From an uncultured Bacteroidales bacterium (GTDB lineage Bacteria; Bacteroidota; Bacteroidia; Bacteroidales; UBA7960): DNA of 64,000 nucleotides. The stretch spans positions 5,714 to 69,713 of the forward strand of contig CAZBGI010000014.1 of assembly GCA_964491395.1 (NCBI GenBank). Reading direction: 5' to 3'. The position numbers and the translations under genes are program-made. The notes beneath the pieces were generated by a model. It saw only the letters and a list, made by a program, of their open reading frames with translations, was not told the DNA's origin and ran no database searches. Numbering within the stretch: position 1 is the stretch's first letter; each line of letters begins with the position of its first letter. Shown here piece by piece: positions 1 through 64,000 of the stretch.

Positions 1-28
1 CAATAATAAAAACATCCCAATTCTTCAT
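1..28 (-). CDS. 5' end of a probable NAD(P)/FAD-dependent oxidoreductase (runs off the left edge)
   Basis: The reverse strand from ATG at 28 reads MKNWDVFII(G), which resembles the first beta-strand before a GxGxxG FAD-binding motif. Only 9 full codons are visible. Confidence 0.4.
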
Positions 29-336
29 AGTATTCCTGGTTTAATGGTCCAGACAAAGCTCCAGGATTTGCTGCAACTTTGTCAACTCGATGCTTCAACT
101 TAATGAATTAAATCTGCCTTTTTTCTACATTATTCTAAGGTTTATACGACTATTTTATCAAAAGGTTTTCATTTTTTACCTTTATGCGGGTTCGGGTCAA
201 AGGAAAAAAAACATCGTGGAACTAACATGGCACTCAGTTTTTCTTATTGAATGATGAGTGCCTGTAATCTTATCAATTTCTTTTGAAGGAAATCTGAAAT
301 ATTGTATTTTTATGCCCGGTTTAAATCCTTATCATC

Positions 337-600
337 ATGAAAATGGGAAACAGACAACCCCACGAACAAGTCAAAAAAGCTAAATCCAACCCCTACGCAG
401 GATCGGGCTGGATTTACCAGGGTATTATTTTTGCCATACTTCTGTTTGTCATAATGTATATCTTGTACCCATGGATAACCGGAGACGATATTACAGCGAA
501 AAGCCTCCTGGTGGGAGCGTTCTCTTCCATGATAGGGGGCCTGGTATATGGTGCGATCATGAAGTGGTTGTATAAATCAAAAATGATTAAAGACAAGTGA
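337..600 (+). CDS. Small membrane protein with two TM segments, unknown function
   Basis: 87-aa ORF with two hydrophobic segments (GIIFAILLFVIMYILYPW; LLVGAFSSMIGGLVYGAIM) and a basic tail. Confidence 0.65.
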   Translation: MKMGNRQPHEQVKKAKSNPYAGSGWIYQGIIFAILLFVIMYILYPWITGDDITAKSLLVGAFSSMIGGLVYGAIMKWLYKSKMIKDK

Positions 601-731
601 GGATGAGCCGCCTTGTTTTGGAGATAGCCCGGTAAATGCTCTGTTTCAGGCTCTCGGATGCGACTCAATGCACCATGAATCCTCCTTGCAATCATTTTCA
701 TTTCTTACTTACACTCAATAGTAGACATATT

Positions 732-1436
732 ATGAAATCAGTAATATTTTTTGTTTCCCTGTTGTTGATGATAGTTTTAAGTTGTAACTCTGACAAGATG
801 AAGCAGTCTGATAAAAATGATACTTTGACATATCTTGCCTTGGGAGATTCCTATACCATCGGGGAGGGAGTCTCTGAGAAAGCAAGTTATCCCGTTTTGT
901 TGCAGGATAGCCTGACAGCTTCGGGTATTGATTCTCTGGATGTGCAGATTGTTGCCCGAACCGGGTGGACCACGGATGAACTCCGGGAAGCTTTGGATAG
1001 TGCTCAGCTCCGCCCTCCCTACGATCTGGTAACCTTGCTTATTGGAGTTAATAACCAGTACCGGGGTCGCACACCTGAAAGTTACCGTCCTGAATTTGTG
1101 AATCTCCTGCAAAGAGCGGTTGAGTATGCAGGTGGAAACAGCGAAAAGGTGATAGTGCTTTCGATTCCCGACTGGGGGGTAACCCCATTTGCCCGGGGAA
1201 GAGACCGTGAGCAGATTTCCCTGGAGATTGATGCCTATAATGCCATCAACCGCGAAGAGTCGGAGAAGGCCGGCGTAGCATGGGTGGATGTAACTCCTGT
1301 ATCACGCGAAGCAACAGCGAACCCGGAATTGCTGGCCTCCGATGGTTTGCACCCTTCCGGTTTGATGTACCGGCTTTGGGTGAATGAAGTATTTCCGGTG
1401 GCCATGGAAAAACTCGAACGGAAAAAATCTGGATAA
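732..1436 (+). CDS. SGNH/GDSL hydrolase, probable lipoprotein
   Basis: Contains LALGDSYTIG, GWTT, LIGVNNQY and DGLHPS blocks. ATG 732 gives a signal peptide ending LSC. Confidence 0.9.
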   Translation: MKSVIFFVSLLLMIVLSCNSDKMKQSDKNDTLTYLALGDSYTIGEGVSEKASYPVLLQDSLTASGIDSLDVQIVARTGWTTDELREALDSAQLRPPYDLVTLLIGVNNQYRGRTPESYRPEFVNLLQRAVEYAGGNSEKVIVLSIPDWGVTPFARGRDREQISLEIDAYNAINREESEKAGVAWVDVTPVSREATANPELLASDGLHPSGLMYRLWVNEVFPVAMEKLERKKSG

Positions 1437-1500
1437 GAAATGGTTGTCGGGCCCGGCAAAGTATCTAACCCTCTAACCCTTCTCTCATTTAATCTGAAAA

Positions 1501-2778
1501 ATGGATCTCTATACAAAAGAATACGCTGTTGAACAGGATGCAAAGGATCTCCTGCAGCACTTCAGAACCCGATTTATCAACCCTACGGCTGAATTGATTT
1601 ATCTTGACGGGAATTCACTGGGAATGCTCCCGGCTGATACTGCCGGACATATGAACCAGGTGATAACAGACGAATGGGGCACGGGACTGATTCGAAGCTG
1701 GAACACCGGTTGGTACGAACGTTCGCAGCAGCTGGCTGCTCAGCTGGCCCCCCTTGTCGGGGCACAACCCGGCGAAGTAATGATTGCCGACAGCACCTCG
1801 GTTAATCTCTTCAAACTGGCATACGCTGCTTTGCAGCACCAGCAGGGACGCTATGGAATTGTAAGTGATCAACTCAACTTTCCTTCTGATATTTATGTAT
1901 TGCAGGGACTGGTGGAATTATTGGGCAACCGGCATCGCTTAACACTGGCACAAGCTGAGGATGGCATGAGCGTGACAATGGATGAGCTGGATAAACATCT
2001 TTCCGGAGATACTGCATTGCTCACCCTTTCTCACGTGGTTTTTAAGAGTGCTTTTATGTATGATATGAAAGCGGTGACTGCCAGGGCCCACGAAAAAGGT
2101 GCAATGGTGCTTTGGGATTTGAGCCATGCTGCGGGTGCTGTTCCTGTACATCTTAATGAAAGCCATGCAGACCTTGCCATCGGGTGCACCTACAAGTACC
2201 TCAATGGGGGTCCGGGAGCCCCGGCATTTTTATATGTCCGGAAGGATTTGCAGGAAAAGCTCAAATCTCCCATTCAAGGATGGTTCGGACAGGAGAATCC
2301 TTTTGATTTTAACCTGAAGTACCGGCCCGCTGCAGGAATAAACCGGTTTCTGGCCGGCACACCTCCAATGCTGTCCGTTTCGGCTCTTGAACCCGCGCTG
2401 AAGCTAATGAATGACGCAGGCATTCAGAACCTGAGGAAGAAAAGTGTTTTACAAACAAACTATCTTATATCTCTGGTGGAAGAATACCTCATGCCTCACG
2501 GCTTTACACTTTCTTCTCCCAAAGATGAAAATCAAAGAGGGTCACACGTATCCATCCGGCATCCTGAGGCCTACCGCATTTGTAAAGCACTCATCGATCC
2601 TCTTACAGGAAATAAAGTGGTCATCCCCGATTTTCGTGAGCCCGATAATATCCGCCTGGGCATTGCACCCTTGTATAATACATTTCTGGATATTTATGAG
2701 GCGGTACAGGAAATAAAGCTGATAGTGGAGCAGGAGCTTTTCATCAAGTTTCCGCCTACGCGCGAAAGTGTTACCTGA
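1501..2778 (+). CDS. kynU: Kynureninase
   Basis: YLDGNSLG, NFPSDIY, WDLSHAAGA, GCTYKYLNGGPGA (PLP lysine), RGSHVS and DFREPDNIR motifs. Confidence 0.93.
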   Translation: MDLYTKEYAVEQDAKDLLQHFRTRFINPTAELIYLDGNSLGMLPADTAGHMNQVITDEWGTGLIRSWNTGWYERSQQLAAQLAPLVGAQPGEVMIADSTSVNLFKLAYAALQHQQGRYGIVSDQLNFPSDIYVLQGLVELLGNRHRLTLAQAEDGMSVTMDELDKHLSGDTALLTLSHVVFKSAFMYDMKAVTARAHEKGAMVLWDLSHAAGAVPVHLNESHADLAIGCTYKYLNGGPGAPAFLYVRKDLQEKLKSPIQGWFGQENPFDFNLKYRPAAGINRFLAGTPPMLSVSALEPALKLMNDAGIQNLRKKSVLQTNYLISLVEEYLMPHGFTLSSPKDENQRGSHVSIRHPEAYRICKALIDPLTGNKVVIPDFREPDNIRLGIAPLYNTFLDIYEAVQEIKLIVEQELFIKFPPTRESVT

Positions 2779-4120
2779 GAATATCCGATTCGGGCAAGCC
2801 AAATTCTTCTTCCATTTTTATGTCCAGGTCCTCCAGTTTGTTGAGGATAGGATTGTAAATACCCGGCAGCACAGGGATATGTACCCCTTTCTCTGCGATG
2901 TCTCCGTTAAGTATCATCTCAACTCCCACAGCAGCAGGCAAAGCTACCGTTCTGGCCACAGCCGTGTTGGTTGACGGGGTTCCGAAATCGAGCATGGTAG
3001 ATTTGATGACTTCCCTGGCAGCATCGGGGTAAGAGGCAAGGAAAACATGTTGCATTGCCACCATGTCGCGATCTTCATTGCCCATTTGCATTTTTTCGAT
3101 CATCAGGTCCGACGTTATTTCAAAAGGAGTGTCTTGTTGGCGGTTCATGGGTTTTTTGTCAAACAGCCCCAGCCATTGCAGGGCTTTCATAGCATAGGCA
3201 TCCTCAGGCAAACCCAGGTATTCCGCGGTTTTTTTCCTGATGTTGTTCGTGTTGGATTCCCCAATAAGCATGCTAATCATGTCGGCATAAGTTTTTCCTG
3301 TAAAGTCGTAACTATCGCTGGTAAGCAGTTTGAGCGTTTTCAGGGCATCAATAGTTTCGCACCAGCCCGGAAAACGAAAAGTACCGCGCATCATGGTTTG
3401 GGTTTCAGGTATGCCGTACAGGTCGATATAGGGAAGACTGTCGCGGTTGGGGTATACCTCCAGTTTGCCTACTCCCGGAAAATCAACCGAGAGAGGATTT
3501 TTGAAGAGATTCTCGGTAAGAACTTCTACCTTTTCACCATGGCGAAGATATTTTCCATCGTTGTTTCCTGCCATCACCACCCCTTTGGGACTCCATGAAA
3601 ATTTATATTTCAACGGATTGTCGATTGCCTCAGGTGCCGGTAGTGCTCCGCAGAGACTATAAAATTCTTCAATTTTTCCTCCTTTGTCGTGCACCTTGTC
3701 GATTATGCGCATGGCACTCATATGATCAATGCCGGGGTCAAGTCCCAATTCATTGAGGATGATGATGCCGGCATCGACGGCCTGCTGGTGTAAACTCTTC
3801 ATTCCCTCTTTGACATAAGAAGTGGTGACCATATTCTTTTTATGTTGGATGCATTTTTCCGCCACCATTATATGGTACACCCAGGGGAGGAGGCTAACCG
3901 TTATATCGTGCTCTGATACGAGCCAATCCAGTTTGTCAGGCTGATCTACCGTCCAGCCTATAGCGTGGCCGTTTTTGTGATGGGCGGTCATGGCCTCTGC
4001 TTTGCTTTTGGTGCGTGAAGCCACTGTTACCAGAAAATTTTTGTCTAGAAGGTAGTCTACCATGGGTTTTACTACCATTCCTGCGCCTAGAATGAGAACT
4101 TTTTTCATGTTTGAATTCAT
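2771..4120 (-). CDS. Saccharopine dehydrogenase (glutamate-forming, Lys9/AASS C-terminal domain type)
   Basis: VLILGAG Rossmann motif, VTTSYV, NELGLDPGIDHM, SLCGALPAPE, YKFSWSP, YPNRDS, RGTFRFPGW and ARTVALP. Confidence 0.9.
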   Translation of the reverse strand: MNSNMKKVLILGAGMVVKPMVDYLLDKNFLVTVASRTKSKAEAMTAHHKNGHAIGWTVDQPDKLDWLVSEHDITVSLLPWVYHIMVAEKCIQHKKNMVTTSYVKEGMKSLHQQAVDAGIIILNELGLDPGIDHMSAMRIIDKVHDKGGKIEEFYSLCGALPAPEAIDNPLKYKFSWSPKGVVMAGNNDGKYLRHGEKVEVLTENLFKNPLSVDFPGVGKLEVYPNRDSLPYIDLYGIPETQTMMRGTFRFPGWCETIDALKTLKLLTSDSYDFTGKTYADMISMLIGESNTNNIRKKTAEYLGLPEDAYAMKALQWLGLFDKKPMNRQQDTPFEITSDLMIEKMQMGNEDRDMVAMQHVFLASYPDAAREVIKSTMLDFGTPSTNTAVARTVALPAAVGVEMILNGDIAEKGVHIPVLPGIYNPILNKLEDLDIKMEEEFGLPESDILR

Positions 4121-4268
4121 GGGTTTGTTGGATTTGAGGGTTTGTGTTTTGGTTTTCAGGTAAACTGCCCTTTCCGGGGACTGATTGTTATGTTTTCATA
4201 TTTGTACTTTTCAACCAATATGATCAACAGTTTTTCTGGATGTTCGGGCAGTTTTAAATGCACTACGG

Positions 4269-5585
4269 TTATTCTTGCACAAAATCGCTGATATACTCAT
4301 AGTCGGGAGTCAGTTTTCCGCGATGCAAAATCAAGGCTTTCCGGATGGGAGAAGGGAGCTTCAAAGAAGTTAGTTCGACGTTAAAGTCTGCTTCTGCAAT
4401 GGGTCTGATAAATGCGAACAGGGCATTACCAAATGCTTCGGAAGAATCCCGGGGAAGTTCACTGGGCAAAATATCCACAGCCATTACCAGTATCCCTTCT
4501 CCGTCAAATCCCATCTGGTGATTGTCGTGAATGGGGTTGTACACAAATACGGGATTCTCAATCTCTGTTCCCTGGTGGGTGAATTCGACAGAGCCATCCG
4601 GATCGCAGGTTACATCGCCTACAACCTTGAGCTTGGGTTCTCCGTTCTGATATAATTTCCGGGCAAATTCTTTGGTGAAGATACGAGGATACCGGTCATC
4701 CCAGTACATACAATTCATCAGGATGGTAAGATGGGGAATGTATTGTTCAAAATTGTTCTTGTACTTTTCCGGATGCTGATAATAGTCTTGTAACGTAAAG
4801 TGATGAGTTGTTTCTTTAGGCTTGCTGATGTGCTCCTCCTTAAATACGATTTTATAAATCATATTGCGGGACACATTTTTTTGCTGATGGAGCTCTAAGA
4901 GCTCATCCGGAGAAATTTCTTTTATTGGGAGTAAATCGGTTATTTCCTGTGCTCCTTTGGATACATTGCCATACCCTGTAATTCCTATGGTGAGGGGGTG
5001 CAGTTTTTCGGGTATCCCTTCTTTCTTTAATGTTTCTCCCAATGCCGCAATTTGCTGTTTGGCCTGGGCTACTGAATCATATTCGCAGGATTGTTTCAGA
5101 CTCAAAAAAGGATTGTTGGTAAATCCCTGCTTTTTAAGTCTTTGCCCCAGGCTCCACAGGGAGTTGATCATTCCTGCCAACCCCGCATATCTTCCGAAGA
5201 AAATCAGCCGCTTATTGTGCTCATCTTCCACTTTTTCATAATCAATCAGGTTGCATTTCAATTCCATCATTCTTCGTAGCATGGGCATGTTGTAGGGTTG
5301 TCCTTTGATTACGTGGGAGAAAAAAATGTATGTTTTGCCCGGTTCAAAATAATCTGTCGGTATTTCTTTTACGCCCATGATGATTGGACAGTCAGCAAGG
5401 TTTTCGGCAATGGTAGCGCCCGCAGCCTCATATTCCTGATCGGTGAAAATCCGCTTAGGTGATTGTTGAATGACAAACTCCAGGGCATGATCGGTAATGA
5501 GGTTTTTGATGTGGAAAGGGGTGAGGGGGGTACGACGTTCTGCGGTATATTTATCTTCATGTCTGATTCCGATTTTTGCGCTCAT
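4269..5585 (-). CDS. Lysine-ketoglutarate reductase / saccharopine dehydrogenase (lysine-forming), AlaDH/PNT fold
   Basis: GIRHEDK..ERRTPLTP, GVKEIP, FFSHVIKGQPYNM, IDYE, FGRYAG, GYGNVSKGA, DVTCDPDGS and MAVDILPSELPRDSS match the AASS N-terminal LKR domain. Confidence 0.88.
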   Translation of the reverse strand: MSAKIGIRHEDKYTAERRTPLTPFHIKNLITDHALEFVIQQSPKRIFTDQEYEAAGATIAENLADCPIIMGVKEIPTDYFEPGKTYIFFSHVIKGQPYNMPMLRRMMELKCNLIDYEKVEDEHNKRLIFFGRYAGLAGMINSLWSLGQRLKKQGFTNNPFLSLKQSCEYDSVAQAKQQIAALGETLKKEGIPEKLHPLTIGITGYGNVSKGAQEITDLLPIKEISPDELLELHQQKNVSRNMIYKIVFKEEHISKPKETTHHFTLQDYYQHPEKYKNNFEQYIPHLTILMNCMYWDDRYPRIFTKEFARKLYQNGEPKLKVVGDVTCDPDGSVEFTHQGTEIENPVFVYNPIHDNHQMGFDGEGILVMAVDILPSELPRDSSEAFGNALFAFIRPIAEADFNVELTSLKLPSPIRKALILHRGKLTPDYEYISDFVQE

Positions 5586-5803
5586 AGAGGTTTTGTTTTA
5601 ATCGTTTATAATTTTTCTGTAACAAACATACATAAATTTTCGGCAATATTTAAAATTCATACCGTAAATGTATATCAGTTTGCTCTTGCTGTATTAAAAT
5701 TACAACAATTCAAGGACAGGGCAAGCTTTAACCTATTCTTAACAAGGAGTCCGCAGGCAATAGATTATCTTTGCGTTTTTAAAATTTAAAATTGCATTAT
5801 AAG

Positions 5804-6595
5804 ATGATTCGACTGATTGCCACAGATATGGACGGGACTTTGCTCAACGATAATAAAGCCATTGATCCTTCCTTCTGGCAGGTGCATCAACAATTGACTG
5901 CGCAGGGTGTATTGTTTATAGTAGCCAGTGGAAGGCAATATTATAAATTACAGGAGCAGTTTGAGCGAATTAATGATGGGATTATTATCCTGGCTGAAAA
6001 CGGGACTTTTGTAAAGCACAGGGGGGAGGAAATTCTCGTCAGCCAGTTGCCACTGCAGGATGCGCGTAGTTTTATTGAAAAGGGAAGGGGGGTGCCCGAT
6101 ACAGAGTTGATTCTTTGTGGAAAACATTCAGCGTATGCAGAGAGCCGCTATGAGCCTTTTATTGAAGATGCATTGAACTATTACCGCCGGTTTGAAATAG
6201 TGGATGATTTGATGCAGATTGAAGATACAGTGCTCAAGGTTACCCTGTGGGATCATCAAAATGCGGAGTTCAATGCCTATCCTCATTTTAAATCATACAG
6301 AGAAGACTTTAAGGTAGCTGTGGCAGGAGACGTATGGCTGGATATAACCCATAAAAATGCCAGCAAGGGAATTGCCATACAGAAGATACAGGAATGGTTT
6401 GGGATCTCTCCTGAAGATACCCTGATTTTTGGGGATTACCTTAATGATTTGGATATGATGGGAGTGGGCTACCACAGTTATGCCATGAAAAATGCACATC
6501 CGAAAATACTGGAAATATCCAGGTTTGTTACCCGTTTCGATAACAATAACAATGGGGTAGTGGAAACCATTAAAGAGTTGTTTGATCTTCACTAG
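5804..6595 (+). CDS. Cof-type HAD-IIB hydrolase
   Basis: IATDMDGTLL, ASGR, ENG, SKG and FGDYLNDLDM motifs. A TATCTTTG -7 box lies at 5766-5773. Confidence 0.9.
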   Translation: MIRLIATDMDGTLLNDNKAIDPSFWQVHQQLTAQGVLFIVASGRQYYKLQEQFERINDGIIILAENGTFVKHRGEEILVSQLPLQDARSFIEKGRGVPDTELILCGKHSAYAESRYEPFIEDALNYYRRFEIVDDLMQIEDTVLKVTLWDHQNAEFNAYPHFKSYREDFKVAVAGDVWLDITHKNASKGIAIQKIQEWFGISPEDTLIFGDYLNDLDMMGVGYHSYAMKNAHPKILEISRFVTRFDNNNNGVVETIKELFDLH

Positions 6596-6809
6596 GAAGT
6601 GAGTTGTCTCTGTCATCCCACAGGATTATGGCCATAGGGCAAGTCTTTCGGACTTTTAGGATTTTTCTCCTGCTAAAGTTTCCAATCAATGTCGCCATGA
6701 CATCTTATCCCGGGGCAATGAATTGTTTATAGCCTGAAGGGATGGTACACCCGGGTGTGTTCCATCAGGAAGGGAACATTTTGAGAGATTTGCCGGAAAA
6801 CAATGGTTT

Positions 6810-8756
6810 CTAATAATAAAACCAGATGTTGCGGTAATCCCTGATATTCTCACCCCTTGCCGCCAGCTCTTCCAGGTAATCGTAAATTGGCACATCCACA
6901 TAATTGTAGGGGGGAACAGGTTGAATATTTTTCTCCCACGGATGGAACTCATATACTCTCGCGCCATTGGGCAGAATCATTACCAGGCGGTGATCCTGCC
7001 AGGCCATCAACTGGTTTTTCCCTAATTTGGGTACATTAAAAACGGGCTCATCGGTTCGGTCCAGTCCCGGAAGTAAACGGGCTTCTTCCTTGCGTTCCTG
7101 CAAGATACGGGCTATGGGCACCATGTATCTTTTTGTTTCCTCCTTACCTTTCATATTGAAGGTATAATAGGGGTCAACGCCAATGGCTTTTAAATCCATC
7201 CTTAATTTAACCGACTCAAACCTGCGGGAATTTTCTACGGTAAATACCTCCTGGTTGTAAACCATCATGCCGGCTTTGCGTATTCGCTGTACCGCGTCCA
7301 TGGCCTCGGGAGTGATTTCATAGTTGTGCTCAAAATGGGTAATGATGCTGATTTGGCGCTTGCCGGGAATCTGATAGGATGCAATCATATCAACAAATTC
7401 TTTGTCCCATCTCTGGGGCAGCACCACGGGAGTACGAGATCCCAGCCTGATGCGATATACTTGTTTTTTGGCCGTTACCTGCTCCAGGATATCTTTCAGG
7501 GTGTGAGTATTCATCACGCATGGGTCGCCACCGGTAATGAGAACATCGCCCACAGCAGGGTTTTCATCCAGCCATTGCAAGGATTTTCTTATTTCTTCTT
7601 TGCGGGCCATGGCTTTGGGATCAAGTACTTCGTCAATCTCCCAGTTGCGTTGGCAGTAAACACAAATTTGTGCACAGGTATTGTAGGGTTTCAATATGGC
7701 AATGCCCGGATACCTGCGAGTAACAAGGTCTACAGGCGATGTGTCGTGTTCACCCATGAAATCAAATTGAATGCCCCGGTTTTCCTTGCTTTCAATGAGC
7801 ATGTCTACGTAGTCGGGCGGTGGAATAACCTGTGCCCTGATGGCATGGTCATATCCAATGTTGAGTTTGTTATCCATCAAACTCAGGTAGTAAGGGGTTA
7901 TGCCAAAAGGTATTTTGTTTTTTATGGCCCTGTTGATGGCCTCTTTTTGCTCTTCGGTGAGTTCAACCAATTCAATGAGGGGTGCTGCATCTTTGATAAC
8001 ATTCTTTAACTGCCACTGGTAGTTGTTCCAGTCCTTTTCTTCTGCATTAAAATATTTCAGGATGCGTTTTTTGTTGGCTTTTCTCCATTGTACCACATCG
8101 TCGTCGAGGCCACTGGGATATTTACGCAGGTATTTTTGCATGTTGGACGACAATTCATTGAGAATCCCGGTTCGGACCTCAGACGCTGCTCTGCCGGATA
8201 ATTGAAGAAAATCTGGAATTCCTTTTTTTGCCTGTTTGGTTTCAAAGTAAATGTTCGACCGCCCCTCAACACCCCTGAAAAGATTGATAAATTCCAGGAT
8301 AAAACCGGGAGCTATGTTTTCTTTTTCTGTATCTGTTGGGGATTGCTTGCCATTGCGTGCCAATTTCATCAGCATATCCAGGGCTGAAAATTTGGTTCGA
8401 TATTCATTTACAGGGCCAATAATGCTTTTCAATACACGGATAGCTTCCCTTACAGTCGATTTTTCGAGGAGATGTAAATCATTATCTATGGCAAATATTC
8501 TCCTTTCCGCTTTTTCGAGATAGGTGTAAATCTGATCTCTCGCTTGTTCTAAGTTCTCAGCAGTTTTGAGAATCTGACTGATTTCCTCACTGGCTTCCCA
8601 TAACCTTTCCAGGTAGGCGTCAATATTCACCTGAAACCTGGGTTTCACCACATCAACAGCGTCGGTAAAAACGTCATCAATGATACGGGTGTGTAGCACC
8701 TGCTTTGGTAGTTTAGATGCTGCTTCTGCTTTTTTTCTGCTTTTTTGCTTTTCCAT
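6810..8756 (-). CDS. Long KamA-family radical SAM protein (lysine 2,3-aminomutase-like)
   Basis: WQLKN, FGITPYY, RRYP, CAQICVYCQR (CxxxCxxC), VLITGGDP, RLGSRTPVVLPQR, THFEH and VDPYY. Has a ~230-aa N-terminal extension. ATG 8756 is preferred over TTG 8819. Confidence 0.85.
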   Translation of the reverse strand: MEKQKSRKKAEAASKLPKQVLHTRIIDDVFTDAVDVVKPRFQVNIDAYLERLWEASEEISQILKTAENLEQARDQIYTYLEKAERRIFAIDNDLHLLEKSTVREAIRVLKSIIGPVNEYRTKFSALDMLMKLARNGKQSPTDTEKENIAPGFILEFINLFRGVEGRSNIYFETKQAKKGIPDFLQLSGRAASEVRTGILNELSSNMQKYLRKYPSGLDDDVVQWRKANKKRILKYFNAEEKDWNNYQWQLKNVIKDAAPLIELVELTEEQKEAINRAIKNKIPFGITPYYLSLMDNKLNIGYDHAIRAQVIPPPDYVDMLIESKENRGIQFDFMGEHDTSPVDLVTRRYPGIAILKPYNTCAQICVYCQRNWEIDEVLDPKAMARKEEIRKSLQWLDENPAVGDVLITGGDPCVMNTHTLKDILEQVTAKKQVYRIRLGSRTPVVLPQRWDKEFVDMIASYQIPGKRQISIITHFEHNYEITPEAMDAVQRIRKAGMMVYNQEVFTVENSRRFESVKLRMDLKAIGVDPYYTFNMKGKEETKRYMVPIARILQERKEEARLLPGLDRTDEPVFNVPKLGKNQLMAWQDHRLVMILPNGARVYEFHPWEKNIQPVPPYNYVDVPIYDYLEELAARGENIRDYRNIWFYY

Positions 8757-8851
8757 GGCTGTAGGTTTGATTAGGAAAGATAGGTTGGTGATTTGTCGGG
8801 AAGCCATCCCTAACGGCAAAGCAAAATACTAAAAAAATCTTAAACCACAAC

Positions 8852-8881
8852 AAAAAAGCCGGCAAATTTACCGGCTTTTTT
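8852..8881. terminator. Intrinsic terminator after porP/sprF
   Basis: AAAAAAGCCGG-caaattta-CCGGCTTTTTT, a perfect stem with flanking A/T runs. Confidence 0.85.
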
Positions 8882-8900
8882 ACGAATGTATAGAAATGTT

Positions 8901-9821
8901 CTAATTGAATATTCTTGGTGTTTTGGGAGTAACCCTTGTTTTGTTAAACCCTTCCAGTGAAGTGCTTATCATTATTTCATGTGATCCTCCATTGTATCCC
9001 CGGTTCACTCCCACGGCATAATCGTAGGCATATCCAACCTTTATATCTGGTGTAATAAAGTAGCCAGCCATGGCCGAAACTGCATCTCCCAGGCGATAGG
9101 AAAAACCACCCCAGAGCATACTGTCGTAATAGGCCAGGATATTGATATCGAACTGGGTTAAAAACCAACTGCTTTTAAAGAGAATGTAGGGTTGAATATC
9201 TACTGCGGGAATAACCTCCTCAAAGAGATATTTACCATAGAGATAAAAATGGCGTGGAGCATAGTCAATTTGGGAGCCTTCCACTGAGCGATACAGATGT
9301 GTGACTGCAAAACCCACCGTAAGGTTGGGATCAACATACTCGGCTCCAAAGTTAAAGTCGGGTCTGGTGAAGCTTTCCTGACCGTAAATGGCATTGGGGT
9401 CATTCATGTTGTCATAGATCAGATGGGTTCCGTCGAGGGTACGGCTTACAATTCCGGCTCCCAGCCCGAAAGTAACGCTGGATAATACGCCAACCTGCAC
9501 CGGGAAAGCATAAAATGCTCTTGCCGTGAGAAAACTTTCGTATCCCAGCCGGTCATAAACCAGGTTTACTCCCACACCCCCAAAGAGCTCCTGGATATAA
9601 GAGCTTGCATTGAGTGCCTGGGAGGAAGGGGCGTTTTCCCAACCAACCCATTGTTGACGGGCTACAAGTGATGCGTTGATGGTATTGGATAATTCAACTG
9701 CTGCAGGATTGAATATTACTTCATTGAACATGTATTGACTGAAATGAACATCATTCTGGGCCGAGCCCGGAAATTGCCAGATTAAAATGGCCAGTGTAAG
9801 TAGTGTTAGTTTTCTTTTCAT
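8901..9821 (-). CDS. T9SS PorP/SprF family outer-membrane protein
   Basis: HFSQYMFN..FNPA, RQQWVG..AP, WGGFSYR, GYAYDY, GSHEIMI and a C-terminal PRIF. Lies downstream of a type-B CTD protein. Confidence 0.9.
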   Translation of the reverse strand: MKRKLTLLTLAILIWQFPGSAQNDVHFSQYMFNEVIFNPAAVELSNTINASLVARQQWVGWENAPSSQALNASSYIQELFGGVGVNLVYDRLGYESFLTARAFYAFPVQVGVLSSVTFGLGAGIVSRTLDGTHLIYDNMNDPNAIYGQESFTRPDFNFGAEYVDPNLTVGFAVTHLYRSVEGSQIDYAPRHFYLYGKYLFEEVIPAVDIQPYILFKSSWFLTQFDINILAYYDSMLWGGFSYRLGDAVSAMAGYFITPDIKVGYAYDYAVGVNRGYNGGSHEIMISTSLEGFNKTRVTPKTPRIFN

Positions 9822-9893
9822 AATTGAAAATGGTTAATTCGTTTTATCGCCGGGAGCCGTTTATGATTATTGTCACTCCCGTTGATGATGGTT

Positions 9894-12467
9894 TTATAAT
9901 TCTCCAATCAGTCTCCTTGCCCGGCTTACGGGAATTCTTTCTCCGTTGTCAAAGGCTACTACATAAATTTCATAGCCCAGTTTTCTTAAGGTACGCTGCA
10001 TCTTATAGGCATCTTCAAAATCTTTGAAACTTCCCACAAGGTAGCGGTGATAGCGGTCGTAGTCGTAATAGTATATAATATCAACATGGGGCAGGTTGTC
10101 CATTATTTTTCTGTAAAATCCGGGATTTATGGGCACATTGGATGCCATAAACTGGACCATAAACTCTACACCTTCAGCAAAGTGCGCATCTTTCTCAATA
10201 GAATTGAGGTATTTGAAGCTTCGCCTGGAAGAGGCTTCCAGGTATGCCTGCAGTTCAGTAAAGGGAATAGACTCGAAATGAGCTCGTCTGTTTAAACGGT
10301 GTTCTTTATCTGTGTTTGCATTTGCTATCGCCGGCATGGTCTTTCCGTGTCCTTTGGCGTAAATCCTGTCCGGGTCAATCTTGTTTCTTCTCAAATGAAC
10401 AAGAATGCTGCGGGCACGTTGCTGCGACAGATAATGGTTGAAAAGATAGCTGCTGATGATATCTGTATGTGCATGAATGATTATCCCCTGTTCGGGGTTG
10501 GCCTGCATATACTGAATCACTGTATCCAGTTGGGCTATTGCGAAATCCGTTAATGTCGCTTTGCCAAAGTCAAAGTAAATGACAGGAAATCCTTCTGAAC
10601 TTAAGGTAAAGTCCTTGATATCCGTTGGCTGAGTAAGTTCTTCTGCAACAACGACTTCCTCAGTAACGACAGGTTCCGTTTCTTCTTCAACATACTCAGG
10701 TATGGACTCATCTGCCAGCTCTTCCTCCTGGATTTGTATATCCTCCGGCGTCGTTTCGTCGGTTTCTTGTTCTTCAACGGGTTCTGTCAGGGGGGTATCT
10801 GTTTCCTCAACGATGAGATCAGCAGGAACAAGGGAAAAGTTTTTTTCATAATCACGAATTACTTCAAACCTGTTGGCAAGAAGCTGGTCTCTTACAGCCA
10901 GTGTGTCTGCCACTTCCTGGTAACCCTCGGGATATGCATTGATGTAATAATTAACGTCTGTGCTTAGTTCAGGTAGTTCATAATAGCCTGCTGCATCGGT
11001 AGTGGCCGTGAAAAATCCATCAAAATCATCGAAGAAGAACAACTCAAGCCCTGCTACCGGTTCACCCGATATTTGATCGGTAACTCTTCCCTGCACTACA
11101 AAAGTTTTGGGCATCACCCTGAAAGAGTATAAGTCATCTTCTCCTTTTCCTCCGGGTCTGTTGGAACTGAAAAATCCGCGTGTATAGTCTTCGTCGATGA
11201 TAAAGCCAAAATCATCAGCACTGCTGTTTACCGGAACTCCCATGTTGAGGGGCTCATCATATTCTCCCTCTTCTGAAATAAGGGTGTAAAAAACATCAAA
11301 ACCACCAAAGCCGGGATGGCCATAGGAACTGAAATACAATACATCGCCGGCAATAAAAGGATAAGATTCATTAAAAGAAGTATTGATTTCGGGCCCCAGG
11401 TTGATGGGGTCTCCCCAGTTTCCTTGCTCATCCTGGATTATTTTGTAGATATCGTATCCACCGTAACCACCCTCCATATCAGAAGCAAAGTACAGGGTTT
11501 TACCATCTTCTGAAATACTGGGATAACCGATGTTGTATTTATCGTTGTTAAAGGGGAATATCCGGGGTGTGCCCCAGAAATCATTTTGTGTATTGTGCTC
11601 AACAATGTAAATATCGGCAGTAGCCCGCTCGCCGGTAGGACCACCACTATTCATAAAATAAGCGATTTCGTTTTCTTCGTCATAGGAAAGGAAGCCATCG
11701 TAATAATTGGAGTTGATGGTTCCTCGCAGCAGGGTGGGGGTGTCCCAGTCTCCCTCTCGCCGGTTGAAGGTGGCCTCATAAATATTGGAATAACCATTTT
11801 CCCCTGATTCGAAATCCAGCGTGGAGGAAAAGACAATCCTTTCCTTCAATGTTCGGGACATCCATACCCAGTAAAAAATATTATTATTCCGAAGACGTAC
11901 ATCAATGTCAAATTGTTCGTCTACTCTTGCCTGTTCGTCATACATGACAGCAACATTTTCCAGGAAAGCTGCTCCCCATTGCTGTCCGGGGTTGTTGATA
12001 GCCTCTTCGTTGGATACTTCAAATATCGTTTCGGTACTGTAATTTTCTTTGGCAAAGTAGGCCGACTGGCGAAGTTTTTCTCCCAGCGAATCGTCAGGAC
12101 TTAATTTCATGTATTCTTCAATGTAAGTGATCGCCAGGTCAAATTCCTCTAAGCCAAGTGTCATTTCACTCAGGTGAAGGTAAATATCCTTTTCTTCGTA
12201 TCCCATATTCAGGGCGATGGTATACCATTTTTTAGCCTCTTCATAATTAAGCAAACGTCGATAAGATTCACCTACCTTGAAGGACAGTTCGCGCCTGATG
12301 TGGGGTTGTTCTTCCCTTCTCAGAATTTTCTGATACACGCTGATGGCCTCCTGGAATTGCTCCTTCTCATAATAGTCATCACCCACCGCTATTCGTTGCT
12401 GGGTGCGTTGACTGATAGCAGGTAAAGATAAAAGAAAGCAAAACATGTAGATGTAAAGTCGCTTCAT
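9894..12467 (-). CDS. PorE-like protein: TPR, PD40 propeller, carboxypeptidase-regulatory domain, acidic linker, OmpA_C and SPOR-like domain
   Basis: N-terminal TPRs, LYFASDMEGGYGGYDIY, NLGPEINT..NESYP, FSSNRPGGKGEDDLY, IYFDFGK..HTD..LSQQRA..NRR, and a terminal VQF..RYLVGSF..GY.YVVAF segment. Confidence 0.85.
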   Translation of the reverse strand: MKRLYIYMFCFLLSLPAISQRTQQRIAVGDDYYEKEQFQEAISVYQKILRREEQPHIRRELSFKVGESYRRLLNYEEAKKWYTIALNMGYEEKDIYLHLSEMTLGLEEFDLAITYIEEYMKLSPDDSLGEKLRQSAYFAKENYSTETIFEVSNEEAINNPGQQWGAAFLENVAVMYDEQARVDEQFDIDVRLRNNNIFYWVWMSRTLKERIVFSSTLDFESGENGYSNIYEATFNRREGDWDTPTLLRGTINSNYYDGFLSYDEENEIAYFMNSGGPTGERATADIYIVEHNTQNDFWGTPRIFPFNNDKYNIGYPSISEDGKTLYFASDMEGGYGGYDIYKIIQDEQGNWGDPINLGPEINTSFNESYPFIAGDVLYFSSYGHPGFGGFDVFYTLISEEGEYDEPLNMGVPVNSSADDFGFIIDEDYTRGFFSSNRPGGKGEDDLYSFRVMPKTFVVQGRVTDQISGEPVAGLELFFFDDFDGFFTATTDAAGYYELPELSTDVNYYINAYPEGYQEVADTLAVRDQLLANRFEVIRDYEKNFSLVPADLIVEETDTPLTEPVEEQETDETTPEDIQIQEEELADESIPEYVEEETEPVVTEEVVVAEELTQPTDIKDFTLSSEGFPVIYFDFGKATLTDFAIAQLDTVIQYMQANPEQGIIIHAHTDIISSYLFNHYLSQQRARSILVHLRRNKIDPDRIYAKGHGKTMPAIANANTDKEHRLNRRAHFESIPFTELQAYLEASSRRSFKYLNSIEKDAHFAEGVEFMVQFMASNVPINPGFYRKIMDNLPHVDIIYYYDYDRYHRYLVGSFKDFEDAYKMQRTLRKLGYEIYVVAFDNGERIPVSRARRLIGEL

Positions 12468-12569
12468 TGCAATTGATTATGTTTAACGTTTTGAGGCCTT
12501 TTTTCTGACCATCAAAACATTGAGGTTAATGAATATAATCCTGAGTTAAAAGGGTTATACGCATTAGTT

Positions 12570-12608
12570 GGCAGAAGGTTATCTGTGCCTGACAGGTAAC
12601 CTTCTGCC
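12570..12608. terminator. Stem-loop just after the adhesin stop codon (terminator or mRNA stabiliser)
   Basis: 12-bp perfect inverted repeat GGCAGAAGGTTA/TAACCTTCTGCC. No clear U-tract. Confidence 0.55.
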
Positions 12609-12614
12609 GGTTTA

Positions 12615-15600
12615 TTATTCTTGTAACACTACTGTTACGGAACCTTTTACGGTTGTTTTTTCGTTGTTTTCATCATAAATGTTCAATAAATAATAATAGG
12701 TTCCGGGAGAAACTTTTTTTCCATTGAAAGTGCCGTCCCAGCCCGAAGTGCCTTCGTAGACTTTCTGTCCCCAGCGGTTGAAGATGGTGAGTTCTGCTCC
12801 TTCTCCGAAAATATCGTTGATTCCATCTTCGTCGGGTGTAAAGGCATTGGGAAGTTCATTGAGAACAATGGCAACAAACTGACTGATACCCGGACATTCC
12901 TCATCATAAGCAACAACAAATACCTGCTCCCCGCCAATGAGTTCACTTGTTGACCAGGTGTTGAATGATCCACTCTGTACAAGGCGGGCATTGGCAATCT
13001 CCTCTTTGGTATCATTCTCATTATTGTCCTCGTCATTATCCTCATTATTGTCCTCGTTGTTGTCTTCATCATCTGTCTCCGGATCCAGCACATACCATTC
13101 GTACAGAGCGTAATCCGCGGGAAGTGCCTCGAAATTAACCGTCTGTCCGGGATAAATGGAATGAGAGTTGCCGGCAAGCATATTGTTAATGTGGATGCTC
13201 ACTTCCGGACTTTCGATGAAGTCAATCTGGATGGTTCCTGTAATAAAGCATCCCATGGCATCCATCACCATCAGGCTGTAGCTTTCTGCAAAGGGGCCCT
13301 CAATGGTGGGATTCAACTCGTTTGAGACACTATTGCCGTCATTATCTGTCCAGAAATACTGGTATGGTGTCATTCCACCTTCAACGGTAATGTTGTCACC
13401 CAGGGAGGCCAGGGTTTCTGCTTCACATATTGCGGGATTTGACACATTCACAAATCTCAGATCGCTGATATTGATAGCAACTTCCCCGGTGGCCACACAA
13501 CCGGTCTGGTTGTCCGTAACAACTACGGTATAAACCGTTGATACTGTAGGGCTTACTTCAGGGTTGGCTTCTGTGGAAGTGAATTCTTCGTCCTGGTTGG
13601 AAGTCCAGCTATAGCTGTATCCGGGTATGGCATCTCCTCCAATAGACTGGTTGGCTGCTTCTTCTGCTGAACAGTAGGTCATGTCGTCAGCAATCTCCAC
13701 TACAGGTAAAGGATTTACAGTTACCACAACCTGCGCAATATCTGTACAATGATCGTTGGAAACCTCCAGGATAAAGGTAATCTGGCTGTTGTTGTCAAGG
13801 GTATACAGACCGGGCGTTACCTCAGGATTGGCTTCATTGCTGAAGAATCCGGAAGGGATGGACGTCCAGCTGTAAGTAAGCCCTTCTTCTTCACTTCCGC
13901 TACCCAGATTGATTGCTGCATCTGCACAAACTTCTGTATCTTCAATCACCTGGGCATCAGGATTCTCATGCACGGTTACCACAACACTGTTTTGATTGGT
14001 ACAACCTGTCAGGGTGTATGTCTCAATCAGCGTGTAGGTGGTGGTCTCCTGCGGGCTTACTGTCGGATTGGAGATGGTGGGATCACTGATAGATTCATCT
14101 TCGGGTTCACTGATCCATTGATACGTGTTGGGTGGCATGGGATCGGTATATTCGGTACCGATTGTTACACTTTCTCCCAAACAGATATCCTGATCTTCTC
14201 CTGCATCAGCCAATGGAGTGGGGCTTACCGTAACAGTAACATTGTCTTCACTTGTACATCCCAGCTTTATGTGCTGAACCAACAGGGTATACGTGGTTGT
14301 CTCCACAGGGCTTACCTCCGGATTGGGACTGTTGACGTCAAACTCTTCTTCCGGATTGCTGGAAGTCCATGAGTAAGTCCACTCGCTCGAAACTTCTTCG
14401 GGACCTATGATTGTCGCTTCTCCTTCACAAACAACCTGGTCGTCACCGGCATCGGCTACTACATCAACTACGCTGATGGTAACAGTATTGGAGTTGGTAC
14501 AACCACTTTCGGTGTAAGTCTCCACCAATGTATAAGTAGTAGTAACCAAGGGGTTGACCTGTGGGTTGGAAGCTGTGGGGTCAATAAGCGAGGGGTCTTC
14601 GGGTTCACTGGTCCACAAATAAGTGTTGTTGGGTACCGGAGTGAAATCGTCTTCCACACCGATATTCACCGTGTCTCCTGCACATATGGTCTGGTCTTCT
14701 GCTACCAAAGCAAGTGGCAGCGGATGGAATGTTACCGTAACTTCGCCATAAGAGAAGCATTGGTTGTCAAGGTTGGTGACCTCTACCCAGTAAGTACCGC
14801 TTTCGGTCACTTCCAGGGTTTGGCCCGTGCTTTCGTCTGACCATTCATAGCTTACATTGTCAAACTCACCTGCATCAAGAACTACAGTTTCTCCTTCGCA
14901 GGCAAACAGGTCTTCTCCCAAATCAACGACCGGCGCAGGTACAACAGAAAGGGTTACTTCGGCCTGGTCACTGCCGCAATCATTGTATGCAGTCAGGGTG
15001 AAAGTCGTTGTTTCGTTCATTACTACTTCAATGACCTCGTTGTTTTCATTGCCTTCAAAGTCATATTCGGGAACTGCGGTCCACAGGTAGGAGTCTCCAC
15101 CTGAAGCTGTCAGTGTAACGATTCCTCCATCACATACTTCTGTGGCAGTTGCTTCAATGGCAGCTACCGGCAGAGAGTTAAGCGTAATTTCGGCCTGACC
15201 ATCCATCATGATGGTACAGCCTGTTGAGGTGTTGATGGCCCCGACGGTATAAGTTCCGGCTTCGGTCTGGAGTCCGAAACTGATAGCACTGTCCGTTCCC
15301 GGCAGGGTGGCAAGCGTGTCAGTATCGTTGAGAATGAGCGTGTAGTCAATTCCTGTTACCGAGCCATCAAGTCCTATCTCAACACCATCGGCGTCTTCAC
15401 AGAATTCACCACCTCCGGTAACTGTAAAAATATCGGGTAAGGGAAGTACTTCAATTTCAGCACTGCCGTTCATGGTGAGTTCACATCCACTTACCGGATC
15501 TATTGCCATTACAGTATAGATGCCCGGTTGTGCAAGGAATCCAAAGGTGAGCAAATCGCCGGTTCCGCTAAGAATATCGCCTTCCGGTGCGCCATCAAGC

Positions 15601-18600
15601 AGCAGTTGATAGTTGATACCTGCTTCACTTCCTTCCAGCATGATTTCAGCCCCTTCGCCACCTTCACAATATGCGCCACCGCCGGTTACATCGAACACTG
15701 CAAGCATTACAGGCTCAGAAACGTTTGTTTCAGCCGCAGATGAACAGTTGTTGGCATCACTTACTCTTACTTCATAAAGGCCGGAATCGGTTATTCCGCT
15801 GAATACCACATTTTCACCTTCATTGGCAGTGAGCGGGCCCTCGACCTCGGTTTCATTGAGCCAAAGGGTAAATTCGTATGGTTCGGTGCCTTGTGTGGCT
15901 GATGCTTCGATGGTAGCTTCATCACCGGGACAAACAATGTCTGTGATGGTTTGAGCTGTAACCAGAAGTGCTTCAGGTTCGGTAAGGATAAATTCTTCTG
16001 ACAAAACATTGCACATGGCCTCATCGATAATGCTTACAAGGTAGGTTCCGGGTTCAAGTCCGGTGAAGTTTGCATTTCCTGTCTGGGGGCCCTGCAGGGT
16101 ATCTCCACCGGAAAGGAGGAAATAGGCAAGTTCTCCGCTTCCGCCATTGGCAGAGAGTGAGACAGAGCCGTTGTCAAGTCCGTTGCAGGTAATATCGCTA
16201 ACGTTTATGCTTGAGGAGTCAATGGTAATGGGATCCGGCTCATCAATAAAGATGAGGTCAGAAATTCCCGAACCACAACTATTGTCATCTGTAACCCTTA
16301 CAAAATAGTTTCCGAAGGAAATTCCTTCAAAAGTTTGGGGGTCTGTGCTTGTTGCTACGATGGTTTGCAAAACATTCAGATCTTCATCAAGCAACTCATA
16401 AGTATAAGGGAGGAGCCCCTGAGATGCTTCCACGGTAATGGTTCCTGAAGCTTCACCGGCGCAAATGGCATCGGTGGTTGCTACGATAGAAATTGCAGGG
16501 CCTTCACCAATGGTAACCATTGTAGTAGCCGTGTTGAAGCAGCCGTTTTCATCTACCAGGCGGTACTCTACCTCATAGGTTCCGGGGTCGGAGGATGCAA
16601 GGTCGATGGTACCTGTGTCGGAATCAATGCTAAGTCCAAACTGGGGTTCTGCACTGAAAGTTCCAAAATCAATGATATCCTCGGTTTCGATAATGACATC
16701 CACAGAACCCTCCTGGCAGAAGACATCTGCACCATAAGAAATGGTTGCTTCAGGCAGTGCAAGAATAGTAAGGGTTACAGGAGTTCGTTCACTTTCACAC
16801 GAGGTTATATCGTCAACCGATGCTGCCCAGGCGGTATATTCGCCGGCATCTGTTGCGGTGGGTTGTGTTCCGGGTGTATCTCCGGTTTCATCAGTATACC
16901 ACACTATGGAAGCTCCTGCCGGCGCAGTGGCAGTGGCTGTTTGTTCTGAACCATCAAAGCAAACTGTTTCATCCACAGCTATGGGTGCATCGGGAAGTGG
17001 CAGGATTTCAACTTCTGCCTGGCCTGTCATATCTGCCTCACAGCCTGTATCTTCGGTTTCTGCCACTACCGTGTAAATGCCTGCCAGGGGTTGTATCCCA
17101 AAGCTTACAGGATTACCGGTTCCACTGATAACTTCACCTGTGGGGTTTCCGTCCAGTATCAGGAAATAGTTGATTCCGGTTTCTGAACCATCCAGTCCTA
17201 TTTCTACACCCTCTCCGCCATCGCAATATTCACCTCCACCGGTCACATTGTACGTTATTGGCAGTGAGTTGAGTCCTATAACTGCTTCTCCGCTCATCGT
17301 TATGAAGCATCCGGTGGTGGTATCGGTAGCTATTACCGTGTAAGTGCCGGGAGTAGTTTGCAAACCAAAGCTAATGGCTGATCCGGTACCGGCAACAATA
17401 TCTCCGGTAGCTGTATCATCAACAAACAGGGCATAGTTTACGTCCGTTTGGGAATTGTCAAGTCCCACTTCCACACCGTCACCAAACTCACAGTAATTTC
17501 CTCCACCGGTAACATTGTATACCATGGGGAGTTCCTGCTCATCAATGGTGGCGGATCCGCTCATCATGTTTTCGCAACCTGTGGCTTCGTTCACTGCCCA
17601 AACGGTATAGTTTCCAATCTGGGTCTGAATCCCAAAACTGAGTGCATTACCGGTACCGGCAAGGGTAGTCAGGGTATCATTATCGTTGAAAATCAGTGTG
17701 TAATTTACATCGGTTTCGGAGCCATCCAGCCCTATTTCAGCGCCGGCACCGCCGTCGCAGTACTCACCACCACCCGTTACATTAAAGGCAATGGGTAAGG
17801 GAAGAATGATCACATCCACACTGCCTGTCATCATGGTGGAGCAGGTAGATTCAGGGTGTGTTGCCTGCACACTATAGTTTCCTTCTTCTGTGTGGAGGCC
17901 AAAGCTGATTTCATCGCCGGTTCCTGGCACAGGAGCCCCTGTGTTGGTTCCTTCGTAAAGAAGCTGGTAGTTTACTCCGGTTTCACTTCCGTCAAGGATG
18001 ATTTCCACACCCTCTCCGCCGGAGCAATAGGCATTATCACCGACAGTCATTACATTAAACTGGTCCAGCAGCAGGGGTTCGGAAACTTCTACGTCCTCTG
18101 TTGTTTCACAATCATTGGCATCTGTTGCCATGACGGTATAAAGTCCTGGTGCGTCAATACCACTGAAGAATACCATTTCATCTTCGCCGGCAGTGAGCGG
18201 TCCATTTACCTGAACTCCACCTGACCAAAGGGTGAAGGTATAAGGCGCAGTGCCTTGCGAAGCAGAGGCCTCAATAATTGCTTCATCTTCGGGGCATACA
18301 ATGTCAGGGTTGGTTTCTGCTGTAAGCAGCAGGGCATCCGGTTCGGTAATGGTGAATTCTTCTGATAAAACACTACAGAGTGCTTCATCGGTAATGCTTA
18401 TTACATAGGTTCCGGGTGCAAGATCTGAAAAGTTGGCGTTTCCGGTCTGGGGATCCTGAACAGGATTGCCCTCAGATAACAGCACGAATTCAAGCTCACC
18501 GCTTCCGCCGTTAGCAGAAAGGGAGATGCTGCCATCATCAAGACCATTGCATGTAACGTTGGTAATATTTATGCTTGTGGGGTCGATAGCAATGGGATTC

Positions 18601-21600
18601 GGCTCATCAATGAGGATGAGGTCGGAAATGCCTGAACCGCAACTATTGTTATCGGTTACCTGCACATAATAGGAACCAGTAGCCAGGTCTGTAAAAGTCT
18701 GTGGATCAGTGGTGGTTGCAACAATGGTTTGCAACACATTCAGATCCTCATCAAGGAGTTCAAATGTATAGGGCAGTTCACCGGCTGAAGCTTCCACAGT
18801 AATGCTTCCGGTTGCTTCACCGGCGCAAATTGCATCGGATGGAGTAATGCTTGCAAAGGCAGGCACTTCGTCGATGGTGATGATGGTTGTTGTAGTGTTG
18901 AAACAGTTATTTTCATCAACGAAGCGGAATTCTATTTCGTAAGTTCCGGGTGCTGAGTTTGCCAGGTTGATGGTACCGGTATCTTCGTTGATATCAAGAC
19001 CAAACTGGGGTTCTACGCTAAAAGTACCAAAAGAAATCACATCATCAGTTTCAAGTGCAACTTCTACCGTTCCTACCGGGCAGAAATTTTCGGCACCATA
19101 GGAAATGGTTACCTCCGGCAATGGGAAAATAACCAGGGTTACTTCCACTCGTTCACTTTCGCACCCTGTTATATCGTCAACAGCGGCCGCCCATGCAGTA
19201 TAGGTTTCCGGATCTGTACCTGTGGGGGCAGTGGTAATTTCACCACCAAACTGCTCTGTGTACCATACAATGGATGCACCAGCAGGCGGGGTTGCAGAGG
19301 CCATAAACTCATCGCCGGTAAAGCATTCTTCCTCATTATTGGCCACAGGCAATGCGGGTGTATCATTAATAACCAGTGTTACCAGTGTTCTTTCGCTTTC
19401 ACAGCCTGTATCTTCGTCAATGGCAGCTGCCCATGCGCTGTAGGTGTCAGGATCAGTGCCGGAAGGAGCTTCAGTTGTTTCTTCTCCAAATTCGGTGGTG
19501 TACCATACCAGGGTCGTTCCTTCAGGAGCAGAGGCGGAGGCACTGTGCTCATTTCCGTCAAAGCAAACGGTAGTATCATTGGCTATGGGTGTATCGGGAA
19601 GTTCGTTAATGGTCAGGGTTACCAAAGTTCTTTCGCTTTCGCAGCCAGTAACATCGTCAACAGCAGCGGCCCAGGCAGAATAGCTGTCCGGGTCGGTACC
19701 AGTGGGAGCGGTAGTCTCCACATCCCCAAACTGGGTAGTATACCATACCAGGGTAGTTTCTGCAGCAACGGTTGCGGTTGCAGTGTGCTCTTCTCCGTCG
19801 AAACAAACCGTAACATTATTGGCTACCGGCTCTTCGGGTGTGTCGTTGATGATCAGGGTAACTTCTATTCGTTCGCTTTCGCAACCGGAGTCAACACCTA
19901 CAGCAGCGGCCCATGCAGAGTAAGTGCCGGGGGCAGTGCCGGAGGGAGCTTCGCTGGTTTCGTCACCGGTTTCATTGGCATACCAGACAATGGTGGTACC
20001 TGCAGGAGGTGTTGCTGTTGCGGTGTGCTCAGTGCCATCAAAGCAAACTTCCGTATCGTTGGCCTCAGGGGCGTCGGGAAGTTCATCAATGGTAATGGTG
20101 GTGATGGCTGTGTTGAAGCATCCGTTCACATCCTGGAAACGGTATTCAATTTCATAGGTTCCGGGTGTTGAATTGCCCAGGTTGATGGTACCGGTATCTT
20201 CGTTGATATCCAGTCCTGTTTCAGGCTCCTCACTAAAGGTACCAAAATCAATCTCAGTATCCTCACCAGGAGTGATAATAATGTCCACAGTTCCTTCGGG
20301 GCAGAAGTTCTCTGCTCCATAGGAAATGGTTGCTTCTGGTAGCGGGAAGATTTCCAGGGTAACCAGGGTTCTTTCGCTTTCGCATCCGGTAGCGGTAAAC
20401 TCAGCCGCAGCCCATGCAGTATATATTCCGGGGTTAACACCTGAAGGAGCATTGCCGGGTTCATCGCCTGTCTCGTTGGCATACCAGACGATGACCGCAC
20501 CCGAAGGAGGTGTAGCAGAGGCTTCAACAGAATCACCTGTAAAACATGCATTTTCGTTGTTGGCGATGGGTGCATCAGGAACATCGTTGATAGTAAGGAT
20601 AACTTCTACCCGTTCACTCTCACATCCATCCAGTTCTGCTGCGGCCCATGCGTTATAGGTGCCGGGATCTGTTGCCGAAGGAGCCGATGAAAGGACATCG
20701 CCGGTCTGGTTTTCATACCAAATCAGATTCACGCCTTCTTCCACGATTGCTCCTGCAGTATATTCAGTGCCGTCAAAACAAACGGTTACATTTTGTGGTG
20801 TGGGAGTTGCCGGGCTTTCCTGTATGGTCAAGGTTGCCTGTACACGGTCGCTTTCACAGCCATCGGCATTGATAACAGCCGCCCATGCAGAATATTCTCC
20901 TGCTTCTGAACCCGAGGGGGCCGTGGTGGTATCAAAACCCGTTTCATTTTCGTACCAGACCAGGGTTGTTCCCGCAGGATGGGTTGCCGTAATGGTATGG
21001 GGGTCACCATCTTCACAAACCTCCAGGTCTGCTACTACAGGAGGAGCAGGCTGAGGTAGAATGGTAACGGTGGTAGATGTTGAACCATCGCAGTTTCCAT
21101 CGGTATAGTGATAGATTACTTCGTAGGTTCCGGGATCGCTGTTTTCCAGGTCAATATCTCCTGTGTTGGTATCAATGGCCAGGCCGGTAGAGGGAATTAC
21201 TTCAAAATAGTGTCCGGCAGTGTAGTTAACGGTAACGGTCCATGTGTTGTTGTCTACCCTGTTGCCATCGGAAGAACATTGAGGTGAAGGATTGAATGCT
21301 CGTCCTGCATGGAGCTCGAAAACAATGTCTCCTCCATCCACAACATCATTGGCAATACGGAGGTCGGAACGGCTGTATGAATAAGTTCCGGGATCATTTC
21401 CAACTCCAATAAATACTTCTTCTTCGCTTGTGCCATTGGGTGAAATGCAGCGCAACTGGCTGTGCTGATCCGACAAATAGTGACCACCGCTGGCCGACAT
21501 ATTATACTCCACATCCACAGAAGTGATGACAGATCCCAGGGGAATGGGAACAGTAAGTGTACCGGGACAATTGGAATCATCTGCGGTGGTTCTGAAGGTA

Positions 21601-24600
21601 AAATCTGTAGGAATATGTCCGTCGCTAAAAGTGGCCTGGGATGAATTTAAAAGTTCCCCATCAATAGTTACAGGGGCAATTCCGCCGGTTTCCTGGCAAA
21701 ACTCAGGAAGATCGTAAGATATGGTAATCTCATCCAGTTCATATATGGTTAGTGTAACGGGCACACGATCACTTTCACAGGTGATATCACCATGATCAAT
21801 AACTGATGCCGCATAAGCTGTATAAGTTCCTACTGCCGATTCGGAAGGCGGGTTTCCGGCTTCGGGTCCGGTAGCATTGGCATACCAAACAAGGGATGCA
21901 CCGGCAGGAGGAGTGGCGGATGCTGTGTGGGTTGTTCCGTCAAAGCACGCCTCTACATTGTTGGCTACAGGTTCATCGGGGGTTTCGTAAATGGTCAGGG
22001 TTACCAGTACTCTTTCGCTTTCGCAGGAAGAACCGCTGATCGCAGATGCTGCCCATGCAGTGTATACACCAGGGTCCGTTTCATTGGGAGCCGTAGTTGT
22101 GGTCGTTCCGGTTTCATCGGTGTACCATACAACAGAAGCACCTGCCGGTGGGGTGGCAGAAGCAGTATGTTCTGTGCCGTCAAAACAAACAGTTACATCT
22201 TCAGCAATGGGCAGAGCAGGAGTTTCTTCAATAACAATAGTGGTTTCGGCGATGTTGAAACAACCATTATCAGAAAAGAATCTCATTTCAATTTCATATG
22301 TACCGGGTGTGCTTTCTGCCAGGTTTATTGTTCCTGAATTTTCATCGATAAAAAGGCCATCTTCCGGATCTACGCTGAATGCCTGGCTGGCAATTGTTTC
22401 CGTAGTTGTGATGGTAACATCTACCGAACCTTCGGCACAAAAGCTACCGGTACCGTAAGATATTTCAGCCTCAGGTTCGGGAAGGATGGTAAGGGTAACT
22501 TCCTCTCTTTCGCTTTCACACTCTCCTTCCACAGAGGAAGCTGCCCATGCGGTAATAACACCGGGGTCAGTTCCGGAAGGAGCAGTGGTTGTTTCATCGC
22601 CATACTGGCTGGTGTACCATACGATGGTTGCACCTGCAGGAGGTATGGCAGTTGCAGTGTGAACTTCTCCATCATAGCATGTGGTAAAGTCTTCTGGCTC
22701 GGGGGCATCAGGTGTCTCAAAAAGGGTGAGGGTAACTTCTACTCTTTCACTTTCGCAACCGTTATTTTCGGCTGCTGCCCAGGCTGTATAAATTCCCGGC
22801 TCGGAATCTGAGGGAGCAGAAGCCAGTTCATCTCCTGTGCTGTTGGCGTACCAGATAATGTTATCTCCGGGATTTACATTAGCTGTAGCAGTATAAGTGG
22901 ATCCGTCGGCACATTCTGTTACATTTACCGGTACCGGAGATTCCGGACTTTCCTCGATGGTAAGTCTTTGGGGTATTAAATCGCTTTCACAGCCATCCAG
23001 GATAAAAGATGCCCATGCAATGTATTCGCCGGGGTCGGTTCCTGAGGGTGCAGAGGCTGGCACTGTTCCGGTTTCATCGGTGTACCAGGCTACAGAAGCA
23101 CCTGTAGGAGGTGTTAGCGTGAGGGTTTGAAGTTCACCTGTATAGCATGCAATTATATCTTCACTGGGAGGAGCTTCAGGAGCAGGCAGGATGGTTACCG
23201 GAGCAGTGGCAGTTCCCTCACAGGCTCCTTCGTTGTATGAGTAGGTTACCACATAGTCACCAGCAAGGCTGGTTTCCAGGTCGATGTCACCGGTTACGGC
23301 GTCAATGTCCAGTCCGGCCGGTTCTGCTGTAAATTCATGACCGGAGGTATAATGAACCGTAACCGTCCAGGAGCCATCGACTACCCAAACCCAGTCAGCG
23401 TTACAACTAGTTGTGGGATTAAGGGTTCGCCCCACGTGTAGTTCAAATTCAATATCGCCACCCCCGGTTACATTGTTGGCAATGGTAAGGCCCGTACGGT
23501 TGTAAGAGGCTGTTCCCGGATTGTTACCAAGTCCTGTGTAAACCACATCTTCTGCTTCTCCTCCCGGAGATACCACGCGAAGCTGGCTTCGCTGGTCACT
23601 CATGTAATGAGGGGCAACCGAAGTAATCTGATATTGTACATCAACTGCTGTAATGACAGCTCCGGCAGGTATAGAAACGGTCATAGAGCCGGGGCAATTG
23701 GAAGTATGGGTTACGTTTCGGAAACCATGATCTGAAGATATTCTTCCTGCGTTGTAAGTATTTTGCGAGGAATTCAAGTTTTGCCCGTTAATGGTTACCG
23801 GAGCGACACCACCGGTTTCCTGGCAATAAGGCGATTCATCATAAGAAATGTCTACATCAGCAATTTCACCAATCACCACAGTGGTTTCTGCAGTACCCGC
23901 ACAATCTCCGTCATCAAAACTGTAAGTAACAGTATAAGTGCCATTGTTGCTCGCGGTAAGATCTATGGTTCCGTTGGCCGGATTGATAGATAGTCCGGAA
24001 GGGGAAGAACTGAAAGTTCCACCTCCAAAACCCAAAAGATCAACCAGAGCTTCCCCGTCACCGCAGAAAGGGGAGCCGGGATAACTGATGGATGCCGAGG
24101 GGCCTTCGGTTATATTTACCTGTTGGTTGAAGTCGTTTCCTGCATTGTCTTCAATGATAACATTATAATCTCCGGCAGCCAAGTCTGTTATCAGGTAGTT
24201 GAAGTCCGGGCTTGCAGTGGTTGAAAAAACTGTACTTCCACCGGGTACAGAAGTTACACTTACGTCAAAGGGGCTCTGGCCTGCCAGGATTTCAATTTCA
24301 AGGGTTCCATTGGCCGGCTCGTTGCAGGTTCCTGTGGTCTGAAGATCAACATTGAGCACAGAAGTATCTGTGAGTTCACGGTTTTGCTCTTCTGAACAAC
24401 CCTTGTTGTCCGTAACGTTGATGTTGTAAATTTCTGCCGGAAGATCTGCAAAGGTGTGATTGGCATCAGGAGAGGGTCCAAAAACAGTTTCGTCCATTTC
24501 ACTATTGGTAAGCGTATAAGTAAAAGGGGCTTCACCGGCATTTACAACTATTTCGATAGAGCCATCGCTGGCACCGGGGCTGGAAGGATTAATGGTTGTG

Positions 24601-25487
24601 AGAGCAAAGGATGGATTTTCATTGAAAGTGATATCGACATCGTCACTGCCTTCACATCCATTGTTGGTTTCTGTCCAGGTGAAAGTGTAAGTTCCGAAAG
24701 CATCTACCGTAACTATGGTACTGGGATCGTTAACATCGGCAAAAGAAGCAGTGCCGGGGCCTGAAGCCGACCATATTCCTGTGCCGAAACTTTGTGTCGC
24801 GTTTAGTGTGTAGCTGCTGCCGCATATGTCATCATCACTTCCGGCAACAGTCTCCGGATTGTCGGTGTTGTTGATGGTAATGGTCTGGGTTGCTATACAG
24901 CCCAGCGAATCAGTAGCAGTGTAGGTAAGTTCGAAGCTTCCTCCTGCAGGGTTATTGAAAACGGGATTTTCAATGTCAGTGGCATCAAGGAAAGCAGCGC
25001 CTGGACCACTCCATTCATGGATGTAAGGGAAACTACCTGATGCTGCATAAGGTGTACCTCCGGTGGGATTACCGTTGAGCTGCAAATCGGTTCCGCTGCA
25101 GGTTTCTGTAGTTTCGGGGGTGATATCTACCTCAACAGCTGTCAGGGGTTCAGATACAACAGCCTGTCCTCCGGCGTTGTTTCCCTCAGCATCATTAATG
25201 TCAAGCAGATAGGTGGCTGCTGTTATGGGAAAATTTCCGGGAAAGGTGACGGTTGTTTCGCTGGTGGTGATCTGATCAAAAGCAAAGGGCAGCCTGATCC
25301 AGGTGTAGGTATAAGGGGGTTGTCCTCCTGATATTTCGATAGTAATTTCACCATCGTCGCCGCCCAAACAGGAGACATTTTTTACAGTTACTGACTCAAT
25401 GACCATGTTCTGGCCCTGAAGTAGCGAAGTACTTGTAAGTACAACTAAAAGATAAATAACGGTAACAATTCGTAAATTCAGGCTCAT
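12615..25487 (-). CDS. Giant SprB-like surface adhesin (4290 aa) with T9SS type-B (CHU_C) C-terminal domain
   Basis: Signal peptide, SprB-type repeats (NVSC.G..DG.I....GG.PPY), ~13 Ig-like repeats ending CESER, PKD-like repeats, and C-terminal PNAFTPDEDGIND..IFNRWG..WDG..GTYYY. Confidence 0.9.
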   Translation of the reverse strand: MSLNLRIVTVIYLLVVLTSTSLLQGQNMVIESVTVKNVSCLGGDDGEITIEISGGQPPYTYTWIRLPFAFDQITTSETTVTFPGNFPITAATYLLDINDAEGNNAGGQAVVSEPLTAVEVDITPETTETCSGTDLQLNGNPTGGTPYAASGSFPYIHEWSGPGAAFLDATDIENPVFNNPAGGSFELTYTATDSLGCIATQTITINNTDNPETVAGSDDDICGSSYTLNATQSFGTGIWSASGPGTASFADVNDPSTIVTVDAFGTYTFTWTETNNGCEGSDDVDITFNENPSFALTTINPSSPGASDGSIEIVVNAGEAPFTYTLTNSEMDETVFGPSPDANHTFADLPAEIYNINVTDNKGCSEEQNRELTDTSVLNVDLQTTGTCNEPANGTLEIEILAGQSPFDVSVTSVPGGSTVFSTTASPDFNYLITDLAAGDYNVIIEDNAGNDFNQQVNITEGPSASISYPGSPFCGDGEALVDLLGFGGGTFSSSPSGLSINPANGTIDLTASNNGTYTVTYSFDDGDCAGTAETTVVIGEIADVDISYDESPYCQETGGVAPVTINGQNLNSSQNTYNAGRISSDHGFRNVTHTSNCPGSMTVSIPAGAVITAVDVQYQITSVAPHYMSDQRSQLRVVSPGGEAEDVVYTGLGNNPGTASYNRTGLTIANNVTGGGDIEFELHVGRTLNPTTSCNADWVWVVDGSWTVTVHYTSGHEFTAEPAGLDIDAVTGDIDLETSLAGDYVVTYSYNEGACEGTATAPVTILPAPEAPPSEDIIACYTGELQTLTLTPPTGASVAWYTDETGTVPASAPSGTDPGEYIAWASFILDGCESDLIPQRLTIEESPESPVPVNVTECADGSTYTATANVNPGDNIIWYANSTGDELASAPSDSEPGIYTAWAAAENNGCESERVEVTLTLFETPDAPEPEDFTTCYDGEVHTATAIPPAGATIVWYTSQYGDETTTAPSGTDPGVITAWAASSVEGECESEREEVTLTILPEPEAEISYGTGSFCAEGSVDVTITTTETIASQAFSVDPEDGLFIDENSGTINLAESTPGTYEIEMRFFSDNGCFNIAETTIVIEETPALPIAEDVTVCFDGTEHTASATPPAGASVVWYTDETGTTTTTAPNETDPGVYTAWAASAISGSSCESERVLVTLTIYETPDEPVANNVEACFDGTTHTASATPPAGASLVWYANATGPEAGNPPSESAVGTYTAYAASVIDHGDITCESDRVPVTLTIYELDEITISYDLPEFCQETGGIAPVTIDGELLNSSQATFSDGHIPTDFTFRTTADDSNCPGTLTVPIPLGSVITSVDVEYNMSASGGHYLSDQHSQLRCISPNGTSEEEVFIGVGNDPGTYSYSRSDLRIANDVVDGGDIVFELHAGRAFNPSPQCSSDGNRVDNNTWTVTVNYTAGHYFEVIPSTGLAIDTNTGDIDLENSDPGTYEVIYHYTDGNCDGSTSTTVTILPQPAPPVVADLEVCEDGDPHTITATHPAGTTLVWYENETGFDTTTAPSGSEAGEYSAWAAVINADGCESDRVQATLTIQESPATPTPQNVTVCFDGTEYTAGAIVEEGVNLIWYENQTGDVLSSAPSATDPGTYNAWAAAELDGCESERVEVILTINDVPDAPIANNENACFTGDSVEASATPPSGAVIVWYANETGDEPGNAPSGVNPGIYTAWAAAEFTATGCESERTLVTLEIFPLPEATISYGAENFCPEGTVDIIITPGEDTEIDFGTFSEEPETGLDINEDTGTINLGNSTPGTYEIEYRFQDVNGCFNTAITTITIDELPDAPEANDTEVCFDGTEHTATATPPAGTTIVWYANETGDETSEAPSGTAPGTYSAWAAAVGVDSGCESERIEVTLIINDTPEEPVANNVTVCFDGEEHTATATVAAETTLVWYTTQFGDVETTAPTGTDPDSYSAWAAAVDDVTGCESERTLVTLTINELPDTPIANDTTVCFDGNEHSASASAPEGTTLVWYTTEFGEETTEAPSGTDPDTYSAWAAAIDEDTGCESERTLVTLVINDTPALPVANNEEECFTGDEFMASATPPAGASIVWYTEQFGGEITTAPTGTDPETYTAWAAAVDDITGCESERVEVTLVIFPLPEVTISYGAENFCPVGTVEVALETDDVISFGTFSVEPQFGLDINEDTGTINLANSAPGTYEIEFRFVDENNCFNTTTTIITIDEVPAFASITPSDAICAGEATGSITVEASAGELPYTFELLDEDLNVLQTIVATTTDPQTFTDLATGSYYVQVTDNNSCGSGISDLILIDEPNPIAIDPTSINITNVTCNGLDDGSISLSANGGSGELEFVLLSEGNPVQDPQTGNANFSDLAPGTYVISITDEALCSVLSEEFTITEPDALLLTAETNPDIVCPEDEAIIEASASQGTAPYTFTLWSGGVQVNGPLTAGEDEMVFFSGIDAPGLYTVMATDANDCETTEDVEVSEPLLLDQFNVMTVGDNAYCSGGEGVEIILDGSETGVNYQLLYEGTNTGAPVPGTGDEISFGLHTEEGNYSVQATHPESTCSTMMTGSVDVIILPLPIAFNVTGGGEYCDGGAGAEIGLDGSETDVNYTLIFNDNDTLTTLAGTGNALSFGIQTQIGNYTVWAVNEATGCENMMSGSATIDEQELPMVYNVTGGGNYCEFGDGVEVGLDNSQTDVNYALFVDDTATGDIVAGTGSAISFGLQTTPGTYTVIATDTTTGCFITMSGEAVIGLNSLPITYNVTGGGEYCDGGEGVEIGLDGSETGINYFLILDGNPTGEVISGTGNPVSFGIQPLAGIYTVVAETEDTGCEADMTGQAEVEILPLPDAPIAVDETVCFDGSEQTATATAPAGASIVWYTDETGDTPGTQPTATDAGEYTAWAASVDDITSCESERTPVTLTILALPEATISYGADVFCQEGSVDVIIETEDIIDFGTFSAEPQFGLSIDSDTGTIDLASSDPGTYEVEYRLVDENGCFNTATTMVTIGEGPAISIVATTDAICAGEASGTITVEASQGLLPYTYELLDEDLNVLQTIVATSTDPQTFEGISFGNYFVRVTDDNSCGSGISDLIFIDEPDPITIDSSSINVSDITCNGLDNGSVSLSANGGSGELAYFLLSGGDTLQGPQTGNANFTGLEPGTYLVSIIDEAMCNVLSEEFILTEPEALLVTAQTITDIVCPGDEATIEASATQGTEPYEFTLWLNETEVEGPLTANEGENVVFSGITDSGLYEVRVSDANNCSSAAETNVSEPVMLAVFDVTGGGAYCEGGEGAEIMLEGSEAGINYQLLLDGAPEGDILSGTGDLLTFGFLAQPGIYTVMAIDPVSGCELTMNGSAEIEVLPLPDIFTVTGGGEFCEDADGVEIGLDGSVTGIDYTLILNDTDTLATLPGTDSAISFGLQTEAGTYTVGAINTSTGCTIMMDGQAEITLNSLPVAAIEATATEVCDGGIVTLTASGGDSYLWTAVPEYDFEGNENNEVIEVVMNETTTFTLTAYNDCGSDQAEVTLSVVPAPVVDLGEDLFACEGETVVLDAGEFDNVSYEWSDESTGQTLEVTESGTYWVEVTNLDNQCFSYGEVTVTFHPLPLALVAEDQTICAGDTVNIGVEDDFTPVPNNTYLWTSEPEDPSLIDPTASNPQVNPLVTTTYTLVETYTESGCTNSNTVTISVVDVVADAGDDQVVCEGEATIIGPEEVSSEWTYSWTSSNPEEEFDVNSPNPEVSPVETTTYTLLVQHIKLGCTSEDNVTVTVSPTPLADAGEDQDICLGESVTIGTEYTDPMPPNTYQWISEPEDESISDPTISNPTVSPQETTTYTLIETYTLTGCTNQNSVVVTVHENPDAQVIEDTEVCADAAINLGSGSEEEGLTYSWTSIPSGFFSNEANPEVTPGLYTLDNNSQITFILEVSNDHCTDIAQVVVTVNPLPVVEIADDMTYCSAEEAANQSIGGDAIPGYSYSWTSNQDEEFTSTEANPEVSPTVSTVYTVVVTDNQTGCVATGEVAINISDLRFVNVSNPAICEAETLASLGDNITVEGGMTPYQYFWTDNDGNSVSNELNPTIEGPFAESYSLMVMDAMGCFITGTIQIDFIESPEVSIHINNMLAGNSHSIYPGQTVNFEALPADYALYEWYVLDPETDDEDNNEDNNEDNDEDNNENDTKEEIANARLVQSGSFNTWSTSELIGGEQVFVVAYDEECPGISQFVAIVLNELPNAFTPDEDGINDIFGEGAELTIFNRWGQKVYEGTSGWDGTFNGKKVSPGTYYYLLNIYDENNEKTTVKGSVTVVLQE

Positions 25488-25916
25488 GTTGTTATAATTT
25501 AGTTTCGGAACTTGGTAGTTTTTGTTTATCCCCTCAGAATGTTTCCTTCAGGTAAGGATTGATTTTTATATCTCTTGATTTTAAAGCAAAAAAATGAAAT
25601 TTTAACAAATAAAAGGCTGCAGGAAACAAGATTCCATCTAAATAAGTCTTTCGGTAGCTTTGCATTTTTTAGTATTTATCGACACCTTTTCGTGTTAACT
25701 GTCTTTGAGGGAATTTACGGATCTCTCAACCGAACAAAAATATTATTAAAAACTCAAATAATCAACGATTTAACACCCAAATGGGCCAAGTGAATTACCC
25801 GTTTTTTATAGGTAAAAACACTTAGCGTAATTTACGTGTAAGCCCAGATGCGGTGCTATGGGAAGTTTTACGGAATAATCCTGAATAGGTTATAAGGAAA
25901 AGTTAATTTTTTTCTT

Positions 25917-26858
25917 TTAGCGAAATTGTAGAAAATTTTTGCAATTGTTTTCAATTCGCTTTAGAGGTGATTCTTCCGAAGCTTTAATAAAGGGTTTGCC
26001 GGTGATTTTTTCGAAGAGTTCTATGTAACGTTCAGATATTGAATGGATTATTTCTGGGGTCATAACAGGAATCTGCTGACCGGCTTTACCGCTGAAACCA
26101 TTTTGCATCAGCCATTCGCGCACAAATTCTTTGGACAATTGCTTCTGAGGAAGATGGTTGTTTAATCTTTCCCGGTATGCATCAATGTAAAAGTACCTGG
26201 ATGAATCCGGGGTGTGAATCTCGTCGATGAGCATAATTTTTCCGTCCTTTTTACCAAATTCATATTTGGTATCCACGAGGATGAGTCCCCTTTGACGAGC
26301 CAGTTCTGTGCCTCTCTCAAACAACAAGTGGGTGTATCTTTCAAGTGCGCTGTAATCGGCCTCAGAAACCATCCCTTTTTCGAGTATTTCCTGTGCCGAA
26401 ATATCCTCGTCGTGCCCCCTATCAGCTTTGGTAGTTGGAGTAATAACGGGCTCTGGAAACGCTTCGTTTTCCACCATTCCCTCAGGCATTGTGATGCCGC
26501 AGATTTCTCTTTTGCCCTGTTTATATTCTCTCCAGGCATGTCCGGTAAGGTAACCACGAATAACCATTTCTACCTTAAAAGGTTCACACAGATGGCCGGC
26601 TGTCACCATGGGGTCGGGAGTTGCTGTTTTCCAGTTGGGAACAATGTCGGCAGTGGCATCCAGAAAGGTAGCTGCTATCTGATTGAGCACTTGTCCCTTG
26701 TAAGGAATTCCTTCGGGCAATACCACATCAAAGGCTGAAATCCTGTCGGTAGCTATCATCAGCAGAATTTCATCATTAATGTTATATACATCACGAACTT
26801 TCCCCTGGTAAAAATTCTTTTGTCCGGGAAAGCTGAATTGAGTGCTCGTTAAAGGCAT
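25917..26858 (-). CDS. purC: SAICAR synthetase
   Basis: [40 protein letters not shown] and [11 protein letters not shown]. Confidence 0.95.
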
Positions 26859-26888
26859 GGCTGAAGTATTTGAAGGCTTTTGTTGAAA

Positions 26889-27881
26889 CTATTCAGTTGA
26901 ACTCGACTTGTCGTATGCGTTGATGATTTTCGAAACCAGCGGATGTCGCACCACGTCTGTTTCGTTGAGAAAAATAAAATCAATCCCTTTCACTTTGTTC
27001 AGGATGCGGGTAGCGCTGATAAGTCCTGAGGTTTGATTGCGGGGCAGGTCGATTTGGGTAACGTCTCCGGTAATGATGAACCTGGCAGATTTCCCCATTC
27101 TTGTAAGGAACATTTTGAGTTGGCTCTCAGTGGCATTCTGTGCTTCATCCAGAATTGCAAAAGCGTTGTCCAGCGTTCTTCCGCGCATAAAAGCCAGGGG
27201 AGCAATTTCTATGGTTTTCTCTTCAATATAAGATTCGAGTTTGGCCGGGGGAATCATATCTCTGAGGGCATCATACAAGGGCTGTAGGTAAGGGTCGAGC
27301 TTATCTTTTAAATCGCCTGGCAGAAAGCCCAGGTTTTCTCCTGCTTCCACTGCGGGGCGGGTGAGGATGATGCGCCTTACTTCCTTGTTTTTCAGGGCTC
27401 TGACCGCCAAAGCTACTGCGGTATAGGTTTTTCCGGTTCCGGCAGGACCGATGGCAAACAACATGTCGTGGGTTTTAAAGCTCTGCACCATGCGCATCTG
27501 GTTAGGAGTTCGTGCTTTGATTAGCATACCGTTACGCCCATGCAACAGCAAGGCATCACTGTCGGCCTCAGCTTTTCCTTTCAGAGTTTGCGAGTCACCC
27601 GATGTGATGATCTCAAGAATGGCCTCATCGGTAATTTTATTGAAACGTTCAAAATGCTGGAGAATGCTGTTGAATTTATGGTTAAAAAATCTAAGCTCCT
27701 GGTCATCACCGATGGCCTTTAGTATATTTCCGCGCAATATAAGGCGCAGTTTGGGAAAAATCTTTTTCAGCAACTTGAGGCGTTCTTCCCGCAATCCGAA
27801 AATATCTGCCGGGTGAATGGCTTCCAGGGAAATGGTCAATTCTCCCGAAGTATCGCCGTGGGTAATTTGGGTTTCTGTCAC
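26889..27881 (-). CDS. phoH: PhoH-family ATPase
   Basis: GPAGTGKTY, LTRPAVEAGE.LGFLPG, APLAFMRGRTL, LDEAQN, GDVTQIDLP and DVVRHPLV. Confidence 0.93.
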   Translation of the reverse strand: MTETQITHGDTSGELTISLEAIHPADIFGLREERLKLLKKIFPKLRLILRGNILKAIGDDQELRFFNHKFNSILQHFERFNKITDEAILEIITSGDSQTLKGKAEADSDALLLHGRNGMLIKARTPNQMRMVQSFKTHDMLFAIGPAGTGKTYTAVALAVRALKNKEVRRIILTRPAVEAGENLGFLPGDLKDKLDPYLQPLYDALRDMIPPAKLESYIEEKTIEIAPLAFMRGRTLDNAFAILDEAQNATESQLKMFLTRMGKSARFIITGDVTQIDLPRNQTSGLISATRILNKVKGIDFIFLNETDVVRHPLVSKIINAYDKSSSTE

Positions 27882-27960
27882 GAAATAAAATTTGGGTTTA
27901 ATAAAATATTGTGCAAAATAACAAATTATTTTCCAAGGATGTGCTTTTGAAGTGAAATGT

Positions 27961-27993
27961 TTTGCTGTTAACTGTATGCTTTTGTTATTTTTG
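27961..27993 (+). promoter_or_regulatory. Bacteroidota housekeeping promoter
   Basis: TTTG (27961-64), 21-nt spacer, TATTTTTG (27986-93), upstream of the ORF at 28041. Confidence 0.6.
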
Positions 27994-28040
27994 CAAAGAA
28001 AGGCAGAAAGAATGTTTTATGCAGGAAAAAACAGCAGATT

Positions 28041-28823
28041 ATGACCATTGTAACGCTCATTAGTGACTGGGGCCTGAACAGCCATTACCAGGCAGCCGTT
28101 AAAGGCAGTATATTAAGACAAATTCCCGGTGTGCAGCTTGTGGATATATCCCACACCTTGAGACCTTTTGATATTATGAACTGCAGTTTTATTCTGGGGA
28201 ATGCATATCCGGATTTTCCCAAAGAGACCATTCATATCATAGGTGTAAACACAGAAGCAGATACGCAATCTCCCCATGTAATAGTGAAGCACAACGATAT
28301 GTATTTTATTGGTGCTGACAACGGGGTGATGTCGTTGCTTTTTGATGAGAAACCTTTTGAAGCTGTGGAGCTCAATATCATGCAGGACTCGGATTATTTC
28401 ACTTTTTCTTCCCGTGATGTTTTCGTGAAAGCCGCTGCCATGATAGCTTCCGGCCAAGACTTGAAAGATCTTGGTGAAAGCTACACAACGCTGAACCGTA
28501 TGTATGCCTTTAAGCCGGTCATTACAGAAAACAAGATTGAAGGAAAGGTTATCTTTATCGACGATTATGAAAATGTATTTGTAAATATTGATTACGAAAC
28601 TTTCAGAAAGGTTGGGCGGGGTCGACCCTACACAATAAATTTCCGGGTTCCGGGTTATGCTATCAGAACCTTGCATACTTCCTATTCTGATGTTTCGGAA
28701 GGAGAGAGGCTGGCCCTGTTTGGTAGTACGGGTTTCCTCGAAATAGCCATGAATAAGGGGAAAGCTTCCAGCTTGCTGGGATTGGGGCTTACCGATACAG
28801 TGAGTATAGTGTTTGAATCCTGA
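28041..28823 (+). CDS. DUF62 / SAM hydroxide adenosyltransferase (chlorinase/fluorinase-like) family protein
   Basis: VTLISDWG, VDISH, FIGADNG, RDVF, FIDDYENV and ALFGSTGFLEIAMN. Confidence 0.85.
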   Translation: MTIVTLISDWGLNSHYQAAVKGSILRQIPGVQLVDISHTLRPFDIMNCSFILGNAYPDFPKETIHIIGVNTEADTQSPHVIVKHNDMYFIGADNGVMSLLFDEKPFEAVELNIMQDSDYFTFSSRDVFVKAAAMIASGQDLKDLGESYTTLNRMYAFKPVITENKIEGKVIFIDDYENVFVNIDYETFRKVGRGRPYTINFRVPGYAIRTLHTSYSDVSEGERLALFGSTGFLEIAMNKGKASSLLGLGLTDTVSIVFES

Positions 28824-28954
28824 TTATTCGCGTTTCGGGAAGGTTCTCACAAACCGCTTTACAATGTCAGGATACTTTGCTTAAACGGTTTTCCTTGGTG
28901 ATTCTATAAATATAGTCTGTCAACTCATTCAATACTAACTTATTATTATTGCTC

Positions 28955-29692
28955 ATGCTAACATTATTCTTACGGGAAATCAATAATTTTTTCAACAATC
29001 TTATCGGCTATATATCCATAGGGGTTTTTCTATTGATCAACAGCTTGTTTTTATGGGTTTTTCCTCTTGATACCAATGTTTTGCAATCAGGGTATGCCAA
29101 TATTGAGGGATTGTTTAGCATGGGCCCTTATGTGTTTCTTTTTCTTATTCCCGCTATTACCATGCGTTTCTTTGCTGATGAGAAAAAAAGCGGTACCATC
29201 GAATTCTTGCTTACCAAACCACTGAGTGACCTGCAGATTGTTTTGTCAAAATATATGGCCGCTTTTGTTTTGGTAGTGTTTTCGCTTTTACCCACATTGA
29301 TTTACGTGATAACGGTTTATCAACTTGGTCTTCCGGTTGGTAACATGGATATGGGGGCTACCTGGGGTTCTTACCTGGGTCTTTTGTTTCTGGGAGCGGC
29401 TTTCGTTTCCATGGGCTTGTTTGCATCTTCTCTTACCGACAACCAGATAGTCTCTTTTGTCATTTCCATATTTTTGTGCGGTTTCGTATACATAGGTTTT
29501 GAATTTATCTATACCCTGGATTTGTTTGGTCAAAGTGATTTGTTCATAAGAAACCTGGGTATTTATTCCCATTATACATCCATCAGCAGGGGCGTAGTTG
29601 ACAGCAGAGACGTACTCTATTTCCTCAGTGTGATTGTGCTGTTTGTTTTGCTTACGAAAATTAAAATGGAAAGCCGAAAATGGAATGAATAA
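28955..29692 (+). CDS. gldF: Gliding-associated ABC transporter permease GldF
   Basis: REINNFF..IGY, LFLIPAITMR.FADEKKSGTIE.LLTKP, DNQIVSF and SISRGVVDSRD. Confidence 0.9.
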   Translation: MLTLFLREINNFFNNLIGYISIGVFLLINSLFLWVFPLDTNVLQSGYANIEGLFSMGPYVFLFLIPAITMRFFADEKKSGTIEFLLTKPLSDLQIVLSKYMAAFVLVVFSLLPTLIYVITVYQLGLPVGNMDMGATWGSYLGLLFLGAAFVSMGLFASSLTDNQIVSFVISIFLCGFVYIGFEFIYTLDLFGQSDLFIRNLGIYSHYTSISRGVVDSRDVLYFLSVIVLFVLLTKIKMESRKWNE

Positions 29693-29778
29693 CAACGAAT
29701 CCTTGACTTGTCCATGATGCTGCATGCAAGGAGTTTGAAATTGCTTTAAATAAAAAAACAAGAATAGAGAAAAAGTAG

Positions 29779-31503
29779 ATGATGCCACAAAAGGAACAGA
29801 AAGAAGAATTAAAAAAGCTCAATGTACGGCGAGCCAACATCAGAAGCCTCGTGTTAAGCTTGCTTATTATCGCTGCCCTGAATTTGTTGGGTTCCCGTTA
29901 CTTTGTGCGTTGGGATCTCACGTCAGAAAAAAGGTTTACCCTCACTTCTGCCACACGTTCGTTGCTCAGCGATTTGGATGATTACGTGCATATTCAGGTA
30001 TATCTTGACGGGGATTTTCCTGCCGGGTTCAAACGTCTCAGGAATCAAACCCGCGAGATGCTGGATGAATTCAGGGCATGGTCCGATTTTGTAACGTATG
30101 AGTTTATCAATCCGACCGTTGAAGGCGACTGGGATCGTACCGAAGAGAACTATTCCATGCTTGTTCGAAAAGGATTGCAACCCACGCAGTTGCAGGTTAC
30201 CAGGGAAGATGCCAGCTCTCAGCAGATAATATTTCCCGGTGCCCTTGCCAGGTATCAGGGGCGCGAGGTTGCGGTTTCCCTCTTGCAGGAGCAAATGGGA
30301 GCCTCTTCCGAAAATGTAATCAACAGTTCTACCCAGGCACTTGAATACAACCTGGCATCGGCTGTACACAAACTTACTATAGAAGAAAAACCACGGGTGG
30401 CATTTTTAGAAGGTCATGGAGAGTTGGAATCACGCTATGTTGCCGATATCACTTACAGTCTGGAAGACTTTTACCAGGTGGATCGGTTGCGTATTGACGG
30501 TAATCCTGATGCTCTTTCCGGTATAAGCACCCTGGTGGTGGCACAGCCCCTGGAAGAATATACCCAACAGGATAAGTTTGTTATTGACCAGTTTGTGATG
30601 CAGGGGGGCTCCGTTTTGTGGCTGCTAGACCCTGTGTACGCTTCTATGGATAGTTTGCAGGTGGCCCCCGAAACCCTGGGCATGGCCTGGCCACTTAATC
30701 TTGATGATATGCTTTTCCGGTATGGAGCACGTCTTAATACCGATTTACTCATGGATATGCAGTCAGCCCCCATTCCTATTACCACAGGATACATGGGCGA
30801 TCAGCCCCAGATAAGCATGATTCCCTGGTTTTACTTTCCATTGGTAACTCCAGCCTCAGATCATCCAATGGTAAGAAACCTGAATGCCGTAAGGACAGAA
30901 TTTGTCAGTACCATCGATACTGTAGCAGCCGAGGGAATCGAGAAAACCTATTTGTTGCAAACTTCACCCTACACGCGGATTGAGCAGACTCCTGCACGGA
31001 TTTCTTTTGATATTATGGAGAAACGCCCGGATGAAAGCCTCTACCGCGATGGGCCCCAACCTGTAGCAGTATTGCTGGAAGGGGAGTTTTCCTCTGTTTT
31101 TACCAACCGGCGCAACCCGCTGGAAAATCTGCCTGCCGGTTTTCAACGACGTGACAACGGCGAAAGAACTGCTATGATTGTGGTATCTGATGGTGATATC
31201 ATTCGCAATCAGTTTGACAACCGGGGACAACCCTTGCCGCTGGGATACGACAGGTATATTGATGAAACTTATGGAAACGCAGATTTTATTCTCAATGCCA
31301 TTAATTATCTGAATGATGACAGAGGGATTATGGAAGCCCGCGCGCGCGAGGTCCAGCTAAGATTGCTGGACAGTAACCGGGTGAATGACCATAAACTTAC
31401 CATTCAGCTGGCTAACGTAGTGCTGCCCGTTGTCCTGTTATTGATTTTTGGTTTTCTGCGGGTTTACCTGAGGAAAAGAAAATATGCCGGGAAAAAGTCA
31501 TAG
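29779..31503 (+). CDS. gldG: Gliding-associated ABC auxiliary protein GldG
   Basis: RWDLTSEKRFTL, YLDGDFPAGFKRL, LEGHGEL, DQFVMQGG, VLLEGEF.S.F.NR and VVSDGDII, with a C-terminal TM segment. Confidence 0.9.
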   Translation: MMPQKEQKEELKKLNVRRANIRSLVLSLLIIAALNLLGSRYFVRWDLTSEKRFTLTSATRSLLSDLDDYVHIQVYLDGDFPAGFKRLRNQTREMLDEFRAWSDFVTYEFINPTVEGDWDRTEENYSMLVRKGLQPTQLQVTREDASSQQIIFPGALARYQGREVAVSLLQEQMGASSENVINSSTQALEYNLASAVHKLTIEEKPRVAFLEGHGELESRYVADITYSLEDFYQVDRLRIDGNPDALSGISTLVVAQPLEEYTQQDKFVIDQFVMQGGSVLWLLDPVYASMDSLQVAPETLGMAWPLNLDDMLFRYGARLNTDLLMDMQSAPIPITTGYMGDQPQISMIPWFYFPLVTPASDHPMVRNLNAVRTEFVSTIDTVAAEGIEKTYLLQTSPYTRIEQTPARISFDIMEKRPDESLYRDGPQPVAVLLEGEFSSVFTNRRNPLENLPAGFQRRDNGERTAMIVVSDGDIIRNQFDNRGQPLPLGYDRYIDETYGNADFILNAINYLNDDRGIMEARAREVQLRLLDSNRVNDHKLTIQLANVVLPVVLLLIFGFLRVYLRKRKYAGKKS

Positions 31504-31617
31504 TTTTAATGAGCCTGAATTTCCTTGCAGCTGGATGACAAAACACCGTTTCTTCTGAAATTTGTTAAAACTTTCTGCTCTGATTTATAGCATAATATCA
31601 ACCTAACGAGACTTAGT

Positions 31618-32700
31618 ATGCGCAGAAAAAGCAACCTGTTGTTTTTAATTTTTTCCCTGAGTTTGTTTACCCTGGCGGTAATTTTATATTGGCAGTCAGA
31701 AATGTATTCTACGTTCAGTCCCCGTGACCGGGATTTTCGGGTAGATCCGGACCGGGAGGTAACCCGCATAAAAATGAAGAATCTTTCTGAAGGCAATACA
31801 ATAGAGATTTATAAAGATGAGCAAGACCGCTGGAGACTTGATGAGGGATATTATGCCAATGATCTTGCCGTGAAAGATTTGCTCGCAGTGCTGGAGCGGT
31901 TATCCGTAAAACAACCGGTTAGCCTGGCCAATAGAAAGCAGGTGGAAGAACTGTTACAGGAAAAAGGAGTCAGGGTAGATATTTTTGCCAGGGATTACAG
32001 GGTCAGTTTTGGTGATTTCCAGCATTTATCCTATGAAAGGAGTTATCAGTCAATGATAGTGGGGCCTGATGCTTCAGACGGAGAGAGTACCTACATGCGC
32101 AAAACAGACTCCGATCTGGCATTCAGGGTCATGGGACCCGATTATGAAAGCGGTGTTTCCGCTATGTTTGTGGCAGATTCCAGGGTATGGCGCGATCCGG
32201 TAGTGCTTGATGTGGCAAGCGAGTCTGTTCAATCCGTTCAGGTATTGGTGCACGACAACAAAGAAGAATCGTTTGTGCTGAAACCTACGGATGATAAGGG
32301 TTTTCAGTTTTTCCGCAGGGAGGATAGCGGGGAGGCTCTCAACTTTGTTGCTGATACGGCACGCGTCAGGAGATTTTTATCTTCTTTTACGGATCTTCAT
32401 TATGAACGACTGCTGGATGAAGAGGATGAAAAAGTCAGAAAAGAGTTGATGTTTGAGCAACCCTATATGGAGATTTCCGTAAAATCAAAAGATGGTGAAG
32501 AAACGCACATGAAAGCGTTTGCCCGCCAGATGCCCGAAGGGGAACTAAGTCTGGCAGAAGGACTGGGCCAGGATCCCAACAGGTTTTACCTGCAGGTGAA
32601 TGAAGGAGAATTTGCTTTGGCTCAATATTTTGTGTTTAACCGAATCCTAAGGCCATTGTCCTTTTTTAAAAATAAACCTGCTGACCCATCATCGGATTAG
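31618..32700 (+). CDS. DUF4340-like membrane-anchored periplasmic protein
   Basis: N-terminal TM segment, W.LD..Y.AN, STYMR and WRDPVV. Position after gldG is typical for this family. Confidence 0.7.
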   Translation: MRRKSNLLFLIFSLSLFTLAVILYWQSEMYSTFSPRDRDFRVDPDREVTRIKMKNLSEGNTIEIYKDEQDRWRLDEGYYANDLAVKDLLAVLERLSVKQPVSLANRKQVEELLQEKGVRVDIFARDYRVSFGDFQHLSYERSYQSMIVGPDASDGESTYMRKTDSDLAFRVMGPDYESGVSAMFVADSRVWRDPVVLDVASESVQSVQVLVHDNKEESFVLKPTDDKGFQFFRREDSGEALNFVADTARVRRFLSSFTDLHYERLLDEEDEKVRKELMFEQPYMEISVKSKDGEETHMKAFARQMPEGELSLAEGLGQDPNRFYLQVNEGEFALAQYFVFNRILRPLSFFKNKPADPSSD

Positions 32701-32745
32701 ATTAAAGAATTATCTTTGCAAACGTATCATAAAACAGGTAAAAAA

Positions 32746-33870
32746 ATGAAGTTTATTGTATCGAGCAGCCTGCTGTTAAAGCAGTTACAGTCAATCAGTG
32801 GTGTGTTAAGCACCAACAATACCTTACCTATACTGGACAACTTCCTGTTTGAGTTGAATGACAATGAGCTGAAAGTGTCCGCATCAGATCTGGAAACCAC
32901 CATGACAGCCCGCCTCACGGTAGATATGGCTGAAGATGAGGGGAAAATAGCCATTCCTGCCAAGCTTTTGCTGGATACGCTGAAGACTTTTTCAGATATT
33001 CCGGTAACCCTGGAAATTGATAAGGAGAGTTTTGGTGTCAGCCTTATTGCCGGAGAAGGTAAGTATCGTCTGGCAGGGCAGGACGGAGAAGAATATCCCA
33101 ACCCGGCTGAGCTGGAGAATGCCACCAACCTCAAGATTGAATCTGACATCCTCCACAATGCTATCAGCAAAACCATTTTTGCGGCCAGCAATGATGAACT
33201 GAGACCAACGATGACAGGTATATATGTAGAACTTACCACCGACAATATCACCTTCGTGGCTACCGACGCCCATAAACTGGTGCGCTACCGCCGCAATGAT
33301 ATCAAAGGGGAAGAAAGCGCTGCTTTCATTTTGCCCAAAAAACCCCTTAATCAACTTAAAGGCATTCTGACCATGGGCGATGCACCGGTAGATATTGAGT
33401 TTAATGAGAAAAATGCTCGTTTTATCTTTAAGAATATAACCATGACCTGCCGCCTGATAGACGGTAAATATCCTAACTACACGGCGGTTATACCGTTAGA
33501 AAACCCCAATAAACTTACATTGGACCGCTCACCGTTCCTCAATGCTATCAGGAGGGTTTCTTTGTTTTCCAACCAGGCAACCTATCAGGTTAAATTTAAA
33601 ATTGCCGGTACGGAACTACACCTTATGGCCGAAGATCTTGATTACAGCAATGAAGCCAAGGAGAGACTCAACTGCCACTTCGAAGGCAACGACATGGAGA
33701 TTGGCTTCAACAGTAAGTTCATGGTTGAAATGCTCAATAACCTGGAAACCGATCAGGTGGTAATGGAAATGTCTGAGCCTAACCGTGCCGGGTTGATTCT
33801 GCCCCTGGATGATGAAAACCAGGATGAAGATATATTAATGCTTGTTATGCCCGTAATGCTTAATGCATAA
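32746..33870 (+). CDS. dnaN: DNA polymerase III beta clamp
   Basis: LPILDNFL, ASDLE, DELRPTMTG, VATDAHKL, RLIDGKYPNY, IGFN and LVMPV. TATCTTTG at 32711-18. Confidence 0.97.
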   Translation: MKFIVSSSLLLKQLQSISGVLSTNNTLPILDNFLFELNDNELKVSASDLETTMTARLTVDMAEDEGKIAIPAKLLLDTLKTFSDIPVTLEIDKESFGVSLIAGEGKYRLAGQDGEEYPNPAELENATNLKIESDILHNAISKTIFAASNDELRPTMTGIYVELTTDNITFVATDAHKLVRYRRNDIKGEESAAFILPKKPLNQLKGILTMGDAPVDIEFNEKNARFIFKNITMTCRLIDGKYPNYTAVIPLENPNKLTLDRSPFLNAIRRVSLFSNQATYQVKFKIAGTELHLMAEDLDYSNEAKERLNCHFEGNDMEIGFNSKFMVEMLNNLETDQVVMEMSEPNRAGLILPLDDENQDEDILMLVMPVMLNA

Positions 33871-33891
33871 AAGGAATTCTTGCATGTAAAA

Positions 33892-33931
33892 TAAAAAACA
33901 GGGAACGTTTTTCAGCGTTCCCTGTTTTTTA
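33892..33931. terminator. Bidirectional terminator between dnaN and the ABC-F gene
   Basis: TAAAAAACAGGGAACG-loop-CGTTCCCTGTTTTTTA. Confidence 0.9.
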
Positions 33932-33932
33932 T

Positions 33933-35813
33933 TTATGCCCATTGTGATAGTTCCAGCCAGCGGTTTTCTTTTTCTTCCAGTTCTTTCTCCAACGCCTGAT
34001 AATCTGCCGATATTTTTTGCAATTCATCAGGAGGAAGTTTTCCGGAATTCATTTTGTCAAGATAAAGGTTTTTGGTTGTTTCCAGTTGCTCAATGGCCTG
34101 TTCCAGCTCGTTAAATTCCCGCTGTTCCTTAAAGGTAAGTTTGGTTTTCTCTTTGGGTTTGGTGGCTTCAGGTTGGGGAGCAGCCTGTTTTTCCGTTTTA
34201 CGGGTTTGTTGTTTTTCTTCAGCTTTCTTTTCCTGGTATTCGGTATAGTTTCCGGGAAAGTCTTTGATTTTGCCGTTACCTTCAAAAACAAAAATATGAT
34301 CGACCAGGTTGTCCAGGAAATACCGGTCGTGGGATACTACGATAAGACAACCGGGAAAATCCTCCAGAAAATCTTCCAGGACATTGAGCGTAGCAATGTC
34401 CAGATCGTTGGTAGGCTCGTCGAGAATCAGAAAATTGGGGTTTTTCATTAAAACGGTTAACAGGTACAACCTGCGTTTTTCGCCTCCGCTGAGTTTTCGC
34501 ACCAGGTCGTTCTGGGTGGAGTAGGGGAAGGAGAAATATTGCAGGAACTGGGCAGCTGACATGGTTACATCCTTTCCCACCTTAATAGACTCAGCAATAT
34601 CTTTTACCACGTCAATCACTTTCTTGCTTTCATCTACCTTGATTCCTTCCTGAGAGAAATATCCGTATTGAACTGTCTCCCCTGTAGTTACTGTTCCTTT
34701 GTCAGGTTGCAGTTTACGGGTGATGATGTTCAGCAGGGTGGTTTTGCCCGAGCCATTCATTCCTACAATTCCTGCCTTTTCTCTCTTTTTGAAGATATAG
34801 GAAAAATCATCGATGATGAGTTTGTCATCAAATCTTTTGGTAATATTTTCCAACTCCAGGATTTTCTTTCCCATTCTTGCCGATTGCATAATGATTTCAC
34901 CTTGTTGGTGAGCAGATTGTAGCGAAGCTGTTTCTTTTAAATCATGATAAGCACTGATGCGGGCTTTTGATTTTGTGGTGCGTGCTTTGGGCTGGCGTCT
35001 CATCCACTCTGTTTCCTTTTTTAGCAGGTTGCGGGCTTTTTCAGTTCTTGTTAACAAATCGGCTTCCCGTTCCTGTTTTTTTTGAAGGAAGTAGGCATAA
35101 TTGCCCCGGTAATGGTAAATATTGCCGTTTTCCAGCTCAAGTATTTCATTGCAAACATTGTCAAGAAAATACCGATCGTGGGTAACCAGCAACAAGGTCA
35201 GCTTTTGTTTGGCCAGGTATCCTTCCAGCCATTCAATCATTTCAATGTCGAGATGGTTGGTAGGCTCATCAAGAATAATAAAGTCGGCTTCTTCCACCAG
35301 TATTTTTGCCAGTGCCACCCTCTTTATCTGCCCACCTGAAAGTTGGCCTACGGGTTGGTCAAAATCTTCAATCTTTAATTGAGAAAGAATCTGTTTGATT
35401 TTGGCCTCCATGTTCCAGGCCTGCAATTCGTCCATTGCAGAAATGAGTTTCTGCATGGTTTCATGGTCGGCTTTATGGGGTGCTTTTTCCTGCAAGCGCA
35501 GTTGTTGTTCATATTCTCTGAGGGTGCTGATAACCGGACTGTCATCATTCAGAATGGTCTGAATTACCGTGGGCTCGGGATCAAAAGAAGGATTCTGGTC
35601 CAGGTAGGCTATGCGAAGTCCTTTTCTGAAATTACACGATCCAGCATCGGGAATGTCTTTGCCCATCATAATATTAAGCAAGGTGGTTTTCCCGGCTCCA
35701 TTGCGTGCGATGAACCCTACTTTCTGTCCCTGATCAATACCAAAACTGATGTCCTCAAACAGGACTTTTTCCGCGTACGCTTTACTGAGATTGTCTGCCT
35801 GAAAATAATTCAT
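33933..35813 (-). CDS. ABC-F family ATPase (Uup-like)
   Basis: Two ABC domains (ARNGAGKTT/LSGGQ/LDEPTNHLD and GMNGSGKTT/LSGGE/LDEPTNDLD), no TM segments, and a C-terminal KLTFKEQRE..RWLEL coil. Confidence 0.92.
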   Translation of the reverse strand: MNYFQADNLSKAYAEKVLFEDISFGIDQGQKVGFIARNGAGKTTLLNIMMGKDIPDAGSCNFRKGLRIAYLDQNPSFDPEPTVIQTILNDDSPVISTLREYEQQLRLQEKAPHKADHETMQKLISAMDELQAWNMEAKIKQILSQLKIEDFDQPVGQLSGGQIKRVALAKILVEEADFIILDEPTNHLDIEMIEWLEGYLAKQKLTLLLVTHDRYFLDNVCNEILELENGNIYHYRGNYAYFLQKKQEREADLLTRTEKARNLLKKETEWMRRQPKARTTKSKARISAYHDLKETASLQSAHQQGEIIMQSARMGKKILELENITKRFDDKLIIDDFSYIFKKREKAGIVGMNGSGKTTLLNIITRKLQPDKGTVTTGETVQYGYFSQEGIKVDESKKVIDVVKDIAESIKVGKDVTMSAAQFLQYFSFPYSTQNDLVRKLSGGEKRRLYLLTVLMKNPNFLILDEPTNDLDIATLNVLEDFLEDFPGCLIVVSHDRYFLDNLVDHIFVFEGNGKIKDFPGNYTEYQEKKAEEKQQTRKTEKQAAPQPEATKPKEKTKLTFKEQREFNELEQAIEQLETTKNLYLDKMNSGKLPPDELQKISADYQALEKELEEKENRWLELSQWA

Positions 35814-35885
35814 TTGTCAAAAATAGTTTATGCGAAATTACTGTATTTTCGCTTTTCAGCTGCTGTTTTCATGGTAAACAGGAAT

Positions 35886-35918
35886 AAAAAAAGCCTTGCA
35901 GAATATACAAGGCTTTTG
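35886..35918 (-). terminator. Terminator of the cold-shock gene
   Basis: AAAAAAAGCCTTG...CAAGGCTTTT stem with an A-run (U-tract on the minus strand). Confidence 0.75.
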
Positions 35919-35935
35919 GCGGGGTTGCGAATTTT

Positions 35936-36127
35936 TCAGGCAATTCTTACATTGACTGCTTTTTTTCCTTTTTCATCTTCGGCAACTTCAAAAGTTACTT
36001 TATCATCATTGTTGATTTTATCAACCAATCCGGTGTGATGAACAAAAACATCTTTTCCTGTAGCTTCCTCTACAATAAACCCGTAGCCCTTTTTCTCATT
36101 AAAAAATTTAACTGTTCCGTTTTCCAT
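35936..36127 (-). CDS. csp: Cold-shock protein (63 aa)
   Basis: GTVKFFNEKKGYGFI (RNP1) and DVFVHHTG (RNP2). ATG at 36127. Confidence 0.95.
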   Translation of the reverse strand: MENGTVKFFNEKKGYGFIVEEATGKDVFVHHTGLVDKINNDDKVTFEVAEDEKGKKAVNVRIA

Positions 36128-36166
36128 GTTAGAAATAAATTTATGCATTAAAATAGAATCAACATT

Positions 36167-36197
36167 CAAAAATACAAATTTTTGCAACATAAGCAAA
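36167..36197 (-). promoter_or_regulatory. Consensus Bacteroidota housekeeping promoter of csp
   Basis: Minus strand reads TTTG, 19 nt, TATTTTTG. Confidence 0.7.
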
Positions 36198-36362
36198 TCT
36201 TTTTAATGAATATGTGGGTGAAAATCAGCGATTTTATAGAAACAGGGCCTGATTAATGACAATTTTCCAGAATAACAACCGACAGGTAGATCCGGACTTT
36301 CAGAAATGGGTTGAAAAATAAAGGGGGTGATACAGTAAGTTGATTCCTCTTTTTTGGAGCAC

Positions 36363-36439
36363 AAAAAAAGCCGGGTAGTTTCCGTAAATTGTTTGCAAGC
36401 AGAGAAAAAGGTTTACGTTGTTATGAAACTACCGCGGCT
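36363..36439 (-). terminator. Long interrupted stem-loop terminator after pckA
   Basis: Paired segments AGCCG/CGGCT, GGTAGTTTC/GAAACTACC and CGTAAA/TTTACG, followed by a U-run on the minus strand. Confidence 0.6.
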
Positions 36440-36457
36440 GTTTAGTACAAAGGTAAT

Positions 36458-38737
36458 TTAAAAATACTGGATTTCCTCAACCAGTTGCCAGGGTTCTTTT
36501 ATAAGGTAAGGATTTTTGTCAATATGAATGAGTCCGCTGATGGAAAGCTTTTTCACATGGAATTGGGTCTGACCTTCTGTATCAAGGAATTTAATTACTA
36601 TCAATGAGCCAATTTTGATTATGAAATTATCCACCTCCTGAGCAACATCCATGAGGGCGTCTTTCGCTTTGATGATATCGGGATTTTTGCAGGGTTTTGC
36701 CGTAAAGCATTTGTAGATATCATCAATAATATCATAAACCTGTGCAGTGGTCATTTCCTCTCTCGAATGGGTCATAAATTCGTTGTATCCCATCTCAGAC
36801 TTTTCCTGGCTATAGGGTTCCAGACCTACTGTTTTGGTTAGTTTCAGCACGGCATTGTAGCAATTCATGCTGTTGTTCTGGTTTTCTGTGTCGAACCATG
36901 AAATTACAGGAACGTAGCGGCGCAGATTTCTCTTTTTGTAATCGGAATTGATAGAGTTGAAGGACACATAGTCATGAAATGCACTTTGCAGGATGTAAAT
37001 CTGGTCTTTGAGTCTGAGAATCTCATCATGGTGCTTTTTCTCCATTTTCTCCAGTTTGCGCTCGTAGTATTTGTAATACTGCTTCATAAACTGGTTCTGA
37101 GGGCCGGCAGCTACCAAACGCTGACCCTCTTCCGTATCCAGAAACTGGTCAAAATTATCAATAAATTTTTCTGCTATTTTATCTGCCTGCTTATTGTAAG
37201 AAGTTTCATACTTCCAGGTGTTTTTAGGATTAAGAATCAGCGAATCCACACCTTTTACTTCGAGGGGTATGCTCAGGCCGAAAGGTTTGATCTCTTCTAC
37301 GGGTGCATTGTCAAGAGAACCATCCAGGATAGCCCTGATGATGTTGCGAGTGGATTCCAGGTCGATACGCTGGCCGATACCGTAGGGACCACCAATCCAA
37401 CCGGTGTTGACCAGGTAGGCTGTGGCGCCATGTTTTTTCATTTTGTCGGCCAGCTGTCTTGCATAAATGGTGGGGTGCAACATTAAAAACGCAGCCCCGA
37501 AGGCAGAGGAGAAGGTAGGCAAGGGTTCTTTTACCCCTCTTTCAGTACCGGCCAGTTTGCTGGTGTAGCCGCTGAGAAAATAATACATCGCCTGTTCGCG
37601 GGTAAGTCTTGAAACAGGAGGCAAAACGCCAAAGGCATCTGCCGTGAGAAAGATAATCTTTTTGGGATGCGTTCCCTTGCTTACAGGTTTTACAATATTA
37701 TCTATGTGATGAATGGGGTAGGAAACGCGGGTATTCTCAGTTTTTGTGGTGTCAAAAAAATTGATTTCTCCGGTTTGTGTATTATATACCACATTTTCGA
37801 GCAAGGCATTGCGACGAATGGCATTGTAAATTTCCGGTTCTTTCTCCTTGCTCAGGTTGATGCATTTGGCGTAGCAGCCTCCTTCAAAGTTGAAAACTCC
37901 CTCGTCGTCCCATCCATGCTCATCGTCCCCAATCAGATAGCGGTCCGGATCAGCTGACAGGGTTGTTTTTCCTGTGCCCGAAAGCCCGAAAAAGATAGCA
38001 GTGTCTCCGTTTATCCCCATGTTGGCAGAGCAGTGCATAGAGGCCATCCCATTGAGGGGAAGGTAGTAATTCATGATGCTGAAGAAACCTTTCTTGATTT
38101 CTCCTCCATACCATGTGCCTCCCACCAGCGACATCTTCTCTTTCAGGTTGAATGCCACATATATGTCGGAATTGAGATTCTGTTCTTCCCATCGTTCGTT
38201 GACCGCTTTGCAGGCATTAAGCATAACAAAATCGGGTTCAAAGTCCTGCAACTCTTCTTCAGTGGGGCGGATAAACATGTTTTTCACAAAATGTGCCATC
38301 CATGCCACTTCTGTAATTACCCTGATTTTAAGCCTTGAATTTTCGTTGGCTCCGCAAAAAGCATCCATGACATAGAGTTTCTTGCCCTGAAATTGTTGCA
38401 GTGTAGTTTCTTTGAGCTCACCCCACACCTGCTCGCTGATGGGGTGGTTGTCTGATCGTTTGGCATTGGGCCCTGCCCACCAGATATTGTCTTTGGAGGT
38501 TTCTTCCATCACAATATATTTATCTTTGGGCGAACGACCCGTAAAGATGCCCGTATCGACAGCTACGGCACCATTTTCGGTTTCAAAACCTTTCTCTAAA
38601 CCTTCCAGCGAAGGATCGGTTTCATGCTCGTACAATTCGTCATAAGACAAATTGTAGTAAATTTCTGGTGTGTCTGTAATACCATAAATGGTAAGATCCG
38701 GAGGGTAGACCTGGATAGTTTCTGTTTTTTGGTTCAT
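36458..38737 (-). CDS. pckA: PEP carboxykinase (ATP) with a ~210-aa C-terminal extension
   Basis: [52 protein letters not shown] and NTGW. The canonical end AAGP is followed in frame by extra sequence. Confidence 0.93.
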
Positions 38738-39076
38738 AAGGGTTTTTTTATTTGCAGCAGGTTGCCTGCTGTTTGTAACTAATGTGTTTTGATGCCGCCA
38801 AAATTATAAAAAAACATACTAAACTCGTAAATAATTCAATAAAATTATCAGCTTATGGATTTTTAAGATTTTTATGGAATAATCTTCCCTTAAACGCTGT
38901 TTTTACTTGTGTTAGATGCATGTGCATGAGGGAGTATTGGAAAACAATGCAGGGTTTGTGGTGGTTATCATCTGTATTGACAAATGAATGTTCATGACAC
39001 GATTTCAAGCCATCCCTGAACAGACAGACCGTGGACACTGTAATTCTGAACGTGATTTTTTTTACTCAATCCATGT

Positions 39077-39228
39077 ATGATGGCTGCCAAAATGCATAAA
39101 AAGGAACATTTTCATTCAAAGATAGGCCCTGTCTGTGGTTGCTTTTTCTGTGGTGCAGGAAGTGGATTCTTTATGGGATAAGGTAGTGCATTGCAGCCAG
39201 CGATACAAAACTCAAAAAACAAAAAGGT
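39077..39228 (+). pseudogene. Frameshifted DUF2256-like small zinc-finger gene remnant
   Basis: Three frames together spell MAAKMHKKEHFHSKIGPVCG / WCRKW / WDKVVHCSQRYK, matching the K.CPVCGRPF.WRKKW..WD.V.YCS.RC pattern usually found before this photolyase class. Confidence 0.65.
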
Positions 39229-40725
39229 ATGAGCATAATTTCTCTTGTATTTCCTCATCAGTTGTTTGAAAATTCTCCTTTGCCTTTTGACAAAGGGAAG
39301 GTTTATCTTATTGAGGAATCACTGTTTTTCAGGCAATATAACTTCCATAAGCAAAAGCTGGCCTTCATGAGGGCTTCTATGAGATTCTATGAGGACTTTT
39401 TAAAAGAGAAAGGAACGAAAGTCGATTACATACCGAGCCATGAGAAAGAGTCTGATATTCGGAAACTCCTTTCACAACTCAGTAAAGGAAACAATACAGA
39501 GATACACTATATTGATCCCACGGATGACTGGCTCAGGCAACGACTGAAAAAAAGTGGCAAAGAGCACGATTTAAGTTTGAAGATGCATACTACTCCTTTA
39601 TTTATGAATACGCTCCGGGAGATTGAAGACTATTTTGCCGACAAGAAAAGATATTACCACTCGGATTTTTATACCGATCAACGAAAGAAAAGAAAACTAT
39701 TACTGGAAGATGACAAGAAGCCCCTGGGAGGAAAATGGAGTTATGATGCCGAAAACAGGAAAAAGTACCCTTCAAATAAACAACCTCCCCGGATTACCTT
39801 TCCAAAACAAAATGATTATTATAAGGAGGCTGTAATCTATGTGGAAAAGTATTTTGGAAGCAATTATGGTTCGTTGAGTGAAAAACCCTTATATCCTGTC
39901 ACTCATGAAAGCGCTGCCTCCTGGTTGGAGAACTTTTTTACAGAAAGGTTTGAAGAATTTGGACCTTATGAAGATGCCATAGTTGCTGATGAAGGCATAT
40001 TGCACCACAGCATGCTTTCGCCCATGCTGAACAACGGATTGCTCACGGCTGACCGTGTGCTGGATGCAGCATTACAATACAGTAGAGAAAACAAAATTCC
40101 GCTCAATTCCCTGGAAGGGTTTGTCAGGCAAATTATGGGGTGGAGAGAGTTTATCAGGGCTATCTATGAGTTGAAAGGTAGAGAAGAACGAACGCGAAAT
40201 TTCCGGGGATTTTCACGAAAAATTCCCGAATCTTTCTATGAGGGCACCACGGGGATTGCCCCGGTAGATATTGTTATCAAAAGGGTTTTGAAAACCGGTT
40301 ACTGCCATCACATCGAGCGATTAATGGTGCTGGGAAATTTTATGCTGTTGTGCGAATTTGATCCCGATGAGGTTTATAAATGGTTTATGGAACTGTTTAT
40401 AGATGCATGGGACTGGGTTATGGTTCCCAATGTTTATGGGATGAGTCAGTTCGCTGACGGTGGGCTTATGGCCACCAAACCCTATTTCAGTGGCAGCAAT
40501 TACCTGATGAAAATGAGTAATTTTCCCGGGGGAGACTGGCAAAAAACCTGGGATGGGCTTTTCTGGCGGTTCATGGACCAGCATAAGGATTTTTTAGGGA
40601 AAAATGCACGTTTGGGGATGTTGTTGCGTACATTGGAAAAGATGGATAAAGATAAGCGAAAAGCCCACTTCGATCATGCAGAAAAGTTTCTCCACCAACT
40701 CAATACTTCAACCGGGAAAGGTTAA
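39229..40725 (+). CDS. Cryptochrome/(6-4) photolyase-related protein (DPRP/PhrB clade)
   Basis: LVFPHQL, HKQKL, GGKWSYDAENRK, FGPYEDA, HSMLSP.LN.GLL, EGFVRQIMGWREF, HHIERLM and DGGLMATKPY. Confidence 0.92.
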   Translation: MSIISLVFPHQLFENSPLPFDKGKVYLIEESLFFRQYNFHKQKLAFMRASMRFYEDFLKEKGTKVDYIPSHEKESDIRKLLSQLSKGNNTEIHYIDPTDDWLRQRLKKSGKEHDLSLKMHTTPLFMNTLREIEDYFADKKRYYHSDFYTDQRKKRKLLLEDDKKPLGGKWSYDAENRKKYPSNKQPPRITFPKQNDYYKEAVIYVEKYFGSNYGSLSEKPLYPVTHESAASWLENFFTERFEEFGPYEDAIVADEGILHHSMLSPMLNNGLLTADRVLDAALQYSRENKIPLNSLEGFVRQIMGWREFIRAIYELKGREERTRNFRGFSRKIPESFYEGTTGIAPVDIVIKRVLKTGYCHHIERLMVLGNFMLLCEFDPDEVYKWFMELFIDAWDWVMVPNVYGMSQFADGGLMATKPYFSGSNYLMKMSNFPGGDWQKTWDGLFWRFMDQHKDFLGKNARLGMLLRTLEKMDKDKRKAHFDHAEKFLHQLNTSTGKG

Positions 40726-40836
40726 ATCTTTTTTTATCAGATGTATTTTCCGTAAAAATACCCATTGTTGAGCCTGGTTGTTTTTGTATATTTCGCATCT
40801 GTTTTAACAAAGTTGCCGGAGATAAAAACTGAAGCC

Positions 40837-41415
40837 ATGACCAAAACATCCTTTGAACCGCAAAAGATTCTGTTCCCAATGCCTGTAAGCTTAATTGTAA
40901 CAGGGATTCCTGAAAAAGCGAATATTGTCACCATTGCATGGGTGAGTTTGCTCACCAGTGCACCCCCTACTTTAGGGATTTCTGTTGGTTCCAGGGGGTT
41001 TTCAGGAGATGAAATACTGAAAAACAAGCACTTTACGGTTAATATTGCAGGAACGGATATCATGACCGAAGCCGATTATTGCGGCATTACCTCTGGAAAG
41101 GAAGTGGATAAATTTGAAAAAACCGGTTTAACCAAAATTCCCTCCCTTAAAATCCCTTCCCCTATCATCAAAGAATGCCCTCTGAATATTGAATGCCAAC
41201 TGGTGTCTTCCTCTCTTGTGGGAAAGACCCATCATTTTGTTGGTAAAATCCTGCAGGTACATATGGATACCGATAAATTGAAAGATCCGGAAAATCCGGG
41301 TTCTTATATTGCGGAAGCGATGGATCCACTCATATACATGGGAGGAGCAAGAGAATACCGGAAGCTGGGTGAAAAAATTGGAGATGCTTACAGTATTGGG
41401 AGAAAATTGGGTTAA
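40837..41415 (+). CDS. Flavin reductase-like FMN-binding protein
   Basis: FPMPVSLIVT, NIVTIAW, FTVNI, DYCGITSG..DKF and IKECPLNIEC. Confidence 0.88.
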   Translation: MTKTSFEPQKILFPMPVSLIVTGIPEKANIVTIAWVSLLTSAPPTLGISVGSRGFSGDEILKNKHFTVNIAGTDIMTEADYCGITSGKEVDKFEKTGLTKIPSLKIPSPIIKECPLNIECQLVSSSLVGKTHHFVGKILQVHMDTDKLKDPENPGSYIAEAMDPLIYMGGAREYRKLGEKIGDAYSIGRKLG

Positions 41416-41575
41416 AAAGCATTGGTTTTAGGCCTGGTCAGATGAAAAATCTGTCAAGAGGAGATTGAGGGTGTTTTGTGGATGAAGTTGAAAAAACAAC
41501 TTGGTGTATATTTTATGACTGTGTATCAATAAAAAATATAAATTTGTATTATTAATAATCAATTAAGCCTGACAA

Positions 41576-42151
41576 ATGGACGAAAATGGAAACAGGTTTC
41601 TTTCTGACAAGGATCTTTGGCTATTGATAGCGCAAAGTTCGGTTGGAGATTCTTACAGACCCCTAAATTTGCGTGGAGCTGTTCTTAGTGGTGCCCAATT
41701 AGCCGGTGCTGATTTGTCGGGTGCCAATTTTTCAAAAGCCGATCTGAGAGGTGCCAACCTGCAGGGCGCCAACCTCTCCGGAGCATTTCTGGCCAATGCC
41801 GATTTAAGCAATGCCAACCTTGTGGGGGCAACTGTGGACGGTGCCGTGTTGGCAGGTGCCAATCTGAGTCATGCAAATGTAAATGAGGCCGATCTTTCGG
41901 ATACCAACCTGGCAGATGCTGATTTGACAAAAATATCTGCAGTCAATTGTGATTTTACCCGCTCTGATCTTTCGCAATGCATTATCCGGTATGGGGAACT
42001 TACACGTGCCAATTTGCTCAAAGCCAATCTTTCCGGAGCAGATCTGACTGGAGCTGATGTGCTGGAAGCCAATTTTGCCCGCACCTATTTCAATGATACT
42101 GTAATGGAGGGCATCATAAATCTGGAGCGGGCCGTGGGATATAAGGGTTGA
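41576..42151 (+). CDS. Pentapeptide repeat protein
   Basis: Tandem A(D/N)LxG-type pentapeptides (GADLS, GANLQ, NADLS...). Confidence 0.92.
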   Translation: MDENGNRFLSDKDLWLLIAQSSVGDSYRPLNLRGAVLSGAQLAGADLSGANFSKADLRGANLQGANLSGAFLANADLSNANLVGATVDGAVLAGANLSHANVNEADLSDTNLADADLTKISAVNCDFTRSDLSQCIIRYGELTRANLLKANLSGADLTGADVLEANFARTYFNDTVMEGIINLERAVGYKG

Positions 42152-42195
42152 GATCAGGCCAACGTTTTTGGTTGAGTTTGAGGTAGTGAGTGAGG

Positions 42196-43029
42196 CTAAG
42201 GTTTAGGATGGGGTTGGTTTTGGCGCAGCTGTTTTTGAAGCTTCTTGGTTTTTCTTTTTTCTTTCAGGAGTTCAATATTGAGTGCGGCAGTTTTTTGTTT
42301 CCATTTTTTTGATTCTTCTTTACTATCCTCCTTTTCTTTTTCCAGTAAGATGCAGTTACCCAGTATTTCAAACCCTTGAATAATCTGAGGATTTTTCCGG
42401 GTTAGACTGATAAGTTCAGTGATTGGTTCCGGGGGATTTTTTCCCGCGCATACTACGGCAAGTCCTTCGCCAGCGTGAAATTCAAGAACAGTATATTTTT
42501 CCCTGATTTCTTCCATTAGTTTCCACACTTCAAATCCGGGTCTTCTTACTTTCGTATCATGCAACAGAATAATGCCCTCATTACTCATTTTAGGCAACCA
42601 ACTGTAAAAGTCATTTTCAGCGGCTTCATAGGTATGTGTCCCATCAATGTGCAAAACATCAATTGTCCCCTCTGAAAAGTTATTCACTGCTCTGTCAAAC
42701 TCCATCTGTAACAGGGTGGAGAAACCGGCAAATTCTTTTTGATTGATTTCGCTAACCCGCCGGTATACTTCTCTCCCGTATCTCCCCACATGCATATCTC
42801 CCTGCCAGGTATCTACTGCAAAGCATTGCGTGGTTAGGTTGAGCGCTTTTCTGGCCTGGCAAAAGGCAAAATACGAGTTCCCACTGTAGGTACCCAATTC
42901 AACCAGCAATCGGGGTTTTACCTGTTCCATCAGCCAGAAAGCAAATGGGATATGGATAATCCAGCCATGAGGATTATCGAGAAATTGAGGCTTGCTAAGG
43001 AAATAATTTTTAGACGTAGCTAAAAGCAT
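42196..43029 (-). CDS. Class I SAM-dependent methyltransferase (Methyltransf_24-like) with a C-terminal coiled coil
   Basis: LVELGTYSGNS, AVDTWQGD, IDVLHIDGTHTYE and LLHD, followed by a Lys/Glu-rich tail. Confidence 0.85.
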   Translation of the reverse strand: MLLATSKNYFLSKPQFLDNPHGWIIHIPFAFWLMEQVKPRLLVELGTYSGNSYFAFCQARKALNLTTQCFAVDTWQGDMHVGRYGREVYRRVSEINQKEFAGFSTLLQMEFDRAVNNFSEGTIDVLHIDGTHTYEAAENDFYSWLPKMSNEGIILLHDTKVRRPGFEVWKLMEEIREKYTVLEFHAGEGLAVVCAGKNPPEPITELISLTRKNPQIIQGFEILGNCILLEKEKEDSKEESKKWKQKTAALNIELLKEKRKTKKLQKQLRQNQPHPKP

Positions 43030-43364
43030 TTTACTGACAGATTGTTGTGTTATTTTAATTGTCCATAAAAATAAGAATAATAAGCTTTTCGGAAGCTACG
43101 CTTGTGTCAGAACCTTTGTTTATACAAATAAAATCAGTAGTGTCAGGTAAAATCATTGGTTGTTCCCCGAAATGCCTGTGTTTATGCCATCCCTGCGGGA
43201 TTAAGGACAGAGGGCAATACTATATGCCTATGAACATTTTACTCCTGCGAAGTTTAAAAACGCTGTTGCAAGGAGGAGTCCCCAGTGAGGTCCACAGGAA
43301 CGGAACATTTTAACCGGACAACCATGATATAAAATAAAAAAAACAGCATGAAATAAAAATGTAT

Positions 43365-43390
43365 TAAGGGTTTTGTGGGTCAGAACTGTC
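43365..43390 (+). promoter_or_regulatory. Putative ECF-sigma promoter TAAGGGT-N14-CTGTC (copy 1)
   Basis: TAAGGGT tttgtgggtcagaa CTGTC, 73 nt before ATG 43464. Same boxes and spacing as the copies at 55116 and 55830. Confidence 0.75.
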
Positions 43391-43463
43391 TGATATAGTG
43401 AACCAAAAAAATAATTAAGTGTTTAAATCATTTGTTGTCAAACATATCTCAAATCTTCCTACA

Positions 43464-46400
43464 ATGAAAAAACTATTAACGATTTTGATCTCGCTGGCGA
43501 GTTTATCGCTTTGGAGCCAATCCCATGAGATAGCTCCTGAATATTATGAAAAGCGGATCCAGGAACGCAACCAAAAGCTATCTGAAAAGGGACAGTCTCC
43601 CTTGAATACTTCATTGAATGGTAACTCCCTTCACTACCAAACCCGGTCAGGGAAGGGTGCTGCTGCCCTGAATATGGATAAAAATAATACGGCTGAAGGA
43701 GAGTGGTTAATCTGGAACAATGGTGAATACAGCAATGCCCTGGGAGGACCGGAAAACTTTGTTTTTGATGTGGCCGCACGGTTTGAGCCTTCTGACTTGA
43801 CCAATCTGTCCGGCTATCAGGTATCTTCAGTGAGTATTGTTCCCGGTGATATGGCAGATTTTACACTGAAGATTTGGCAAGGACAAAATTCACCCCAGGA
43901 AATTTACTCCCAGGCTATTGATTCCATTTTACCTAACCAGGAAAATGTAATAGACCTTGATATGCCTGTCTTGATAGATGCAAGTCAGGACCTGTGGATA
44001 GGTTACCAGGTTTCCGGTACAAATGTTTATCCGGCAGGAGTTGACTCCGGGCCGGCTGTTACCGGAAAGGGTGATATGATAAATTTTGATGGAGTATGGT
44101 ATTCTCTTAACGATGAATTTTTCCTGAATTACAACTGGATGATAAGCGCATGGGTTGAACCTGCTGCTGATCCTGAAGCACCAGCAGCTCCCTTGCAATT
44201 AACTGCCACGGCAGATGAAAACGGTGAACTCATTGTTGACCTTGCCTGGAACAATCCATCCGTAAACTTTGAGGGGGGGGCGCTGGATGAATTGGATAAC
44301 ATCCTGATTTATCGGGGAGAGACTTTGCTGCAAACCATCAATGATCCTGTTATTGGCGGAAGCGAAAGTTTTACCGACGAGGGTATTGAATCTTCAGGTA
44401 CTGTCTCCTATGCTGTTGTGGCTGAAAACCAGAATGGCCAGGGACCCACGGCTCTCGCCTCCGTTTTTGCAGGGCCCGATGTTCCTGATGCTCCTTCCAA
44501 TGTTGTCCTCATCGCAGACGACAACAATGCTGTTGTTAGCTGGGATGCACCCCAGGAGGGTTTAAACGGGGGGGTTGTTAATCCTGCTCTTATGACTTAT
44601 ACTTTGGTAAGAATGCCTGATTCCGTGATGGTAGCACAGGATATTTCTTCTACTTCTTTTACCGACAGCTCAATCCCCGGAGCAGGAAATTACTTTTACA
44701 GGGTTACGGCCTTTAATGATCAGGGCGAGGGCGGCACTTCGGTATCCAATGTTACTTCGTTGGGACTGGAGGGTTTGCTTTACGCTGAAACTTTCGATTA
44801 TCAACCCGGCCCATTACCTGCTGGATGGGAATTAACAGGGGCGTCGCACCACTGGGAAATTTCTCACTCGGCTGTAGCCGGAGGTGAAACTCCTGAGTTG
44901 AGATTAAACTGGGTGCCGGCAACAACAGGCATAAGCAGGCTGGTGAGTCCTGCAATCGACCTGCAGGATAATGAGGCTGTACGGCTTATCTTTCATCAGT
45001 TCCTGGATAACTTTGCCGCTTCTGACAATGAAAAAATTGCCATGGATTATACTGTTGATGGAGGTGATAACTGGATAACCATCTGGGAGCAGGAACTAAC
45101 CGATGAGGATATTCCCCAGGACGAATACGATTATGTATTTAATGTTCCTTCCGATGTATCTTCCATTCAACTGGGTTTGCGCTTTGAGGGGAATACTTAT
45201 AATATAGACTATTGGCACATTGATAATATAATTATTCAACCATTACTTGACAATGATTTGATGGCTGAAAATATTGCAGGTAATGCTTATCCCGCTGCTG
45301 GTTCGGAGGCCCTATACACTGTTTCCGTGCAGAATGCAGGACAAACAGGCACTGACAATTTCGTTGTCAAACTAATGGGTGAAGGAGAAGTTGAGCTCTC
45401 GTCGGTTTCAGGAGAATTTCTGCAACCTGGTGAAATAGCCGAATTTTCTTTGCCCTGGACTCCCCAGCAAACCGGTAATACTTTTATTTATGGAGTAGTG
45501 GAATTTCCCGATGATGAGAATTCTGTTAACAATACAACCTCTGCGCTGGAAATAGAAGTTTTACCAGAAGGATCTTATGTTGCTCAGGTGGGAACACAGC
45601 CCACTTTTGCTCCAACCAATATTCCTTTTGACTTCTTCTGGAAGACAAGTCTGAGCCAGACATTGTACTATCCCGAAGAGTTGGGACTTACAGGTGGCGT
45701 ACTTACTGCTTTGCAGTACAAGAATGACTTTGAAACCGGTTTGAATGACAAGGAAATAAAAATATGGGTGGGAGAAACCCAGCAAGACAATCTTGTGGAT
45801 GGCTGGTTCGATGTCAATGAATTAATCCTTGTTTTTGAGGGAACAGTGGATTTTCCGGAAGGGAAAAATGATATTTTTATTCCGCTGGATACACCTTATC
45901 CCTACACCGGTGATAATCTTGTTGTGTTTACCAGCAACGAATATGAGGACCAATGGTTAGGATACGGCAACAATTTCTATGCTTCAGCAGATCCCGAGTC
46001 AGCACGCACTATAATAAGAACAGCAGACGAAGTGCTTGACCCTGCAAATCCCGGAACGTTCCATCAGAGCGACTGGTATCCCAATACAACCTTGTTTTTC
46101 TCAACAGAAGGCTTAGGGGGCCTGCAGGGCACCGTATCAGATAATCAGTCAACCCTGGAAGGTGCAGAGGTCAGGTTGGCAGGCACGCAAAGCACGACCT
46201 TAACGGATGAAGAAGGAAACTACCAATTCCCTTATGTTTTGCCAGGCAGCTATGATGTTGAATTTCGTTTGTTCGGCTACTTCTCACAGACTATTGAACA
46301 GGTTGAGATTGTTGTGGATGAAACCACCCAACTGGATGCAACCCTCGAATCCATTCCTCAATATACTGTTTCAGGTTCAGTGGAAGGTAACAATGGGCTG

Positions 46401-49370
46401 ATTCCCGGCAATGCTGTGATTACACTTTCCGGTTATGAGGATTACCTTGCGAATACAGACCAGAATGGTGATTTTACTATAGAAGGTGTTTTTGAAGGTG
46501 AATATACCTTCAGTGTTCTGGCTCCGGGTTACGAATCTTTTACCAATGAATCGCTGCTGGTAGATGGCGATATTGATCTGGGCCAGGTAGTCATTTCAGA
46601 AATTATTCTTACACCGGGTTCCCTTGCTATAGACTATGACAACTTTGGTGCAGGTAATGCCTTGCTTTCGTGGAACATTCCGCTGGGGGAAGAGTTCAGA
46701 TATGATAACGGAACACCCACTACCGCTTTGGGTACCAACAGTATCTCGGACCAGACTATCCTTGGTGTTGCTCACCCCCACAATGCAGAGTTGTTCGAAA
46801 TGTCATGGATATGGGGCAGTGATACCATAGAACAGGCTGTTGAAACGGTCAAAGTCTGGGTGTTTGGATTGAATGAAGAAGGATGGCCCGATCACAATGA
46901 TTTACTCTATTACGCTGATGAGGTTTCCGTAAAGCAGGATGGCGAATGGACAACCTACCAGTTCAGCCAGCCTGTTGATGCACCCAACGGATTCTTCATG
47001 GGTATTGGAGGTGAAGGCTTCCTGGCTTTGGCTGCAGAATTAGGTGAAGATCCTGATTGGCCTTTTGTTCCCAATACGCACTTCTTTAGTGCCGATGCAT
47101 TGTCAGGCAATTTTTCACCGCTTGAACTGTATGGATTCCCCTGGAACTTTTTCATCCGTGCTGTAGGAAATGATTATGGTAGCATCAATATCAAATCTTC
47201 TCAGGAGGCTGGTGAAATGATTGCATCTGAAGGTGAACCAGGATTCTTTGAAAGCCCCGTTCCGGCATCTGCTGGAAATCCTGCATATGCTTCCTTTGAG
47301 AATAAGGCTGCGGGTAAATCAGTAACCGGGTTTAATGTATTTCTTGAAGATATGGAAGAACCGGTAGCCTTTACCGAAGAGCTGGAGTATCTGTTTACTG
47401 AACTGCCCGAAGGAAACCTCACCGCAGGAGTGCAGTCTGTTTATAATACCGGGGTTTCTGAAATAGTAACCATCGATTTTGATTTGGTTTACCCGGTGGA
47501 AGTATCCTTGAATGTTACTGCCAATACAGGCGAGGTTCCTGAAGGGGCAGAAGTGCAGTTGCTAAACGAGCAATTAGAGCAATACTCCTATTCAGGTCAG
47601 ACAGATGCAACAGGGAATATAGAGTTTTCTTCCGTACGCAAAGGACTCTATACTTTGCTGATTTCACTGGAAAACTATGAAACCTATAGTGTGGAGAATA
47701 TTGAAATCCAATCTGACACTGCTTTGGATGCAGAATTGACTGAGCGGTTGGATGCACCTGTAAATCTGATGGTTACCAGAGATGGCCTGGAGCCAGGGCA
47801 GGTTTTGTTCAGCTGGAACAACCCCCTTCATGGATGGAATGAAAGTTTCGAAGATGGGGCCTTTCCCGAAAACTGGAGTCAGATCATTACAAACACCCAT
47901 ACTCAGTCAGGTTATGCCAATACATGGCAGATTGTAGAAACGGTTCCGTTTTCTAATCCGATTGTCCCTCAGGATGGCCAATACCAGGCGTTCATCATGT
48001 GGAGCTTTCTGGAACAGAGTGAATGGCTGATCTCTCCCGAATTTGTTGCTCCTGCCGGTGACCTGGTTTTCTGGTATCATGGTACAAACGGCTCCGATTT
48101 TGGGGACAACTATTACGTGAAAATCTCACAGGATAATGGGGATACATGGGATATTTTATGGAATGCAAGTGATCTGCCTTATGGGGTGAACAATTACACG
48201 GACTCCGTAGCTATTGATTTATCTCTCTATGCAGGAAACAATGTCCGTCTGGCCTGGCATGCAGATGATGGATCCAATGGAACAGGCTTGTGGAGCACAT
48301 GGGCGATTGATAACATTTCTGTGGGAGACCAATCCATGGATTTGAAAAACTTTGTTGCCGGTTTTCCCGGAAAGAATCGCCCTTTGGAAAACGTTGAAAA
48401 GAATGGCCATGCTTTGAATTATAATGTGTTTTTTGATGGTGATCTGATGGCAGAAGGAGTTTCTGATACGCAAATCCTGTTCAACGATGTTGCCGAAGGA
48501 AGCCATACGGCAGCAGTGCAGGCAGTTTACGCTACCGGTGTTTCCGAAATTGTGCCCATGGATTTTACCCTTAGTCAAACGTTCTTGTTAAGTCTGGTGT
48601 CCGATCCTGCCGGTAGTGGTTCACTGAGTGGATCAGCATGGTACAGTGAAGGTACAAAGGTGCTGATTAATGCTTCACCCAATGAAAACTATATGTTTTC
48701 CAACTGGACAACACAGGAAGGAGAAATCATCAGCGAAGATCCTTCGTTCTTCTTCACGATGCCGGGCAACGATGTTGTGCTCTCCGCCAATTTTGTGGAA
48801 GCAGAACAATACAACGTAACCTTTAACATTGATATGACCAATGCTTCTGTTTTCAATCCCTTCCAGGAAGATGTGGCACTTACAGGTTCTATGCATGACT
48901 GGGCTGTTTTGGGTACCAATCACCGAAACCAGGTGATGGCAGGTAACCATGAAACCATGGTTTACTCCAAGACATTCCTGATGGAACCCGGCGTGTATTC
49001 CTACAAATACTTCCTTAATGAAGGAGAGCATGAACATGAATGGGAAGAGGGTGATAACCGCGAGATTTTTGTAGAGAGTGACATGGAAGTTTTCGATGTT
49101 TGGGGCGTCCAAACGCCAACTCTTATCACAGAAACGGACTTATCAGAAACTACCCGTATTTTCCCCAATCCTTTCAATGATTTCATTGAAGTGACCGGAG
49201 CCGAAAAAAACAGCAGACTTATTATAACCAACATTCTTGGAGAGATAATCATGGATGAAATACTAACCACAAACCGCTTGAATACTTCTAACCTGCAACC
49301 TGGTATTTATGTGATTTATCTTGAAAACGATGATGGGAAAAGAGATGTGCGTAAATTGATAAAACAATAA
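43464..49370 (+). CDS. Large multidomain T9SS type-A cargo (FN3, cleaved-adhesin/choice-of-anchor-J-like, CARDB, carboxypeptidase-regulatory, InlB-B-repeat-like, CBM-like)
   Basis: Signal peptide MKKLLTILISLASLSLWS, FN3 motifs, ESFEDG..P..W..EWLISP, and C-terminal RIFPNPF..ITNILGE..LQPGIYVI..KLIKQ. Confidence 0.85.
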   Translation: MKKLLTILISLASLSLWSQSHEIAPEYYEKRIQERNQKLSEKGQSPLNTSLNGNSLHYQTRSGKGAAALNMDKNNTAEGEWLIWNNGEYSNALGGPENFVFDVAARFEPSDLTNLSGYQVSSVSIVPGDMADFTLKIWQGQNSPQEIYSQAIDSILPNQENVIDLDMPVLIDASQDLWIGYQVSGTNVYPAGVDSGPAVTGKGDMINFDGVWYSLNDEFFLNYNWMISAWVEPAADPEAPAAPLQLTATADENGELIVDLAWNNPSVNFEGGALDELDNILIYRGETLLQTINDPVIGGSESFTDEGIESSGTVSYAVVAENQNGQGPTALASVFAGPDVPDAPSNVVLIADDNNAVVSWDAPQEGLNGGVVNPALMTYTLVRMPDSVMVAQDISSTSFTDSSIPGAGNYFYRVTAFNDQGEGGTSVSNVTSLGLEGLLYAETFDYQPGPLPAGWELTGASHHWEISHSAVAGGETPELRLNWVPATTGISRLVSPAIDLQDNEAVRLIFHQFLDNFAASDNEKIAMDYTVDGGDNWITIWEQELTDEDIPQDEYDYVFNVPSDVSSIQLGLRFEGNTYNIDYWHIDNIIIQPLLDNDLMAENIAGNAYPAAGSEALYTVSVQNAGQTGTDNFVVKLMGEGEVELSSVSGEFLQPGEIAEFSLPWTPQQTGNTFIYGVVEFPDDENSVNNTTSALEIEVLPEGSYVAQVGTQPTFAPTNIPFDFFWKTSLSQTLYYPEELGLTGGVLTALQYKNDFETGLNDKEIKIWVGETQQDNLVDGWFDVNELILVFEGTVDFPEGKNDIFIPLDTPYPYTGDNLVVFTSNEYEDQWLGYGNNFYASADPESARTIIRTADEVLDPANPGTFHQSDWYPNTTLFFSTEGLGGLQGTVSDNQSTLEGAEVRLAGTQSTTLTDEEGNYQFPYVLPGSYDVEFRLFGYFSQTIEQVEIVVDETTQLDATLESIPQYTVSGSVEGNNGLIPGNAVITLSGYEDYLANTDQNGDFTIEGVFEGEYTFSVLAPGYESFTNESLLVDGDIDLGQVVISEIILTPGSLAIDYDNFGAGNALLSWNIPLGEEFRYDNGTPTTALGTNSISDQTILGVAHPHNAELFEMSWIWGSDTIEQAVETVKVWVFGLNEEGWPDHNDLLYYADEVSVKQDGEWTTYQFSQPVDAPNGFFMGIGGEGFLALAAELGEDPDWPFVPNTHFFSADALSGNFSPLELYGFPWNFFIRAVGNDYGSINIKSSQEAGEMIASEGEPGFFESPVPASAGNPAYASFENKAAGKSVTGFNVFLEDMEEPVAFTEELEYLFTELPEGNLTAGVQSVYNTGVSEIVTIDFDLVYPVEVSLNVTANTGEVPEGAEVQLLNEQLEQYSYSGQTDATGNIEFSSVRKGLYTLLISLENYETYSVENIEIQSDTALDAELTERLDAPVNLMVTRDGLEPGQVLFSWNNPLHGWNESFEDGAFPENWSQIITNTHTQSGYANTWQIVETVPFSNPIVPQDGQYQAFIMWSFLEQSEWLISPEFVAPAGDLVFWYHGTNGSDFGDNYYVKISQDNGDTWDILWNASDLPYGVNNYTDSVAIDLSLYAGNNVRLAWHADDGSNGTGLWSTWAIDNISVGDQSMDLKNFVAGFPGKNRPLENVEKNGHALNYNVFFDGDLMAEGVSDTQILFNDVAEGSHTAAVQAVYATGVSEIVPMDFTLSQTFLLSLVSDPAGSGSLSGSAWYSEGTKVLINASPNENYMFSNWTTQEGEIISEDPSFFFTMPGNDVVLSANFVEAEQYNVTFNIDMTNASVFNPFQEDVALTGSMHDWAVLGTNHRNQVMAGNHETMVYSKTFLMEPGVYSYKYFLNEGEHEHEWEEGDNREIFVESDMEVFDVWGVQTPTLITETDLSETTRIFPNPFNDFIEVTGAEKNSRLIITNILGEIIMDEILTTNRLNTSNLQPGIYVIYLENDDGKRDVRKLIKQ

Positions 49371-49387
49371 GTCTTAGCTGTTTTACC

Positions 49388-49419
49388 AAAGGCTGCTTCT
49401 TGATTGGGGCAGCCTTTTT
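49388..49419. terminator. Bidirectional terminator between the two convergent T9SS cargo genes
   Basis: AAAGGCTGCTTC-ttgatt-GGGGCAGCCTTTTT. Confidence 0.85.
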
Positions 49420-49420
49420 C

Positions 49421-52400
49421 TTACGGTGCAATACTAAAGAGAAAAACCTCCCTGGAGTCTCCTGAAATCAGTGTAAGAACATAATTTCCCGGAAGAAGGT
49501 GCCCGACATGAAAGGTTTTCTGTAAACCTGTCAATGCTACTTTTTGTTTCAAAACAGGTTGCCCTGCCATGTTGTGAATTTGTGCTTCCATCACTTCTCC
49601 ATCTGAAAAAGAAGGACCAAAAACTGTGAGTTTATCTCTTGCCGGATTGGGATACAAAATCATCTCACCTGGCGCAGGGTTATCCTCCGGAATAACAATG
49701 TTGATTTTCAGAGCTTCTTTAATGCTGAGGGATACACTTTCAATGACTTCCTGCTGGGGAGTAATGTGCAATGGCAGGGAAGGTAGTGACTCGAAGCCGG
49801 CCATTTCTACCTCAAGGATGTAGGTTCCGTAAGGAAGATGGGTAAAGGAGAAGTTTCCATGGACATCGGTGAGTGTATGCCCGTATATCTTTTTACCGCT
49901 CAGGCTATACAAAAGAATACTGATATTGGAGAGTCCGCCGTTGCAAAACTCATCTTGGGAGTCTGAAAACCACGGTTGACAATATACATCTTTATCATCG
50001 GGGTGCAACTTAGGCAAGGCAAAATGTCCGCGGATGGTCCCGTTTCCGGAAGGGAATGATGTGTTAAGAGCGGGAATCCGGATGTCTATTCCATATGTAT
50101 TGCCTGTAAGATCGTGGATGTAAGCCTTCTCCCACCGGCTTTGCTCAACATAGTAGGATGGAAGTTGATTGTTTTCAGGCAGCGTATCGGAAGGAACATA
50201 CAGAATGTATTCACCCCTGAAAAGTCTGTCAAACCTAAATACCCCCTTATCATCAGTCCAGGTAAGAAATCGGGTAGGGAGTTCCGTGGGGTCGTCTTCC
50301 ATCAGAAATGCAACCACCGGGTTACCGCTAACCGGGTTATGATCGTACCACAGACTTCCCTCTATACTGTAAGCCGGCCGTATGAAAATTGTAACCGTAT
50401 CTCTGACGGTTTCGCAGTACCGGGAAAAAATTGTAAGTACAAGATTTATCTGTTGCCGGTTAATATCTTCAGGGCCGGGCGTGTAATCGGTGAGGATGCT
50501 GTCGGGATGGCTAAACACTCCATCTCCTGAACTTTCCCACTGAATGGAGTCCTCATGCAGTGCGTAAGCTTCTGAGGTGTTGAAGGTGTCTTCAGGAGCG
50601 ATAAAACTGTTTTTGCCTGCATAAGCTAACGGTAATGGTGCAAAAGATAAGAGAAATTCATCATACACAACCTGTTCTCCCTTCTGGGCACTGAGCCGAA
50701 GAACTACACTTCCGGATGCCCGGTCTTCTTCTCCGGGAAAATATGCAGGGCTTACATGCTCAGGATTGGAAAATGAACCATCACCAGAGGTTGTCCATGA
50801 AAATTCGTCCCATGATGCAGGAACATGGCCATGTTCTATGTTAAAGACTTCAACATCTACGCAGAGAGTAGTGTCGGTTCCTGCATAAGGTATGGCGCTG
50901 GCCAGGGCATAGGGGCTTTTGTTGCCGTCTGATTGGTCTTTGTTTTTATTATAATCCTGGTCATAAGCAGCTATACCTATGGTGCCTGTAGTATCTTCAG
51001 GAAGGAAAAACACCGTGTCTGTAAGCAATTCAGTGGAATCACTGAAGCTGTAATGGGAGAATTCTCCATAAAAGACTCTGTAGCCCAGCAGATCCGATTC
51101 AGGATTAGCTCTCCAGCTTAACCGAACAGAACCCTCAACGATCTGTTTTACAAAACCTGAAGGAGCCGAAACAGGAGCTTGCGTGTTGGCTTGCTCCAAT
51201 ATAGGCTTATAGTCCAATACTCCCAATGCAGGGTCATTAGAAAAATCATACAGAAGTTTTTCGATGATGCTGTCTTGGGTAGCCTCCCAGTAGGAATGGC
51301 TGATATTAATATCAAAAGGGGTTAAATTTTTAACAATGGCTGTATCTTTGCGGTTACGAAAAATATTGTTTCCTGAAAACAGCACATTCTGGCCTGCCAG
51401 AAAGGTAATTACATCTTCATCATTTCCGGTAAATGTATTTTCTCCAATAGCAATGTCGCTGGAGTTGTTTCTGAACATGATGCCCATTTTATTTTCATAG
51501 ATGCTGTTGTTGTGAAAATATGAATCACCGGTTGAAACAAAAGCGGCTGCCGTGGTATTGCGCCAAAAAATATTATGACTGATAAAGGTAGAATCCATGG
51601 AGTTGTAGATTCCGAATCCATCGTTGTCATTGCCGTTATTAATGATGATGTTTCTGCTGATATGGGTGTGGGCTGATGTCCCCAGATTAGAGCTGAACAG
51701 CCAGACTCCTTGCTGGCTGTTCTTAATGAGGTTTTCCTCCACTACATTGTGATAGCAGTAACCATGATTGTTGCTTTGAATACTGATATTGGTAATAAAG
51801 TTGCTGAATGTATTGCCGGCAATTGTATTGAAAGATGCCTGGTTTCCATTGCCCGTTGCATAAATCTCAACACCAATAAAATTATCCGTGAATAAATTCG
51901 CGCTTACATTCCAGTTGGAGCTGTTGGTCAGACTGACTCCGATAAAAAACACATCGCTGATAAGGCTGTTGGTAAGAGAAACATAATGTGCGTTCTGCCC
52001 TGTGATTCCTTTTACAGCATTTTTTATTACCACATAGTCGAACACAACATCGTCGGGGTTGTCGATGGCGCTTAAAGTTATCCCGTTCCAGTTCCAGGTT
52101 TCACCTTCACCATGATTGGGCAGCAAGCGGATGCTGTCAGTTTCGTTTCCCACCATAGAAAGGTTTCCTCCTTCCACATTGATTCCTCTTCCCTGCGAAA
52201 ATACAATGGTAGTACCGGCTTGCACCTGAAGAGAAGATCCGACCGGGACGGTAATATTATTGGCTACCCAGTAAATATTATCAGCCGTCCAGAAAGCAGA
52301 ACCATTTAATACCCCTCCAACTTCGATTATCGGTATATCTTTTTTGGTTTTTTCAACCTCTGAAGCAAATGAAGCACACTGCCCCATCAGGGCGACAACA

Positions 52401-52468
52401 ACCATACCGCCCTTTAGTAAGCTCATAAGTAGGCTCGTGAAAAAAGATAAGATGGTTTTGGTGTTCAT
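49421..52468 (-). CDS. T9SS type-A cargo with right-handed beta-helix, FN3, Ig/PKD-like and carboxypeptidase-regulatory-like domains
   Basis: Asn-rich parallel beta-helix repeats, LSWRANPESDLLGYRVFY (FN3), two W.(T/S)SGDG.FS repeats, and C-terminal LYPNPA..IHNMAGQ..PGNYVL. Confidence 0.82.
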   Translation of the reverse strand: MNTKTILSFFTSLLMSLLKGGMVVVALMGQCASFASEVEKTKKDIPIIEVGGVLNGSAFWTADNIYWVANNITVPVGSSLQVQAGTTIVFSQGRGINVEGGNLSMVGNETDSIRLLPNHGEGETWNWNGITLSAIDNPDDVVFDYVVIKNAVKGITGQNAHYVSLTNSLISDVFFIGVSLTNSSNWNVSANLFTDNFIGVEIYATGNGNQASFNTIAGNTFSNFITNISIQSNNHGYCYHNVVEENLIKNSQQGVWLFSSNLGTSAHTHISRNIIINNGNDNDGFGIYNSMDSTFISHNIFWRNTTAAAFVSTGDSYFHNNSIYENKMGIMFRNNSSDIAIGENTFTGNDEDVITFLAGQNVLFSGNNIFRNRKDTAIVKNLTPFDINISHSYWEATQDSIIEKLLYDFSNDPALGVLDYKPILEQANTQAPVSAPSGFVKQIVEGSVRLSWRANPESDLLGYRVFYGEFSHYSFSDSTELLTDTVFFLPEDTTGTIGIAAYDQDYNKNKDQSDGNKSPYALASAIPYAGTDTTLCVDVEVFNIEHGHVPASWDEFSWTTSGDGSFSNPEHVSPAYFPGEEDRASGSVVLRLSAQKGEQVVYDEFLLSFAPLPLAYAGKNSFIAPEDTFNTSEAYALHEDSIQWESSGDGVFSHPDSILTDYTPGPEDINRQQINLVLTIFSRYCETVRDTVTIFIRPAYSIEGSLWYDHNPVSGNPVVAFLMEDDPTELPTRFLTWTDDKGVFRFDRLFRGEYILYVPSDTLPENNQLPSYYVEQSRWEKAYIHDLTGNTYGIDIRIPALNTSFPSGNGTIRGHFALPKLHPDDKDVYCQPWFSDSQDEFCNGGLSNISILLYSLSGKKIYGHTLTDVHGNFSFTHLPYGTYILEVEMAGFESLPSLPLHITPQQEVIESVSLSIKEALKINIVIPEDNPAPGEMILYPNPARDKLTVFGPSFSDGEVMEAQIHNMAGQPVLKQKVALTGLQKTFHVGHLLPGNYVLTLISGDSREVFLFSIAP

Positions 52469-52480
52469 GTTATTTGATGG

Positions 52481-53821
52481 TTAGAAATAATATAACACTC
52501 CAAGTCTGATGCCTCCACCGTGAATTCTACGTTCCAGGGGATGATTCTGATTCCATGCAGTGAAATACCTGCGGTACCATGTTTCAGCAAAAATATCGCT
52601 GATGGCACTTAACCTGATTTTCGCTCCTAATCCACCCGACCAGGCCAGTACCCATGGAGAGAAATTGTTGCGGTTAACATAAACAGCAGGAAAGCCTTCC
52701 GTGTTTTCCACGCTTTGGGCATTCAGCCAAAGAGGCGTACTGGCATGGAAATTTCCCCGGGCATACCCCACAAAGTTGCGGCCGGCATAAAAATCCCACG
52801 ACAGAGCCAGGCTGGTTTCCACAAATCCCATCCGGTTCATCCTTTCATAAAAGATCTCCTGGCTTTCCAGGGGGATGTAAGTGGTATCGGTAATATGGGT
52901 CCAGATGGTGTCGTTTTGCTGAATCACAAAGAAGGAGTCCAGCGTATCAATTTGATTAAATCCTCCGGTGGAAAAAAGTTCTGAATAATTGAATCTGTGC
53001 GCAAAACTATTGATAGCAAGCCCTGCAATAACAGACACACTACCGGTATTGTATTGCAGGGAGGCACCCAACCCAAAGTTTCTCACAGAAAATGCATCTG
53101 CCTGGTTAATCTTTTCCAGATCCGGTGTGAGCGAAGGATTGCCGGTAAATTGATATTCGGTCATCATTTGGGTCAGGGCTATGCCGAAGGCCCATCGTTC
53201 ACGCCCATTGACTTCCACGCCCAGCAGATCGCGAACCAGTGTTTCGGGCCGGGTAATTTCACTCTGAGGCTGACGTTCAATAAAAACGGTATCTATGATT
53301 AATTGCTCTTCAACCTGGATTACCGTATCCCGGATAAATATTGTATCATATACAATCACAGTGTTGGAATAGGTAGAGGGAAGAGAATCTGAAAGTTGCC
53401 ATTGCCGGGGAGCAGGGGCAGGTTTACTTGTGGGCGAAGAGGATGTCATTGCCTGGGCAGGGGGCGGTCTTCGGGTTTTTTCTGTAGCCTTTAGGATAAT
53501 GAGATGATTGCCAGACTCCCTGAATTCATGTCCGTTTTGGGTGAGAATTTCCCTTAGTATGACCATGGGTGTTTTACCCGAAGCAGAGTAATTTATCAAT
53601 ACATCAAAAACATCTTCTGATGCATTGTAGGTAATATTTATATTGTGATGTGCAGAAAGCCTGTGAAGAACAGATTTTAGGGGTTCATTGCGGGCTTCAA
53701 ATTCAATGGGGTTTTGTTGATTCTTTGATAATGCTGTTTCAGGGCTAACAGGAAGCAGCAGGAAAAGAATAAACAGACCTGGAACAAAACTAAACGAATG
53801 AAATCTTTGGTTATCACTCAC
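52481..53821 (-). CDS. STN signalling domain plus small outer-membrane beta-barrel protein
   Basis: Signal peptide, STN-like segment (EPLKSVLHRLS..NITYN..ILREIL..EFRESGNHLII), Pro-rich linker, and about 8 amphipathic strands ending GGIRLGVLYYF. Confidence 0.7.
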   Translation of the reverse strand: MSDNQRFHSFSFVPGLFILFLLLPVSPETALSKNQQNPIEFEARNEPLKSVLHRLSAHHNINITYNASEDVFDVLINYSASGKTPMVILREILTQNGHEFRESGNHLIILKATEKTRRPPPAQAMTSSSPTSKPAPAPRQWQLSDSLPSTYSNTVIVYDTIFIRDTVIQVEEQLIIDTVFIERQPQSEITRPETLVRDLLGVEVNGRERWAFGIALTQMMTEYQFTGNPSLTPDLEKINQADAFSVRNFGLGASLQYNTGSVSVIAGLAINSFAHRFNYSELFSTGGFNQIDTLDSFFVIQQNDTIWTHITDTTYIPLESQEIFYERMNRMGFVETSLALSWDFYAGRNFVGYARGNFHASTPLWLNAQSVENTEGFPAVYVNRNNFSPWVLAWSGGLGAKIRLSAISDIFAETWYRRYFTAWNQNHPLERRIHGGGIRLGVLYYF

Positions 53822-54055
53822 GATCTTAAAGTTTTAATTCCCAAAACAAGTTTTAATTTTTCAGTTTTTGCGCATAACAACAAATCAACCACCCGATAGA
53901 ATATATTGTTTAGCGAATGATTAATTATTATGAAATGAACCTTTAGCCTTGTATTCCACCCTCAATTGTATCAGCACTGAACCTGCCTGCCATACATAAC
54001 AATGGCAGGATACCCTGAGGATATCCTGCAATAACGATGGGAAGGTTGGAGTAGC

Positions 54056-55069
54056 TCAATGGGCTACAACATAAGTATTATGTTCTTTTTCAATGGTTAC
54101 ATCAAAAAGAATTTCCAGGGAGTTGAAAATATCTTCTGGTTTTTCATTGATAAATCGTGCTGTAAGTTTTTGATCCTCAATTTCTGAGGCCCATTTAATG
54201 TCGATATAATAAGCTTTGCTGATATCGCTTAAAACATCGGTTAGAGGTGTTTCCACAAACTCCAGTTTGCCGGTTTTCCATGCCATGAAGTTATAATTAT
54301 CAATAGGTTCCCTTGTAAAAGCTTGCGAACTGGGTTTCCAGGTCACTTTCTGATCTGCTGAAAGAGTAATGGATTCCCCGGATTCTGTTTCCAGGATTAC
54401 TTTTCCTGAGAGTACTGCCAATTCAATATTTCCTGTGTTGTGGTCTTGCAAAATATTGAAAGAGGTTCCCGGTACAATTACCCTGGCACCTTCAAGTTCA
54501 ATAATGAAAGGGTATTGGTCATAAGTATTTACATCAAAAAATGCATTTCCTTCGAGGCTCACTCTGCGCTGATCTTTGGAAAATTCAGCAGGATAATTCA
54601 GGGTTGCCTTACCGTTAAAAAACACGGTGGTCCCATCATTAAGCAGAATAGAGTCAGTGGTGGTGGGTTGTACATTCTCATAACTCAGTAGCTGGTTTTT
54701 CTGGTTCTGAAAAATCATGAAAAATACTCCTGATATAATAATCAGCATGGCAGCTATGCCTGAGAGAAGGTATGCACGGTGCTTAAAACTGGTGTTTAGC
54801 GGAATGATTTTGTTATGTGATTCATCGGATTGTTGTTCGTACGCATCTATTTTTTGATTGATTCGTTCCCAGGCCAGTTTTTTGTTAATGGTAATTTCTG
54901 GGGCCTGTGCAGGAGAGGTTTGCCATATTTTTTGATATTCTTTAAAAAATTCAAGATGGTTTGCAGAGGATTCCAACCAGGCTTGCAGTTCTTTTTTTTC
55001 ATTGTCGGTGGCTTCCCCTGCAAGCACCCGGGTGATGAGCAAATTGTATTTTTCTGATATGTTTTCCAT
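54056..55069 (-). CDS. FecR-family anti-sigma factor
   Basis: N-terminal GEAT..E..ELQAWL, a TM segment, LNDGTTVFFN..LNYP..F...R.V.LEGNAFFDV, GTSFNI and AWKTGKL.F..TPL. Confidence 0.93.
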   Translation of the reverse strand: MENISEKYNLLITRVLAGEATDNEKKELQAWLESSANHLEFFKEYQKIWQTSPAQAPEITINKKLAWERINQKIDAYEQQSDESHNKIIPLNTSFKHRAYLLSGIAAMLIIISGVFFMIFQNQKNQLLSYENVQPTTTDSILLNDGTTVFFNGKATLNYPAEFSKDQRRVSLEGNAFFDVNTYDQYPFIIELEGARVIVPGTSFNILQDHNTGNIELAVLSGKVILETESGESITLSADQKVTWKPSSQAFTREPIDNYNFMAWKTGKLEFVETPLTDVLSDISKAYYIDIKWASEIEDQKLTARFINEKPEDIFNSLEILFDVTIEKEHNTYVVAH

Positions 55070-55115
55070 GGTAATCGTTGTATGGGTGTTTTATTGTTGC
55101 AGTGTTAATACTACT

Positions 55116-55141
55116 GACAGTCTTGTTGATGAATACCCTTA
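55116..55141 (-). promoter_or_regulatory. Putative ECF-sigma promoter TAAGGGT-N14-CTGTC (copy 2, upstream of fecR)
   Basis: Minus strand TAAGGGT attcatcaacaaga CTGTC, 46 nt before the fecR ATG. Confidence 0.75.
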
Positions 55142-55210
55142 GTGGCTTGAATAAAATTTTTGATATTGTTTGTTACGGTATAGATTTACCGGCTGCACCT
55201 GATTTTGTGG

Positions 55211-55783
55211 TCAGGCTGCTCCTGTAATCAGCATCAGCAGCAGAACCAGATAATCCTTCAGGTATTTTCTGAGGTGCTCCAGCGCAGCACTAAGATGTGC
55301 CTCGACGGTTTTAACAGATATATCCATCTTGCTGGCAATATCAGCATAGGATAATCCGTGGCTACGGCTGTATTCATATACCATTCTGCGTTTGGGAGAC
55401 ATGGTTTCCATCCCCATGGCTACCAGGGCTTTGATTTCTTTTTGATGGATGTCGGAAGTATACGCTTCCGATGAAATCGCTTTTCCCAGCTCCTGTTTGC
55501 GATGACTTAATCTTACCTTCAGGTGTTCCTGATGATTGATGATCTTGTTCAGTGCCATGCGGTATAAGTATGATTTGAGTGAAGTCGTTATTTTCAACTC
55601 ATCTCTCTTGACCCACAATTTTACAAAGATGTCCTGTACAATTTCTTCGGCCTCTTCCTGGTTGCCTGTCCTGATGGTGCAGTAACGGGAAAGAGGTTCG
55701 TACCAGGTCTGGAAGATTTCTTCAAAAATGCGCCTGTCTCCTTTGCGTAAACCTTCCATGAGATGGATGTTTTCGGGCTCCAT
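55211..55783 (-). CDS. ECF RNA polymerase sigma factor (Bacteroidota FecI-like)
   Basis: AEEIVQDIFVKLW, SLKSYLY and LSYADIA..MDISVKTVEAHL, with a hydrophobic C-terminal tail. ATG 55783 is chosen because TTG 55849 lies inside the promoter motif. Confidence 0.93.
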   Translation of the reverse strand: MEPENIHLMEGLRKGDRRIFEEIFQTWYEPLSRYCTIRTGNQEEAEEIVQDIFVKLWVKRDELKITTSLKSYLYRMALNKIINHQEHLKVRLSHRKQELGKAISSEAYTSDIHQKEIKALVAMGMETMSPKRRMVYEYSRSHGLSYADIASKMDISVKTVEAHLSAALEHLRKYLKDYLVLLLMLITGAA

Positions 55784-55829
55784 GCTGAATAGTGGGTTAT
55801 GTTGAATTTGGTTTAATTGGCTTATGAGT

Positions 55830-55855
55830 GACAGTTCAGAGGGGGCCAACCCTTA
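55830..55855 (-). promoter_or_regulatory. Putative ECF-sigma promoter TAAGGGT-N14-CTGTC (copy 3, autoregulatory)
   Basis: Minus strand TAAGGGT tggccccctctgaa CTGTC, 46 nt before the sigma ATG and directly after the pepT terminator. Confidence 0.75.
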
Positions 55856-55869
55856 GTCTGCCTACCCGC

Positions 55870-55920
55870 AAAAACAAAAACAGGCTGTATCAGAAAGCTT
55901 CACCTGCCTGATACAGCCTG
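55870..55920 (-). terminator. pepT terminator
   Basis: 13-bp inverted repeat CAGGCTGTATCAG/CTGATACAGCCTG followed by TTTTTGTTTTT on the minus strand. Confidence 0.85.
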
Positions 55921-55942
55921 CTGAGTCTATCAGGAGGATAGA

Positions 55943-57172
55943 TTATTGTTTGGCGTACAATTCAATGATTTTTAATATCACCTTTGTCGCTTTCTCCATG
56001 CTCTCCAATGGGATAAATTCATATTTACCGTGGAAATTATGGCCTCCGGCAAATATATTGGGGCAGGGAAGGCCCATGTAGGAAAGTCTCGAACCATCTG
56101 TGCCTCCACGGATGGGTTTGATGTTGGGTTTAATGCCTACTTCTTTCATAGCCTCACTGGCAATTTCTACAATATGATAGACAGGCTCTACTTTTTCGCG
56201 CATGTTGTAGTACTGGTCTTTCATTTCAACTTTCAGGGTGCCTTCTCCATGTTTTTTGTTGATAAAGTCTGCTGCCTCCCGGAATAGTTTTTTGCGGTTT
56301 TCAAACTTTTGCCTGTCGTGGTCTCTGATGATGTATTGCAATACAGACTCTTCTACTGTGCCATCAAATTTGATCAGGTGAAAGAATCCTTCATAGTGTT
56401 CGGTAAATTCAGGACGGTCAAACACAGGTAGCATATCGTTGAACTCGCTACCCACAATCATAGAGTTGACCATTTTGTTTTTAGACATTCCCGGATGGAC
56501 ATTGCGTCCCTGCACCATGACTTTGGCATAAGCGGCATTGAAGTTTTCAAATTCCAGTTCACCTACTTCTCCTCCATCCACGGTATAGGCATATTGGGCA
56601 CCAAATTTTTTCACATCAAAATGATCTACTCCTTTTCCGATTTCTTCATCGGGGGTAAAGCCAATCTTGATGGTTCCGTGTTTTATCTCAGGATTTTGGG
56701 TCAGGTATTCAATGGCGGTCATTATTTCTGCTATTCCGGCTTTGTCGTCGGCTCCCAGCAAGGTAGTGCCATCTGTGGTTATCAGAGTTTGACCCACATA
56801 TTTTTTAAGTTCAGGAAAGTCGGCAACTTTCAGAAACATCTGCTTCTCATGGTTGATAAGAATATCTTCACCATCATAATCTTCCACGATGTTGGGTTTT
56901 ATGTCTGCTCCAGACATGTCCGGGGCTGTATCCACGTGTGAAAGAAACCCAATTACAGGCACTTCTTTGTCAATATTGGAAGGCAGAGTAGCCATTACAT
57001 AGCAGTTCTCGTCTACATGGGCATCTTCAAGACCCATTTCCCTGAGCTCTTCTACCAGCACCCTGGCCAGGTTAAACTGTTTTTTTGTGCTTGGAAAAGT
57101 CTGGGAAGTAGGATCAGCCTGTGTATCGATGCCGATATACTTGTAAAATTTTTCTAACAATGTTTGTTTCAT
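55943..57172 (-). CDS. pepT: Peptidase T (tripeptidase, M20B)
   Basis: [36 protein letters not shown] and GGHNFHG. Confidence 0.96.
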
Positions 57173-57282
57173 AATATATCAGGAGTTAAGGTGAAGGTTC
57201 AGGCCGGGAAATGACAGATGAGTATTTTGTTTTTCTCCAACCTGAACCTGCAATGTTTAAAAATACAAATTATCTTTAAGAA

Positions 57283-59244
57283 TTACTCTTCAATTTTTGC
57301 TTTGATTGAGTTTCTGAACAGGTAAATGCAAAGCAGTGCAAACATAACCAGACCGAGATATTGAGCTCCACTGCCCTCCATCCACTGTGCTGCTTCCAGG
57401 TTAAGGCCGCCGAACTTCATGATGGCACTTATCACTCCCATCAGGGCGCCACCGGCAATGAATCCACTGGCAATGAGGGTGCCTCGCTCACGTCTTATAG
57501 TATTAAGTTTTTCATTTTTACTGCGCGTGCTTACATAATGAGCAATGATTCCTCCTACAAGCAATGGGGTGTTTAATCCGATGGGGATAAACATGCCCAG
57601 GGCAAATGCCAGCGCGGGGACACCCAGCATGGTCAGAATCAGCGAAAGGAAAGCGCCTGCACCATAAAGTAACCAGGGTGCAGAGCCACCGGTCATCATG
57701 GGTTCAATAACTGCAGCCATGGCGTTGGCCTGAGGTGCCACCAGTGCTCCTTCTCCTTTAAAACCATAGGTCTGGTTGAGAATGATGATGACTCCCCCCA
57801 CGGTTGCCGCCGACACGATGGTACCCAAAAACTTCCATCCCTGCTGTTTGTAGGGGGAAGATCCCAGCCAGTAACCAATTTTAAGGTCTGTGATAAATCC
57901 TCCGGCCATGGCCAGGGCGGTGCAAACCACACCTCCAATAATCAAAGCCGCCACCATTCCTGATGTTCCGCTCAGGCCTGCTGCTGCCATGATCAGCGAA
58001 GTAATAATCAGGGTCATCAGTGTCATTCCTGATACCGGGTTGGTTCCTACAATGGCAATAGCGTTGGCCGCCACAGTGGTGAACAGGAAAGATATGATCA
58101 AAACAATCATCAAGGCAATGAGGGCGTGACCTAAATTTTCGACGACTCCAAACTGAAAGAATATGAAAATCAGTAGGGTAGTAAAAAGTATTCCACCCAT
58201 AATGATACTCATGGGAAGGTCGCGGCGTGTTCGAAGGTTGTTCTCTGCGGTGGCATGTTTGCTGAAAGTTTCTTTTACAGCCAACTTTATAGCTGTCTGG
58301 ATTACTTTAGATGAACGAATAATTCCGATAACTCCGGCCATGGCTATGCCTCCGATACCAATCATGCGCACGTATTCCATGAATATGAATTCTGGAGTTG
58401 CTTCTGCCAGTGCCAGTCCTCCACCAAACATTTCTGCTGCATGAGCAATCAAGGGAATAATAACGAACCAGCCTACGAAAGAACCGGCACAAATTATGAC
58501 TGCATATTTCAATCCGATGATATAGCCCAACCCTACAATGGCGGCTCCTAAATTGAGTTTGAAAACCAGCTTGGCTTTATCGGCTAATGCTTCGCCATAA
58601 GGAAGCACACGGGTAGAAAATTCTTCGGCCCACCACCCAAACGTAGCAATAATAAAATCGTATAAACCACCTATTAAACCACTGAAGAGAAGAATCTTCG
58701 CCTGGTTTCCTCCTTTTTCGCCTGAAACCAGTACTTCGGTGGTGGCAGTGGCTTCAGGGAATGGGTACTTGCCGTGCATTTCTGCTACGAAATATTTTCG
58801 GAAAGGGATGATAAACAAGATGCCTAAAAATCCTCCCAGCAATGAGGAAAGAAATACCTGGTAAAAATGGGCCTCAAGTTCCAGTATATATAAGGCCGGA
58901 AGAGTAAAGATGGCTCCCGCAACAATAACGCCCGAACTGGCTCCGATAGATTGAATGATTACATTTTCACCCAGTGCATTCTTCCTTTTTGAAAGGGTGG
59001 ACAACCCCACTGCTATAATGGCAATGGGAATAGCCGCTTCGAAAACTTGTCCGATTTTTAATCCCAGGTAGGCTGCAGCAGCAGAAAATATTACCGCCAT
59101 CAGCAATCCCAGCGACACTGACCGAAGATTTACTTCAGGATAGATTTTTCCCGGGGCCATTACCGGAATGTACTCTTCGCCGGGCTTTAGTTCCTTGTAG
59201 GCGTTAAGAGGCAGGCCTTTGATTACATTGTCATTGTTTTCCAT
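57283..59244 (-). CDS. OPT-family oligopeptide transporter
   Basis: YLGLKIGQVFEAAIP, ENVIIQ, PFPEATA, NPVSGMT, DLKIGYWLG and APQANAM, with many TM segments. ATG 59244 is preferred. Confidence 0.92.
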   Translation of the reverse strand: MENNDNVIKGLPLNAYKELKPGEEYIPVMAPGKIYPEVNLRSVSLGLLMAVIFSAAAAYLGLKIGQVFEAAIPIAIIAVGLSTLSKRKNALGENVIIQSIGASSGVIVAGAIFTLPALYILELEAHFYQVFLSSLLGGFLGILFIIPFRKYFVAEMHGKYPFPEATATTEVLVSGEKGGNQAKILLFSGLIGGLYDFIIATFGWWAEEFSTRVLPYGEALADKAKLVFKLNLGAAIVGLGYIIGLKYAVIICAGSFVGWFVIIPLIAHAAEMFGGGLALAEATPEFIFMEYVRMIGIGGIAMAGVIGIIRSSKVIQTAIKLAVKETFSKHATAENNLRTRRDLPMSIIMGGILFTTLLIFIFFQFGVVENLGHALIALMIVLIISFLFTTVAANAIAIVGTNPVSGMTLMTLIITSLIMAAAGLSGTSGMVAALIIGGVVCTALAMAGGFITDLKIGYWLGSSPYKQQGWKFLGTIVSAATVGGVIIILNQTYGFKGEGALVAPQANAMAAVIEPMMTGGSAPWLLYGAGAFLSLILTMLGVPALAFALGMFIPIGLNTPLLVGGIIAHYVSTRSKNEKLNTIRRERGTLIASGFIAGGALMGVISAIMKFGGLNLEAAQWMEGSGAQYLGLVMFALLCIYLFRNSIKAKIEE

Positions 59245-59340
59245 TTGTGTTGATGTTATTTGTTGGGTACTTTTTTTTTGATGCCTTTTAAAAGGCGGCC
59301 TAAAGTAGAAAATATCCTTCAAATAAACCAATAATATTAG

Positions 59341-59388
59341 AAAAAAATATGGGAACATCCTGAATATCCATTGTCAGGGTGTTCCCAT
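59341..59388 (-). terminator. glmM terminator
   Basis: ATGGGAACAtCCTGA/TCAGGgTGTTCCCAT stem followed by a U-run on the minus strand. Confidence 0.75.
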
Positions 59389-59412
59389 TGCCTTGATGAA
59401 GCTTTACCGGAA

Positions 59413-60801
59413 TTATCTGATTACTTCACTGATATCCTCTTTGAGCTTTTTGGCCAGGCTTTCTGATTTTACCTCACTGTCGCTTTCGGCATAAATACGA
59501 ATAATGGGTTCTGTATTGGATTTGCGTAAGTGTACCCATTCTTTGTCAAAAAGTATCTTAACACCATCGGTTTTATCAATGGGATATTTGCAGTATTTTT
59601 CCGAAATTTTGTCAAGGATATCACCGAGATCTATTCCGGGTGAGAGTTCAATTTTGTGTTTGCTGATAAAATAATCTGGTAAATCTTTTTTCAGCCCCAC
59701 CACCGTTTTGCCTGATTTGGCCAGTTGGCTCAGAAATAGTGCAATTCCTGTAAGAGCATCGCGTCCGTAATGTATAGGAGGATAGATTACTCCTCCGTTA
59801 CCTTCACCGCCGATAACAGCATTTACTTCTTTCATTTTTTCTACCACGTTGATTTCTCCCACTGCCGACGCATAATGTTCTGCTCCATGTTTGAGGGTTA
59901 CATCCTTCAATGCCTGGGTGGAAGAGAGGTTGCTTACCGTGTTTCCGGGCGTATGTTGCAAAACGTAATCAGCCACCGATACCAGGGTGTATTCTTCCCC
60001 AAACACTTCACCATTGTTACAAACGATGGCCAGCCTGTCTACATCAGGGTCGAGGGCAAACCCAACATTGGCAGAACTTTTGGCCACTTCTTCTGACAAA
60101 ATACTCAGGTTTTCGGGCAGTGGTTCGGGGTTGTGGGGAAATAATCCATTGGGCTCGCAAAAAAGTTCGGTAACTTTTCTTACGCCCAGTGCCTCCAGTA
60201 ATACAGGGATGGCAATACCTCCCACGGAGTTTACTGCATCTATTACCACGTGAAAATCAGCTTTGGCGATGGCATCGGTATCCACCAGATCCAGGGCCAG
60301 AACTTTTTCAATATGCATCTCAATGGCCGATTCTTCCAGGGTATATTTCCCGATTTTCTCAACCGGGGCAAAGGTAAAGTCATTTTTTTGGGCAAAAGCC
60401 ATCATTTCTTCTCCCTGGGCGGTATTAAGGAATTCTCCTTTTTCGTTGAGAAGTTTCAGTGCATTCCAGTTTTTGGGATTATGGCTTGCCGTGATGACAA
60501 TACCACCGTGGCATTTGTATTCCCTTACTCCAATTCCAACCGTAGGGGTGGGTACCATTCCCACGTCCATGATGTCAATGCCCATAAATTGAAGGGTGGA
60601 AACCACCATATTATTTACTACGGGTCCTGAAATGCGTGCATCACGCCCAATAAGCACGGAGAGTCTTTCGCCGGGAAACCGTTCTTGCAACCAACTGCCG
60701 TAAGCTATGCTGTATTTCATAATGTCAACAGGACTAAGGCCTTCACCTGCCTTGCCTCCCAGAGTTCCTCTTATTCCTGAAATAGATGTGATGAGTGTCA
60801 T
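59413..60801 (-). CDS. glmM: Phosphoglucosamine mutase / phosphohexomutase
   Basis: SISGIRG, GRDAR, ITASHNP, DPDVDR, GGEGNGG and RKSNTEP. TATCTTTG box at 60829-36 on the minus strand. Confidence 0.88.
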   Translation of the reverse strand: MTLITSISGIRGTLGGKAGEGLSPVDIMKYSIAYGSWLQERFPGERLSVLIGRDARISGPVVNNMVVSTLQFMGIDIMDVGMVPTPTVGIGVREYKCHGGIVITASHNPKNWNALKLLNEKGEFLNTAQGEEMMAFAQKNDFTFAPVEKIGKYTLEESAIEMHIEKVLALDLVDTDAIAKADFHVVIDAVNSVGGIAIPVLLEALGVRKVTELFCEPNGLFPHNPEPLPENLSILSEEVAKSSANVGFALDPDVDRLAIVCNNGEVFGEEYTLVSVADYVLQHTPGNTVSNLSSTQALKDVTLKHGAEHYASAVGEINVVEKMKEVNAVIGGEGNGGVIYPPIHYGRDALTGIALFLSQLAKSGKTVVGLKKDLPDYFISKHKIELSPGIDLGDILDKISEKYCKYPIDKTDGVKILFDKEWVHLRKSNTEPIIRIYAESDSEVKSESLAKKLKEDISEVIR

Positions 60802-61496
60802 AATATAGATGGTTAAAAATATAGTTTGCAAAGATACTGCTTTCGATGGCCTTTACAATACTAATTTTTTGTTTTGACAAAAAAAACTTCGGTTTTAGCT
60901 TTACAAATGAATATTTTGAATTGGCCGATTGTTTTGTAAGGTTAGAAGATTTAAATTATGACCGTTCAAGAGTATATATAAGGTATTATATTCTCAATGA
61001 ATTTTTTGTGCTAATGAGATTTAAGTGGGATATATTAATTCCTTTAGTACGTATGCCCCTTGTTTAGGTTTTAATAATAGATCTGTTAATTTTCTCAAAA
61101 AGACCATGAAAGAACCACAAGGGTGTATCTTAAAAATATTAACAGTACTTACTAATAATATACATTGAATTTTAGCGTAAATAAATGATTTTTTATTTTC
61201 TTTTAATTAATAAAAATATTACATTAGCAGGGTAAAAAAGCCCTCAAATTAAAAATTCCTCCCTCGTAGCTATTCCAGTGCATTCTGCTGATGCATCTTC
61301 TGATTTGTTTGATTTGCTGTCTTTTGCCATGCTTAAATTCTTCAATTCTCCAACAGGTACAGCCTGAATATTGCTTTTTCCCTCTCGTAATATTTGTAAG
61401 TGACTGACATTGTGCAGCCATTCTTTAGTTATTTCCTTGAAAAACAGGCAATTAAGACAGAATTATTTACACAATTAATTACTAAAAACTAATATT

Positions 61497-64000
61497 ATGG
61501 AAACTAAACCCCGATTAAGTTTCATGCGATTTGCATGGATTGCGGCATTTCTGTCTATGAGCCTGCAAGGAGGATATTCCCAGCAAGTCGATGCAGAGAT
61601 AATTGATCCCGGGCAATTTTTGATGCAATATGAAGGGATTGAGGAAGTAAGACCTCGTTTTTTTGCCTTGCGAAGTGAACTGGGTGGTCGTGAAATTCAG
61701 GTTTTGGACACTCTTAGCCTGGAAGAACGTAACAGTATCGAAGAGACTTTTCAGCCTCCGGCTGTTGGAGTTATAAGAGATTTGAAACCCTCTGTCAGCT
61801 TTTATCTTAACCAGGCCGACCTACCCAAAGAAGGGGAGATGTCCGTTACCGGGGGGCGCCTTACACGCCTCAATAAAGATACCCTGGTCTTTACCTCTTA
61901 TTTTCAATCTTTGAAAGCAGACGAAATCAGGGTGTTTTTTGCCGAAGGTAATTTCCCTGATGGTGTTCAGGTAAATATTTTCAGTGAAAATGATTATGCT
62001 TTCACTGAAACACAGTTGCGGGGTCGGATAGATGAGTATGGTTTTTATACCACCACAACCTTTGCTGATCATCTTACCCTTCAGGTGGTAATACCTTTAA
62101 ATCAACTGGAGGATGACCTGTATTTTGTAATCTCCAGAATCATTCATGTGGATAACCAGTATCTTCCCGAAGAGTTCCGGGATTGTTTTCTGGATGCAAA
62201 TTGTTCAACAGCCAACGGATATACCCATATTGATGGATTGAGACGTTCTACGGGACGACTTTATTTTCCTGTAGGTTCACTGTATTATTTTTGCACGGGC
62301 AACCAAATCAATGATGTTCGCGCCAAAGACTGGCAACCTTTTTTATTGACAGCCAATCATTGTTTCAGCTCTCAAACATCAGCAGCGGGGCTGGAAGCAA
62401 GGTTTTACTATTGGTCTACCAGTTGCAACAGCGGGGTTGTGAATCCTAGTCATATTATCAGAAATGGAGCAAATCTGATTGCCACCAATAGTCAGACCGA
62501 CTTTACACTTGTTCTGATGAAGCAATTCTCAGCCAATTCTTTCCTGGGCTGGAGTGCAAATGCAGTTGCCAACAATACGGTTTTGCATTCTACCCATCAT
62601 CCGGGTGGCACATTATTAAAGTACCAGCGTATGCAGAACAAAACCTCACCCACATTTACCTGTGATGGTTTTAGTACCTCCAACTATCATTATACAAAAA
62701 CCACCCATGGACAGGAAGAAGGAGGGAGTTCAGGTAGTGCTACAGTGGATGCAGACTTGAGAATACGAGGACAATTGTATGGATGGTGTTACCTGCTGAG
62801 TGGTGCAGACCAATGTGATTACGATACGTATCATAATATGTGGGGTCGCTTCGATGTAACCTACAATAATAATAACCTGCAATACTGGCTATATAACGGA
62901 GGTGCAAGCGTGGCCATGACTACCAGTCCGGCCTCCTCTTATAGTTATGGAAATGTGAATGTAGGCTCCTATTCCAACCTGACGGTAACAGTAACCAATA
63001 CCGGCACAAGACCCAACTACATGAATCTGGAGGCTGGTAATGCCAGCCTTTCCGGAACCCATGCCAGCCAGTTTTCCATAATCGGAAGTAATTTCCTTTA
63101 TCTTGCCCCGGGAGAGTCAAGTACTTTTACAGTTAGGTTTACGCCTTCTTCTACGGGGACAAAAACCGCCACCCTTACCATTCCCCATAATGCTGATAAT
63201 ATCACCAGCCCCAGGACAATAAGCCTTACCGGAACCGGCGCATCTGCGCCCAATCCCTGTGCAAATATCATTTCCCTGGGTAGTGGCGGCAGTGGCAATG
63301 CCAAAACCTACTCAAAATCAGGAACAGGCGTCTGGAATGTGAATGCCTGCGGATATACTACCAGCGGGCAGGAGCAGGTATATAGTTTTGTGGCTCCATA
63401 TACCGGTAATTATAGTATCCAGGTAACTTCCACCAACAACACATGGGTGGACTATTTCTGGAAAACCGGCACATGTGGTTCTACGGGATGGAATTGTATT
63501 GATGATGTTTACTCTGCGAATACCTATGGAAATATTAGTATGACTGCTGGAACAACCTATTATATCCTGTTGGATGCAGAATCTACCGGTACTTCCACTC
63601 ATACTTTTTATATTTTCCGCAATCCCTGCCTTAATATTTTGTCGATGGGTGCCGGAGGTTCTGCCAATACAATGACGTATTCGCGCTCAGGCTATGGGGG
63701 TTGGAAAAGTGATGCCTGTGGATACGACTGCTACGGGAGGGAGCAGATCTACAGCTTTGTGGCCCCTTATACTGGTAATTACAGCATCCAGGTCACTGCA
63801 ACCAATGAAGCATGGGTAGATTACTTTTTGAAAACGGGAAGCTGCAATGCTGATAGTTGGACTTGCATAAGTGATGTTTACTCTCAGGGAGTTTATGGTG
63901 ACATGAGCCTGACGGCAGGTACAACCTATTATATCCTGGTTGATGCAGAAAGCACAGAGTGGGTAACCCAAAGCTTTTTCATATTCTTCAATCCCTGCCT
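61497..64000 (+). CDS. Secreted trypsin-like (lysyl endopeptidase-related) serine protease with an Ig-like (choice-of-anchor D) domain and 123-aa repeats; runs off the right edge
   Basis: Not in the ORF track because it has no stop in the window. From ATG 61497 it reads a signal peptide, a prodomain, CTG..IN, LLTANHC (His codon 62358), TDFTL, HHPGG, EGGSSGS, RGQLYG and WGRF, then VTVTNTG..LAPGES..VRFTP..TLTI..LTGTG. Confidence 0.88.
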   Translation, partial: METKPRLSFMRFAWIAAFLSMSLQGGYSQQVDAEIIDPGQFLMQYEGIEEVRPRFFALRSELGGREIQVLDTLSLEERNSIEETFQPPAVGVIRDLKPSVSFYLNQADLPKEGEMSVTGGRLTRLNKDTLVFTSYFQSLKADEIRVFFAEGNFPDGVQVNIFSENDYAFTETQLRGRIDEYGFYTTTTFADHLTLQVVIPLNQLEDDLYFVISRIIHVDNQYLPEEFRDCFLDANCSTANGYTHIDGLRRSTGRLYFPVGSLYYFCTGNQINDVRAKDWQPFLLTANHCFSSQTSAAGLEARFYYWSTSCNSGVVNPSHIIRNGANLIATNSQTDFTLVLMKQFSANSFLGWSANAVANNTVLHSTHHPGGTLLKYQRMQNKTSPTFTCDGFSTSNYHYTKTTHGQEEGGSSGSATVDADLRIRGQLYGWCYLLSGADQCDYDTYHNMWGRFDVTYNNNNLQYWLYNGGASVAMTTSPASSYSYGNVNVGSYSNLTVTVTNTGTRPNYMNLEAGNASLSGTHASQFSIIGSNFLYLAPGESSTFTVRFTPSSTGTKTATLTIPHNADNITSPRTISLTGTGASAPNPCANIISLGSGGSGNAKTYSKSGTGVWNVNACGYTTSGQEQVYSFVAPYTGNYSIQVTSTNNTWVDYFWKTGTCGSTGWNCIDDVYSANTYGNISMTAGTTYYILLDAESTGTSTHTFYIFRNPCLNILSMGAGGSANTMTYSRSGYGGWKSDACGYDCYGREQIYSFVAPYTGNYSIQVTATNEAWVDYFLKTGSCNADSWTCISDVYSQGVYGDMSLTAGTTYYILVDAESTEWVTQSFFIFFNPC
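63252..64000 (+). repeat. 369-nt tandem coding repeats in the protease (two full copies and the start of a third)
   Basis: AATCCCTG (NPC) at 63252, 63621 and 63990. The copies share YSFVAPYTGNYSIQVT, WVDYF.KTG.C and TAGTTYYIL.DAEST. Confidence 0.85.

Follow-up and report, generated by a model that had tools for sequence, protein, structure and literature searches.

Gene content of the sigma/fecR locus

The 64-kb window (the whole stretch of DNA that was analyzed) carries a gene for an ECF sigma factor of the Bacteroidetes type (group 4), located at 55211..55783 on the minus strand. The predicted protein of 190 aa, in which only sigma-70 regions 2 and 4 are represented, is matched by Pfam Sigma70_r2 (2.9e-11), Sigma70_r4_2 (9.3e-14) and Sigma70_ECF, and its score against NCBIfam TIGR02985 (Sig70_bacteroi1; 142.7 bits, cut-off 126.4) places it in this subfamily. 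The adjoining gene (54056..55069, minus strand) encodes a FecR-type transmembrane anti-sigma factor of 337 aa, containing the FecR (PF04773, 1.5e-10) and FecR_C (PF16344, 4.7e-08) domains, both of which are also present in all 20 cassette homologues. In an alignment of 20 sequences the residues G201-T202 were invariant. The FecR protein of E. coli is described as cleaving itself at G181/T182 (PMC12036975), and, judging only by the offset of the NCBIfam FecR match, G201-T202 would correspond to this site.

The sigma gene is preceded by the intrinsic terminator of an upstream M20 peptidase gene (55871..55920, minus strand), with a stem of 16 bp and, after it, a U-run (−29 kcal/mol, z = −5.2, with 0 of 200 shuffles as stable). 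Another stable hairpin, without a clean U-run (54005..54029, minus strand; −20.2 kcal/mol, z = −3.2), is located 27 nt past the fecR stop codon and was listed as terminator-like. It is conserved in the related genome G002, while the homologous hairpin in genome G001 has a T-run and terminates the sigma-fecR unit ahead of ychF. Consensus scans of the region 49200-56100 remained at the level of shuffled sequence, both for sigma-70-type promoters (14 promoter-like sequences vs 15.1 expected) and for terminators (6 terminator-like vs 6.8 expected).

Beyond the hairpin lie the gene for a 446-aa outer-membrane protein with an STN domain and a small beta-barrel (52481..53821, minus strand), and that of a right-handed beta-helix protein of 1015 aa (49421..52468, minus strand), with a CarboxypepD_reg domain and a C-terminal sorting domain for type IX secretion (T9SS; Pfam NosD, Beta_helix and Por_Secre_tail; TIGR04183). 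The same beta-helix T9SS architecture follows the STN-barrel gene in seven of the eight other cassettes scanned. The convergent gene (43464..49370, plus strand) encodes a T9SS cargo protein of 1968 aa composed of Ig-like and beta-sandwich repeats (Pfam CARDB, three CarboxypepD_reg, Flg_new_2 and Por_Secre_tail; NCBIfam choice_anch_J and TIGR04183). No catalytic domain was found in this giant protein, which, on its sequence, looks like an adhesin. Sequence comparison with solved structures matched it only to a stretch of titin Ig domains; for the two large cargo proteins together, this and one marginal match were all that was obtained.

The same succession of genes, for sigma, FecR, the STN-barrel, the beta-helix T9SS protein and the giant T9SS protein, is met again in several families of the order. 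A T9SS sorting domain (Por_Secre_tail or TIGR04183) is likewise present in the beta-helix and giant proteins that the other cassettes encode. The cassette contains no SusC/SusD or transporter gene; the canonical Bacteroidetes arrangement, as given in PMC13472631, links rpoE-fecR to susCD. Full-text literature searches for the STN-barrel/FecR/ECF cassette or its motif retrieved nothing (the letters of the motif were not used as a query).

A two-box motif upstream of the sigma, fecR and cargo genes

Pattern searches confirmed that TAAGGGT-N14-CTGTC occurs exactly three times in the window, as the initial annotation had reported. The copy at 55830..55855 (minus strand) lies ∼15 nt downstream of the strong M20-gene terminator and ends 46 nt before the sigma ATG at 55783; that at 55116..55141 (minus strand) falls within the 141 nt separating sigma from fecR, and likewise ends 46 nt before the fecR ATG at 55069; the third (43365..43390, plus strand) ends 73 nt before the ATG of the 1968-aa cargo gene at 43464. 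In 100 dinucleotide-preserving shuffles of the window, the expected number of matches was 0.02 and the largest 1, so that none reached three, in agreement with the view that the recurrence is far above chance. It should be noted that the motif was defined post hoc from the window.

On both strands of the whole 4.06-Mb genome only four exact copies were found. The fourth, on a separate contig (G000:C60:13808-13833(-)), ends 186 nt before the start codon of a gene encoding an S8 protease with a T9SS sorting domain, which is unlinked to the window locus. All four copies are intergenic and in sense orientation toward the next gene, as had been described for those of the window. The predicted regulon is therefore not only local. 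The genome-wide scan with the shortened form AGGGT-N14-CTGTC, suggested in the initial annotation, was unspecific (10 matches vs 8 for the reversed control), and only the full-length motif stands above background. Its one-mismatch variants number 16, which is approximately the uniform chance expectation according to a rough arithmetic estimate. When the genome was scanned with a weight matrix trained on 11 sites, the four exact copies scored 30-38 bits and the next best place 16 bits; these four being training sites, the relevant point is the gap below them.

The three copies in the window share one further base, an A preceding CTGTC (TAAGGGT-N13-ACTGTC). Their spacers are otherwise unrelated, i.e. 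the spacing of the boxes is fixed and the spacer sequence is free, and no similarity among the copies was found outside the two boxes. The motif is therefore not part of a dispersed repeat, one of the outcomes considered at the outset. Across 36 aligned sites an A-rich tract is present ∼17-22 nt upstream of GGGT. Two boxes at fixed spacing, an upstream location in sense orientation and retention in orthologues, all shown by the motif, are features of ECF sigma-dependent promoters.

Conservation upstream of orthologues, proposed initially as a check, was observed in both G001 (76% orthologue) and G002 (71% orthologue): the sigma, fecR and cargo copies all retain their boxes amid diverged flanks. 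In G002 the S8 protease site is retained as well, and the protease orthologue of G001 has TAAGGGT-N15-CTGTC 193 nt upstream. More generally, the boxes are conserved at orthologous gene positions in genomes with 62-76% protein identity, with diverging spacers and flanks. In G001 the sigma/FecR genes, followed by the terminator and ychF, are on contig C133 and the cargo cluster is on C198. The motif preceding the orthologous giant cargo gene is kept in G001, G002, G022 and G011, for convergent and co-directional orientations of this gene alike, and also with the gene on another contig. This supports the proposal that the oppositely oriented 1968-aa cargo gene belongs to the sigma/FecR circuit.

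FecR homologues were collected from 41 related genomes. All seven loci with at least 38% identity carry TAAGGGT-N14-YTGTC before fecR and/or sigma, and 17 of the 19 loci with 33% identity or less have no match; one match among the latter, L033, represents a true cassette with a drifted motif. Elsewhere in the order, other families have a drifted form, TA(A/G)GGGT(A/T)AA...TGTC, located in the sigma-fecR gap as well as ahead of the giant cargo genes. Within 25 cassette loci (342 kb) the relaxed pattern GGGT-N15/16-TGTC occurs 50 times, 42 of these being intergenic and 8 within ORFs. Its most widely conserved position is in front of fecR, where it is present at 18 of the 23 cassette loci scanned (none at the other five) and also in G001; at most cassette loci it precedes the giant or next cargo gene. 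Outside the genus, none of the 10 loci at which a sigma ORF was recovered had the motif upstream of it. Autoregulation of sigma, as predicted from the motif copy in front of its gene, would thus apply to this genus and is not general.

The 446-aa STN-barrel protein

An AlphaFold2 model of the 446-aa protein, built on a 68-sequence alignment (mean pLDDT 82; STN domain and barrel 94-98), comprises a signal peptide, an STN domain (residues ∼39-111), a low-confidence linker of ∼90 residues in which DT[IV] repeats occur, and, at ∼210-445, a small beta-barrel. The top Foldseek matches of the model were porin, OmpA, OmpW, Ail and autotransporter barrels. Among the 68 family members Pfam identified STN in 51, OMP_b-brl_2 in 27 and FecR_C in 25, and the window protein itself gave only a sub-threshold FecR_C match. 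In TonB-dependent transducers the STN domain is followed by a TonB box, a plug and a 22-strand barrel, for a total of ∼800-1100 aa. This protein, having no more than the STN domain and a small barrel, was rejected as a candidate for such a transducer. In an order-wide search, proteins of TonB-dependent size (880-1200 aa) matched the 446-aa query in the STN part only. No full-length relative was found in a phylum-wide sample of 400 other genomes (E <= 1e-40, four candidates scored per genome).

Modelling of the STN domain (residues 33-115) together with residues 125-337 of FecR gave a score of 0.78, compared to 0.00 for the best control. In calibration, 58 of 80 solved complexes attained this mark, as did 2 of 110 mismatched pairs, counts that apply approximately given the custom alignments used here. 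All contacts (100%) were common to the three runs, with a partner pLDDT of at least 89. Structures of STN/anti-sigma complexes have already been solved, so the model may pass by likeness alone; what it indicates is likeness to known complexes, not binding of this particular pair. The 446-aa protein is the likely input device of the FecR/sigma circuit. In this genus neither its gene nor that of the 1015-aa protein is preceded by a motif of its own, and an alignment of five upstream regions disclosed no separate promoter for the 446-aa gene. Both genes are separated from fecR by the stable hairpin, and in G001 they are unlinked from sigma/FecR. Taken together, these observations weaken the case for including the STN-barrel and beta-helix genes in the regulon, and the unlinking in G001 also weakens the linkage argument for an STN-FecR partnership.

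A predicted surface-signalling circuit

The sigma domains, the conservation of the boxes, their co-occurrence with FecR and the drifted motif of distant cassettes support the original suggestion that TAAGGGT-N14-CTGTC is the sigma factor's own promoter, and we consider it probable, from sequence comparisons, that it constitutes the −35/−10 promoter recognized by the ECF sigma factor encoded at 55783..55211. The reading of the motif by this sigma factor, the transcription starts, the signal and its relay are what we infer. According to this proposal, the FecR-type anti-sigma factor (55069..54056) would hold sigma at the inner membrane. Once freed, sigma would use one promoter copy for its own gene and another for fecR, resulting in positive and negative feedback, and would also transcribe the convergent gene of the 1968-aa T9SS surface protein and the distant S8 T9SS protease gene. 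Transcription would start a few nt past CTGTC, giving leaders of ∼40 nt (sigma, fecR), ∼65 nt (giant cargo) and ∼180 nt (protease). The periplasmic STN domain of the 446-aa outer-membrane barrel would dock on the FecR C-terminal domain (residues ∼268-337), and this protein would take the place of the TonB-dependent transducer of classical FecA-FecR-FecI signalling.

A real regulatory site might instead be read by a different sigma factor or a DNA-binding regulator, with the sigma/FecR pair as a target only. The genome contains other sigma/FecR pairs (3 FecR genes), and other ECF sigma factors are also present; the motif was therefore assigned to the 55783..55211 sigma solely by linkage and co-occurrence. 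The absence of the motif before sigma genes outside the genus is also compatible with such a reader. Its involvement is improbable, however, since the exact motif is enriched in the seven genomes of the genus with a FecR orthologue (21 vs 8 for the reversed control) and at background in the 15 without one (3 vs 9), these counts being derived from related, non-independent genomes. Moreover, the one constant position of the motif across families is inside the sigma-fecR unit, and its drift from TAAGGGT..CTGTC in this genus to TAGGGTAAAA..TTGTC in family f4 parallels that of the cassette proteins. Asymmetry, strict orientation and fixed spacing would also fit a sigma factor better than a dimeric regulator.

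Considerably less probable is a function of the boxes at the RNA level, where, as a leader element, they would influence stability, translation or attenuation and transcription would start further upstream. Such an element could account for the unusually good conservation, downstream of the motif, of the giant cargo gene's leader, and for sites located 190-450 nt from the start codon. However, no Rfam family matched the region 42000-57500 (E <= 1), the three leaders fold no better than shuffled sequences (z +0.8, −1.5 and +1.3), conservation is confined to two short boxes, the spacer being free and compensating changes absent, and the strong terminator directly before the sigma copy leaves little upstream transcription to be expected there. 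That the motif recurs by chance, or is a functionless relic left by a dispersed repeat or mobile element, is hardly credible. Its choice after being seen, and the background-level counts of the short form and the one-mismatch variants, would suit this explanation; it is opposed by the shuffling results, by the intergenic sense placement of all four genomic copies and by the lack of likeness beyond the boxes, and is effectively refuted by the retention of the boxes at orthologous positions amid diverged flanks. The preferred reading is thus that of a promoter used by the ECF sigma factor of the cassette.

The locus resembles the FecI-FecR-FecA system of E. coli, and the Bacteroidetes systems with SusC-like transducers, in that an ECF sigma gene adjoins a FecR/FecR_C anti-sigma gene, in the modelled docking of an STN-domain partner on the FecR C-terminal domain, and in that, in most families, the predicted sigma-dependent promoter drives genes other than sigma. 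The invariant G-T pair at the presumed counterpart of the E. coli FecR cleavage position (PMC12036975) may be a further likeness. Unlike in the Fec system, the STN domain is carried by a 446-aa small barrel without the plug or the 22-strand TonB-dependent transporter, the predicted outputs are giant T9SS surface proteins and a protease and no uptake system, and the sigma and fecR genes of this genus each have their own promoter copy. With autoregulated ECF promoters such as those of RpoE and SigW, the motif shares two boxes at fixed spacing, in sense orientation upstream of sigma and regulon genes, and a short predicted leader; it is unusual for a second promoter to lie between the sigma and anti-sigma genes. 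The consensus of many ECF groups is GGAAC / CGTC-like, from which the boxes (T)AAGGGT and (C)TGTC differ. Casas-Pastor et al. (2021; PMC7826278) describe the FecI-like group ECF240 of Bacteroidetes as one in which experiments had yet to address any member; the sigma factor described here was classed by TIGR02985 only. A connection of ECF sigma factors with type IX secretion in Bacteroidota has been described (PMC7712824, PMC4800418, PMC12152298), and in this respect the locus is similar. In the systems covered by those reports, a two-component system drives the sigma factor and T9SS machinery genes are controlled, whereas here sigma is paired with FecR and the STN-barrel, and the predicted targets are cargo genes.

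We tentatively suggest that the cassette represents an undescribed form of cell-surface signalling, in which a small STN barrel, not a TonB-dependent transporter, would act through FecR and the ECF sigma factor on TAAGGGT-N14-CTGTC to control giant T9SS proteins and a protease. A role as sensing partner outside the cell may fall to the beta-helix T9SS protein of the cassette, and force or a partner may engage at the linker's conserved DT[IV] repeats. Bacteroidota hold very many ECF sigma/FecR pairs; in this compact, conserved cassette the STN domain appears to have moved from a nutrient transporter to a small barrel, with secreted surface proteins instead of uptake genes as the output. If confirmed, FecR surface signalling would need no TonB-dependent transporter, Bacteroidota genetics would gain an orthogonal sigma/promoter pair, and there would be a way into the regulation of giant T9SS adhesins. 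The sharply defined promoter and the predicted four-promoter regulon can be tested directly with reporters.

A possible fifth site, TAAGGGA-N14-CTGTC (G000:C90:1908-1933), was noted 274 nt before a gene for a secreted protein with 'QIIHNSADA' repeats. Since one-mismatch sites are at chance level genome-wide, it was kept as a candidate only. The orthologues of this gene in G014 and G022 are preceded by exact motifs.

A bipartite motif and the genes behind it

The initial annotation had reported three exact copies of the bipartite motif TAAGGGT-N14-CTGTC in the 64-kb window, and this count was confirmed. The copies are located at 43365-43390 (+), ending 73 nt 5' of the ATG of the giant cargo gene (43464), at 55116-55141 (-), ending 46 nt 5' of the fecR ATG (55069), and at 55830-55855 (-), ending 46 nt 5' of the sigma gene ATG (55783). 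In 100 dinucleotide-preserving shuffles the expectation was 0.02 and the largest count 1, with three copies attained in 0/100. The sequence and the ORF list also bore out that all three copies are intergenic and oriented toward the next gene, and that two of them lie 46 nt before an ATG. An ungapped comparison revealed one extra common base, an A (TAAGGGT-N13-ACTGTC), beyond which the spacers and flanks are dissimilar; therefore, the copies do not belong to a dispersed repeat family. The sigma copy is preceded, at a distance of ~15 nt, by the end of a strong intrinsic terminator (-29 kcal/mol, z = -5.2) that belongs to the upstream M20 peptidase gene.

The cluster encodes (i) an ECF sigma factor of 190 aa (55783..55211, -) with Sigma70_r2 and r4_2 domains (TIGR02985, 142.7 bits; cut-off 126.4), (ii) a 337-aa anti-sigma protein with FecR and FecR_C domains (55069..54056, -), (iii) a 446-aa protein matching no family model above threshold (53821..52481, -), (iv) a 1015-aa right-handed beta-helix protein (52468..49421, -), and (v) a convergent 1968-aa Ig-like repeat protein, the giant cargo (43464..49370, +). 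The last two carry type IX secretion (T9SS) sorting domains. No gene for a SusC-like or other TonB-dependent transporter is present in the cluster. The giant cargo gene has a 73-nt leader (43391-43463, +) that is far better conserved in three genomes than the DNA 5' of the motif; this leader folds no better than shuffles (z +0.8), and possibly serves as an extra control layer or binding site.

In the whole genome (4.06 Mb, 183 contigs), of which the window covers positions 5714-69713 of contig C14, the full motif occurs four times. The fourth copy, on contig C60 (13808-13833, -), is intergenic and in sense orientation, 186 nt before a gene for an S8 subtilase of 1187 aa, likewise with a T9SS sorting domain. 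The regulon proposed in the initial annotation is therefore not confined to the window and takes in an unlinked protease gene. A weight matrix trained on 11 sites scored the four copies at 30.4-38.4 bits and the next best genomic position at 16.0; as these four had contributed to the matrix, the weight of this result lies in the absence of anything close below them. The genome scan with AGGGT-N14-CTGTC that had been proposed was uninformative (10 matches versus 8 in the reversed control), and the 16 one-mismatch variants of the full motif are, by our own arithmetic, about the number given by uniform chance. One of them, TAAGGGA-N14-CTGTC on contig C90 (1908-1933, -), lies 274 nt before a gene for a secreted 'QIIHNSADA'-repeat protein; its orthologues in the related genomes G014 and G022 are preceded by exact motifs at distances of 272 and 387 nt, and this gene is a candidate fifth regulon member.

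Conservation of the motif with the sigma/FecR pair

A search with the 446-aa protein identified two related MAG loci, with 76% (genome G001 = G018) and 71% (G002 = G014) identity. The boxes before sigma, fecR and the giant gene are kept in both, which answers the earlier proposal to examine orthologous upstream regions. In G002, the surrounding DNA has diverged, and an exact motif lies 191 nt upstream of the S8 protease orthologue. In G001, the M20 peptidase gene and ychF flank the sigma/FecR pair on contig C133; the 446-aa/beta-helix/giant-cargo cluster is on another contig, C198, behind unrelated genes. The motif is nevertheless retained 46 nt from the sigma and fecR ATGs and 75 nt from that of the giant gene, so that it tracks the genes and not their neighbourhood; TAAGGGT-N15-CTGTC lies 193 nt before the protease orthologue. 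A hairpin after the fecR stop in the window (54005-54029, -; -20 kcal/mol, z -3.2) has no U-run and is kept in G002, and its G001 counterpart (locus L025, 2530-2575), with a T-run at its end, terminates the sigma-fecR unit before ychF. A core-pattern scan and an alignment of upstream regions found no motif 5' of the 446-aa gene in this genus. Given this and the stable hairpin after fecR, the 446-aa and 1015-aa genes may be expressed independently of the sigma promoter here.

Searching 41 related genomes for FecR returned 26 places. TAAGGGT-N14-YTGTC precedes fecR and/or sigma in 7/7 loci at 38-100% identity, while 17 of the 19 loci at ≤33% lack a match to the loose pattern; of the two that match (L033 and L045), L033 is a true cassette of another family with a drifted motif. 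Grouping 22 genomes of the genus by FecR orthologue, independently of the motif, gave 21 exact motifs (4, 3, 5, 1, 4, 3, 1) versus 8 in the reversed control for the seven genomes with the orthologue, and 3 versus 9 for the 15 without it; the genomes are kin and no p-value is claimed. One of the three stray motifs is within an ORF and two are close to contig ends. The motif also accompanies the giant gene where this is co-directional with the cassette (G022, 68 nt upstream) or on a separate contig (G011, 72 nt); in G012 the gene is preceded by a variant (..ATGTC) at 42 nt. In locus L067 (G013, contig C7), the sigma, FecR, STN-barrel and beta-helix genes are directly followed by pentapeptide, flavin-reductase and photolyase-related genes, whose window counterparts occupy 39229-42151; the giant cargo and methyltransferase (42196-43029) genes are hence absent at that position there.

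Of 401 genomes in the order, 80 matched an HMM of the 446-aa family at E ≤ 1e-20, only ~20 of them over the full length; in the others the match is confined to the STN region of 880-1200-aa proteins or to the barrel. The 18 neighbourhoods fetched showed a recurrent order of sigma, FecR, STN-barrel, a ~1000-aa beta-helix T9SS protein and a 1000-2700-aa T9SS protein, and both FecR domains were present in 20/20 aligned FecR homologues. Scanning both strands of 25 loci (342,369 nt) with GGGT-N15/16-TGTC yielded 50 matches, 42 intergenic and 8 within ORFs. The pattern precedes fecR, 22-53 nt from the ATG, in 18 of the 23 loci containing the fecR start (no match in L106, L112, L113, L114 and L117), the giant gene (or whichever cargo gene comes next) in the majority of loci, and the beta-helix gene in one. 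Upstream of sigma it was found in each of the five genus loci for which the scan covered that region, in G001 as well, and in 0/10 loci of other families with a recovered sigma ORF. The most conserved position is therefore before fecR, not sigma. In the other families the gaps are short, so fecR, STN-barrel and beta-helix genes probably form one sigma-dependent operon. The consensus of 36 aligned intergenic sites is an A-tract, ~13 nt, TA(A/G)GGGT(A/T)AA, ~12 nt and TGTC(t/a)T; the form in family f4 is TAGGGTAAAA...TTGTC. In L100 (genome G291), the promoters of fecR and a 2519-aa giant gene (1989-2014 and 7896-7921) share the same 27 nt, including the spacer, which points to either a recent copying event or strong constraint.

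Most likely, the motif is a promoter read by the sigma factor encoded beside it. Its fixed two-box geometry, free spacer, strict sense orientation and short distance to starts fit a sigma-specific promoter, as do the insulating upstream terminator, the A-tract and the conserved orthologous positions. Co-occurrence with the sigma/FecR orthologue, drift in parallel with the cassette and survival of genome rearrangement likewise support the initial interpretation as the sigma's own promoter, linking it to the cargo gene. Many ECF sigmas recognize a GGAAC/CGTC-type consensus, from which the box letters differ. That another factor reads the motif is improbable. An element acting in RNA is less likely still, as no Rfam match was found and the leaders are unstructured, and chance or a repeat is scarcely credible in view of the shuffles and unrelated flanks. 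Assigning -35 and -10 bases within the boxes requires start sites besides the sequence.

A small STN-barrel protein and its predicted contact with FecR

The 446-aa family comprises 112 representatives (E ≤ 1e-3) among 1.84 billion, named 'hypothetical protein' or 'opacity protein-like surface antigen'. Pfam identified STN in 51, OMP_b-brl_2 in 27, FecR_C in 25 and OMP_b-brl in 14 of 68 members; the window protein alone gave a sub-threshold FecR_C match and nothing else. AlphaFold2 performed poorly with 6 sequences (pLDDT 55); with 68 (mean pLDDT 82) it predicted an STN domain (~39-111, pLDDT 96-98), a low-confidence linker (~112-205) and a barrel (~210-445, pLDDT 94-98). The best solved Foldseek neighbours were porin, OmpA, OmpW, Ail, OpcA and autotransporter barrels. 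Together, these results indicate a small outer-membrane barrel that bears an STN domain, and the alternative of a TonB-dependent transducer was rejected. The circuit's input device seems to be this non-transporter protein.

The linker contains conserved DT[IV]x[IV]-type repeats at ~155-185 (DTIFI at 159, DT at 165, DTVFI at 177); D177 is invariant in the 68 members, each of which has 2-6 DT[IVLFM] motifs in residues 100-230. The repeats are positioned like the TonB box of transducers, which is a lead only; they are unlike the TonB-box sequence of Bacteroidetes.

A model of FecR residues 125-337 with STN domain 33-115 scored 0.78 (best control 0.00), a mark attained by 58/80 solved complexes and 2/110 mismatched pairs, counts that are only rough because the alignments were our own. 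Contacts agreed 100% between runs, partner pLDDT was at least 89, and the interface joins FecR 272-322 with STN 49-110. Since STN/anti-sigma complexes have already been solved, the predicted interface shows likeness to a known one and not binding of this pair.

Beyond the observed parts and promoter-like sites and the modelled interface, we infer a pathway in which a cue from the envelope or the extracellular space would be sensed by the STN-barrel protein, perhaps together with the beta-helix T9SS protein exposed at the surface. The STN domain would act on the FecR C-terminal domain, FecR would be processed, and the freed sigma would transcribe fecR, sigma (in this genus) and the giant T9SS protein and S8 T9SS protease genes. 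The G201-T202 pair is invariant in the FecR alignment; E. coli FecR self-cleaves at G181/T182, within a cascade covered, with TonB's role, in PMC12036975 (excerpt).

Full-text literature searches found no description of an STN-barrel/FecR/ECF cassette or of a FecR-linked sigma controlling T9SS cargo, although the supplements of PMC7826278 could hold a similar promoter logo; work on PorXY-SigP is found in PMC7712824, PMC4800418 and PMC12152298 (excerpts). The canonical Bacteroidetes arrangement ties rpoE-fecR to susCD, and housekeeping promoters of Flavobacteria have -7/-33 motifs (PMC13472631, excerpt). The cassette as a whole is a variant form of FecR-type surface signalling; the promoter belongs to a known kind.

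In L115 and L116 (genus g43), a gene for an RCC1-repeat beta-propeller (839 aa) follows the STN-barrel gene in place of the beta-helix protein, and the partner or output module of the cassette appears to be exchangeable.

Follow-up and report, generated by a model that had tools for sequence, protein, structure and literature searches.

The window, by which we mean the whole 64-kb stretch of DNA analysed, contains four co-oriented genes on the minus strand that encode an ECF sigma factor, a FecR-type anti-sigma factor, a 446-aa protein and a 1015-aa beta-helix protein. All four ORFs named in the original prediction are present at their positions. The beta-helix protein (cargo 1) and the product of a giant neighbouring gene (cargo 2) are T9SS cargo. 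The genes and the element bordering them upstream are as follows.

55869..55920, minus strand: hairpin with a T-run that follows the M20 peptidase gene upstream, as read from the sequence itself
55211..55783, minus strand: ECF sigma factor, 190 aa (TIGR02985, Sigma70_r2, r4_2)
54056..55069, minus strand: FecR-type anti-sigma factor, 337 aa (FecR 1.5e-10, FecR_C 4.7e-8)
52481..53821, minus strand: candidate outer-membrane transducer, 446 aa (signal peptide, STN, Pro/Ser/Thr linker, DT hexads, 8-stranded barrel)
49421..52468, minus strand: cargo 1, beta-helix protein, 1015 aa (NosD/Beta_helix, CarboxypepD_reg, Por_Secre_tail)
43464..49370, plus strand: cargo 2, giant T9SS protein of 1968 aa, counted from the ATG at 43464 (CarboxypepD_reg, CARDB, Por_Secre_tail)

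The hairpin separates the M20 peptidase gene from the candidate sigma promoter. The sigma protein scores 142.3 bits against TIGR02985 (cut-off 126.4). Its start in the ORF list is a TTG at 55849 (55849..55211, 212 aa); the true start is probably the ATG at 55783, giving 190 aa, because the TTG sits within a conserved promoter-like motif and the orthologues are 189-206 aa long. The FecR protein is composed of a DUF4880 N-terminus, one transmembrane helix, a FecR domain and a FecR_C/STN-like C-terminus. Cargo 1 starts 12 nt past the stop codon of the 446-aa gene, its tail scores 43 bits against the type A profile TIGR04183 (cut-off 23), and its orthologues at seven loci (L001, L002, L003, L004, L006, L007, L034) are 37-77% identical. 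Cargo 2 is convergent with the strand of the cargo 1 operon and has orthologues in L001 (78%), L002 (74%) and L034 (48%); the ORF list begins it at a GTG at 43419 (1983 aa). The predicted lack of a plug, large barrel and SusD is borne out, as the family searches at E ≤ 0.1 gave none of the four proteins a match to a Plug, TonB-dependent receptor barrel or SusD family.

The 446-aa protein is built from the following parts.

53489..53707, minus strand: STN signalling domain, residues 39-111 (AF2 pLDDT above 93, fold matches, family Pfam)
53273..53353, minus strand: tandem DT-hydrophobic hexads, residues 157-183 (DTIFIR DTVIQV EEQLII DTVFIE)
52484..53200, minus strand: 8-stranded OmpA-like beta-barrel, residues 208-446, ending ...GVLYYF (AF2, fold matches, OMP_b-brl_2 in 33/91 members)
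52826..52999, minus strand: long beta-meander in predicted extracellular loop 2, residues 275-332 (GGF.IDTLD.FF / NDTIW / TDTTYIPLE)

For the STN region, the protein's own sequence gives only a sub-cut-off FecR_C hit (E=0.0022), on which the STN call is weak. The call is made on the Pfam matches of the family, the AF2 confidence and the fold matches. Across 91 family members, Pfam identifies STN in 61, FecR_C in 36 and OMP_b-brl_2 in 33. The AF2 model, built with these 91 members, has a pLDDT of 83.1, with the STN at residues 39-111, an unmodelled linker and the barrel at 208-445. The N-terminal domain folds as an STN, as had been anticipated, and matches an anti-sigma C-terminal domain, secretin N0 domains and the PupR and PupB signalling domains with Z-scores of 9.2-10.6: 4m0h, a Parabacteroides anti-sigma C-terminal domain (10.6), 3ezj (10.2), PupR 6ovm_R (9.9) and the PupB signalling domain 6ovk_B (9.2). 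The anticipated barrel of about eight strands is modelled as an 8-stranded OmpA-like barrel, with fold matches to the OprF N-terminal barrel, NspA, OmpA, PagL and OmpW (Z 16.7-18.4), and it is from the topology of this barrel that the loop 2 beta-meander is placed outside the cell.

The linker carries at least three DT dipeptides in 90/91 family members, spaced mostly 6 residues apart, with the repeat unit D-T-[VIL]-[FVIY]-[IVRL]. Within the family, conservation is highest in this DT-hexad stretch and in the barrel surface loop; the hexads, which resemble TonB boxes, are the family's best-conserved periplasmic feature (2.16 bits per column vs 1.88 for the STN).

The protein belongs to an unnamed Bacteroidota family. 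A profile search returned 1195 matches at E ≤ 1e-3, 119 at ≤ 1e-10 and 78 clusters at ≤ 1e-30; nearly all of these 78, and most full-length matches overall, are 400-480 aa long. Since approximately 100 clusters at 50% identity keep the same length and architecture, the possibility that the gene is the remnant of a broken TonB-dependent transporter is ruled out. Few of the sampled species genomes contain the family: full-length copies were found in 1/401 species genomes of a phylum sample and 4/401 of a class sample, the source genome being counted in both and only 4 candidates per genome being scored.

A sigma-FecR pair lies directly upstream of the barrel gene in 15/16 contexts, in which the encoded proteins are 18-76% identical to the window protein; this survey of gene neighbourhoods thus bears out the proposed linkage of homologues to sigma/fecR pairs. 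The order sigma-FecR-barrel is found in 7/8 close contexts (the window, L002, L003, L004, L005+L007, L006 and L034) and in 8/8 distant copies from three other genomes. The exception is L001, whose genome has the sigma gene and the gene of a 67%-identical FecR on a different contig, behind the M20 peptidase gene that also precedes them in the window; in L001 itself the barrel and cargo 1 genes stay adjacent. The next gene after the barrel gene encodes a T9SS C-terminal domain in 13/16 contexts, and the other three stop at contig ends. The passengers of these cargo proteins vary by locus and include beta-helix, CBM96, SprB repeats, SBBP propeller and LRR. The source genome, which is 97% complete, contains three FecR genes, each adjoining its own STN protein, and no orphan STN transporter that could serve the window FecR was found in it; a distant TonB-dependent transporter as the partner of this FecR is not what the genome points to.

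A promoter-like motif, TAAGGGT-N13-RCTGTC, precedes sigma, fecR and cargo 2, all on matching strands. The non-coding elements are listed below.

55830..55855, minus strand: motif copy TAAGGGT-N13-ACTGTC upstream of sigma, a candidate autoregulated ECF promoter
55116..55141, minus strand: second motif copy TAAGGGT-N13-ACTGTC, 46 nt before the ATG of fecR
43365..43390, plus strand: third motif copy TAAGGGT-N13-ACTGTC, 73 nt before the ATG of cargo 2
54005..54029, minus strand: 11-bp hairpin just past the fecR stop, kept in L002, without a clear T-run
53899..53912, minus strand: conserved TAAACAATATATTC box some 75 nt before the barrel gene, also in L001, where sigma/fecR are absent

The motif upstream of sigma is also found in L002, L004 (CAGGGT), L005, L006, L034 and L063. 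The fecR copy is at the equal position in L002, L004, L034 and L063, with a TTGTC variant in L003 and L005, and the cargo 2 copy precedes the orthologues in L071 (genome G744) and L034, with an ATGTC variant in L003. The core AGGGT-N14-CTGTC has three occurrences in the 64-kb window, where 0.05 would be expected, and none of 100 shuffles reaches three. Across the genome as a whole it is not rare (10 matches vs 8 for a reversed control), so its meaning rests on the clustering and the conserved positions. These features suggest that it is a candidate promoter of the adjoining sigma factor, and its presence not only before sigma and fecR but also before another T9SS cargo gene agrees with the predicted T9SS output. 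Distant loci have other, locus-specific motifs common to their fecR-upstream and cargo-upstream regions. There is no motif copy directly upstream of the barrel gene in the window, nor was any found in the 17 kb covered of L001 (G744), where barrel and cargo 1 are apart from sigma-fecR. The box upstream of the barrel gene is AT-rich and possibly an internal housekeeping-type promoter. Given the missing motif, the hairpin after fecR, the AT-rich box and the split in L001, co-transcription of fecR with the barrel gene and control of barrel/cargo 1 by the sigma factor are only putative. The locus was found in no RNA run.

We consider it fairly probable that the locus is a module of the cell-surface-signalling type, in which a small outer-membrane protein, its STN joined to the barrel by a flexible DT-hexad linker, replaces the TonB-dependent transporter and the output is T9SS surface proteins. 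At rest, the periplasmic STN would bind the FecR_C domain of the inner-membrane FecR and stabilise it, and FecR would hold the ECF sigma factor. When the barrel and its conserved loop sense something happening at the cell surface or the outer membrane, the STN-FecR contact would be disturbed; FecR would then be degraded and the sigma factor freed. The freed sigma factor would act at TAAGGGT-N13-RCTGTC promoters, which would drive the sigma gene itself, the operon of fecR, barrel and cargo 1, and the cargo 2 gene beside it, and the output thus appears to be T9SS-secreted surface proteins, not nutrient uptake. We infer the STN-FecR contact, the proteolytic release, the role of the motif as this sigma factor's promoter and the nature of the signal. 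In the FoxA study (PMC11637429), the signalling domain of FoxA is bound to FoxR when no signal is present and shields it from proteolysis, which supports the resting state proposed here. Because the barrel loop is conserved across loci whose passengers vary, a common cue (the state of the outer membrane, or a trait shared by T9SS cargo, for example the type A tail) is more likely than the adjacent passenger. The 8-stranded barrel has neither plug nor lumen, so the route from a surface event to the periplasmic STN is not evident, which counts against the transducer reading.

It is possible, though unlikely, that the protein is a TonB-energised transducer that signals without transport, the DT hexads being TonB boxes at which TonB pulls on the linker and displaces the STN from FecR. 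The hexads seem to resemble proteobacterial TonB boxes (DT-I/L-V-V), and they come after the STN, as in TonB-dependent transducers. Their conservation agrees with this, and the source genome has eight TonB_C-bearing ORFs. The hexads are missing from barrel homologues that are joined straight to a membrane anchor, which implies that the hexads go with the STN mode of coupling. However, the TonB-box-like strings in STN proteins of the same genome look dissimilar (EVTV in a plug-bearing transporter, EVVVSGY in a 514-aa protein), AF2 does not order the hexad region and the protein lacks a plug that TonB could unfold. DT dipeptides are similarly spaced within the barrel surface loop, so DT may be a mere strand-start preference of the family. 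The label "TonB-independent" in the original prediction has the absence of a plug as its sole basis.

A doubtful alternative, which is the idea of the original prediction, makes the barrel a dedicated partner that docks, anchors or helps export the adjacent T9SS cargo, with STN-FecR only reporting cargo presence. The 12-nt gap, the pair being kept together in L001 after sigma-fecR moved away and the regular T9SS-tailed gene after the barrel gene fit such a role. PorP/SprF-like barrels serve type B cargo, but the cargo tails here are type A and the barrel protein has no PorP/SprF family match (E ≤ 0.1). The passengers at different loci also belong to unrelated families, yet the surface loop is one of the family's two most conserved stretches, and distant cargo genes have their own upstream motif and a gap of 60-190 nt. 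Chance adjacency, in which an ordinary OmpA-like porin has a decorative STN-like domain and FecR signals elsewhere or not at all, is already disfavoured and very improbable: the sub-threshold Pfam match and the lack of an adjoining sigma-fecR in L001 would suit it, but the linkage in 15/16 contexts, the one-to-one FecR:STN pairing and the confidently modelled STN fold do not.

The signalling module preferred here resembles FecIRA-type and ECF240-type SusC-like systems (PMC7826278) in its Bacteroidetes-subfamily ECF sigma factor (TIGR02985), its anti-sigma factor carrying both FecR and FecR_C, an outer-membrane partner with an STN at its N-terminus that is encoded beside fecR, and candidate sigma-dependent promoters before regulated genes. 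It differs in that the partner is an 8-stranded OmpA-like barrel lacking a plug, a 22-strand barrel and a SusD neighbour, and the candidate regulated genes encode T9SS cargo rather than an uptake system. If true, this would be a kind of surface signalling not yet described in bacteria, with a small barrel instead of a large nutrient transporter. The PUMA3 system (VreA-VreR-VreI) of Pseudomonas aeruginosa (PMC2729926) likewise has a receptor that keeps the STN and is not a TonB-dependent transporter, and its regulon includes the substrates of a secretion system instead of iron uptake. VreA (23 kDa) has no barrel; it is a periplasmic, mostly soluble protein whose C-terminal domain is TolA/TonB-like, whereas the window STN is attached to a barrel integral to the outer membrane. 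The two systems also come from different phyla and differ in secretion route (two-partner secretion vs T9SS).

Homologous barrels (E 8e-39, 1e-30 and 2e-22) form the C-termini of single-pass membrane proteins in L087, L091 and L021, each encoded directly after an ECF sigma gene. A comparable oxidative-stress pair of B. fragilis is presumably EcfO/Reo. In PMC9308784, that pair responds to oxidative stress, and a trans-envelope anti-sigma factor of Phocaeicola/Bacteroides with a C-terminal outer-membrane barrel is tied to envelope stress (M0N98_03760/61). This system also links an ECF sigma factor to a small outer-membrane barrel, fused as in L087, L091 and L021; compared by published description only, the window splits the link into two proteins, FecR and STN-barrel, and the published regulon concerns LPS and protection, not T9SS cargo. 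With OmpA, OmpW, NspA and the OprF N-terminal barrel (OMP_b-brl_2, OMP_b-brl), the window protein shares the fold and a C-terminal aromatic residue, and it adds to these the N-terminal STN, the DT-hexad linker and a 58-residue conserved loop 2 beta-meander.

The cassette consists of four co-oriented ORFs on the minus strand, found where the original prediction had placed them, and is followed by a convergent gene encoding a second large T9SS protein:

55849..55211, minus strand: ECF sigma factor
55069..54056, minus strand: FecR, 337 aa
53821..52481, minus strand: STN-barrel protein, 446 aa, ending in YYF
52468..49421, minus strand: cargo 1, 1015 aa, with NosD/beta-helix and CarboxypepD_reg domains and a type A T9SS tail
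43464..49370 (from ATG), plus strand: cargo 2, a giant T9SS gene

The first gene product matches TIGR02985, a Bacteroidetes sigma factor subfamily, with 142.3 bits against a cut-off of 126.4, and also matches Sigma70_r2 and r4_2. Translation probably begins at the ATG at 55783 (190 aa) and not at the listed TTG, because the TTG sits within a conserved upstream motif and the orthologues are 189–206 aa long. The next gene encodes a single-pass anti-sigma factor of the FecR type, in which Pfam identifies a periplasmic FecR domain (PF04773, 1.5e-10), an STN-like C-terminus (FecR_C, PF16344, 4.7e-8) and DUF4880 (0.0011). Cargo 1 starts 12 nt past the stop codon of the 446-aa gene. Its sorting domain is recognized by TIGR04183 (43 bits, cut-off 23) and PF18962 (1.4e-10), and that of cargo 2 by PF18962 (1.3e-11), so both large neighbours carry the C-terminal sorting domain of T9SS type A cargo. 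A PDB sequence search with cargo 1 gave a single marginal match (E 0.0089) and therefore no functional clue. No match to a Plug, large-barrel (TonB_dep_Rec) or SusD family was found in any of the four ORFs with Pfam and NCBIfam at E<=0.1.

The 446-aa protein, searched with its own sequence, has no NCBIfam match and a single sub-threshold Pfam match to FecR_C (E 0.0022, residues 43–109). A word-indexed search recovered 13 relatives, and an exhaustive profile search returned 1195 proteins at E<=1e-3, 119 at <=1e-10 and 78 at <=1e-30. The full-length matches are nearly all 400–480 aa long, a uniform size that indicates a true family and not a decayed transporter; together with the intact barrel and its aromatic end, it rules out a broken remnant of a TonB-dependent transporter. 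Among 91 full-length members, Pfam identifies STN in 61, FecR_C in 36, OMP_b-brl_2 (PF13568) in 33 and OMP_b-brl in 16. Neither Pfam nor NCBIfam contains a model dedicated to the family, and its nearest protein-atlas clusters are annotated only as "hypothetical protein".

An AF2 model from the 13 sequences was poor (pLDDT 56.6) and was superseded by a run with 91 sequences (pLDDT 83.1). The latter contains a signal-peptide helix, an STN fold at residues 39–111 (pLDDT >93), an unmodelled linker at 112–205 and a barrel at 208–445. In a structure search independent of Foldseek, the barrel part matched the OprF N-terminal barrel (4rlc; Z 18.4, rmsd 2.1 over 132 residues), NspA (1p4t, Z 17.9), OmpA (3nb3, 17.4), PagL (16.8) and OmpW (2f1t, 16.7), and most of the best-scoring matches are to 8-stranded barrels. 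Judged by its strand lengths, the model has eight membrane strands, consistent with the antiparallel strands and C-terminal aromatic residue of such barrels. The STN part matched the C-terminal domain of a Parabacteroides anti-sigma factor (4m0h, Z 10.6), the N0 domain of GspD (10.2), PupR (6ovm_R, 9.9) and the signalling domain of PupB (6ovk_B, 9.2). The model, these fold matches (Z 9.2–10.6) and the STN assignment in 61 of 91 members all identify an N-terminal STN signalling domain.

Conservation, scored per column over the 91 members, is highest in two regions. The first is loop 2 (residues 275–332), predicted to be extracellular, which the model suggests is a four-stranded meander; it averages 2.13 bits per column, has 11 of 58 columns with at least 80% one residue, and contains the motifs GGF.IDTLD.FF, NDTIW and TDTTYIPLE. 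The second is a periplasmic stretch of the linker between STN and barrel (residues 157–183, 2.16 bits) that is composed of tandem hexads, DTIFIR-DTVIQV-EEQLII-DTVFIE, with the unit D-T-[VIL]-[FVIY]-[IVRL]. By comparison, the STN domain scores 1.88 bits and the membrane strands 1.4–1.95 bits. At least three DT dipeptides are present in the linker of 90 of the 91 members, most commonly spaced by 6 residues (160 gaps), followed by 12 and 8, and barrel relatives without STN are also without the hexads. The hexads resemble a run of TonB boxes. Co-folding for TonB binding, run without controls, scored 0.01 against a mark of 0.32, a value that speaks neither for nor against binding.

Close relatives (31–76% identity) were collected from a genome-collection scan, which gave seven loci from 31 pattern matches, and a metagenome scan, which gave one locus from 42. 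The order sigma, FecR, STN-barrel and an approximately 1005-aa beta-helix T9SS protein is kept in the window, in L002, L003, L004, L006 and L034, and across the split pair L005 and L007. In L001, the locus of the closest relative, the barrel and cargo genes instead come after MiaA and an M14 peptidase; that genome does have orthologues of sigma and of FecR (the latter 67% identical), on a separate contig behind the same M20 peptidase neighbour as in the window. Since all close copies fell within one 27-row clade of a 97-row FastTree tree, sampling was extended to a class-wide search of 401 genomes, which yielded eight further, more distant full-length copies in three genomes. All eight are encoded in the same order after a sigma factor (189–206 aa) and a FecR protein (331–348 aa), with STN-barrel proteins of 434–483 aa. 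The next gene carries a T9SS tail in six of them, with differing passengers: CBM96, SprB repeats with PKD, an SBBP propeller and, in three cases, few if any further recognized domains. In the remaining two it encodes an LRR protein that extends past the contig end. Over the 16 copies covered by these neighbourhood counts, out of approximately 100 family clusters, the sigma–FecR pair lies directly upstream of the STN-barrel gene in 15 contexts, and the downstream gene has a T9SS tail in 13, the other three (L004, L084, L088) being cut by contig ends. The family is sparse among the sampled species genomes, with full-length copies in 1/401 genomes of a phylum-wide sample and 4/401 of the class sample, the host genome being counted in both and four candidates being scored per genome.

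A pentapeptide-repeat and flavin-reductase gene pair (window 41576–42151 and 40765–41415) also lies beside the cassette in L007 (3555–4932), so some wider synteny is kept between the two genomes. An ORF of >834 aa at 61497–63998 (plus strand) that runs off the window encodes ASH/Cep192/CARDB-type Ig-like domains. This type of passenger is also found in a neighbour of the cassette in L003, and no copy of the promoter-like motif described below precedes the ORF.

The host genome (97% complete) contains three FecR genes and three STN-bearing ORFs, and each FecR gene adjoins one STN ORF. The STN partners are an ordinary STN-CarboxypepD-Plug transporter on contig C93, a 514-aa STN protein on contig C1, and the small barrel of the window; no orphan STN transporter available to the window FecR was found in this genome. 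A predicted contact between the STN domain and the periplasmic domain of the anti-sigma factor follows from the synteny in 15 of 16 contexts, from this one-to-one pairing and from a set of fused relatives. The C1 partner belongs to a second compact set (L062, 5317–8720, minus strand) of a sigma factor (187 aa), a FecR protein (337 aa) and the 514-aa STN protein, which has a CarboxypepD_reg domain and a TonB-box-like "QEVVVSGY". Its C-terminal 290 aa or so do not match a plug or barrel, and the end is not aromatic; the protein may be either a further STN partner that is not a transporter or a SusC that has been truncated.

The fused relatives were identified when the family profile also matched barrels at the C-termini of larger ORFs that directly follow or overlap an ECF sigma gene. 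Three such sigma and barrel-protein pairs are found in L087 (2706–4849; 529 aa, E 8e-39, with a PKD T9SS cargo next), L091 (6190–8942; 726 aa, E 1e-30) and L021 (398–2214; 428 aa, E 2e-22). In each barrel protein, a short N-terminal part and a single hydrophobic helix are followed by a long low-complexity linker and then by a barrel with a segment like loop 2. According to PMC9308784, a Phocaeicola vulgatus sigma/anti-sigma pair is induced by envelope stress, and its anti-sigma factor crosses the periplasm to terminate in an outer-membrane barrel; a comparable B. fragilis pair is reported there to react to oxidative stress. The three proteins share this fused form, as judged from the architecture described there, and by analogy are candidate trans-envelope anti-sigma factors. 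The published type is one polypeptide, encoded after an ECF sigma gene, in which a cytoplasmic N-terminal part, a single TM helix and a long linker precede the C-terminal barrel (PMC9308784), whereas the window splits the function between FecR and the STN-barrel protein. The split and fused forms appear to be alternative means of connecting the same kind of barrel with an anti-sigma factor, and the existence of the fused form therefore speaks for FecR and the STN-barrel protein being functionally linked.

A promoter-like motif, TAAGGGT-N13-(A/G)CTGTC, is located upstream of the sigma genes in six loci. Its core, AGGGT-N14-CTGTC, occurs three times in the 64-kb window against 0.05 expected, and three was reached in 0/100 shuffles. 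In the window, one site precedes the sigma ATG and another the fecR ATG, each at a distance of 46 nt; the third lies 73 nt upstream of the ATG of cargo 2, the convergent gene for a 1983-aa T9SS protein. Counted over the whole genome, the core is not rare (10 matches against 8 for the reversed control), so the argument rests on clustering and conserved position; a looser pattern, AAGGGT-N12-16-ACTGTC, gave 4 matches against 3 for its control, and the genome-wide count alone is therefore not significant. The motif is also found between sigma and fecR in L002, L004, L034 and L063, with a TTGTC variant in L003 and L005. Orthologues of cargo 2 are present in L001 (78%), L002 (74%) and L034 (48% over 1300 aa), and L003 contains only a partial one. 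The motif precedes the orthologues in L034 and in G744, the genome that holds L001 (76 nt from the ATG), and the L003 neighbour is preceded by an ATGTC variant. At the distant loci, other locus-specific strings are common to the fecR-upstream and cargo-upstream regions, for example TTTGGTGT[AC] in L084, L086 and L088, and CACTAGGG[AT]AAATCC in L082. We infer that these motifs are candidate promoters of the respective sigma factors.

A pattern search found no motif copy immediately upstream of the barrel gene. Conserved elements in this interval are a hairpin after fecR and, approximately 75 nt before the barrel gene, a TAAACAATATATTC box that is present in L001 too. Besides read-through from the promoter of fecR, the barrel gene and cargo 1 may for these reasons have a separate basal promoter. 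Scans of the locus for sigma-70 elements and terminators did no better than chance (16 versus 15.9 and 7 versus 7.7). Among the core-motif matches in the host genome, the only other full consensus, TAAGGGT-N13-GCTGTC, is at 13808–13831 (minus strand) of contig C60 (L061), 186 nt upstream of an ORF for a signal-peptide-bearing S8 subtilase, a possible additional member of the regulon.

The defining element of cell-surface signalling is a TonB-dependent transporter that performs both nutrient import and signalling. The window shares with the FecI/FecR/transducer systems the sigma factor, the anti-sigma factor and the STN domain; their partner has a plug and a 22-strand barrel, whereas the partner here is 446 aa and is not such a transporter. 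The cassette thus keeps these three components and mounts STN on a small barrel that is incapable of transport. PorP/SprF-type partners are family barrels encoded beside type B T9SS cargo. No match to such a family was found in the 446-aa protein (Pfam, E<=0.1), and the cargo 1 tail is type A. The closest precedent for an STN receptor that is not a transporter is VreA (PUMA3 system, Pseudomonas), which PMC2729926 describes as soluble in the periplasm with a TolA/TonB-like C-terminal domain, whereas the window protein's C-terminal domain is a membrane barrel. The ECF reclassification describes Bacteroidetes FecI-like groups with FecR that are tied to carbohydrate scavenging (PMC7826278). Regulation of the T9SS by an ECF sigma factor appears in the literature examined only as a two-component system acting on secretion components (title cited in PMC7826278). 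A search on STN domain, FecR and outer membrane returned TonB-dependent transducers only, and none of the literature found concerns a small barrel that bears STN or the control of T9SS cargo by a FecR-type system, though the supplementary context tables of PMC7826278 might list the neighbourhood.

We propose, from gene order and motif placement, that the cassette is wired to T9SS-secreted surface proteins. The resting state is modelled on the FoxA signalling domain, which binds FoxR without signal and shields it from proteolysis (PMC11637429). FecR would be kept stable by STN bound to FecR_C until a surface or outer-membrane event, sensed through the barrel and its conserved loop, breaks this contact. 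Degradation of FecR would follow, and the sigma factor would then drive its own gene, cargo 2 and fecR, the last together with the barrel and cargo 1. The core of the original prediction, in which a small barrel relays a surface signal through STN to FecR with T9SS surface proteins as output, is supported; its claim of TonB independence is not. Its suggestion that the barrel docks the co-transcribed cargo is weakened, since the loop is conserved while the neighbouring passengers vary, and for the same reason the barrel more probably responds to a cue shared across the family than recognizes the neighbouring passenger. Candidate cues are the state of the outer membrane and some common T9SS element, for instance the type A tail.

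If the proposed wiring is true, signalling is separated from transport, sigma-level control of individual T9SS cargo genes is identified, the split FecR type is linked with the fused barrel-bearing anti-sigma factors of gut Bacteroides, and a simple system is available in which to study the control of a FecR protein by an STN domain. We consider it rather unlikely that, beyond this, the STN-barrel protein and FecR together form a trans-envelope anti-sigma device, split into two halves, whose task is to monitor the traffic of T9SS surface proteins or the state of the outer membrane, with the meander reading a feature common to type A cargo (tail, lipid anchor or free attachment sites) and the DT hexads serving as a force- or TonB-coupled release element. 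Were that so, each of many unrelated T9SS surface proteins would have its own feedback-controlled sigma factor, and the cassette would represent a dedicated signalling route for T9SS-cargo expression as well as the first signalling receptor of the outer membrane to be based on an 8-stranded barrel.

The run search listed no RNA runs containing the locus and seven DNA runs, all of them microbial-mat metagenomes from two studies. The largest ORF of the window by far encodes 4290 aa and is located at 12615–25487 on the minus strand.
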